The notes: generated from the sequence alone by a model not told the origin. 63,251 nt of DNA, filler included, from Reclinomonas americana ATCC 50394 (GCA_048213135.1; 17 parts of 17 records of this genome joined end to end with filler, not necessarily neighbours in it); one strand, 5' to 3'; shown: positions 1 through 63,251, counted from the first letter of the whole stretch. Numbers and translations: made by a program.

Positions 1-5163
<5,163 letters not shown>

Positions 5164-5232
5164 AGAAGAATGTATAAACTTGAAGGCGTGTGAAGTCCCT
5201 TCTGTCGGAGTTGTCCGTCGTCGTCACACACA

Positions 5233-7982
5233 ATGCTATTCGCCAGCAGAGCACACGCTCTGCTGATCGCCCACCATGCAACACGCAACAGCAGTCGCAC
5301 ACTGTTCACGGTGGATCTCACACACAACCTCGCATGCACACACACACACAACGAAACTCCGCTCACATCTCTCCTTTCTGTTGTGCACATGCAGCGGAGT
5401 CCGCATCGCCCTCCAGTGGCCACCATGGGCGTCCTCTTGCAGCAACGATCGTTGATGCCGATGCGCGCCATGCCTCCGAGTGAGAAGATCGACAAGGAGA
5501 TGTCGACGACTGAGCTGGTGGACAAGCTGCGTGGGTTTCTGTGGCCCGAACGCTCCGATCTGCGTGTGCGTGTGCTGGCGGCACTCGGCTTGCTGGTTGT
5601 CTCCAAGGTGCGTTTTTCAATGTCGCGCGCTCTCTCTCTCTCTCTGTGGATGCGAGGGAAGGGGATCGTCAAGTATGCAATCGCAGGGTGCCAACGTGGC
5701 GACTCCGTTCTTCATGAAGTACGCGGTGGATGAGCTGTCTACGAACACAGACACTGTGGTTGCACTGGCGGCGTCGCCCATTGCGTTGATCGTCGGCTGT
5801 TGCGTGACGCGACAAGGCAAGACCACGCTCACTCTCGTTTCGCCCTCACTCACTCTGTGCGCGTGCAGATGGTGCGGCTCGCTCACTGGCCTCGCTGACC
5901 AACGAGGCGCGTAATGCGGTGTACGGCAAGGTGGCACAGGCCTCGATTCGCAGCATGGCCGATCGCGTGTTTGCGCACTTGCATGCGCTGGATCTTGGCT
6001 TCCACCACAATCGCCAGACGGGCGCCCTGGCGCGGGTGATTGATCGCGGAACGCGCGGCATCAACTTTGTGCTGCAGGCGCTCGTGTTCAACATTGCCCC
6101 GACGATTCTGGAGATTGCACTCGTGTGCACGATCTTAGTGCGTTGCGAGCGAGGGTGCAGTGCCGAGGTCGCCGGAGACTCATCCGTGCATGCGTGCAGG
6201 GACTGAAACTTGGTCCGCTGTACGCTGCCACCGCTCTCGGTACAGTCGCGGCCTACACGGCATTCACGCTCGCGGTGACGCAGTGGCGGTTCGTGTGGGG
6301 GCAAGACGGAAGAAGGTGCATGTTTGCTGCTCACCCTTGCTACTCCACAGGACCAAATTCCGCCTGCAAATGAACGACATGGACAACAAGAGCTCTGCCA
6401 AGGCCATTGACTCGCTGATCAACTACGAAACCGTGAAGGTGAGGCAGTGTGTGCTCCCTTATGCATCTTCCAGCTCGCCTCCCGAACATGCTCATTTTCG
6501 TGCACGCAGTACTTTGGCAAGGAGTCGCACGAGATCAAGCAGTACGACCGCTACCTGCAGGGCTACGAGTCTGCATCGCTGAAGACGGTCACCAGCCTGT
6601 CGCTGCTGAACTTTGGACAGAGTGCGATCTTTTCTGTCGCCCTCACGGCACTGATGGTCATGGCGGCCAATGGCGTGCGCTCGGGTGCGTCTCGATGCAT
6701 ATTGAGTACCACGTGCGCGCGTTTCCTCACTGTTGGCGTGCAGGCACGATGAGTGTCGGCGACGTGGTGATGGTGAATGGTCTGCTGTTCCAGCTCTCCA
6801 TTCCACTCAACTTTCTCGGCTCCGTGTACCGCGAAGTGAAGCAGTCGGCGGTGGACATGCAAAACATGTTTGCGCTGCTGAAAGTGGAGCCCTCTGTCAA
6901 GGCAAGTCGAAGCCACACAGATGAGCAGCAGAGGGCATTCACTTATGTGTTTTTTTCGCACTGCAGGATCGTGTCGACGCCGCCAAGTTGGAGTTCCGTC
7001 GCGGTGACATTGAGTTCGAGGACGTGCACTTTGGGTACGACGCGAATCGCTCGATCCTCAACGGCCTCTCCTTCAAGGTGCCAGCCGGCCAGACATTTGC
7101 CTTTGTGGGCGCCAGTGGCAGCGGGTTTGTGAAAGTGTGTGTGCAGCCGACTCACTTGTGTGCGTGTGCTGATCGCTGCTGTTTTCGGCAGCAAATCCAC
7201 CATTCTCAAGCTCCTCTTCCGCTTCATGCAACCCGACAAGGGACGCATCCTGGTCGACGGGCAGGATATCTCACAAGTGTCGGTGGCCAGCCTGCGTTCC
7301 CACATTGGTGTGATTCCGCAGGACACGATCTTGTTCAACGACACTGTGCGCTACAACATTGCCTACGGGTCGCCCAAGGATCCGGTGCGCTGAACAACAA
7401 CAACGTCAACAGCTTCTTGCACGTGCACTCTTCTTCTCATCACACGCACACACACAGGCGCAAGTCACAGACATGGAGGTCGAGGATGCGGCTCGGGCGG
7501 CGCGCATTCATGACACTGTGTTGAAGTTGCCGAAGGGGTATCAGTCGGTGGTGGGCGAGCGCGGTGTCAAGTTGTCGGGCGGTGAGAAGCAGCGGGTGGC
7601 GATTGCGCGCACCGTTGCGTCTCTCCTCATTGTTTCATGTCCCTTGGTGTCGCGTGCTGTGAACTCAACAAGAGAGGTGCTGGCTTGGCAGATTCTGAAG
7701 CGACCGCAAATCCTGCTGTGCGACGAGGCCACCTCGTCGCTGGACTCGCACACGGAGCGTGACATAATGCACTCGTTGGCCGAGTTGCGACGCGACTCCA
7801 CGGGCATTTTCATCGCCCACCGATTGTCGACAGTGATGGACTGCGACTGCATTCTGGTGCTGGAGAATGGCAGAGTGGTCGAGTCGGGCACGCACTCGGA
7901 GCTGCTGGTGCAGGGCGGTCGGTACGCGCAAATGTGGTACAAGCAGTTGCTGGCCGACGACGAGGAGGGGGCCAAGAGGTGA
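5233..7982 (+). CDS. ATM1: Mitochondrial ABC transporter ABCB7/ATM1 (Fe-S export); ~10 introns; start codon tentative
   Basis: Spliced product contains [65 protein letters not shown], Walker A GASGSGKST, signature [13 protein letters not shown], Walker [13 protein letters not shown] and IAHRLST. Stop TGA at 7980-7982. Confidence 0.93.
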
Positions 7983-8482
7983 GTGCGCTCGAAAAGGGGC
8001 AAGGCTGGCTCACATGGTGTCCTCACTCGATGATGCGTACATACGGCAGGCCAGAGGCAGCAGTGAGCAAATGAAGGAACACATAGATTGTGCACGAGAA
8101 ACCGAGACATCAAGTTCATTCGTCGTGTTTTCGTGTTGGATCGAGTGCAGGTTGTCTCGGAAAATTGGAACGAGCAAGAAGGGCGGCAGGCAGAGAGTTT
8201 TACATGATGTTAACGTTTCGTCGAAAGTCCAGCAGCAACCTTGCAACTTTTTGCTGTTTGCAAATGACGCTTGACTTTTGTATCATGCGCCCTCGGCCTT
8301 GTATCCTTGCATCCCTGACCACACTTAGCCAACTTCCGACGGGAGCCTGTTGTCCCACCTCCCCGTTTTGTTTTTAATCTCCGACGAAAGAGGTGAGTGA
8401 TGCACACTCGCTCGAATCTCACATTCCCGCAACTCTTGTCCGCCTCACTCTCACCCCCTTGCCCACCACCAGACTCATCATC

Positions 8483-8719
8483 ATGGACCTGTTGAACTCC
8501 GCCAAGGGTGCTGCTAACTCCGCCGCCGGCTCTGTGGCCAGTGCCGCCAAGTCCGAGGCCTCCAACGTCGGCAACAAGGCGCAGGGTGCCGCTTCGAGCG
8601 CCGCCAGCGCTGCCGGCAACAAGGCGCAGGGTGCTGCCTCGAGCGCTGCCAACGCGGCGTCCAACAAGGCCTCGGGTGCCGCCAGCGCACTCGGCAACAA
8701 GATTGGCGGTCTCTTCTAA
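8483..8719 (+). CDS. 78-aa Ala/Ser/Gly/Lys/Asn-rich repeat protein, LEA/hydrophilin-like; probable 5'-UTR intron 8393-8472
   Basis: Intronless ORF MDLLNSAKG...GNKIGGLF-TAA with tandem GNKAQGAASSAA(S/N)AA units and strong C/G-ending codon bias. G|GTGAGT...CAG just upstream of the ATG. Confidence 0.7.
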   Translation: MDLLNSAKGAANSAAGSVASAAKSEASNVGNKAQGAASSAASAAGNKAQGAASSAANAASNKASGAASALGNKIGGLF

Positions 8720-8991
8720 AACGCTTCCTGTGTGCGAGTGCACAACTGCGGCAAAATGAATGCAAGCAAAGACATGTTGCCTCCCTACACACCGCATGGT
8801 AAACAAAGATGCGGAGAAACTCACACGCACATGTGCATGCGCATGTGTGACTGCTGCACGCACATGTCACATGACAGTCCACAGAAGCATGCACACGCGT
8901 ACTCAACTCTCGCGCGTGTGCATGTGCATGTGTTCCGTGCGCGAGAGAGAAACTGCCACGTGCCCGTTTTAGCATGTCAATTCATTCACTA

Positions 8992-11074
8992 TTAGTGTCT
9001 CCGATCACCAGAGTGGTGGCTGCGGTGATGGTGGTGGTGATGATCGTGGCGACGGTGCTTACGAGATGGCGAGCGGGACCGCGACCGCGACCGCGACCGC
9101 GACCGCCGACTGGATGATCTATGATGATGTGAGTCCTTGTGACGTCGCTCCGGCGGTGATTTCGGAGAGCGTGAGCGTGGCCGCGCTCGAGGCGGTGATG
9201 GTGACCGTGAACGGCGTGGTGGTGGTGGTGGCCGCTGGCGAGGCGGTGATGCAGAACGTGAGCGTGAGCGGCGTGTTGGTGCTGGTGGTCGCGCACGAGG
9301 TGGTGTCGGTGACCGGGAACGCGACCGCGGTCGCTTGGACCCAGCCGCTGCCAGAACGGGGGCTGGCACAGGTGCAGCTGCAGCTGGTGGTGGTGGCGGC
9401 GACGGCGCTCGGGGACGCTCGACACTCACTTTCTGGTTCTTCTGCTCCTCCTCCTCCTCCGCGTCGTCGTCATCACTGCCGTAGGCGGCGAGGATGCCGA
9501 GTACGTCGGCACCGGCCTCTTCTTCGTCCGCGTCGTCCTTCTCGCTCGGTGTTGCTGCTGTGGATGCCGCCAACAGGATCGAGGGCGACGAGGTTGGCGT
9601 GGTCGAGGTCGCCGCCATCGTCGTCGCTGCACGGCCGTGACGGCGCTCACCTGAGCAGTACGTGCCGCAGGCAGAGAGCAATCACCAAGAAACAATGCGA
9701 CGTGTGAGCGCACTCGCCCACAATGCCAAGTCACACACGGATGCATACGAAAGGAGACAAGGGGCAAACAGCGAGAAACATCACACGAGAGAGAGTACAG
9801 CGGTGCGATGCATACTCTTGTTTTCCCGCAACACCGCACTGGCCACCTCCACAAACAGGTCGTGCGTGACCTCGGAGAACACCTCCGTCAGCACGCGCCT
9901 GAGTTCCTTATCCTGCGCCACACAAGCGTAAAAACACTGCTGCTTAACTCAAGGCCCTCGCAAACACATCGTACCCTGAGCGCACGCAGATCGGCGTCCG
10001 ACAGCGCAGACCAGTGACTCTCCTCGGTCTCGCTGATCACGCCCGCGTGTAGCACACCACCCCGTTGCCACACGCCACCCTTCTCACTTCCATCGGCCAC
10101 AGTGGAGGCAGACGCCGCCGCCAAGAGCTCAGCCTCCTTTCTCCTGCTGGCCTCCTCCTCATCACCGTCGTCATCGTCATCGTCGTCGTTGTCCTCGGTG
10201 GCCGTCAGCAAGCTGTACCCATCCACCGCGGTTCGCTTGCTGCACGCACGATGCTGGTCGATGAGCGACTGAGCCATGCATCCTCCCTCAAAAACACACC
10301 CGCAGTACCTGGTCGCCATGCTTGCATGCAACGCCTCCTTGGCCTTCTTCTCCATCTCCTTTTGCTTCTCCTCGACCATGTGCTGCCGCAGCCACACCGG
10401 CACCTCCGGCTTCTTCCCCACCACCGTCGGCGCCAGCGCATGTACTCCCTGGTGGTGTCGCGTGGCCACCACCGCTGCCGCTGCCTCGACCGCTGCACGC
10501 ACCAGCGGAGGCGCACGCACAGCCGCAGCCGGCAGCGGCATCGGTGGAGGCGATTGATACGAAGAGTGGCCAGAGATGGCGGCCAGCGCATCAAACACAG
10601 CTGGTTGTGGTTGAGGCGGTGGCGGTGGTGGCGGTGGCGGCTGCAGAGGATACGACGAGTACATTGGCGGCATCTGGTGTGGCATTGGCTGTGGATGTGG
10701 TGCGTAGTGCTGCGCATGCGGGTGCTGCTGCTGAGGGTGGTAATACGGCTGCGGTTGTTGAGGATAATAGTGTGGTGGAGGAGGAGGAGGTGGAATGTGA
10801 GGATGCTGGTGGTGCGGATGGTATCCATGTTGTTGCATGTGATGCTGCATGTGATGTGGCGGCGGCGGTGGAGCGTAGTATGCAGGTGGATAGGTATGCG
10901 GCGGGACGACCACCTCATCGTCGGCCGAGCAGTCCATTTGCTGCAAAGGGGGAGGAGGAGGAGAAGTGTCACAACGAAAAGTCGGGCATCATCACCAGCG
11001 CGCACACGCATCGCCCCATTCCCCGCTGTGTGCCATCTTTGGCGCACTACATAGCGATGCCGTACCTCGTCCAT
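8992..11074 (-). CDS. PNISR/SFRS18-like Arg/Ser-rich splicing-associated protein, multi-exon
   Basis: Pro/His/Gln-rich N-terminus, then PEVPVWLRQHMVEEKQKEMEKK and ELRRVLTEVFSEVT (resemble PNISR LPAWIREGLEK and LLTEILLDVT), LGILAAYGSDDDD, and a C-terminal RS-repeat tail. Confidence 0.7.
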
Positions 11075-11175
11075 CGTTGCTGTGCGTTGGGAACACGCGC
11101 TTGTGATATGATATGAGGCGATCGCAGTGAGTCACTCTTTATTGTCCCGCTCTCTCATTGCAATCTCTCAACACA

Positions 11176-12789
11176 ATGGGCGAGTATCTCTTCGCCCACA
11201 GCTTTTCCGCACCCGGGGGGGCCGGGTCAGGCGCAGGAGGAGCACCAGGAGGAGGAGGAGCAGGAGGTACGTGTGGCGTGTGAGGGTTTGTGTGTGTTAC
11301 GCAGCAAATGGCGCGCGCGCGCGCGCAACTTTTTTTCTTTTGATGTGCCCTTGTCGCGCTGCCTCCTGGCGCGCCCCCGCGTGTGCGCACTCTGCACGCC
11401 ACGTGTTGCATGGTGTTTGTGAGCACCAATGCGCTGTGTGGGCGGCGGTGGCGGGGCGTGTGTGTGTGTTGTGAGAGATCTCTGTGTGTGCCTTGTCTGT
11501 CAACACACACGCGCACTCACTTGTCGCAGTTGGGCTCCACTGTCTCTTTCTCTCCTCCTGTGCCTGAGTGTGTGCACTCTCTCACACGCACGCGCGCGTG
11601 CGTGGGCACGAGAATGTGTGTCTGTTTGACATCTGAGTGTGTGTGTGCACGTTGCAACGGGTAGAGAAAATTTTGCGCGTCCCTCACTCTCTCTCCTCGC
11701 TCTCTTTCCCCACACAGGTGCGCGTGGCTATGGTGGTGTCCCGTCACCACCACTGCCAGGCATGAGCTCGCCGTATCAACTTGTTGCGTCGCACACGTGC
11801 GAGTTGCTTCCTCGCACACACCACACACGCGCACTCACGTTGTTGTTGTTGTCATTGTCAGAGTGCCGGTGGCTACCCGCCATCAAACGGTGCGGCTGGT
11901 GGTGCTGGTGGTCAGCCGAAACCTACATCGCAGCAGCAGCAGCAGCAGTTGTTCTCAGCCTTCTCCGCAGGCCCACCACCATCATCGTCTGTATTGGGCG
12001 CAGCAAATGGTCGCATGGATGGCGGTCTACCATCAGGACCACCGCAGGTATGCTACGTAGTACGCGCGCGCTCTCTCTCTGTGTGTGTCTGTCCATGCGT
12101 CGGTGGTTGCTGATGAACTCTTGCCAGGCTCCCATGGGTCTGGGGCTGGGCGGTGCCTCGCAGCAGCAGCAGGCGCAACAACGAATGCCGTTCCGCGGTG
12201 GCTTCCCGCAGCATCAGTTCCACCAGCAGCCTGTGCACTCACAACACGCCGCGTATATGTCGTCGAGTGCCAGCGACATGTTTGCCATGATGGACGGTGA
12301 TTGTCGATGTGCCGTGTGTGTGTGCGTCTGGAGACAAATGTGGTCTCACGCGTGTGTTTTGGCAGATGTAACGTCGATGCACTACGGTCCAGATCCAGTG
12401 TACGATGCTCAGTTCTACCCAATGCGACGAATCCCCGACGGCCATCAGATGATGGGTGCCGGCGACCATCCACAACACGTGCGTGCAGTGCAACGTGGGC
12501 TTGCGGATCGTTCCTTTCATTGACTGACCACCCGCTGCGCAACAGATGCATCATCCCTCCATGGTTCCTCATCAGCATCACCAACCACCGCAAGTACCGC
12601 CACCACAGCCGCAGCAGCCCGAGTTTTCGTTTCAAAACGAGGACTTTCCCGCGCTGCCCTCAACGCGGACAGTTGGTAATGCCAAGGACCGGAAAGGAGA
12701 TCCTTCAAGATCCGATCGCATGGTTCGTACGACACTTCTGACAAGAGAAGGGAGAGAGAGAGAGAGAGAGAGCGATGAGCGCTGACTGT
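11176..12789 (+). CDS. CCR4-NOT subunit NOT2-like protein, N-terminal low-complexity half; 3' part lost in the gap
   Basis: Gly/Gln/Pro-rich exons ending in EFSFQNEDFPALP, the motif typical of CNOT2/NOT2. The NOT box is not visible before the spacer. Confidence 0.6.
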
Positions 12790-12889
12790 NNNNNNNNNNN
12801 NNNNNNNNNNNNNNNNNNNNNNNNNNNNNNNNNTTAATTAATTAANNNNNNNNNNNNNNNNNNNNNNNNNNNNNNNNNNNNNNNNNNNN

Positions 12890-14219
12890 CGGAGGGGGTG
12901 AGGTGCGCCGATGGGAGATGAGGTCAGTCGGCCACAACAAACACTCACCATCAGCACCAGCATGGAGCCTTTGATGAGAGTCGCAATGGAAATCGTCGCT
13001 GCAATCACCACAGCGCCGAAGATGACAGTGGCCGTGAAGACCACCCAGAAACCGTACAGCACGAAGGATGGACTGCATGCCAGTCAGTCAGCGGAGCACA
13101 AAGCCGAAGAAGCGCATTGGTGCGCAACTTGAGGCCAATCAGCTCGCCCCACGCCTTGGAACCGGCGAGCGAGTAGCTGATGAGAATGGAAATACTGCCA
13201 GCAGGCGGAGCAGTGAGACAACGGCTGGAAGAGAGAGAGCGGGGGGAAGCTGACACGCGCAAGCGAACGAAACAAGTGCAACACCACCGACGCATCAAAG
13301 ATCTTTTGCGCCGTGGGGCCCAGAAAGATCTTGCCCATCGCGTGCAGATCGGGACCCTTGCTGAGGAAGCGCGGTGTCTTCTTGCCCTTGTTGGCCTCGC
13401 CTGCAAGCAGACGTTGGCCTCCATCCACGAGACACAAGAGGATCAAAGACACAGAACGAGCAAACCATGCGGATTCAGCACAATCGTGGCCGAGTCGACG
13501 CTTGCTCCTTCTGGTGGATCGTTGTGCTGTGTACGTATGTGTAGCCATGCATGTGAGGAGCGAGGAGAAGAGTGAAAGGGCAGCGCGATGAATCGACCTC
13601 GTTGTCTCGCTGCTGTTCTCTCCTCATCTCCGTGATCTGTGTGCACTGCAGCAACTCGACCATGTACAACGCCGTGAGCACCTGCGCAACCACACGCACT
13701 GAGCATACAGAAGGGCGACTGGTGCGATGTGACACATTCCGCCCGCGAACCTGCATCACCACACACACAGAGAAGTTGGTGATGAAAGGCCATGGCCCAG
13801 AGGAACCCAGCTTCACAGGCAGAGCGAGAATGCCAGTGCCTGTATGCACACACACAATGAGTGTGTGAGAGTGCGAGGCAACGCATTTCATCTTCTTCTC
13901 TCTCTCGCTCACCCAACACTGTGGCCACTGTGGCAAAGAAGGCGGCCACAAAGGTGAACCACGACGCCGGCTTATTACCGAGCTGACGGGTCTGTCTTGC
14001 GTGTGAGAGGCAGAAGAAGAGCAAGAGGGAGAGCAAGAGAGAGAGAAAGGACATGGCGCGCGCAACTGGGTCGTAAGGTGGCCCCGACTCTGCACTGGCG
14101 CTCAGTGTGGTCACCGGTGAGGAGCTTAGTGAGGAGGCTGTGGAGTCGGAGAGCACCGCCGTGGCACAGTTGCCGCTGCCCACAGAGAGCGGCCAGGTGC
14201 TGGCGCTGCCTCCACTCAT
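12890..14219 (-). CDS. Amino-acid permease (Aa_trans / Trp-Tyr permease-like), 3' part lost in the gap
   Basis: Spliced TM segments FFATVATVLGTGILALPVKL, GPDLHAMGKIFLG, VVLHFISILISYSLAGSKAW and FVLYGFWVVFTATVIFG. Confidence 0.8.
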
Positions 14220-14456
14220 TGGTTACTGTAAGATGATTGCAATCAGGACGTGTTGTACAACTCAAGGCGACGTTCTCCTGCATGCAACTATGCTGTGCTG
14301 ATGTGTTATGCCATATCAGTAGCTTGGCGGTGAAGAAACAAAGATGAAAAAGCATGCAGTCGATGGTTTTATAACAACATGAAACAGCTGCAACGATCGC
14401 GGCAGCTGCACAGACACACACAATCGACTCGCTGCAAGCGGTACTGTACAACATGC

Positions 14457-15574
14457 TCATGAACTCTCCTGACTGTGGAGCGACTGCGCTAGCTGTTGCT
14501 CCTGTTGCTTGAGTCGCTTGACTCGTCGTTGTGAGCTGCTCAGTGCGTTCAATTCGTCCCGCATCTGCCGCAGCTCACTCTCGCGATGCCGTCGCTCCTG
14601 CGCCTCCTGTGCTCGCAACAGCGTTGAGTGGAGCGAAGGGAACGCAAACAGCCAACACTGCCTGCATACCTCATCCAATCGCCTCTGCTCCAGCAGCTCC
14701 GACCTCGCCACATCCATGGTCTTCTCCGTCTCCACGCGCTCGGCGTCGTCGGTGATGCCAAACAACCGCGCAACATCCAGTTTCGCCTGCACATCCATGT
14801 CGAGCTCTCGCAAGTCGTCCATAATGGCCTGTGCGTGCGTGCGTGAGCGACAGGGATCAATTAATGGAAGCAAGCAACGTGCACACGCGCACCTCCAATG
14901 GATCGGGACCCTGCGAGTGCAACTGCGAGCGAATGGCGATCAAGTCGGTGGCCGACGAGGCCAACGTGCGCGTGCGATCAAACGTGCGCCACAGCAGCGG
15001 ATCTTCCGGCACTCCTCCACCCGTGCCGGGACTCAGCAGACTGCCGCTGCTGGCTGCACGGCGTGTGAGACAACAACGTTACAGCACGACGAAGATAAGG
15101 CGAACGCCACTCACCCGCCAGCTGCGAAATCGACATGGGTGTGGTCGGCGTACGCGGCGCCGCCGGTGTCTGCACACCACACCACCACGTGAGCAACACA
15201 TACGCAATCACACAAGAGAGCGATCAGCACCTGCGCAGATGACGGCGACGCATCCACGCCCGGCGCCATATACACCGTCTTGCTCTGTACGCGCGTGCGC
15301 ACACACATGATCGTGAGAGACCGCTACTCCATGCCAAGATGCACGAAATCGCACTCAACACCACTCGGCGATCCAAGCACACCACTGCTCGCCTTGCGAC
15401 GCGACGGCGAGCTCGGCTCGTCCTGCCCACCGCTGCCAGCGGCGGTGAGCGACGAGGCCGCGGCGACCATAAAGTGGCGATTGAAGGGCGATCGTCGGAT
15501 CTCCTCCTCCCACTCACTGGCATCCGCTCCCGGCTCCACAGGCGTCTTGCCGTAGCGATCTTTCTGTGCCCGCG

Positions 15575-15624
<50 letters not shown>

Positions 15625-15949
15625 GCACACACACACGCACTTTCTCTCAGTGTCGTTATCACAGCGAGAAGAATGAGCGCGCCAACCGCAACTTCCGAGA
15701 GTAGCACTGGCTTCTTCAGCTGCTCGCCCAGTCGCCGTGCGGAGTCCAAGTTGTACTGCTCACGCGCTGTGTGCACCGCAGGCGCTGGTCGAATGTCGGT
15801 CTAGGAAGATTGGACGTTGATGAGTGACACAGACATTCTCTCTCTCTTTCTCGATTGTGCGCAACTCTTCTCACAGGCTGTGCGGGCGGCGATGAGGGTG
15901 GCTCGATCGCCAGTGAGGTGACTGAGCGGGTGCTGCCCAGGCGCCTCAT
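14457..15949 (-). CDS. Hypothetical protein with C-terminal coiled coil, multi-exon
   Basis: Exons join in frame using GT-AG introns (15785-15865, 15564-15692, 15285-15359 and others). The C-terminus is E/Q/R-rich and helical (ELLEQRRLDEEAQERRHRESELRQMRDE). Confidence 0.55.
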
Positions 15950-16034
15950 TGATCGTGCGTGAGTGAGAGATGACGTCAATGACGATTGTCTTCGTTTGTC
16001 ACTCGGCCTCACTCTCACACAACTCTCACACAAC

Positions 16035-16208
16035 ATGAGCAACGTGAAGGTCTGCTTATCGGTCTCGTCTCACTCCACCTTCTGCTTCTCACNNNNNNNN
16101 NNNNNNNNNNNNNNNNNNNNNNNNNNNNNNNNNNNNTTAATTAATTAANNNNNNNNNNNNNNNNNNNNNNNNNNNNNNNNNNNNNNNNNNNNACGGACGG
16201 TACGTACG

Positions 16209-16284
<76 letters not shown>

Positions 16285-19200
16285 GTGTGTGTGTTTTGTC
16301 CCGATGTGGTCGCATGTGTGTGTGCTCGGTTGTTGCTCACTGGCCTTCACAGACACGGTGTCATTGCAAAATTATCTCATTTTTGGTGGTCAATTCAAGA
16401 GGAAAGTCAGCTCGCTTCGTGGCCCGCGGTCGTATGGCGCGTGTTCCTGTGTTTCCTGAGAGAGATAGAGAGAAGCGAGGAGAATTCTGACGGACTTGCG
16501 CGCAGAATTCGACTTTTCCAACTCGCTGGAGTTGCTGGATGTGCAACACATGCGAACACGCATCGAGGCCGTGCTCGACGATAAGAAAACGTTTGTTCCG
16601 CATTCCTTTCCGCATGTGTCGCTTTTGTTGAATGTTCTCATTCTCCATTCGTGCTGCAGTGAGACCCCACCACCTCCACCCATCACGGATTACATTCGCG
16701 ATTGGCGGTCCTACCGCGAGCAAGACCCGCTGGTCATGTCGCTGGCTGAACGGCGCAAGGTCTCTCTGGTCGTCTACCAGCGCCTAAGCGCACCCTCATG
16801 CACTGTGCTCATCGCCTCCTTCTTACACAGGTTTTTGAGATGATGTGCTGGCGTGCGAATGACGAGCGGTCGGCGGTCGTGAGAGCCAAGGCCACGCAAA
16901 TCATGGTCAAGGTATGCCAGACGACAGCGAGTCCAACTTGATTGGCGGTTGCTCAGCACGTGCTCGTCGCAGATGTTTATGGATGCGTATGTGCGCGGAA
17001 CAGCGGCGGCCGTGCGTCGCATGCTGCTCATGTACCGACGACTACTGGAGTCGCCGTCGGTCAGCGTGCGAGTCAGCGCTTTCACGCTGCTCCTCAACGT
17101 GGGTATTCACGCACACTGTCTGCGACGAGTTCCTGCCTCTGGAGTTTTGTCGAGTTGCGGAGTAGGCGCACGCTCTCTTTTGCCGAGTGCGCCGTGAATC
17201 TTATCTCGCACGTCGTCGTACACGTAGGACTCTCAGACGGTGGCCCCTCCATGTCGTCGTTCCAATACTCGGATCGAGCTGTGCTCACGGATTTGTTCGA
17301 GAAATTTGTCGAGATGTTTACGGTGTTGTGCGAGAAGGACGAGAGCGAAGAGGATGTGTGGGGCGCCGCGTACAAGGTGCTCAGCTTTTTCGCCGTGCGT
17401 GATGGCGAGTTGTCATTACGACAGTTGCGTCCGTTGCCCGACCCGCCTCGTTTGCGACTTCGGGTCCGGCTCATTTACTCGCATTTTCCGCGCGCATCAC
17501 AGCGTTCTCTGTCTCGACTTGCGCTCGGTGGTCTGCTGTTTGCGCACGATTGGACACCAGGGTGTGGAAGTGCAGCAGACGTTGGTGGCCATTATCTGTA
17601 GCATACTATATCCTTCGCGCATTGCCAGCATCGCTCCTTCTTCCTCCTTCTGCTGTTGCTTCCTTGACTTCTGCTGCTTCGTCGGTGCACCTATGCTCGT
17701 AACTCGCAGCTCGATGTCGATCTCGTGAGCGAACTGGGCGGCATTCGCACGTTCCTACGACTGTACCGCTCGGTGGAGTCGCTCACAGCGCAGGAAAACC
17801 TGTTCAACATCATCTTTGACTACATTGTGATCTGCCTTCAGCGATCGGGCAAGGTCTGTGTGCCACACATTGCCTCGCCTGTGCCACGTACACGTGTGCC
17901 TCACCATGAAAGGGTGGGATCGCAATCAGATGACCGAGAATCCGCGCACAGTCAAGTGGCTACACCACTTGCTGGCCTCGTTGCACGCACCGCGTCATCT
18001 CGTGAGCGTGCTGATGGCGTGCCCGGCGAATTTCACCGCCGACTTTGTGCAGTTTGTGCACAATGAGATTCAGTTGTCGCCGACCGCGGCTGCCGAGTTT
18101 GATCGAGTTACATTTGCGCAACGGGATCTGCCTTCTATACCGAGTGACTCATTGCGTGCGACGTTCACAGCCGGTGTTGACTGCCTTCATGTCCATGTTC
18201 GAGAGTCTGGTGCAGCGCGAACATCGAGTGCGTATGCTTGTCATTGTGTCGCTGCGGCGCCACGCAGCTAATTGTGTTGCGTGTGCATTTGCAGCTGTCG
18301 GAGGAGTTTGAGGTGGTGAAGAACTCGATGCTGCAGGCGGTGGACGATGAGGCCACCGAGTTTGCGCTGTTGAGCGAACTCTTTTTGTCCAACTCGCAAG
18401 AGGAACAGCTGCAAGCGCAGGTGCGTCAACGGCGACCAATGAGGCGGTGGCGCTTGGAGAAACTTATATTATGTTGGTGTGCACGCAGAACTGGTTGCTG
18501 GAGATTGTACGCGTGCTGGAGGACACGCCAAGCCCGGCACTCGAACGACGGCTGGCCATTCCACTACAGGGCCTGCTGAGCGAACTCAGTGTTCACCCAA
18601 ATCCCAGTGTGCGACGAGCGTACTTGTCGCTGGTGGAACGCATGGTGCAGCAGCGCAAACTGAAGGCAAGTCCTCGTGTTCGTGTGTGTGCGTGCGAGTG
18701 TGAATTCCGTGCCGGTCTCAGACAAGACTGTGGTGCAACAGATGCGTTCGCATGGCGATGCGCGTGTACTCCATCCACTGATGGCGCACCTGAACGAGTT
18801 GTTGGTTCGGTCGACGGCCGGCGGTGAGCGCGACCCATCGAACTTGGCTCGCGTTTTCCACATTCTCTTTAGTTTGGTCGCCTTCCCGGCGCATGGTGAG
18901 TTCGCCACCGTCCCCATGGTGCCACGTACTGTGTGGAACTCTGCACTCACTCGGGGAGACGCGCTCTCGACAGACTACGATCCATCTGTGAGTCCGAGTC
19001 TGCACCAGGTGTTTTTGAGCGGCAAGGCGCGCGTGTCGACAGACTTGTTGGCTCTCATCGATGTCGCGTTACTCTCGTACCTGTTTGGTCACTTGACAGA
19101 GGTGCGGTGGTGTGTTGCCTTGCTGTACTGCGCAGTCGATTGACACAGTCGTCTGCGTGCCAATATACGTAGGTTTCGCTGCGGAGTGTGCGCGAGGTGG

Positions 19201-19466
19201 TGCTCATGTTGCTGGTGGAAAAATGCCGCAACGAAGAAACCTTGTCACGTGTCGGCGGCACCTCTTTCTTCCGTCGTCTGCTCGCCGACCCCGACCCTGC
19301 CATTGCATAGTTCCGTTGCCGCACGCACGTCGCTGTTAGATGCCGACTCTCACTCCCCGTCTTCCCTCCCTCCCGCTCCGGCAGTCACGCCAGCCGCTTC
19401 ATTCTCGAGCAGCTGGTCACCATGCGTGAGGAACAGTACCGCGCCATCTTGCCAAAAGTGATTGCG
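16035..19466 (+). CDS. CLoG1 / At3g12590-like helical-repeat protein, partial (gaps at 16093 and 19467)
   Basis: SVRVSAFTLLLNVGIHAH and the C-terminal VGGTSFFRRLLADPDPAIAYHASRFILEQLVTMREEQY resemble, from recall, the plant CLoG1 family. One junction near 17610-17710 was not resolved. Confidence 0.6.
16211..16293. repeat. (GT)n microsatellite at a contig end
   Basis: Near-perfect GT run. Confidence 0.9.
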
Positions 19467-19566
19467 NNNNNNNNNNNNNNNNNNNNNNNNNNNNNNNNNN
19501 NNNNNNNNNNTTAATTAATTAANNNNNNNNNNNNNNNNNNNNNNNNNNNNNNNNNNNNNNNNNNNN

Positions 19567-22500
19567 TCAGGAAACTCAAGGTCAGCGTGTGGTGCGGAGA
19601 AGGCAGCTTGCTGACAATCACGCACCGCACACGAAATGTCCTTGATTTCGTCGCGCCACTGCAGCTCCCGCTCCAACATAATGTCAGGCAGATCGGCAGT
19701 GGGTCGGCGCGATTCGTCACCATCGTCCTCCGGTGGGAAGTCTCCTTGATTTACAATGTGCAGATCTGTGTGTTGCATTGTGAGTCAGGGGAATGATGGA
19801 GAAAAGACGACGACGTCACGTCAGCACACCGTCGATGAAGAATGCACGGAAGGTGATTGTCTGCTGAGTTCGCTCGTCGCCGTCGTACAGGTGGAGTGTC
19901 GCGTTGTACATGTGTGTGGTGGAGTTCACAGGTCTCTTGCACGCCTCGGGTACTCGTTGTGCCGTCGCCGTGAAGATGCGGAACACAGCTGAACATGTCG
20001 CACGAAAATACACGATTACTCTCCGCAAATGGGGAAGAAAGGAGTGAAGGGCAAGGTACGCAACGGAAGGAGACGAATCCCATCATGTCGTCGCCCGTCA
20101 TGTCTTCGTCAAACACCCGAATCTCGATCGGTGTTACTTGGCGCATGGCGGCCACGGTGCGCTCGGGGAACATGACTGGAATGTACAGGTAGCGCTTGAA
20201 AACGGGGTTGAGGTTCTTGCGCATCACCTGTCGTGAATGCAAGAGAGTGAGAAGTGGAGTAGACAGCAGCGAGCTGAATGAATGAATGAATGGCACAACA
20301 CACCGGTGTCTTGACTGTGATGTGCTGGAAGCTGACTTGCACGTACGGATCGGAAAACATGTTTTCGTCGAATGCCAACAAGTTGCGACACTCTTGAATG
20401 TACAACACCAGGTACGTGTGATGTGGCTTCGGTTCCACTGCGTGAGAGGCAAGAACAAGTTCTGTCAGCACTCTCGAAGGCACGAGTCACGGCTATCGCA
20501 GACACCGTCACCTGGAATGCCAATCTGGCGGTGCTGTGGCTCATTGCGGATCTCCACGGAGCCCGTGATCAGTGCCGTCTTGTGGACTTCGGCGGCAGAG
20601 TCCTCCACGAGAGATCCTACTCCCGGCGTTCGCACTCAGCGCACAGTGAAATAATAATAACAGAAGAACTGTCGAACGCAACTCAGATTGGAAGAGACCA
20701 GCTGCGTCTCGAGTACGCCAGTGAGCGGTACTTGCACCTCTGCCAGAGCGCCAGATGCAATACCGAACAGCGACCGTCGATACACCTTGACACACAGATC
20801 CTCGTTCTCGAACTGCGATCGTGTGCCGTAGTAGGCGATTTCGCCCACCGACTCCCACTGGAATGAATTCAGTAGTCGCTGATTGGAGAAGCCCTCCAGA
20901 TCGGTTCTGCATCGGTCGCCATCAGCTCACGCCACACCAACAGGCACCGCAAGCACGCAATGCAACTCGACGCTGTGTGTGGCCGACAGGCACGAGCGAC
21001 CAAAGAGGCCACCGCGACGCCAGCTGCGCCACGTACGGGGAATCTTGAGTGAGACGCACGCTCTGGAGGGGTGGCCCGGCAGGTTGTCGACGGTCCACTC
21101 GTTGAACTCGATCTCCAGCTTTGTCAGCTCCTCAAAGAAGATGTCGGCCGTCACCACCGCTGCCCTCAGTGCGCACACGCAAACAACAAAACAAACACGA
21201 CGAGTCAGCACCATGGCGCAGGTGTGCGTGCATGTGCAGGAGGCGCGAGGCGAGTGAGAAGGAAAGCACAGGAAAGCGAGAAGACGCAGGAAAGCGACAG
21301 AAGGCAAGAGATACTGAGGCTGGGACAGGGCGAGAGTGGATGAAGGCACAGGGGAACAATAGAATGCTGAGACAGAAAGCGCAGAGAGGCATGGAGAGAA
21401 GGAGGAGGAGAAGAAGAAAAGGCACAGAGAACGAAGAGAGAGAGAGAGAGAGCGAGAGAAGGCAGCAAAGCGAAGAGCGAAAGAACAAGAGAGAGAGTGA
21501 GAGAGAGAGACAGGAGAGTAGTAAGGCACGGCGAGAGGGAGATAGAAGGACAGAGCGCGACAGAAGGCGCAGAAGAGCAACAGAAGGCAAGTGATAAAGA
21601 GACTGGGACAGAGCGAGTGAGAAGGAAGGCACAGGAAAGCGAGAAGACGAGCATATCTTTCTTGCCCGTGTTGCCGGTGCGCTTGTAGATGGGAATCACT
21701 TGCGAGACGTTGCCGTTTGCCAGCCGGTCGAGCCGCACACGCCCCTCGCCCATGAATTTGATGAATGGCCGACAGTTGAGGGTGAAGCAGAATTTGGGCA
21801 CATGAAACAGCTGTGGCGCGAGTGAGCTATCGGCACGGAAGCGCGCAGCCTCCTCTGCAAAACACGTACCTCGACAATCAGGTACTCGCGCTCCATTTGT
21901 GAATACGAGCCGTGCCACCAGTACTTTTTCTCCATGTTCAGGAAGCCTGCGATGCGATGCAAGTGGTGAGCGTTTGTGCGAGTTGCCAGGCCCAGACGCA
22001 CGCACCTGCACTGCCCTTTTCCACAATGTCTCGCGGATCTGGAGCCTCGGGTGTGCCACACTTGAGAATGTCGGTGAAGAACGACTTGAAGCCACGAATT
22101 CCCTTGTCCCATTCCTGGGCGGCCATGATGCATGATGAGAATGCCNNNNNNNNNNNNNNNNNNNNNNNNNNNNNNNNNNNNNNNNNNNNTTAATTAATTA
22201 ANNNNNNNNNNNNNNNNNNNNNNNNNNNNNNNNNNNNNNNNNNNNTCCACACACACACACGCGCGTGATGATCATGTCGCACACCTCACTGCATCGCTTC
22301 CAGTTGGCCACGCGACGCGTGCCACCCAGCGTGATGCGCAGCTTCGGTCGCATGCTCTGGCTCAGCTCGCGGATCTCCAGCTGCTTCAGGCGGAACTTGA
22401 ACTTGCGCTGTTGCTCTCCAGAGAGCACTTGCTGCTCGTCGCACATGAGCACGTGCCACTCTCCGGCAAACTCACTCACTTGTTACACACCTCGTCGTCC

Positions 22501-23063
22501 TCCACCGGCTTCTCATCGTCGTCGGCATCGGGATCGTGCTTGCGCCAGCCGGGATGTCGTGTATTCGATCGATCAGCTGTCGATGCCGCGGCCGTCGATC
22601 CTGCCCCCGACGATGCATGCTCGCCCTCGCTCTCTGCAGTGTCACGCACAGTGAGCACACGGGAGAGAGGAGAGAGGGGAGAGCGAGTGACTCACCGGCC
22701 GATGTCGCGGGTGGAGGGGCAGCGGATGCGGATGCGGTTGGACCAGCTGTCGGTGCGGCTGGTGCGGCTGCTGGAGCAGTTGCTGGAGCTGCTACGCCAC
22801 CGACTCCAGCGCCCGAGTCGGCCGCCTGTGAGTGAAGGGAAGGACGTGTCAATTGTGGAGTTGACTGATGGATTTCGCGCCCACTGTCACAAATGACAAG
22901 CACACACAGAGAAGACGCAAGAGCGCGGCAAGTGCACTCATGTACGAGCGCACACACAAGACGAGAGGACGAGTGCGCACTGATCGCTGGCAGCGATCAC
23001 TTGTCACCACCATTGTGTGTTGCTGACTGTGCCTTTACTCACCGCCGGAGGAGCTGCTGACAT
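19567..23063 (-). CDS. C2-domain-containing protein (probably multi-C2), partial at the 3' end, spans spacer 22146
   Basis: Clear C2 domain: YLVLYIQECRNLLAFDENMFSDPYVQVSF...NLNPVF...IEIRVFDEDMTGDDMMGFV. Further beta-rich exons lie upstream. Probable start MSAAPPA|GTGAGT at 23063. Confidence 0.7.
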
Positions 23064-23242
23064 GAGTGATAAGTGTGTGAGTGTGCGAGTGGGAGGGTGA
23101 GGTGCTTCTGCGTGCTCGCCAGCTGCGCAAGATCCACAGAAAACGAAATTGAGCGCGATTTCTCGATGATGTCGCGTTGTTGGTGCAAAACATTTCCGAT
23201 TGTGTACATTTTCTCCCCACATTGCTGCGTCAGCTAAAGCTG

Positions 23243-24708
23243 CTATACGTCGTCGTTGGTGAGCTTGTCCTTCTCGTCACGATCGCGATCGCGCTTGTCG
23301 CTGTCCCGCGATGAGGAGCCCTTGTCGGCCTTATTATGAACGGCTGGTTGTGGGAGAGGGAGAGGGAGAGGGAGAGAGAGGGAGAGGGAGGGAGAGGGAG
23401 AGGGAGAGGGAGAGGGAGAGGGAGGAAGGAAGAGGAAGAGAGAGGGACAGACAGAAGAGAGAGAGAGAGAAAGGGAGACAAGGGGTCAGTCGTGCACACA
23501 CACTCGAGAACGAGCAAGAATACAAACGGTGACGCACAGGGCTGATGCAAGTGGACGTGCTTGCAGAGCGGGAACGAGAGGCCAGAAGAGGTGGGATACG
23601 TGGGAATAAACCACTTCCAGAAGCTGCTGCCGAGAACACTCCTAAAGTTCTCCAGCACGCCAACGTCGTAGATGTGTCGCCACGTCTGTTCACACACGAG
23701 AAGTGAGCACGTGTGTGCGTGTGGGAGGCAGGGAGCAAGAAAGGAGGGAGGAAGACCTTGCCCTCGACTTCAGTGTGTTGCCTTACTCTCAACCGGTCGA
23801 TCTCAAAGTGCTCTGCAAGACGCACGGGTGAGCGTCGGCTCGCGCATGCGTGGCACAATGAGCGACGACACACCGATAGTGGTCAGATTGTTCCACGTCA
23901 GGAAGGTGTGGAAGCCGAAGAACCCGTACAACATCAGCGATACGGGCAGGCAGATAAAGGACGACAGCAGAATGCCAATCGTCTGTAACGGCGACAACAC
24001 CGTTTGCTGTACGTACACAAGGGTAAGCTTTGCGAATCGCCAATGTGTCTTCCCGCGCACTCAACATCGTTGAAGACGGCGACCAGTCGCGCAATCACGC
24101 CCGTCCACATGTACGTAAACCCAATGGCAATGTAGAAGAGGAACAGATAGAAGAACTTGTAGTTGCGGAAGCCGACTGTGTTCTGCACCCACACGCAGTC
24201 TGCTCGATCGCAGCGAGTCAGAACGCGAGAGTGAGGCGTGCCTGTGCGAAAAGACGCAACAGTGATCCATGCGAGGAACGCATCTGCGCAAATCGGAATG
24301 TGAGATCGCCATTACGGCAGATGCACTGTTACCAACAACACACAGACCGCTTCGACTCGCGACAGTGATGCGCACGTGGTGGCTTATAGTTGTGACACTT
24401 GGCACACAATTTCGCCAAGTGTGCATCCTCCTCCGCCGGCAACTGCCGCACACCAACACATAATCAGCAAACAAAGAGAGACACAAGAGGGCGGGTCCAC
24501 AGACCCACTGCGGGGGCACGCGGCCGGGGTCGGAGAACATGCACATAAAGTAGTTGGTGAGGATCATGGCGATGACGCCCGAGAACACCACAAAATGCAG
24601 CAGCGCTTGCGAGCCGACCATCCACGGCAGCACCACATTCAGCACAAAGTTCAGGTAGCCCGCAAAGATGATGAAAAGCACCGTCACCACAATGCACCAC
24701 TCTACCAT
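23243..24708 (-). CDS. DHHC-family palmitoyl acyltransferase, DHYC variant
   Basis: Two N-terminal TMs, DPG motif, CAKCHNYKPPRAHHCRESKRCVPRMDHYCVWVQNTVGFRNYKFF, two further TMs, NLTTIE-type motif and YDVGVLENFRSVLG. Stop at 23243-23245. Confidence 0.9.
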
Positions 24709-24863
24709 CTCAATCACTCTCTCTCACGCACACACACTCTCTCTCACACACACACACTCTCTCCAACACACACACACACACTCTCCTCTAGTCCTCTATA
24801 CACCACACACGCACACACTGACTTTCACCGATGGACGGAAATTTGCGCGCGAAAAAACACACA

Positions 24864-26133
24864 ATGCAACGTGAGCCGAGTCCCAGTCGCGCGTGGTCGA
24901 CTGCCGCCTCCTCGGCAACGCCTGTGCGCTATGTGTCTACAGTAGCCACGCCGCAGTCGTTTGTCAAGCGGCGACTGCTGTCGCGACGAGAGGCGCCGAC
25001 GACAACGACACAGCGTGTGGTGCCGCCCTCTTCTTCTTCTCGGCGACCAATGCGCGACTATGATGATGATGGAGTGGTGGTCGATGGAGTGGTGGCGGAG
25101 GACGGCGATGAGTCGGATGAGGAACTGTTTGCGCGACGCTCGTCGGTGTGTGTGTGTGTGTGTGCGTGATTGTTTGTGTGTTGTGTGTGTGCTGATGTGT
25201 GTTTTGGCAGTCGTTTTCTGCTGGTGGGCGACCGCCGAGTGCGTCGCGGCCGCCGACTGCACCACGCGAGTCACTAGAGAGAGTGGGTGAGTGTGTGTGT
25301 GGGGAGGGAGAGGCGAGCGACTAGGCGCGCCTACTGTCACCATAGGCAGCGCATACGTAGAGTCTCAATGTGTGCGAGTGAGTGAGTGAGTGTGTGTGTG
25401 CCTTGTGTGATGCTCACTCGTCGGCTGTGTGCTGTATGCAGATGCAGTCGGCGAGGTTGAACGCGTGAAATCGGTGCGTCGCGACTCCTGTGCAACATCG
25501 CCTTTGTTTTTTGTCGGCATCGACTGACGCTTCATGCAGGACTTTCGACGGCGTCTGGCGCAACTGGAGCGGCAGTTTACCAGCGAGGCCGATGCGTTGC
25601 TGGAGGATTACCTGCGGCAACTCGAGGTGTGCTGCGGTGTCACGTGTGAGTCGATTGCACTCGTCGCTCACTGTCCATGTCTGCAGTCGCTCCAGGCGAG
25701 TGAACAGTCGCAGCCATCTGCGCCCAGAAGGTCTTTTTTTTTTGCATCGCCACTGCTGCCTTTCGGTGTGCTGTCTGCCTCATCATGCGTGCACAGATCG
25801 GTGGTGTGGGAGGCCGCGGCGTCGGCCGCTCTCAGCACGGTGAATCAGCGTCGCGAGTCGGCGACACCTGTGCCACTGCGTAGCGAGTCACCGGCGGCGT
25901 ATCACAGCCGGTCACGTGATGGTGCACGTGCGTCGTGTTGCGTGCCGCCGCTGCGCCTCCATCGCTCGCCTCCTCGCACTTTCGCCTCACACTGTCCTCA
26001 CTGTGCAGCCGCCGCCGCGCCAGTAACATCGTCTCGAACGAGCGTCGCCAGCGACACCGCCGCAGCCTATTCAGTGGATACACGGGGAGGAGGAGGAGGA
26101 GGAGGAGGAGCTGCAACAGCAGCTGCAGCTGCG
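24864..26133 (+). CDS. Hypothetical low-complexity/coiled-coil protein, 3' part lost in the gap
   Basis: ATG in the CA-rich context seen at other starts. Exons bounded by GT-AG, including DFRRRLAQLERQFTSEADALLEDYLRQLE. Confidence 0.45.
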
Positions 26134-26233
26134 NNNNNNNNNNNNNNNNNNNNNNNNNNNNNNNNNNNNNNNNNNNNTTAATTAATTAANNNNNNNNNNN
26201 NNNNNNNNNNNNNNNNNNNNNNNNNNNNNNNNN

Positions 26234-28359
26234 TTGTTGTGGCGACGACTGCGGTAAAAGAGCGGCGACATGCGCGCCAACTGGATGCAGAAGCTGCTGC
26301 ACGCGCTGTCGGGCAACCACCGGCGACCGCATCAGCGGCACGGTGGCGCTGAGCGAAGAATCAGCCATGCCCGGCGGTGGCGACTCAAACGACCGCGATT
26401 GCTCATGCAACGACTGCACTCGTGGTATTCTCGGCAGCACCGTGGTGTTTGGCGACCTCGGTCGGTGGTGCGTCGACATCAAGTTGCTGCGCGACTGCAA
26501 CGGGCTGCTGGTCATGGACGACACAGCGCGGTCGTGCACGGGTGCGCGCACGCCAGAGTGAGTGCCTGCGGGCATCGGCGAGAGCGAACGTGCGCGACCG
26601 GAATCGCGGCGAACAGCCACCTCCATCACCAGCGACTGGCGCGTCTTGAGCGGTGCTGCCAACGCGCGCTGACCGGTCAGTTCCATGAGCGGCGCCGGTA
26701 TGTCCGATTTGTAGCGCGGATGCACACCAACCGCACTGACTGCATGCCCTGCTCCCGACCGCGGTGGTGATGCTTGACGCAGTTGTTGTTGTTGTTGTTG
26801 TTGTTGCTGCTGGTGTTGCTGTTGTTGTGATGGTGGCGGCGAGTGGGACTGCTTGCGCACAGCGGGGAGGCGCACGCTGGAGTTGGACGGCGATCGCTGC
26901 AGCGTGGTCATGCGCATGGTCGTCTCGCTGGCCACGTTGGAACACGCGGCACGTGCGTCGGCGATTACACGCAAGATGCTATCGGCGTAGCCGCCGTTGT
27001 TGGCGTTGCCGGCACCGCTGCCGCCGTGAACCGCAGCCGTGGGCGTGAGGGCGGCACCCATGAGACTGTGGCTGCTGCTGTTGGGGTTGAAGGAGGCCAG
27101 GGGCGCGGCAATATCCTGCACCATCGTGTAGCCGCCAACCAGCCGCGGCTGTGCGAGGGCCGACACGGACGTCGCACCTGGTGTCGACGGTCGAGGCCCG
27201 CTGTGTGCTCGTGCGCTTTCGCCCACCACCGACAAGTCCGCCGGCTGCGGTGGCTGCTGCTGTAATCTCTGTATGATGGGGCCGACGCGGTTGAGCCGTG
27301 CCGAGGAGGCCGCCGACGACGACGATGTGGAGTCGGTGCTTTCGGTAGCATTGGGGCCGTGCGCGGCGGCGGCAAGTGACGAGGAGGCCGCCGAGCGCGC
27401 CGATCCGGCCATGCCCATGTTCTGCAAGTGCTGTACCACCGCCGTGGTCGACGCCACCGAGGCGCCCTGCGTGGCCAGGTCGGGCAACTCGAAGAACTGT
27501 GCAAACATGTCGCGTCCTTGCACGGCCAACCTGTCGCCTTCTCCTTCTTGGCGTTGTTCCGCCGGCGGCAGCGGCGATAGTTGCTGCTCGTCCAACGGCT
27601 GCGACCAGGGATGCGGGGAGGTCTCACCGCCACCACCGCCTCCACCTCCGATCGCGACACCGCCTCCACTACTAACACCATCGCCACCCATGATGCCTGC
27701 TTGGTCCGACAGCGCACGTGGCAGCGGCAGTGCAACCTCGGCGAGTGTCGTGGCCATTGCTGCGAGGATCGAACACACACCATATATGATCAGAACACCG
27801 GCGCCGGTAATAAGGGAATCGGAGTGGCGAGAGAGTGGGAATGGGAGAATCAGAGAGGAGGAGGAGGAGGAGGAGGAGAGGGAGAGGGGAAAAGGAGAGA
27901 ATACGGGGGCGAGAAACAACGGTGTCCCGTGAATGTATGTGCAACGGTCTGAATCGCGCGACCACTATCGGAAAACCAACTCGTCGCTGCGTCAGAGATG
28001 CGCAGGCGACACACACCAAGGGAGAGACAAACAATCACGAATCTTAAACGACGAAAACGTGGCAATTGAGTGCAGCTTTGCGCTCGGGCGATCGAAACAG
28101 AGCGAACAAGCACAGAGAAGGAAAGTATTCCGCGGGCACGCCACTCCAAGAGTGGTCTTTCGCCAGTCGGGAGAGTGGAGGCAGAAGGGAGAGGAAAGAG
28201 GTGATGATAATGATGAGTGAGTGGAGGCAAGATGCAATCGAAAACCACAAAGCGCACTCTTCAGCTGAATATTGCTTCCTATTGAATTCGAAACCGTCGG
28301 GTGGCGGTGGTGGTGGTGAATCCTGCACTGACTCACTCACACTCTCCACTCATCACCAT
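26234..28359 (-). CDS. Hypothetical Ser/Ala/Pro/Gln-rich disordered protein; 5' exon structure uncertain, 3' end in the gap
   Basis: ~1.5-kb uninterrupted reading frame (26234-~27760) with poly-Q and poly-G tracts. Upstream small exons were not resolved. Confidence 0.5.
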
Positions 28360-28556
28360 GACACAAGAGGAGAGCACAACACACACAGAGAGAGAGGACG
28401 ACAGAAANNNNNNNNNNNNNNNNNNNNNNNNNNNNNNNNNNNNNNNNNNNNTTAATTAATTAANNNNNNNNNNNNNNNNNNNNNNNNNNNNNNNNNNNNN
28501 NNNNNNNCGTAAAAATAATTCCCGGCATCCTGGTGCTTGGCAATAATGGGGGTCTT

Positions 28557-31500
28557 TCAACGGCGACCTGCACACGCAGCGCATGAGAAGAGTTTCGTGC
28601 GGCGACGAGACACCGCCGGCGGCAAACGCACCCTTGTGGAACAAGCGAAGAATCAACCAAGAAATGATGCGGTAGCCAACGAGGTGAACAACGAGGATGC
28701 CGGCGTCGCGACCAACGCTCACACTTTGCATGTCGTAAAAGTTGAGAACGTCCTGCATCCGCACACAGAGTAGTGAGATGCGCTTGCTGAGGATAATGTC
28801 GAGAAGCGATGCGTAAGTGAGAGGAACCTGGCCAGTGGGGAAACGGCAGGAGGACGTGTTCTCGCACGACAGAGTACGACCGTCGAACTGTGCAACAACG
28901 ACCAAATACATGGGATGGGAGTTAGGTCTCGCGATATCATATACTGAGCGATGGTGCGAGGCACGCAACTTCAGCCCACATGAACTGTAGATGGGAAGGA
29001 TTGGGAGGATAATATATATAGATGTCAACAACACATTCGACAGCAGTCGCAGCGGAGACGATTCGAGGAAAAGCGTACATACCAGACGGAACTGCAGACA
29101 GAAAATATGTGATGAGTGAGAACGGCTGCAGGTGTGATCGGGCTTTTGAGGGTGAAGCAACGCAACTCCGTAAGTATGGAAACCGAGGTAGTAACACCAG
29201 ATCCACCTGCAAACATGCAAGGAAAAAGGAGTCAGACGCCACCGCCGCGAAGGATGACAGATTCATGCGTAGCGTACCAGCCGTGGATGTTGCGAGGAAC
29301 AATGAAGAAGCCTGCAACAAAGAGTAGGTTTGGGCTCAAGAGACACATGCATTCTGGACTCGCGTACAGCAAGCACGTACACACCCTCGTTCAGCATGAA
29401 CATGGCGTAGGCGCCAGCTGCATGGACAGTCACACACAGAAGAGATGAGGGCACAGTGAAATAGTCGAGCTCTGCGGCGGCGGCGCACAAACCTCCCAAG
29501 GCGAGACCGACAATGTAGTGGGGCACACTGCTCGAGATAACTGGAAAGAGTGTGAGTGAGCGATGGGTGAGCGAGCGCGAGTTTCTCCTTGCGTTTCACA
29601 CATACCCATCATCAGCGCCTCGGCGCAGCAGAGGCACAGGAAGAGCGACAGGAGGAATACTCCGAAACGACCAGAGGTGGTATTCAGTGGAACCATCCAG
29701 TACAGAATGACCGACCTGGAGTGCCTCTGTCGTCAGCTGCTATATGAGCAGAAACACACACGCAGTCTCAGACGACGCAACGAGAGAAGAGCAATGGCAA
29801 ATACACCGGGGAAGGATGTCAGCGTGTTCGAAACGACGTAGGCCAGTGGTCCGTATAATCCTGTGCAGGGATGAATGACAGTGAGTGACGGGCAGCAAGT
29901 GCACGCAAGCTGCACACGCAGACAGAGCAAACCATTTGCGCGTTCTTTAGTGAACACCGGCCGCTCCTCGATAAACATCGGCACAACGGCACTGCGGACA
30001 CAGCACGGAGTGAGCCAACATCGACTCAGGCACCGTCAGCAGCATCGCTACGGTCACGCACATGCTCATGAACACCATGAAAGCGCAGACGAAGAAGAGA
30101 ATAGAGATGCGGTCCTGCACGTCGGCTTGGTAGAGGCCAAGGTTCAGGTACATAGTACCTGAAAAAAGATGGTGAAGATTTGTTGAGTACTGGGAGAGGG
30201 ACTGTAGGAAAATGAGAAGAGGTGGGGAGCGGTGCTCACCGAGGGTGACGGCGAGCATGGCATACATGGCCAAACTGCATCGAGAGGGATTGAGCTGCAG
30301 CTTCGCGCACACAGCCTGCTAATGAGGAAGAAACACGTACCGGACCCAGTAGATGCCTGGGTTGCGTACATTGTTGAGCAGGCTGCGCAGTGAGAGGTAC
30401 CACTGTGCGAGAGGAGAGAGATGAGTCGAGTGAACAAACAGATGTTTTCGTGTACACCGCACACACCAGCTGCTTCATCCATCCAACACCGCGGTGCACT
30501 TCACGATCAGACACCAGCGGCTCCTGTGTGCTCTGCACGGCACGGACTCTGTGGTGGAGAAAGAAGGAAGTAGGAATATTGCGTGTGAGACCACCAAGCG
30601 AAAGTCGATCGATGCTTCGCTATTGAAAACCGCCCGCAACTCTCGATCGAGTCGAGCCTTCTCGGGTCCCTCGGTAAAATTGGAGGCAAGGGCCTCCAGG
30701 TCGGCGTGCTGGTTTCATTCGAGAAAGCAGAAGTATGTGTGCGTGAGAGAGAGAGAGACGGGCAGTCATCATAATGCAGTGCGTGCAGACCTTGGGGAAA
30801 TCAGTGTTCACCAAATCCTACACACATGCATGGTCGTCAGCTCCACAAGCACACAGCACAAACAAAAAAGAGTGGAACACACACCATGGCAAAGTCAGCG
30901 GGATTCGTCTCAGGGGGCACGGGGTAGCCAGCCGACGTCAGGTATCCCGACAGACTGCCGGTCGGGCCGAAATACATGGTGCGACCTTTGGAGAGGATCA
31001 TGCAGTTCGTCATCAAGTGGAACACGTAGCTGGAGGGCTGCGACGGTGGTACATGAGCAACATCGACAAATAAGACACAAGAGGGAGAAAACGACGAACC
31101 TGGTGAATCGTGCACACCACAGTGTGTCCACACGCGGCCAAGTCGACCAGCACCTCCATAATGGCGGCGGCACTGGCCGAGTCAAGACCACTCGTCGGCT
31201 CATCCCTGAGTGTGCGCGAGTGTCAATACTGGAGGAGAGCAATGCGCAGCAGCAGTACCACGGAGGAGTTGCGCAACAAGAAGAGAATGGACGGGTCGGC
31301 CAGCAGCTCGCAGCCGATGCTGAACGGGGGCGCACAAGTGAGATGACAGCAGGGGTAGAAGTGGAATTCGAAGGGTAACACCAACCTGACACGACGCTTC
31401 TGACCGCCGGAGATGCCCTTTTGGAAGACTGTGGAGGGGAGGAGAATTAGGAGAAGGGGGAGGGGAATTAGGGGAAGGAGGAACAGGGAAAGCATGAGGA

Positions 31501-44597: not shown

Positions 44598-47500
44598 ACG
44601 AACAATACGAACGGACTCATGGCCACATTTAACAGGTTCTGTTGTTGATCTGCGGTGCAACTCGTACGCTGCCTTTCATAAGTTCTCACTGCGGTGAGGA
44701 AACTACACAGGCCCACATTTCTGTACATTGACCGCTCGACGGACACGATCTTCACGTTTGATGTGCGTCCTGCACCAACAGCTGCTCTCTCTCTCTCTCT
44801 CTCTCTCTCACGCTGAATTCTCTTCTTTGCTTCCTCGCAGCAATTCGGATTCAAAGTTCGTACAATCACGTCTTCCTCGGCGACGGCCACGCTGGCGGGC
44901 GCAGGCGTCAGTGGAAGCACCGACGGAATGACAACCTCGGCAAAGTTTGCTGGAAGTGTCACTGGAGGATGTCTGGATACGACCAACCAAGTTCTTTATG
45001 TTGCCGATCCTGGTAACAGAACGATTCGCTCGGTACGTTGTGCATGCACATTTCCTTGTTGCGCCATGATTGTCTCACTTCTTCTTTTGTTTGCAGGTGA
45101 CGTACGCCGGCAACGTGGTCAGATACTGCGGTGTCCAGGGAACGTCTGGCACCACTGACGGCAGTTGCACTGTTCCGACTGCCAGGTTCACTACGCCTTC
45201 CGGCATGACGATTAGAGGGACGACCTTGTACGTTGGTACGTATGAAGTGAACCGCACACTTCGGATCTCATTTGTGAATTAGACTCAATTCTCCACACGC
45301 GCAGCGGATAGAGGCACTCACTCCATCCGCGCCATCAACATGACCACTCTCAACGTGACTACATTCGCCGGCGCCACGGCCGGTACTAGCGGTACAAGCA
45401 ACGGCATCGGTACGTTTGCTTTATTGCTTCCTGATTTGCCCATCCTGCATCTGACGCACGTTTAACACAGGCACCTCCGCTCGATTCAACACCCCGCACA
45501 GTATCCTCTACGAGTCGAACCTGGACGCTTTCTTCGTCGCTGATGTTGCGTGATCCGATGCGTGTGGTCGTGTTGAGAAGGGACCGGCGTCTGACTGTGC
45601 ACGCAGCAAAACAACGGCGCGATTCGCATGATCCGTGCAAGTGATACTCTCGTGTCCACATTTGCTGGAGTACCCGGCACTATCGGTCAACAAGACGGGT
45701 CGGCAATCGGTTCTGGCCGGGTATACCATGCGGTGCGCTGATGCTATTGATTCTGTGGCTTCCCTTACTTTTGCCGAGTCCCGCTCACCACCTGCGTGGC
45801 ATGCATGCAGACCTTCATGGTGGTTGATTGGGCCAACTCTCGCCTGGTGTTCACGGACATGGACCAGTATATCATCCGCCGAGTGTCCTTTGGCGGCACG
45901 CGAGCGACTGCATCTCCGTCCTCATCCACCGGCTCGTCTCCCGTGTCCATCTCGGCTGCCGTTTCGGGTCTCATGTCGGGCAGGACGTACTACTATGCGC
46001 CGGTGGCCACGACATCGACGCCAAGCACGGTGTACGGCTCGGTGCTGTCGTTCGCTGCCGGTACCAACGTCGCACCCACTGCCTTGTCTTGCTCCCCTCT
46101 CGGCTACGTCTCTCCATCGACCGCCAACACCAACATCTGCACCATGTCGCCGACGGATGCAAATTCTGGTCAGACCTACACGTACTCGGTGACTGGCGGA
46201 GCCGACATGGCGTCGTTTACAACGAGTGGCGCGATTCTCCGACTTGTGCCAGCTGGTATCACCAGCGCTTCATTGGTGGTGTCGGTGACTGTCACCGATA
46301 ACGGTGGACTCTCGTACGCGGCAACGTTTACTATCGGTGTGTGTTTTTTTGTGCCATTCAGTGTCTCCCTTCTCGTGAAAAATTGCCTCCCGCTGACGCT
46401 CGTGTGACGTGCCTGCACAGTGCGCAACCAGGCGCCAACGGCCGTAAGCTTGTCGCCCGCGAGCTACGTGTCACCGAGCACTGTCAACCAAGTCATCGGC
46501 ACCCTGAGCACCACCGACGGCGACATGGGTCAGACGTACACATACTCGGTGGTCGGTGGCGCCGATGCTGCTTCGGTGACCATCTCCGGTGGCAACCAGC
46601 TGCAGTTCGCAGTCGCCGGCGTCACCAGCACCATGACAGTCATTGTTCGGACGACTGACAATGGATCGCCAGCGGCAACGTACGACCAAACATTCACTAT
46701 TGCCAGTGCGTTTCTGTGTTTCTTTGTTGCATCGTTTTCTGATTGTCGAGTCACTCGGTCATCTGAGCATCTCTTTTTCAATCGTGCAGCTGGCGCGGGA
46801 AATAGCGCCCCCACCGGCGTATCTCTCAGTGTGTCGTCGTATGCACCTCCGAGCACCGTCAATCAAGTGATTGGCACGTTGAGCTCCACCGATCCGGATG
46901 TCGGCCAGACGTTCACCTACTCGGTGGTCGGTGGCGCCGACGCCGCGTCTGTCACCATTGCCAGTGGTAATCAGCTGCAGTTTGCCGCCGCCAGCGTCAC
47001 GAACAACTTGACAGTGATTGTGCGGACGACGGACGACGGCGTGCCAGCACTTTCGTTTGACCAGACTCTGACGATTACAGGCATGTATTAGTCTCAACAA
47101 GAGGCGAGCTCGTAACTGATGCTGATCGACCTTCTGTTGTGCAGCGCAAAACAACGCACCAACTGATATTGTGCTGTCGGCAACGACGTACGCGCCGCCG
47201 AGCACGACGAATCTCGTCGTTGGCAGTCTGTCGACCACAGATGCCGACAGCAGCTGGCAGTCGTTCACGTATACGATTGTGGGCGGAGCGAATGCCGCCA
47301 CGTTTAACATTTCTGGCACGCAGCTGCGAATCACAGCAGCAGGCGTCACCGGTGGTGGGTATTTGGTGACTGTGCGCTCGACGGACAGTGGCAATGGCTC
47401 GCTGTCCTTTGACAAGACGTTCACAATCAACGAAGGTCTGTCGCCTTTTTCGCGTAACTTGATTGTCACTTGTAGTTCTTATGCGTCGTGTGGCAGCCAA

Positions 47501-50500
47501 TGTCGCACCGACGGACATTGCACTGTCGGCAACGACGTACACGCCGCCGACTACTGCCAATCTCGTGATTGGTACTCTGTCGACCACCGATGCCAACTCT
47601 GGCCAGACGTTCACGTACACGATCGTGGGTGGAGCGAATGCAGCCATGTTCAACATCTCGGGCACGCAGCTACGCATCACGACGGCCGGGCAGAATGGAA
47701 CGGGCTTGGTGGTGATTGTGCGATCGACTGACAGCGGCAGTGGATCGCTGTTCTTCGACAAGACGTTTACGATCAACGAGGGTCCGTGTTCCTACTTGGC
47801 AAAGTCTCCATTCCTCAGCTGTGTCTCACTTCTTTGTTTCTTCCCGCTGTCCAGTTAATGTCGCACCAACGGACATTGCACTGTCGGCGACGACGTACAC
47901 GCCACCGACCACGGTCAATCTCGTGATTGGTAACCTGTCGACAACAGACGCCAACTCGGCTCAGACATTCACGTACACGATTGTGGGCGGCGCGAACGCG
48001 GCCATGTTCAACGTCTCTGGCGCGCAGCTGCGCATCACGACAGCGGGACAGAATGGAACTGGCCTGGTGGTGATTGTGCGATCGACTGACAGTGGCAGTG
48101 GATCGCTGTTCTTCGACAAGACATTCACGATCAATGAGGGTCTGTGTCCCTACTTGGCAACATCTCCATTCTTCAGCTGTTTCTCACTTCTTTGCCTTCT
48201 TCCATCGATCAGTGAATGTCGCACCAACGGATATTGCACTGTCGGCGACAACGTACACGCCGCCTACCACCACCAATGTCGTTATTGGTAACCTGTCGAC
48301 CACCGATGCCAACTCTGCTCAGACGTTCACGTACACGATCGTGGGCGGAGCGAATGCGGCCATGTTCAACATCTCTGGCGCGCAGCTGCGCATCACGACA
48401 GCCGGTCAGAATGGAACTGGCTTGGTGGTGATTGTGCGATCGACAGACAGCGGCAGCGGATCGCTGTTCTTCGACAAGACATTCACAATCAACGAAGGTC
48501 TGCTCTCTAGTTTGTTGCCTCTTGCTGACTGCTTCTAACTTCCCTTCTTCTTTTTCTGTTCAGCGAATGTTGCACCGACGGATATTGCACTGTCGGCGAC
48601 AACGTACACGCCGCCTACCACCACCAATGTCGTTATTGGTAACCTGTCGACCACCGATGCCAACTCTGCTCAGACGTTCACNNNNNNNNNNNNNNNNNNN
48701 NNNNNNNNNNNNNNNNNNNNNNNNNTTAATTAATTAANNNNNNNNNNNNNNNNNNNNNNNNNNNNNNNNNNNNNNNNNNNNGCGATCGACAGACAGCGGT
48801 GCATCACCTCTGTTCTTCGACAAGACATTTACGATCAGCGAGGGTTCGTATTATCTTGAAGCAGCGTGTTCTCAGATGCGGTTTCTCATTCGCCCGGTTT
48901 CTTTTGTTCAGTTAATGTCGCACCGACGGACATTGCACTGTCGGCGACGACGTACACGCCGCCGACCACTGCCAACCTCGTGATTGGTAACCTGTCAACG
49001 ACCGATGCCAACTCGGCTCAGACATTCACGTACACGATTGTGGGCGGAGCGAATGCGGCCATGTTCAACATCTCAGGCGCTCAGCTGCGCATCACAGCAG
49101 CGGGTGTCATCGGTGATGGGTATCAAGTGACCGTGCGATCGACTGACAGCGGCAGTGGATCGCTGTTCTTCGAGAAGACATTCACAATCAACGAAGGTGT
49201 GTTGCCACAAGCAATATGCAGGTGACTTTACTCATCATATACGTGTCGTGTACAGTGAGCATTGCGCCAACGGACATTGCGATTTCGTCGTTGACATATG
49301 CGCCGCCGACCACCGCCAACGTTGTGGTGGGCACACTGTCAACGACGGACGGCAACTCGTGTCAGTCGTACACATATTCGATCGTTGGTGGGGCGAATGC
49401 AGCCATGTTCAACATCTCAGGCTCGCAACTGCGTATCACGACAGCCGGGCAGAATGGAACGGGGCTGGTGGTGATTGTCCGATCCACTGACAGTGGCAGC
49501 GGATCGCTGTTCTTCGACAAGACATTCACAATCAACGAAGGTGTGTGACGCGATTCTTGCTCTGTACGTGCAGTGTATAGAGAGAATGAGTGTGAGTGCT
49601 TCATCGGCGTGGTTACTCATTGACTATCATTACAGCCAATGTCACGCCCACGGACATCACGATATCGATTTCGGCGTACACGTTGCCGACGACTGCCAAC
49701 ATGGTTGTGGGAAACCTGTCGACAACCGACGGCAATTCGTGTCAGACGTACACGTACACGATTGTGGGCGGAGCCAATGCGGCCTTGTTCAATATCTCTG
49801 GCGACCAGCTGCGCATCACTGCGGCTGGGCAGACGGGCAGTGGACTGGTGGTTATCGTCCGCACCACCGACAATGGCAGTGGGTCGCTGTTCTTTGACAA
49901 GACGCTTATCATTGACGAAGGTACGACCAAGATAGTTTTGATTGAGTTGTTGTTGCGTTTGGCGACTTATGAAGCGTTGCGAATGACGCACAGCCAACGT
50001 CCCTCCGTCGGATATTGCACTGTCGTCGACGACGTACACGCCGCCGACCACTGCCAATGTCGTGGTGGGCACTCTGTCCACCACAGACGGCAACTCGGCG
50101 CAGACGTTCACGTACGCAATTGTGGGCGGAGCAAACGCGGCCATGTTCAACATCTCTGGCGCGCAGCTGCGCATCACGACAGCTGGACAAAATGGAACGG
50201 GGCTGGTGGTAATTGTGCGATCGACAGACAGCGGTGCATCACCTCTGTTCTTCGACAAGACATTTACGATCAACGAAGGTTCGTATTATCTTGAAGCAGC
50301 GTGTTCTCAGATGTGGTTTCTCATTCACTCGTTTCCTTTTGTCCAGTCAATGTCGCTCCGACGGACATTGCACTGTCAGCGACGACGTACACGCCACCGA
50401 CCACCGCCAACCTCGTGATTGGTAGCCTGTCAACGACCGATGCCAACTCGGCGCAGACGTTCACGTACACGATTGTGGGAGGGGCGAATGCGGCCATGTT

Positions 50501-53500
50501 CAACATCTCTGGCGCTCAGCTGCGCATCACGACAGCTGGGCAGAATGGAACTGGGCTGGTGGTGATTGTGCGGACGACTGACAGTGGCAGTGGGTCGCTG
50601 TTCTTTGACAAGACATTCACGATCAACGAAGGTCAGTCGCCGTTTGCTTCACACACTACCTGCCGTTCTCACCCAGTCACCTTCTTCTATCGTGCAGTGA
50701 ATGTGGCGCCGACGGATATTGCACTGACATCGATTACGTATGCACCACCGTCAACAGCCAACATTGTCGTCGGATCGCTCTCGACAACCGATGCCAACTC
50801 GTGCCAGACGTACACGTACACGATTGTGGGTGGGGCGAATGCTGTCTTGTTCAACATATCGGGCGACCAGCTGCGCATTACTGCGGCTGGACAGACTGGC
50901 AGCGGACTGGTGGTGACTGTGCGATCGACCGATAGTGGCAGCGGGTCGCTGTTCTTTGACAAGACGCTTGTCATTGATGAAGGTACGGTCATGGTGGCAT
51001 CACTAATCGTCACAACCTTCGAAGAGGCCTCATCTTCTCTCGTACTTTCGCAGCCAATGTTTCCCCGACGGACATTGCACTGTCGGCGACGACATACGCG
51101 CCACCGACCACTGCCAATCTCGTGATTGGTAACCTGTCAACGACGGACGCCAACACGGCGCAGACATTCACGTACACAATCGTGGGCGGAGCGAATGCGG
51201 CAATGTTCAACATCTCTGGCGCACAATTGCGCATCACGACAGCCGGTCAGAATGGAACTGGCTTGGTGGTGATTGTGCGATCGACAGACAATGGTGCATC
51301 ACCTCTGTTCTTCGACAAGACATTTACGATCAACGAGGGTTCGTACTGTCTTGGAGCAGCGTGTTCTCAAAGGTGGTTTCTAATTCGCTCGTTTTCTTTT
51401 GGTCAGTGAATGTCACACCGACGGATATTGCGCTGTCAGCGACGACGTACACGCCTCCGACCACCACCAATCTTGTGATTGGTAGCCTGTCGACAACCGA
51501 TGCCAACTCAGCGCAGACATTCACATACACGATTGTGGGTGGGGCGAATGCGGCCATGTTCAACATCTCTGGCGCTCAGCTGCGCATCACAACTGCTGGC
51601 CAGAATGGAACTGGCTTGGTGGTGATTGTGCGATCGACGGACAGCGGCAGTGGACCGCTATTCTTTGACAAGACATTCACGATTAACGAAGGTCCGTGGC
51701 GTCATGGATCTCGTAGTTATCGCTTTCTTCACTCACTGCTTCGTTCTTCAATGTTGACCAGTCAACGTTGCACCAACTGATGTTGTGCTATCGGCTACCG
51801 TATACGTTCCGCCGACCACAGCCAACCTTGTTGTAGGAGGTCTGTCAACGACGGACGCCAATTCGTGTCAGACGTACACATACACGATTGTGGGCGGAGC
51901 GAATGCGGCCATGTTCAACATCTCCGGCACACAGCTGCGCATCACGACAGCCGGTCAGAATGGAACCGGCTTGGTGGTAATTGTGCGCACCACCGACAGT
52001 GGCAGTGGATCGCTGTTCTTTGACAAGACATTCACGATTAACGAAGGTCTGTGGCGTCATGGATCTTGTAGTTATTGCTTTCTTCACTCACTGCTTCGTT
52101 CTTCAATGTTGACCAGTCAACGTTGCACCAACTGATGTTGTGTTGTCGGCTACCGTATACGTTCCGCCGACGACAGCCAACCTTGTTGTGGGAGGGCTGT
52201 CAACGACCGATGCCAACTCTGCTCAGACGTTCACGTACACGATTGTTGGTGGGGCCGATGCGGCCATGTTCAACATCTCGGGCACGCAGCTGCGCATCAC
52301 GACGGCCGGTCGGAATGGAACTGGCTTGGTTGTGATTGTGCGGACGACGGACAGCGGCAGTGGATCACTGTTCTTCGAGAAGACATTCACGATTAACGAA
52401 GGTCTGCGACGTCATGGATCTCGTTGTTCTCGCTTTCTTTACTCACTGCTTCGTTCTTCAATGTTGACCAGTCAACGTTGCACCAACTGATGTTGTGTTG
52501 TCGGTTGCCACATACGTCCCGCCGACGACTGCCAACCTTGTTGTGGGAGGTCTGTCAACGACGGACGCCAATTCGTGTCAAACATTCACGTACACGATTG
52601 TGGGCGGAGCGAATGCGGCGCTGTTCAACATCTCTGGCTCGCAGCTGCGTATCACGACAGCCGGTCAGAATGGAACTGGCTTGGTGGTGATCGTCCGATC
52701 AACTGACAGTGGCAGTGGATCGCTGTTCTTCGACAAGACATTCACAATCAACGAGGGTTTGTGCTGCGATTCTTGCGTTTTGTGTGCAGTGGAGAGAGAG
52801 AGAGAGAGAGAATGAGTGTGAGAGGTCACTTATCGACTATCCTGGCAGCCAATGTCACGCCCACGGACATCACGTTGTCGGCAACACAATACGTGTTACC
52901 GGCCACCGCAAACATGGTTGTAGGTGTGCTATCGACAACTGATGTCAACTCGTGTCAGACGTACACGTACTCGATTGTGGGCGGAGCGAATGCTGCCTTG
53001 TTCAACATCTCTGGCGACCAGCTGCGCATCACTGCGGCTGGGCAGACGGGCAGTGGACTGGTGGTTATCGTCCGCACCACCGACAATGGCAGTGGGTCGC
53101 TGTTCTTTGACAAGACGCTTATCATTGACGAAGGTACGACCAAGATAGTTTTGCTTGAGTTGTTGTTGCGTTTGGCGACTTATGAAGCGTTGCGAATGAC
53201 GCACAGCCGACGTCCCTCCGTCGGATATTGCACTGTCGTCGACGACGTACACGCCACCGACCACTGCCAATGTCGTGGTGGGCACTCTGTCCACCACAGA
53301 CGGCAACTCGGCGCAGACGTTCTCGTACACGATTGTGGGCGGAGCGAATGCGGCCATGTTCAACATCTCTGGCGCGCAGCTTCGCATCACGACAGCCGGG
53401 CAGAATGGAACGGGCTTGGTTGTGATTGTGCGATCGACTGACAATGGTGCATCACCTCTGTTTTTCGACAAGACATTTACGATCAACGAAGGTATGTTTT

Positions 53501-56500
53501 GTGTTTTGTTTTTTTCTCCGCTGACAGGTGATCGTAGCTCTTATGCGGCGCATCGCAGTAAATGTTNNNNNNNNNNNNNNNNNNNNNNNNNNNNNNNNNN
53601 NNNNNNNNNNTTAATTAATTAANNNNNNNNNNNNNNNNNNNNNNNNNNNNNNNNNNNNNNNNNNNNGTGGGCGGAGCGAATGCGGCCATGTTCAACATCT
53701 CTGGCACGCAGCTGCGCATCACAGCAGCCGGTCAGAATGGAACTGGCTTGGTGTTGATTGTGCGATCAACCGACAACGGCAGTGGATCGCTGTTCTTCGA
53801 GAAGACATTCACGATCAACGAAGGTGTGTGCTGTAGATCTGTGTTGTGCATGTGCCTGGTCACTCATCGACTACCATTACAGCCAATGTCATGCCCACGG
53901 ATATCACGTTGTCGGCAACACAGTACGCGTTGCCGGCCACCGCAAATATGGTTGTTGGTGTGCTATCGACAACGGATGCGAACTCGTGTCAGACGTACAC
54001 GTACTCGATTGTGGGCGGAGCGAATGCTGCTTTGTTCAACATCTCTGGCGACCAGCTGCGCATCGCTGCGGCTGGGCAGACGGGCAGCGGACTGGTGGTT
54101 ATTGTGCGCACCACCGACAATGGCAGTGGGTCGCTGTTCTTTAATAAGACGCTTATCATTGACGAAGGTACGACCAAGGTAGTTTTGATTGAGTTGTTGT
54201 TGCGTTTGGCGACTTATGAAGCGTTGCTAATGACGCACAGCCAACGTCCCTCCGTCGGATATTGCACTGTCGTCGATGACGTACACGCCGCCGACCACTG
54301 CCAATGTCGTGGTGGGCACTCTGTCCACCACAGACGGCAACTCGGCGCAGACATTCACGTACTCGATTGTGGGGGGAGCGAATGCGGCCATGTTCAATAT
54401 CTCTGGCGCGCAGCTGCGCATCACGACAGCCGGGCAGAATGGAATCGGCTTGGTGGTGATTGTGCGATCGACGGATAACGGCATCGGATCATTGTTCTTG
54501 GACAAGACGTTCACGATCAACGAAGGTATGTTTTGTGTTTTGTTGTCTCTGCTGACAGGCGATCGGTTATCTTATGCGTTCCGTGGCAGCGAATGTCGCA
54601 CCGACAGACATTGCACTGACGGCCACGACATACACACCACCGACCACCGCCAATCTTGTGATTGGTAGCCTGTCAACGACCGATGCCAACTCGGCGCAGA
54701 CGTTCACGTACACGATTGTGGGTGGAGCGAATGCAGCCATGTTCAACATCTCTGGTGCCCAGCTGCGCATCACAACTGCGGGTCAGAATGGAACCGGCTT
54801 GTTGGTGATTGTGCGGACGACGGACAGCGGCAGTGGATCGCTGTTCTTTGACAAGACATTCACAATCAACGAAGGTTTGTTGCTGCAGGCGATTCGCAGG
54901 TGATTTTGCTCGTCGTGTGTCTCACGCACGTCTCCTGTACAGTGAATGTTGTGCCGACGGACGTTGTGCTTTCGTCTGTGACGTACTTGCCGCCGACCAC
55001 GGCCAATGTGGCTGTCGGTTCGCTTTCCACCGTGGACGCCAACTCGTGCCAAACGTACACGTACACAATCGTGGGTGGAGCAAATGCTGCCATGTTCAAC
55101 ATCTCTGGCGCCCAGCTGCGCATCACAACCGCCGGGCAGAATGGAACCGGTTTGGTGGTGATTGTGCGATCGACGGACAGCGGCAGTGGATCGCTGTTCT
55201 TTGACAAAACATTCACGATCAACGAAGGTGTGTGCTTGCAGATCTATGTTGTGTGCATGTGCTTGTCCACTCATCGTCGATATTTGCAATTGCAGCCAAT
55301 GTCGTACCCACGGACATCACAATATCGATCGCGGCATACACGCCGCCGTCAACATCTAATATGGTTGTTGGCAGGCTGTCGACGACCGATGCCAACTCGT
55401 GCCAGTCTTACACGTACACGATTGTGGGCGGAGCGAATGCTGCCGTGTTCAACATCTCTGGCGAGCAGCTGCGCATCACTGCGGCTGGGCAGACGGGCAA
55501 TGGACTGGTGGTTATTGTGCGCACCACCGATAGTGGCAGCGGATCGCTGTTCTTTGACAAGACCCTTGTCATTGACGAAGGTACGGAGCAAGATAGTTTG
55601 ATTGAGCTGTTGTTACGTTCGGCGACTTATCAAGCGTTGCGAATGACCCACAGCCAACGTCCCTCCGTCGGACATTGCACTGTCGACGACGACGTACACG
55701 CCGCCGACCACTGCCAATGTCGTGGTGGGCACGCTGTCAACGACAGATGCCAACGCGAGCCAGTCGTTCACGTACTCGATTGTTGGTGGAGCGAATGCGG
55801 CCATGTTCAACATCTCTGGNNNNNNNNNNNNNNNNNNNNNNNNNNNNNNNNNNNNNNNNNNNNTTAATTAATTAANNNNNNNNNNNNNNNNNNNNNNNNN
55901 NNNNNNNNNNNNNNNNNNNCGCCCAGCTGCGTATCACGACAGCCGGACAGAATGGAATCGGCTTGTTGGTTACTGTGCGATCGACAGACAGCGGTGCATC
56001 ACCTCTGTTCTTCGACAAGACTTTTACGATCAGCGAGGGTTCGTACTGTCTTGGAGATGCGTGTTCTCATCTGTGATTTCTCATTCACTCGTTTTCTTTT
56101 GTTCAGTGAATGTTGCACCGACGGACGTTGCACTGTCGGCAACGACGTACACACCGCCAACCACTGCCAACCTCGTGATTGGTAACCTGTCGACGACCGA
56201 TGCCAACTCGGCGCAGTCGTTCACGTACACGATTGTGGGCGGAGCGAATGCGGCCACGTTCAACATCTCAGGATCGCAACTGCGCATCACAACCGCCGGT
56301 CAGAATGGAACGGGCTTGGTGGTGATTGTGCGATCGACGGATAACGGCAGTGGATCGCTGTTCTTCGACAAGACATTCACGATCAACGAAGGTTAGTTGC
56401 TTGTTTTGTCACTCGCGTGTTAGCTGTTGCAATGACAACGTATCCATCCCTCTGTAGTGAATGTTGCGCCGACGGACATTGCGATTTCGTCTGTAATGTA

Positions 56501-59500
56501 CGCGCCGCCGACCACGGCCAATGTCATCGTCGGTTCGCTTTCCACCGTGGACGCGAATTCGTGTCAGACGTACACGTACACGATTGTTGGTGGAGCAAAT
56601 GCTGCGATGTTCAACATCTCTGGCGCTCAGCTGCGCATCACAACCGCCGGTCAGAATGGAACTGGCTTGGTGGTGATTGTGCGATCGACGGACAGCGGCA
56701 GTGGATCACTATTTGTCGATAAGACATTCACAATCAACGAAGGTGCGTGCTTGCAGGCTTTTTGCTATTTTTGTGCTTGGTCACTCATCATGAGGACACA
56801 CAATTGCAGCCAATGTCGTACCCACGGACATCACGATATCAATGGCAGCGTACACGCCGCCGACCATACCTAATATGGTTGTTGGTTCGCTGTCAACGAC
56901 GGACGCGAATTCGTGCCAGACATACACATACACGATCGTTGGCGGAGCGAATGCTGCCTTGTTCAACATCTCTGGCGACCAGCTGCGCATCACCGCGGCT
57001 GGACAGACAGGCAATGGACTGGTGGTTATTGTCCGCACCACCGACAATGGCATCGGATCGCTTTTCTTCGACAAGACCCTAGTCATTAACGAAGGTATGG
57101 CAAATGGCAAATGGCATCGTTCTTCGTTGCGCCTTTGCAGCCTAAATCATCTGCGTCAATGCGNNNNNNNNNNNNNNNNNNNNNNNNNNNNNNNNNNNNN
57201 NNNNNNNTTAATTAATTAANNNNNNNNNNNNNNNNNNNNNNNNNNNNNNNNNNNNNNNNNNNNAGATGCTAATTTGTATGTGGTCGTACAGTCAACCTTC
57301 CTCCTACGGACATTGCGCTGTCGGCGACCACATACGCGCCGCCGACCACCACCAATCTCGTGATAGGCACTCTGTCTACGACGGACGCCAACACGGCGCA
57401 GACGTTCACGTACACGATTGTGGGCGGTGCGAGTGCGGCCATGTTTAACATCTCCGGCGCGCAACTGCGCATCACAAGCGCAAACCAGAGTGGAAATAAC
57501 TTGGCGGTGACTGTGCGATCAACGGATAATGGCGCAGGGTCTCTGTTTTTCGAGAAGACCTTTGTTATCAACGAAGGTATGATCTGGGTCTTACTGCTGT
57601 TCGTTCCTGTGACACTCACCGATTACTTCGCTGATTTTCGGAATAGCAAATGTCGCACCGAGTGATTTGCTGCTTTCTTCTGCAACGTACGTGCCGCCAA
57701 CATCGGCAAACTTGGTGATCGGTTCGCTTTCCACCGTGGATGCCAACTCGGGCCAGACATTCACGTACACAATTGTGGGTGGAGCCAATGCGGCAATGTT
57801 CAACATCTCTGGCGCGCAGCTGCGCATCACAACTGCTGGGCAGAATGGAACTGGTTTGGTGGTGATTGTGCGGACGACGGACAGCGGCAGTGGATCACTG
57901 TTCTTCGAGAAGACATTCACGATCAACGAAGGTCCGTGGCGTCATGGATCTCGTAGTTCTCGCTTTCTTCACTCACTGTTTTCGTTCTTAATTGTTGACT
58001 AGTCAACGTTGCACCAACTGATGTTGTGCTATCGGCTGCCACATACGTCCCGCCGACGACAGCCAACCTTGTTGTAGGAGGTCTGTCAACGACGGACGCC
58101 AATTCGTGTCAGACGTACACATACACGATTGTTGGCGGCGCGAATGCGGCCATGTTCAACATCTCTGGCACCCAGCTGCGCATCACAACAGCTGGTCAGA
58201 ATGGAACTGGCCTGGTGGTGATTGTGCGATCGACGGACAGCGGCAGTGGATCGCTGTTCTTCGACAAGACATTCACAATCAACGAGGGTTTGTGCTGCGA
58301 TTCTTGCGTTTTGTGTGCAGTGGAGAGAGAGAGAGAATGAGTGTGAGAGGTCGCTTATCGACTATCCTGGCAGCCAATGTCGCGCCCACGGACATCACGT
58401 TGTCGGCGATGACGTACACGCCACCGACCACCTCCAATCTCGTGATTGGTAGCCTGTCAACGACCGACGCCAACTCGGCTCAGTCGTTCGCGTACACGAT
58501 TGTGGGCGGCGCGAATGCTGCCATGTTCAACATCTCAGGCGCGCAGCTGCGGATGACTGCAGCTGGCATTGGTGGCAACGGGTACCAGGTAACTGTGNNN
58601 NNNNNNNNNNNNNNNNNNNNNNNNNNNNNNNNNNNNNNNNNTTAATTAATTAANNNNNNNNNNNNNNNNNNNNNNNNNNNNNNNNNNNNNNNNNNNNGTG
58701 CCGACGGTGTACGCCAACACTGTGGTGGGCGTGCTGACGACGGCAGACGTCAACACGCAAGAGACATTCACCTATGCGATTGTGGGTGGAGCCGATGCGG
58801 CAGCCTTTGATATTGTTGGCGGCAATCTTGTACTGCGGTCGGCAGGCGCGTCGGGCACTGGCCTGCAGGTCAACGTGCAAGTGACGGATTCGAATGGATT
58901 GCAGTACACCAAGAGCTTTGTGATCAACCAAGGTAAGCGTGAGGTCGGTGCCAGGACACGTCGACGAGCCAACGCGTCCTCACTCCTGTGGCCCCATCGT
59001 GCGCAGCAAACTCACCTCCGACATGGATCAATCTCACGAGCACCAGCTACACGACACCGACTGCCGCACCAAATGTCGTGGTGGGGACATTGAGTTCTGT
59101 GGACGGTAATTGCTGCCAGACGTACACGTATACGATTACGGGAGGCGCACAGCAAGCACTCTTCAACATTTCCGGGTCACAACTGCGGCTGACTGCAGCC
59201 GGTCAGACGGGAAGCAACCTCGAAGTTGAGGTGCAGGTGGACGACGGCAACGGAGGCACCTATCGGCAGACATTCTTGATCTCTGAAGGTGAGAGTATCC
59301 GTGCGCATGTTCACGACAGTGCAGCAGCGTGTTGCCTTCATGCTCACACCGAGGTGTGCCGTCGTCTTGTGCGCAGGCAACGGCAACGCGACCGATATTC
59401 TCCTGTCAAGTAACCAATACACGCCGCCGACGGCCACACCAGGCGTGGTTGTCGGCAGCCTCAGTACCGTGTGCAGCAACGCCGGCAAGACCTTTGTGTA

Positions 59501-61938
59501 TTCTGTTGTCGGCGGTGCTAATGCTGCACTGTTCGGGATTGCTGGCTCCAACCTGGTGCTGCTGTCGGCTGGCCAGTCGGGTACCCATCTGCTTGTCACC
59601 GTGCGTGCCAGCGATGCCACCGGCGGGACATTTGATAAGACATTCACAGTTCGCGAGAGTTGCGTATGCCGCTGTGTGTTTGGTCAGCCAGGAGGGCGAG
59701 TGCTAATGTGTTCCTACTCCTCCTTGCACGTACAGGGAATGTGGCGCCGACTGCCGTGAGCTTGTCGGCGTCCACGTACACTCCTCCGACTGGAGCAGCG
59801 CACGCCGTCATTGGCACTCTGTCGACCACAGATGTAAACACCGGCGACTCGTTCACGTACCAGATCGTGGGTGGAGTGGACAGTGCGCTGTTTGAGATTG
59901 CCGGCTCGCAGCTGCGGTTCGTGGCGGCCGGTCAGCGCGGCAGCAACTTGAAGGTTGCAGTGCAGACTACGGATGCTGGTGGCGCCAAATATGCACAACT
60001 GTTTACGATCAGTGGCGGTGAGCTTGGTTTTGCGTGCTGTAGCGAATGAGCAAGTGATCGGCTTACATGTATTGTTTCCCTGCTCGCGTGCATCTCTCTG
60101 TCCATTGCAGCGACTCTCGCTCCGACGGACATTACGCTGTCGGCGGCGCAATATGTACCGGCGACCGGACTGAGCAACGTGGTCATAGGCGTGCTGTCAG
60201 CAACGGACGTCAATGCGCAGGACACCTTCACGTTTTCGATATCCGGTGGTCCCGATGGCGCACTGTTTGACATTGTTGGATCCAGTCTGGTGCTTCGCAA
60301 CCCACAACTCGCGGGCGATAACCTGCAAGTGGCTGTGCGAGTTGCAGATAGCTCGGGCAATACATTCTTCAAGACGCTGACTGTCAATCAAGGTGCGTGT
60401 TTCTGTAATGCGTGTTCGTGCGCGGCTGTACCTTTTGTCTCACGTGCCTTCGCCTGCTTTGCAGCCAATGTGTCTCCGACGGATATTTTGCTGTCTTCGA
60501 CACGATACGCACCACCCCTGGCCACGGGGTCGACTATTGGCCTGCTGAGCTCTGTGGACGACAATTGTTGCCAATCGTTTGTGTACACGGTTGTCGGTGG
60601 CGCCGACCAGGCCAAGTTTGCGATTGTCGGCAACGAGTTGCGGTCAGCCGTGGCCGGCTTGACGGGCAACAATCTGCAAGTGCAAGTCCAGACAAACGAT
60701 CAGCATGGTGGCACGCTGACAAAGACATTCACTATCAACGAAGGTGTGTGGGGGGTGCGCGCGTGATGCTTTTCGGTTGCAAGTGTAGCTCAAACCCACG
60801 TGCGACGCAGCCAACGTGGCGCCGACCAACATCTCGCTTTCGGCCAACACGTACACGGCACCGACGGGCGCGGCGAATGTGGTTGTCGGAACGCTGTCTG
60901 TCACCGACGCGAACACTGGAGACTCGCACTTGCTGACCTTGGTGGGTGGTACGGACATCGGCCTGTTCAACATTTCGGGGACATCGCTGCGCATCAGTGC
61001 GGCCGGTCAGCGGGGATCTAGTCTGCGAGTGATTGTGCGTGCACAAGACAGCGGCGGCGCGACAGTGGACAAGTTGTTTACGATTGTGGACAGTTGCGCT
61101 GGCGTACGCGTGGGTGAGGGTGGTGGGTTGTCGATGCGCTTACTGTGTGTTTCCCTGTTGAATCCAACAGCACCGACGGCTCCGACGGACATCACCATCA
61201 CGGGACTAACGTACCTGCCGCCGACCGCCACAGGCAATGTGATGATTGGGTCGCTGGTGGCAGTGGACAGTAACGCGACGGACTCGTATGTGTTCTCTGT
61301 GCCGCCCATGTCGCCAGTGGACATTGTCGGCAATCAGCTGCGAGTGACCAACGCGGGAACGTCAGGAGCGCTGAGCTTCACGGTGACGGTGACGGATGCG
61401 GCAGGCTTGACATTCTCCAAGATGTTCTCAATCCAGGAGGGTGAGTGGTGCACTGCAAGGCGCCAACGCGTCGACGTTAGCTGGCACTGATTACAGTTCT
61501 CCCCCACAGCCAATGTCCCTCCAAGTGATGTGACAATCTCGTCGGCCAAGTATACACTTCCAGCAGCGATGAATGCTGTGGTTGGAGTATTGTCGGCGGT
61601 GGATAGCAACTGCTGTCAGACGTACACATATAGCATCGTGGGCGGCGCCGATGCAGCCGTGTTCAACATCAGCGGCAACCAGCTGCGTCTGAATGGAGCT
61701 GCCGGTGCGACTGGCGCCGATCTGGTGGTGATTGTGCGGGTGGACGACGGAATGGGCGGGACATATGACAAGACGATGACGATTACTGCTGGTTTGTGTG
61801 GGTATTTTTCGACACTAGGAAGTCAGACTTGTTGGGGGGCAGATAGTGTGTATTTGTATGTGTGTGCTTGTATTTTTACCCGAACTGACGTTGCCTTGCA
61901 GCGAATGCGGCTCCGACGGACATTGTGCTGTCGAGTAT
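44598..61938 (+). CDS. Giant extracellular protein: NHL beta-propeller + short FN3-like segment + ~45 cadherin-like ~95-aa repeats, one per exon; both ends lost in gaps
   Basis: NHL motifs include LYVADPGNRTIR, ARFTTPSGM, ADRGTHSIRAI and ARFNTPHSI. VSGLMSGRTYYYAPVAT follows. Repeat consensus: NVAPTDIALSATTYTPPTTANLVIGxLSTTDANSAQTFTYTIVGGANAAMFNISGAQLRITTAGQNGTGLVVIVRSTDSGSGSLFFDKTFTINE, with a phase-1 intron after each copy. Confidence 0.9.
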
Positions 61939-62039
61939 NNNNNNNNNNNNNNNNNNNNNNNNNNNNNNNNNNNNNNNNNNNNTTAATTAATTAANNNNNN
62001 NNNNNNNNNNNNNNNNNNNNNNNNNNNNNNNNNNNNNNA

Positions 62040-62530
62040 AAAACTGGAGGTGAGGGCGATTGTGAGAGAATGAGAACCGATGTGCGAGATGCAAGATGCA
62101 GGAGGAGAAGTGTCGTGGGTCGGAGATGTAGTAGAGGAAGGAAGAGATGTGAAAAACTCGAGCTGTGCGAGCGGATAGTGGATTGATTGTAGGATGAGAG
62201 TATCGATAGCCAGAGGGAAGAAAGGAAAGTGGTTATGAAGAACAGGCTGAGAAGAGGAGAAGAACAAACAGTGGGTCTGAAATTGTGTTGGCCAAAGAAG
62301 AGAGGGCGATTGTGAGCGAATGAGCGAGACACAAGATGCCGAAGACGTGTTGCGGGCCAGAGATGCAGTAGAGGAAGGAAGGGGTGTGCGCATGTGTCCA
62401 AATGTGTGGAGAGCCAGAGCCGTGCGTGAGCTGTTCCTATGGCGGATAGCGGAAGAGGATTGATTGTAGGATGAAGGAAGAGTGTCGACAGTCAGAGAGT
62501 GGTCGTGAAGAACAGGCTGCAGCGTTGGGA
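62040..62530. repeat. Two diverged ~250-bp purine-rich tandem units, probably intronic
   Basis: GAGGGCGATTGTGAG at ~62052 and ~62302. GGATTGATTGTAGGATGA and TGAAGAACAGGCTG each occur twice in the same order. Confidence 0.7.
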
Positions 62531-62603
62531 ATGTGTTCGAAGCAGCCAATGCTGGGAAGAGATTTTCTGTGTGTATACTCAACCGGGTTCTGTCGCATTG
62601 CAG

Positions 62604-63217
62604 CCCGCCGCCCACGTGTACAAGCCCGTCAAAGAGGTGCATCTGCAGCATGTTGCGCTCGGCCATGACACGGTCCTGGGATTCGGCGTGGGACTGCATG
62701 TTGTGCGAGCAGTGGAGGGCGTGTCGGCGTATGCTGCAGTTGCACACCCGTCAAAAGTGTGTGTGCGTGGACGACGTGTGAGCTTACATTGCTCTTTGTC
62801 GTCGATTCTACTCGTTTGTTGCAGCCCGTACTCGGCATGCAGGCGTCTCCATCGCTGGTCGTGCTTGATCGCGTGCTCTTTGTCAACTGCGCCAAGACAG
62901 TTGAGACTGATCCGACGCTGAGCGACGCGAATGCAACATCAGCCGTGTCTGTGGAGCGACGCGGCGGCACCACCGAGAGCACCCTCTTGCTTCCACACGG
63001 TGCAGCATACGGAAAGGAAATTGCGGCGCAAGTGGACAGCGGCAACGCTGCCGGCTCGTCCATTGCGCAGCTGTGGCGTCGTGCTCTGCGGCGCAATCTG
63101 CCGTTCGCTTTCAAGATTGCTGGTCGCTTTATGTGCGTCATTTTGGCTGTGGCCATGTCGGTGGCCACCGTGACTACCATCACCAAATTCCGCACTCAAG
63201 AGGAGGACATGGCGGTG
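62604..63217 (+). CDS. Two internal exons of an unknown protein with one hydrophobic segment; possibly the membrane-proximal end of the cadherin-like giant protein
   Basis: Open frames PAAHVYKPVK...HPSK and PVLGMQ...FMCVILAVAMSVATVTTITKFRTQEEDMAV, bounded by AG/GT and ending in G|GTGAGT. Confidence 0.45.
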
Positions 63218-63251
63218 GTGAGTATTTCATGTGGGCGCGAGAGTGGAAGGA

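Follow-up and report, generated by a model that had tools for sequence, protein, structure and literature searches.

An array of short, intron-separated coding repeats in the genome of Reclinomonas americana ATCC 50394 (GCA_048213135.1) raises the question of whether it belongs to one giant gene, which fold its repeats adopt, and to which proteins they are related. The window, i.e., the whole stretch of 63,251 nucleotides that was analyzed, was built from 17 contigs with identical N44-TTAATTAATTAA-N44 spacers between them, and the array region, 44598–61938, corresponds exactly to six of them, which are consecutive, share the same orientation, and code on the + strand throughout. The region represents a nuclear gene of an intron-rich eukaryote that is also GC-rich (~50–57%). 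The assembled coding sequence totals 13,065 nt (4,355 aa) and contains, in this order, four NHL-like blades, half of an FN3-like domain, and 46 repeat units of ~95 aa each, in agreement with a first-pass annotation of this DNA that had claimed over 17 kb, more than 4,000 aa, and about 45 repeats.

The spliced read of the 5' region comprises four NHL-like units with a period of ~57 aa and a regular blade pattern. NHL blades start with G-x-G-x-x-G-x-x-D/N-G and continue into a hydrophobic-Y/F-V-A-D ... I-R core, and the four units match this pattern. Blade 1 is encoded by 44841..45032 (AG before, GTACGT after, open spliced frame), with the upstream exon(s) missing, and most of blade 2 by 45097..45235 (AG/GT borders, frame continuous when spliced). 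In the spliced read, the end of blade 2 and the start of blade 3 share the exon 45305..45409, the middle of blade 3 falls in 45471..45544, whose donor, GTTGCG at 45545, is the sole one that keeps the frame open, and the end of blade 3 and the start of blade 4 lie in 45607..45720. A composite exon of 526 nt, open throughout (45811..46336), then carries the end of blade 4 (to ~45894), the FN3-like half (~45895–46053), and repeat 1 (46066–46336), all these features being on the + strand. A search for the blade pattern over the rest of the window returned no further blade, whereas a closed propeller would need five or six. Moreover, Pfam gave no NHL row at E up to 10 for five short exon-sized pieces (34–85 aa), and window sequence itself yielded no Pfam call for either Cadherin or NHL. 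In the Atlas, the clusters nearest to blade 1 are NHL and TEN_NHL (PF01436, PF25021; score 0.96–0.97, 183–194 shared features), a lead only. The teneurin-like EGF matches in the window belong to the upstream gene. Thus, of the NHL propeller proposed in the first-pass annotation, four blades are recognizable by pattern, and the description of the protein as NHL-tipped is not supported by these four blades, the 5' end being missing. The FN3-like linker proposed next to it is likewise incomplete, only its C-terminal half being present. This half scores below the cut-off against Pur_ac_phosph_N (E=0.023, 15.7 bits, cut-off 30) and shares 38–51% identity over 55 aa with bacterial proteins, in the second half of their FN3-like repeats. 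In BLASTP, matches to the composite exon cover residues 29–81 only, equivalent to the second half of the ~105-aa repeats of P0367, and the profiles of a whole FN3 domain (PF00041 / PF16656) did not recognize it.

All repeat exons lie on the + strand, and positions within them are given along a repeat HMM. Downstream of repeat 1, three divergent exons (46421–46705, 285 nt; 46790–47080, 291 nt; 47145–47435, 291 nt) precede three canonical 285-nt exons (47497–47781, 47855–48139, and 48213–48497) and a repeat exon truncated where the contig ends, of which the 118-nt 5' part is present (48564..48681, HMM positions 1–40). The next contig starts with a 62-nt 3' part (48782..48843, positions 74–94), followed by thirteen canonical 285-nt exons in 48912..53491, each with AG and GT borders and phase 1-1, which begin at 48912, 49256, 49636, 49994, 50347, 50698, 51054, 51407, 51762, 52117, 52472, 52849, and 53207. 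A 157-nt 3' part at another contig start (53667..53823, positions 42–94) leads into five canonical 285-nt exons in 53883..55580 (starts 53883, 54241, 54590, 54943, and 55296) and a repeat exon split by a contig break (55654–55819 plus 55920–56038, positions 1–56 and 56–94). Two sets of three canonical 285-nt exons occupy 56107..57094 (starts 56107, 56458, and 56810) and 57292..58287 (starts 57292, 57647, and 58003), before a 224-nt 5' part cut by the contig end (58374..58597, positions 1–75). The last contig opens with the 235-nt 3' part of a divergent repeat exon (58698..58932, positions 15–93) and holds eight divergent exons in 59007..61791, all multiples of 3 with AG/GT borders and phase 1-1: 59007–59288 (282 nt), 59377–59658 (282 nt), 59736–60011 (276 nt), 60111–60392 (282 nt), 60465–60743 (279 nt), 60811–61092 (282 nt), 61171–61440 (270 nt), and 61510–61791 (282 nt). 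The five of them included in alignment A1 share 47–61% identity with a canonical repeat. A further repeat exon is represented by its first 37 nt only, where the contig ends (61902..61938).

The repeat HMM, built from the 27 canonical repeats and run on the window, found 46 significant pieces, all on the + strand and within 46066–61784 (repeat 1 with E=1.7e-21), and elsewhere in the window a single match with E=5.2. With the 37-nt stub at 61902 added and the halves at 55819/55920 joined, these pieces amount to 46 repeat units. The 38 complete single-repeat exons measure 270–291 nt, are all multiples of 3, enter and leave in phase 1, and are all open, the 27 canonical ones, bordered by AG upstream and GT downstream, having a length of exactly 285 nt. 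Consequently, the predicted organization of one repeat per ~285-nt phase-1 exon applies to 38 of the 39 complete repeats, as well as to the one rejoined over 55819/55920, and fails for repeat 1, which shares the exon 45811–46336. The 41 introns of the array are 59–110 nt long and all in phase 1; 40 are GT-AG and one, adjoining the 3' side of exon 46790–47080, is GC-AG, while reading through breaks the frame or meets a stop in 37 of the 41. Such exons, each encoding a single domain between two phase-1 introns, are symmetric 1-1 exon modules. Moreover, introns are homologous between units, with identities of up to 99%, which together with the phase-1 intron at every repeat boundary fits an amplification of exon-plus-intron units, as had been proposed. 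Repeat types follow the order AAAABCDAEDAFFFCDCDAGHAGHIJF, with recurring blocks.

As to relatives, a profile search with the repeat retrieved 13,841 proteins at E<=0.001. The top total scores belong to giant bacterial proteins with PF00028, carried by 9/9 of those scanned among the top 10, and BLASTP against P0001 gives E values of about 1e-12 to 2e-15 per repeat. Among 105 matches, identity is 33–54% with 89–100% of the repeat covered, and all 20 organism-named ones are bacterial. The likeness to large bacterial surface proteins that had been noticed initially is therefore genuine. However, the best single-repeat scores come from euglenid proteins, namely P0063 (95 bits), whose cluster comprises Eutreptiella entries (e.g., UniRef100_A0A7S4CZF8, which bears the name 'SbsA Ig-like domain-containing protein'), and P0146 (85 bits), a EukProt entry of Euglena longa that starts inside a repeat. 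In the alignment, window and euglenid repeats both begin with N-V-x-P, carry D-x-N and a Y-x-P-P that replaces the glutamate motif, and have the two small deletions and the shorter linker in common. In an unrooted tree of 97 columns, which uses bacterial rows hand-picked from the top matches and indicates no direction of transfer, 19 window and 5 euglenid rows split from 47 bacterial rows with a support of 100/97; P0071 and P0218 are the bacterial rows nearest to the eukaryotic group, within which none of the 47 sampled bacterial repeats falls. Significant similarity to bacterial repeats extends over the whole repeat, but the window repeats do not group among them. By alignment and tree, the window repeats belong to a subfamily that also occurs in secreted proteins of euglenids and is related to the cadherin-type repeats of giant bacterial surface proteins, from which it differs by two small deletions, a linker two residues shorter, and the absence of the acidic (glutamate and aspartate) motifs through which neighboring cadherin domains bind calcium. 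P0372, a relative from the Eutreptiella cluster, reads as having a hydrophobic, signal-like N-terminus directly before its repeats.

With respect to the fold, the best AF2 model of one repeat reached a pLDDT of 90.6, the other four of the five models ranging from 48.7 to 57.1. In a wide VIA-align search, the best 50 of 48,161 PDB representatives were all cadherin EC domains (Z 8.9–10.9, rmsd 2.1–2.9 A over 83–94 of 94 residues), and in Foldseek the best match had E=2.3e-3, the rows listed being cadherins except for one SraP fragment. Thus, the repeat is predicted to have the seven-strand cadherin EC beta-sandwich fold, and the term cadherin-like used in the first-pass annotation is appropriate in this structural sense. 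At the sequence level, PF00028 gave no row with seven ORFs across the NHL-like and repeat exons (E up to 0.1) or with seven clean repeats (E up to 10, although HMMER drops most matches above E ~0.1), and a PDB profile search with the repeat found nothing significant among solved metazoan cadherins (best E=1.1). Since neither a sequence match to metazoan cadherins nor a Pfam Cadherin call was obtained, the grouping with canonical holozoan cadherins that the first-pass annotation had named as contrary evidence is not seen as far as it can be tested, the repeat tree comprising window, euglenid, and bacterial rows.

Comparison with known systems delimits the family further. The euglenid proteins, whose named entries are transcript-derived, resemble the window in that Pfam Cadherin does not recognize their repeats and in lying on the same side of the tree. 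Nevertheless, they contain only 7–9 clear repeats in ~2,000–2,200 aa, long C-terminal parts without a match in the window, and no NHL-like part that could be seen. The bacterial giants combine PF00028 with PF17803 Cadherin_4, many of them with T9SS, CHU_C, RTX, or SLH parts, and share with the window arrays of 10–34 repeats in proteins of 1,300–5,700 aa and, in some cases, the pairing of a beta-propeller with the array (e.g., P0008 with DUF5122 repeats). In contrast, their genes are uninterrupted, their period is ~100 aa instead of 95, they retain the acidic motifs, and they end in bacterial tails for secretion or anchoring, no such tail having been seen in the window. Metazoan and choanoflagellate cadherins, the long ones being cadherin-23, protocadherin-15, FAT, and CELSR, share with the window the EC fold and long tandem arrays, but neither a significant sequence match nor, on the side of the window, the calcium motifs. 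Cadherins outside animals and choanoflagellates have been reported in oomycetes (Pythium ultimum, Phytophthora; PMC2926784), a further case of cadherin-type repeats in a non-holozoan eukaryote, although according to the same paper the oomycete proteins keep LDRE and DxND and pass the Pfam threshold, whereas window repeats do neither. Teneurins offer an analogy only, as giant extracellular-type proteins with an NHL-like propeller module; the window has neither a YD shell nor the teneurin-type domain order, and no sequence-level test of the resemblance was passed. The convergence with giant metazoan cadherins and teneurins that the first-pass annotation proposed is likewise an analogy.

Tandem arrays are prone to mis-assembly, and the six contigs might therefore derive from at least two paralogous genes or a mis-scaffolded repeat family instead of a single product of 4,355 aa or more. 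The gap size at three of the five contig breaks is not fixed by any sequence-level link, the junction is proven for one break only, and at 48681/48782 the partial exons on either side are of different repeat types, so that either some sequence is absent from the assembly or the contigs were joined incorrectly. In addition, a contig from a public 454-type run is only 95% identical to exon 45811–46336, which implies a second allele, paralogue, or strain. These observations are outweighed by the uniform order and orientation of the contigs, by the 166 nt and 119 nt that sum to exactly one 285-nt repeat exon of a single type at 55819/55920, and by the intron pieces at 57163/57264, whose sum of 97 nt is inside the range of other introns. 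Moreover, the array interior has no start, stop, or non-repeat exon, no exon pair exceeds 94% identity, which shows that none of the contigs duplicates another, and divergent repeats at the edges with near-uniform ones in the center fit a single array. An origin from separate genes, the other finding said beforehand to count against the annotation, is thus unlikely, and the six contigs likely constitute one gene. A pseudogene or satellite-like DNA, with tandem repeats that decay or are not translated, is a scarcely credible reading of the array: the gene's start and stop codons are not in the assembly, but all 38 complete exons are open, every array intron has a standard AG acceptor, and the 351 exon pairs give medians of 0.125 for dN, 0.872 for dS, and 0.135 for dN/dS, with all pairs below 0.5. 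The repeats are real coding sequence under purifying selection.

The same dS of ~0.87 speaks against a recent burst and, hence, against the proposed scenario in which this lineage acquired the repeat in a direct and recent transfer from a bacterium, with intron gain and amplification following. Such a transfer would accord with the identity to bacterial repeats, with the FN3-like half also matching bacterial proteins best, and with metagenome loci of bacterial-type repeats, of which 15/15 are in uninterrupted frames (299–2,741 aa), making the introns special to the eukaryotic gene. However, two euglenid proteins have the same deletions and substitutions and join the window in the eukaryotic group, so the module also exists outside this genome. 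A direct and recent origin from bacteria is therefore unsupported for this lineage, and the scenario is distinctly unlikely. The cadherin fold also suggests that the repeats could bind calcium like classical cadherins, giving calcium-dependent homophilic cell–cell adhesion, and one aspartate of D-x-D is kept as D-x-N in 34/38 window repeats, most linkers of which end in N-E. Early glutamate and D-x-D are among the cadherin calcium-ligand motifs, as are a D-x-E of the LDRE type and the DxND(N) linker. E occurs within the first 22 residues of 0/38 window repeats, D-x-E in 0/38, and D-x-D in 3/38, in contrast to 1,115, 1,056, and 874, respectively, of 1,227 repeats of other relatives (~70–90%). 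The linker of the window repeats, two residues shorter, is devoid of the N-E/D-x-P of bacterial relatives. In PMC2926784, LDRE and DxND serve to define true cadherins. Judged by these motifs, the window repeats thus appear to lack the calcium ligands of a true cadherin and may have lost calcium binding. As the assembled part has no known membrane or cytoplasmic part either, classical calcium-dependent adhesion is very unlikely.

The reading that we consider probable as a whole is that of a giant, single-gene array of at least 46 repeats with a cadherin fold, preceded by at least four NHL-like blades, of a subfamily shared with euglenids and forming a calcium-independent extracellular stalk or adhesin. 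The array would have grown as exon-plus-intron units and multi-exon blocks duplicated in tandem, homogenization being stronger in its middle than at its edges. Both gene ends are absent, and the assembled part includes neither a signal peptide or membrane anchor nor the start or stop of the gene, so that we infer location and topology. The 38 repeats contain 73 N-x-S/T sites, with N-I-S in 30/38, and the protein would be extracellular and N-glycosylated. It may act as a long calcium-independent stalk or adhesin presenting a propeller-type binding module. Finally, since euglenid proteins share the derived features of these repeats and group with them, the subfamily would either predate the gene described here or have spread between eukaryotes.

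The tandem repeats lie on six contigs (44598-48681, 48782-53566, 53667-55819, 55920-57163, 57264-58597 and 58698-61938), which together make up exactly the stretch 44598-61938. A simple sequence pattern marks 40 repeat starts, which fall without exception on the + strand of these contigs, and 27 of the repeats occupy exons of exactly 285 nt that are directly preceded by AG and followed by GT. An HMM built from those 27 repeats returns 46 significant pieces, which extend over 46066-61784 and are again all on the + strand, and only a single further match (E = 5.2) in the rest of the window. Counting the stub at 61902 and the pieces joined over one contig break, the array comprises 46 repeat units, and the assembled coding sequence of 13,065 nt encodes 4,355 aa, in agreement with the roughly 45 repeats and more than 4,000 residues proposed in the first-pass annotation. 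The complete repeat exons anchored by the HMM are all multiples of three (285 nt in 28 of them, 270-291 nt in the others), and in each the first two bases finish a codon and the last base opens the next, i.e., the phase-1 introns of that annotation are found at both sides of every complete repeat exon. Its rule of one repeat per ~285-nt exon holds for the later repeats but not for repeat 1, which has no exon of its own; the observation as a whole is confirmed.

The 41 introns of the array measure 59-110 nt and comprise 40 of the GT-AG type and one of the GC-AG type, located at 47081-47144 (+ strand) and reading GCATGT...AG. Their G+C content is lower than that of the exons (0.49 vs 0.57), and reading through them leads to a frameshift or a stop in 37 of the 41 cases. 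The linker is regular over all 41 junctions, mostly reading ...T-I-N-E, then A or V, and then N-V-A-P-T-D....

The 63,251-base window is made up of 17 contigs of 1.2-8.5 kb joined by identical artificial spacers consisting of 44 N, TTAATTAATTAA, and 44 N. There are 16 such spacers, beginning with 4158-4257, 12790-12889, and 16093-16192, and features that cross them are not continuous DNA. Long CA/GT and CT/GA dinucleotide runs occur at or near contig ends (4100-4400, 43950-44497, and 44780-44810), where the translations show them as H-T, C-V, and L-S repeats, and they are a likely cause of the assembly breaks.

The six array contigs probably belong, with considerable confidence, to one gene. 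They are consecutive and in the same orientation, which supports this reading, and G+C is ~50-57% across the array part of the window. At the break 55819/55920, 166 nt of exon on the left and 119 nt on the right add up to exactly 285 nt, the rejoined exon reads as a single repeat, and both ends are of the same repeat type, while at 57163/57264 the intron pieces total 97 nt, inside the range of the other introns. Against a single gene, the other three breaks carry no sequence link, and at 48681/48782 the partial exons of two different repeat types abut and, thus, sequence is missing there or the join is at fault. That the contigs are duplicate assemblies of one stretch is contradicted by the exons themselves, since no two of them exceed 94% DNA identity. 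Moreover, in the alignment of the window repeats, the eight edge repeats are 47-87% identical to a canonical repeat of the 285-nt exon type (47-61% except for the one at 47145-47435), and the central repeats are 76-90% identical to it; such divergent edges and a uniform centre would be the expected look of one array under unequal exchange.

Before the array, six exons with AG/GT borders on the + strand (44841-45032, 45097-45235, 45305-45409, 45471-45544, 45607-45720, and 45811-46336) splice to one open frame of 383 aa, in which four units recur with a period of ~57 aa. Each unit has a glycine-rich G-x-G-x-x-G-x-x-D/N-G start followed by a hydrophobic-Y/F-V-A-D ... I-R core, which we take to be the NHL-repeat pattern. 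Exon-sized pieces of this region give no NHL row in Pfam, and blade 1 adjoins NHL and TEN_NHL clusters (0.96-0.97) in the protein-language-model Atlas, which is a lead only. The first of these exons opens directly after an acceptor, and neither an exon ahead of it nor an additional blade was seen in the window; thus, the 5' end is missing, possibly together with two more propeller blades. A start codon was sought in 44598-44840 and rejected, the sole ATG-led mini-exon seen there by eye being out of frame with the next exon. Of the proposed "NHL-tipped" protein, four NHL-like units were therefore recovered, but not the tip position, since the 5' end is missing from the assembly. The assembled contigs contain neither terminus of the gene, nor a signal peptide or an anchor.

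The composite exon 45811-46336, which carries the end of blade 4, the FN3-like half, and repeat 1, marks the transition to the array. The FN3-like linker of 53 aa matches only the second half of the ~105-aa FN3-like repeats (PF16656/PF00041), is 38-51% identical to FN3-like repeats of bacterial MYXO-CTERM proteins, stays under the Pfam threshold (E = 0.023), and continues into repeat 1 without an intron. An orthologue search with this exon among proteins of 308-2,000 aa gave six hits, none of them with the same junction. In a public sequencing run from 2012, a contig of 504 nt is ~95% identical to window positions 45823-46311 (24 differences in 489 nt). This contig falls entirely within the composite exon, bearing on neither splicing nor the joins between contigs, and terminates in adaptor-like letters, and its ~95% identity points to a putative second allele, paralogue, or related strain.

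The gene directly upstream of the array (38414-41902 and 42003-43700, + strand) encodes a Peptidase_S8 domain (E = 1.6e-7) followed by teneurin-like and other EGF repeats, with an EGF_Teneurin match at E = 5.3e-15. Near 43650, a hydrophobic stretch followed by R-R-R-R resembles, by eye, a membrane anchor. This subtilase/EGF gene appears to encode a distinct surface protein and has the same orientation as the array gene, and the teneurin-like EGF matches of the window are its own and not those of the array gene. Elsewhere in the window, WD40 beta-propeller repeats (476-4157, + strand, E = 1.9e-27) follow a region unnamed by Pfam, in a reading broken by short intron-like spacers, and ABC-transporter ATPase pieces lie at 6443-7982 (+ strand, ABC_tran, E = 8e-8), whose top database matches do not exceed 42-57% identity and are spread over fungi, animals, plants, and bacteria; in this search, the source organism thus has no closely related sequenced species. 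The contig following the array (62039-63251) contains no repeat and no Pfam match; an open frame with one hydrophobic stretch (62669-63250, + strand) runs off the window end. Rfam gave no match on the window.

The repeat escapes the usual domain libraries. Pfam returns no Cadherin row on the repeats, the best related row being Big_9 in one divergent repeat (E = 0.013); weak rows for Beta-tre_PLH30, HigB_toxin, UL40, and Peptidase_S6, far under the cut-offs, were treated as noise because of the T/S/G-rich composition. A 17-repeat profile searched against all PDB sequences reaches only protocadherin-15, at a non-significant E of 1.1. AlphaFold2, given the 17-repeat alignment, folds one repeat into seven strands in its best model (pLDDT 90.6), the other four models being poor (pLDDT 48.7-57.1). 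Foldseek matches to this model are almost exclusively cadherin EC domains (E 2e-3 to 3e-2), and in an exhaustive alignment to 48,161 PDB representatives the top 50 are all cadherins, with Z-scores of 8.9-10.9 and rmsd of 2.1-2.9 A over 83-94 of 94 residues. Thus, the predicted fold is clearly that of a cadherin EC domain. An Atlas search with one repeat, cadherin clusters left out, led to unnamed and He_PIG/Big_9 clusters, with no useful taxa.

Searched against 1.84 billion representatives, the same profile matches 13,841 proteins at E<=0.001. The ten with the top total scores measure 1,686-5,688 aa and match the profile with 17-34 repeats each; the two that carry an organism name are both bacterial (Silvanigrellaceae and Chitinophagales) and labelled "cadherin domain-containing protein". 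PF00028 is present in all nine of these proteins that could be scanned (E 1.9e-92 to 4.2e-230), and CHU_C, Por_Secre_tail, dockerin, or RTX parts occur in several of them as well. When a single repeat served as query, a word-based search gave 105 matches at 33-54% identity, whose organism-named members (20/20) are bacterial, and single repeats are 38-45% identical to P0001, a protein from the profile search (E ~1e-12 to 2e-15). Scanning metagenome contigs with the window repeat alignment yielded 15 loci, all with bacterial-type motifs and all with uninterrupted frames around the match (299-2,741 aa); no eukaryote-type relative occurs among them, and the euglenid protein P0063, used as query on metagenome contigs, gave no locus.

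When the fetched proteins were re-ranked by best single repeat rather than total score, two euglenid proteins came first, P0063 (95 bits) and P0146 (85 bits), both with a repeat period of ~91-93 aa, followed by bacterial proteins with at most 82 bits and a period of ~100 aa. The 90% cluster of P0063 holds Eutreptiella entries (EukProt/MMETSP and UniRef), and P0146 is a Euglena longa EukProt entry. PF00028 matches neither of them. Both match the window in the repeat region only, their long C-terminal parts being unmatched; they share the repeat with the window gene but are not its orthologues. In the alignment, window and euglenid repeats start with N-V-x-P where bacterial ones have N-E-x-P, carry Y-x-P-P in place of a bacterial hydrophobic residue-x-E-N and D-x-N where bacteria have D-x-D, and have a linker two residues shorter than the bacterial one. 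They also share two deletions, one of 3 residues and one of 2 residues, the latter taking out the bacterial D-F/Y-E. Among 38 window repeats, none has an E in the first 22 residues, none has D-x-E, and three have D-x-D; 229 other relatives contribute 1,227 full-length repeats, of which 1,115 have the early E, 1,056 D-x-E, 874 D-x-D, and 879 N-E/D-x-P.

An unrooted maximum-likelihood tree of 71 repeats over 97 columns was built from 19 of the 38 complete repeat exons in the window, the five euglenid repeats that passed the full-length filter, and 47 repeats of 25 bacterial or unnamed proteins hand-picked from the top matches. The 47 bacterial or unnamed rows are split from the 24 eukaryotic rows with an ultrafast bootstrap of 100 and an SH-aLRT of 97 (95 in the quick tree). 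Window and euglenid rows are mixed, the euglenid ones being nearest, with weak support, to the window's divergent 3' repeats. The bacterial rows nearest the eukaryotic group are P0071 and P0218, two bacterial-type proteins that also lack the 3-residue insert. Since the tree is unrooted and short, no direction of transfer follows from it. The interpretation first offered is supported in part: the cadherin fold, the bacterial-type sequence, and the amplified symmetric 1-1 exons stand, the transfer into this lineage does not follow from the tree, and convergence with the giant animal proteins is an analogy.

The history of the amplification is recorded in both exons and introns. The 27 canonical exons share 68-94% DNA identity (median 78%), and, at the protein level, the 10 other canonical repeats in the alignment share 76-90% identity with its first row. 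Over 351 exon pairs, the median dN is 0.125, the median dS 0.872, and the median dN/dS 0.135, every pair being below 0.5; thus, the repeats are old, near saturation at silent sites, and under protein-level selection. The introns are homologous between units, with a median identity of 58% over all pairs, and some are far more alike: those before 51762, 52117, 52472, and 58003 are 91-96% alike, and four 73-nt introns at equivalent places in repeat blocks (49921-49993, 53134-53206, 54168-54240, and 55581-55653, + strand) are 90-99% identical, the intron before 49994 sharing 99% with that before 53207, 97% with that before 54241, and 90% with that before 55654. These four introns are more alike than the exons preceding them, and they suggest recent block duplication or gene conversion that included introns. 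When the exons are clustered, their order reads AAAABCDAEDAFFFCDCDAGHAGHIJF, in which blocks such as C-D-A and A-G-H recur. Homologous introns, recurring blocks, and a position and phase shared by all 41 introns indicate that the unit of duplication was an exon plus an intron, often several together. By parsimony, the intron would have been in place before most of the amplification. With homologous introns and duplicated blocks as markers, the tandem duplication of a symmetric 1-1 module can be traced stepwise in this array.

In composition, T, A, G, S, V, and N abound in the repeats and charged residues are scarce (D+E 6.0%, K+R 3.3%), and 38 of them contain 73 N-x-S/T sites, with N-I-S in 30/38 and N-G-T in 18. 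By eye, P0372, a euglenid protein of the Eutreptiella cluster, has a hydrophobic signal-like N-terminus with repeats directly after it, and the bacterial relatives, judged by their secretion tails, are surface or secreted proteins. Based on these three features, the product would be a chain of 46 or more beta-sandwich domains that is extracellular and N-glycosylated. A cadherin domain spans ~4.5 nm and, if extended, the chain could reach ~200 nm. It may serve as a stalk or adhesin, with the propeller module near the N-terminal end as the likely binding part. Moreover, the chain would be expected to be independent of calcium, since the residues binding calcium between cadherin domains are absent.

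The Pythium ultimum genome paper takes the LDRE/DxND calcium motifs as the criterion for "true" cadherins and reports that oomycete cadherins keep them (PMC2926784). The window repeats share the fold with "true" cadherins but fail both the Pfam profile and these motifs, and the likeness to teneurins is an analogy only. Judging from their sequences, the repeats are best filed as a putative eukaryotic, calcium-ligand-free branch of the bacterial-type cadherin-like repeat. Openly accessible full-text literature on cadherins and cadherin-like proteins of Euglena and euglenids offered no description of such proteins, and none was named among the listed titles and abstracts on cadherin, horizontal transfer, and protists. 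As a tentative proposal, which we hold to be possible rather than probable, the window gene and the euglenid proteins would form a eukaryotic family of calcium-ligand-free cadherin-fold repeats, missed by domain libraries and going back to a bacterial adhesin repeat transferred long ago; in this lineage, duplication of exon plus intron would have expanded a single intron-flanked repeat into one of the longest protist surface stalks known.

Knowledge of animal cadherins is unchanged by this array. Nevertheless, cadherin-fold repeats are central to animal adhesion and, thus, their spread beyond animals bears on the origin of adhesion proteins. Here, at least 46 cadherin-fold domains occur in a eukaryote outside the well-sampled groups, with euglenid and bacterial proteins as the closest relatives. 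The array is a candidate for calcium-independent cadherin-fold stalks, and the repeat alignment can serve as a seed for finding such repeats in other protists. If the proposed history is true, a giant cadherin-like protein would have arisen here by a route of its own, outside and independently of animals.
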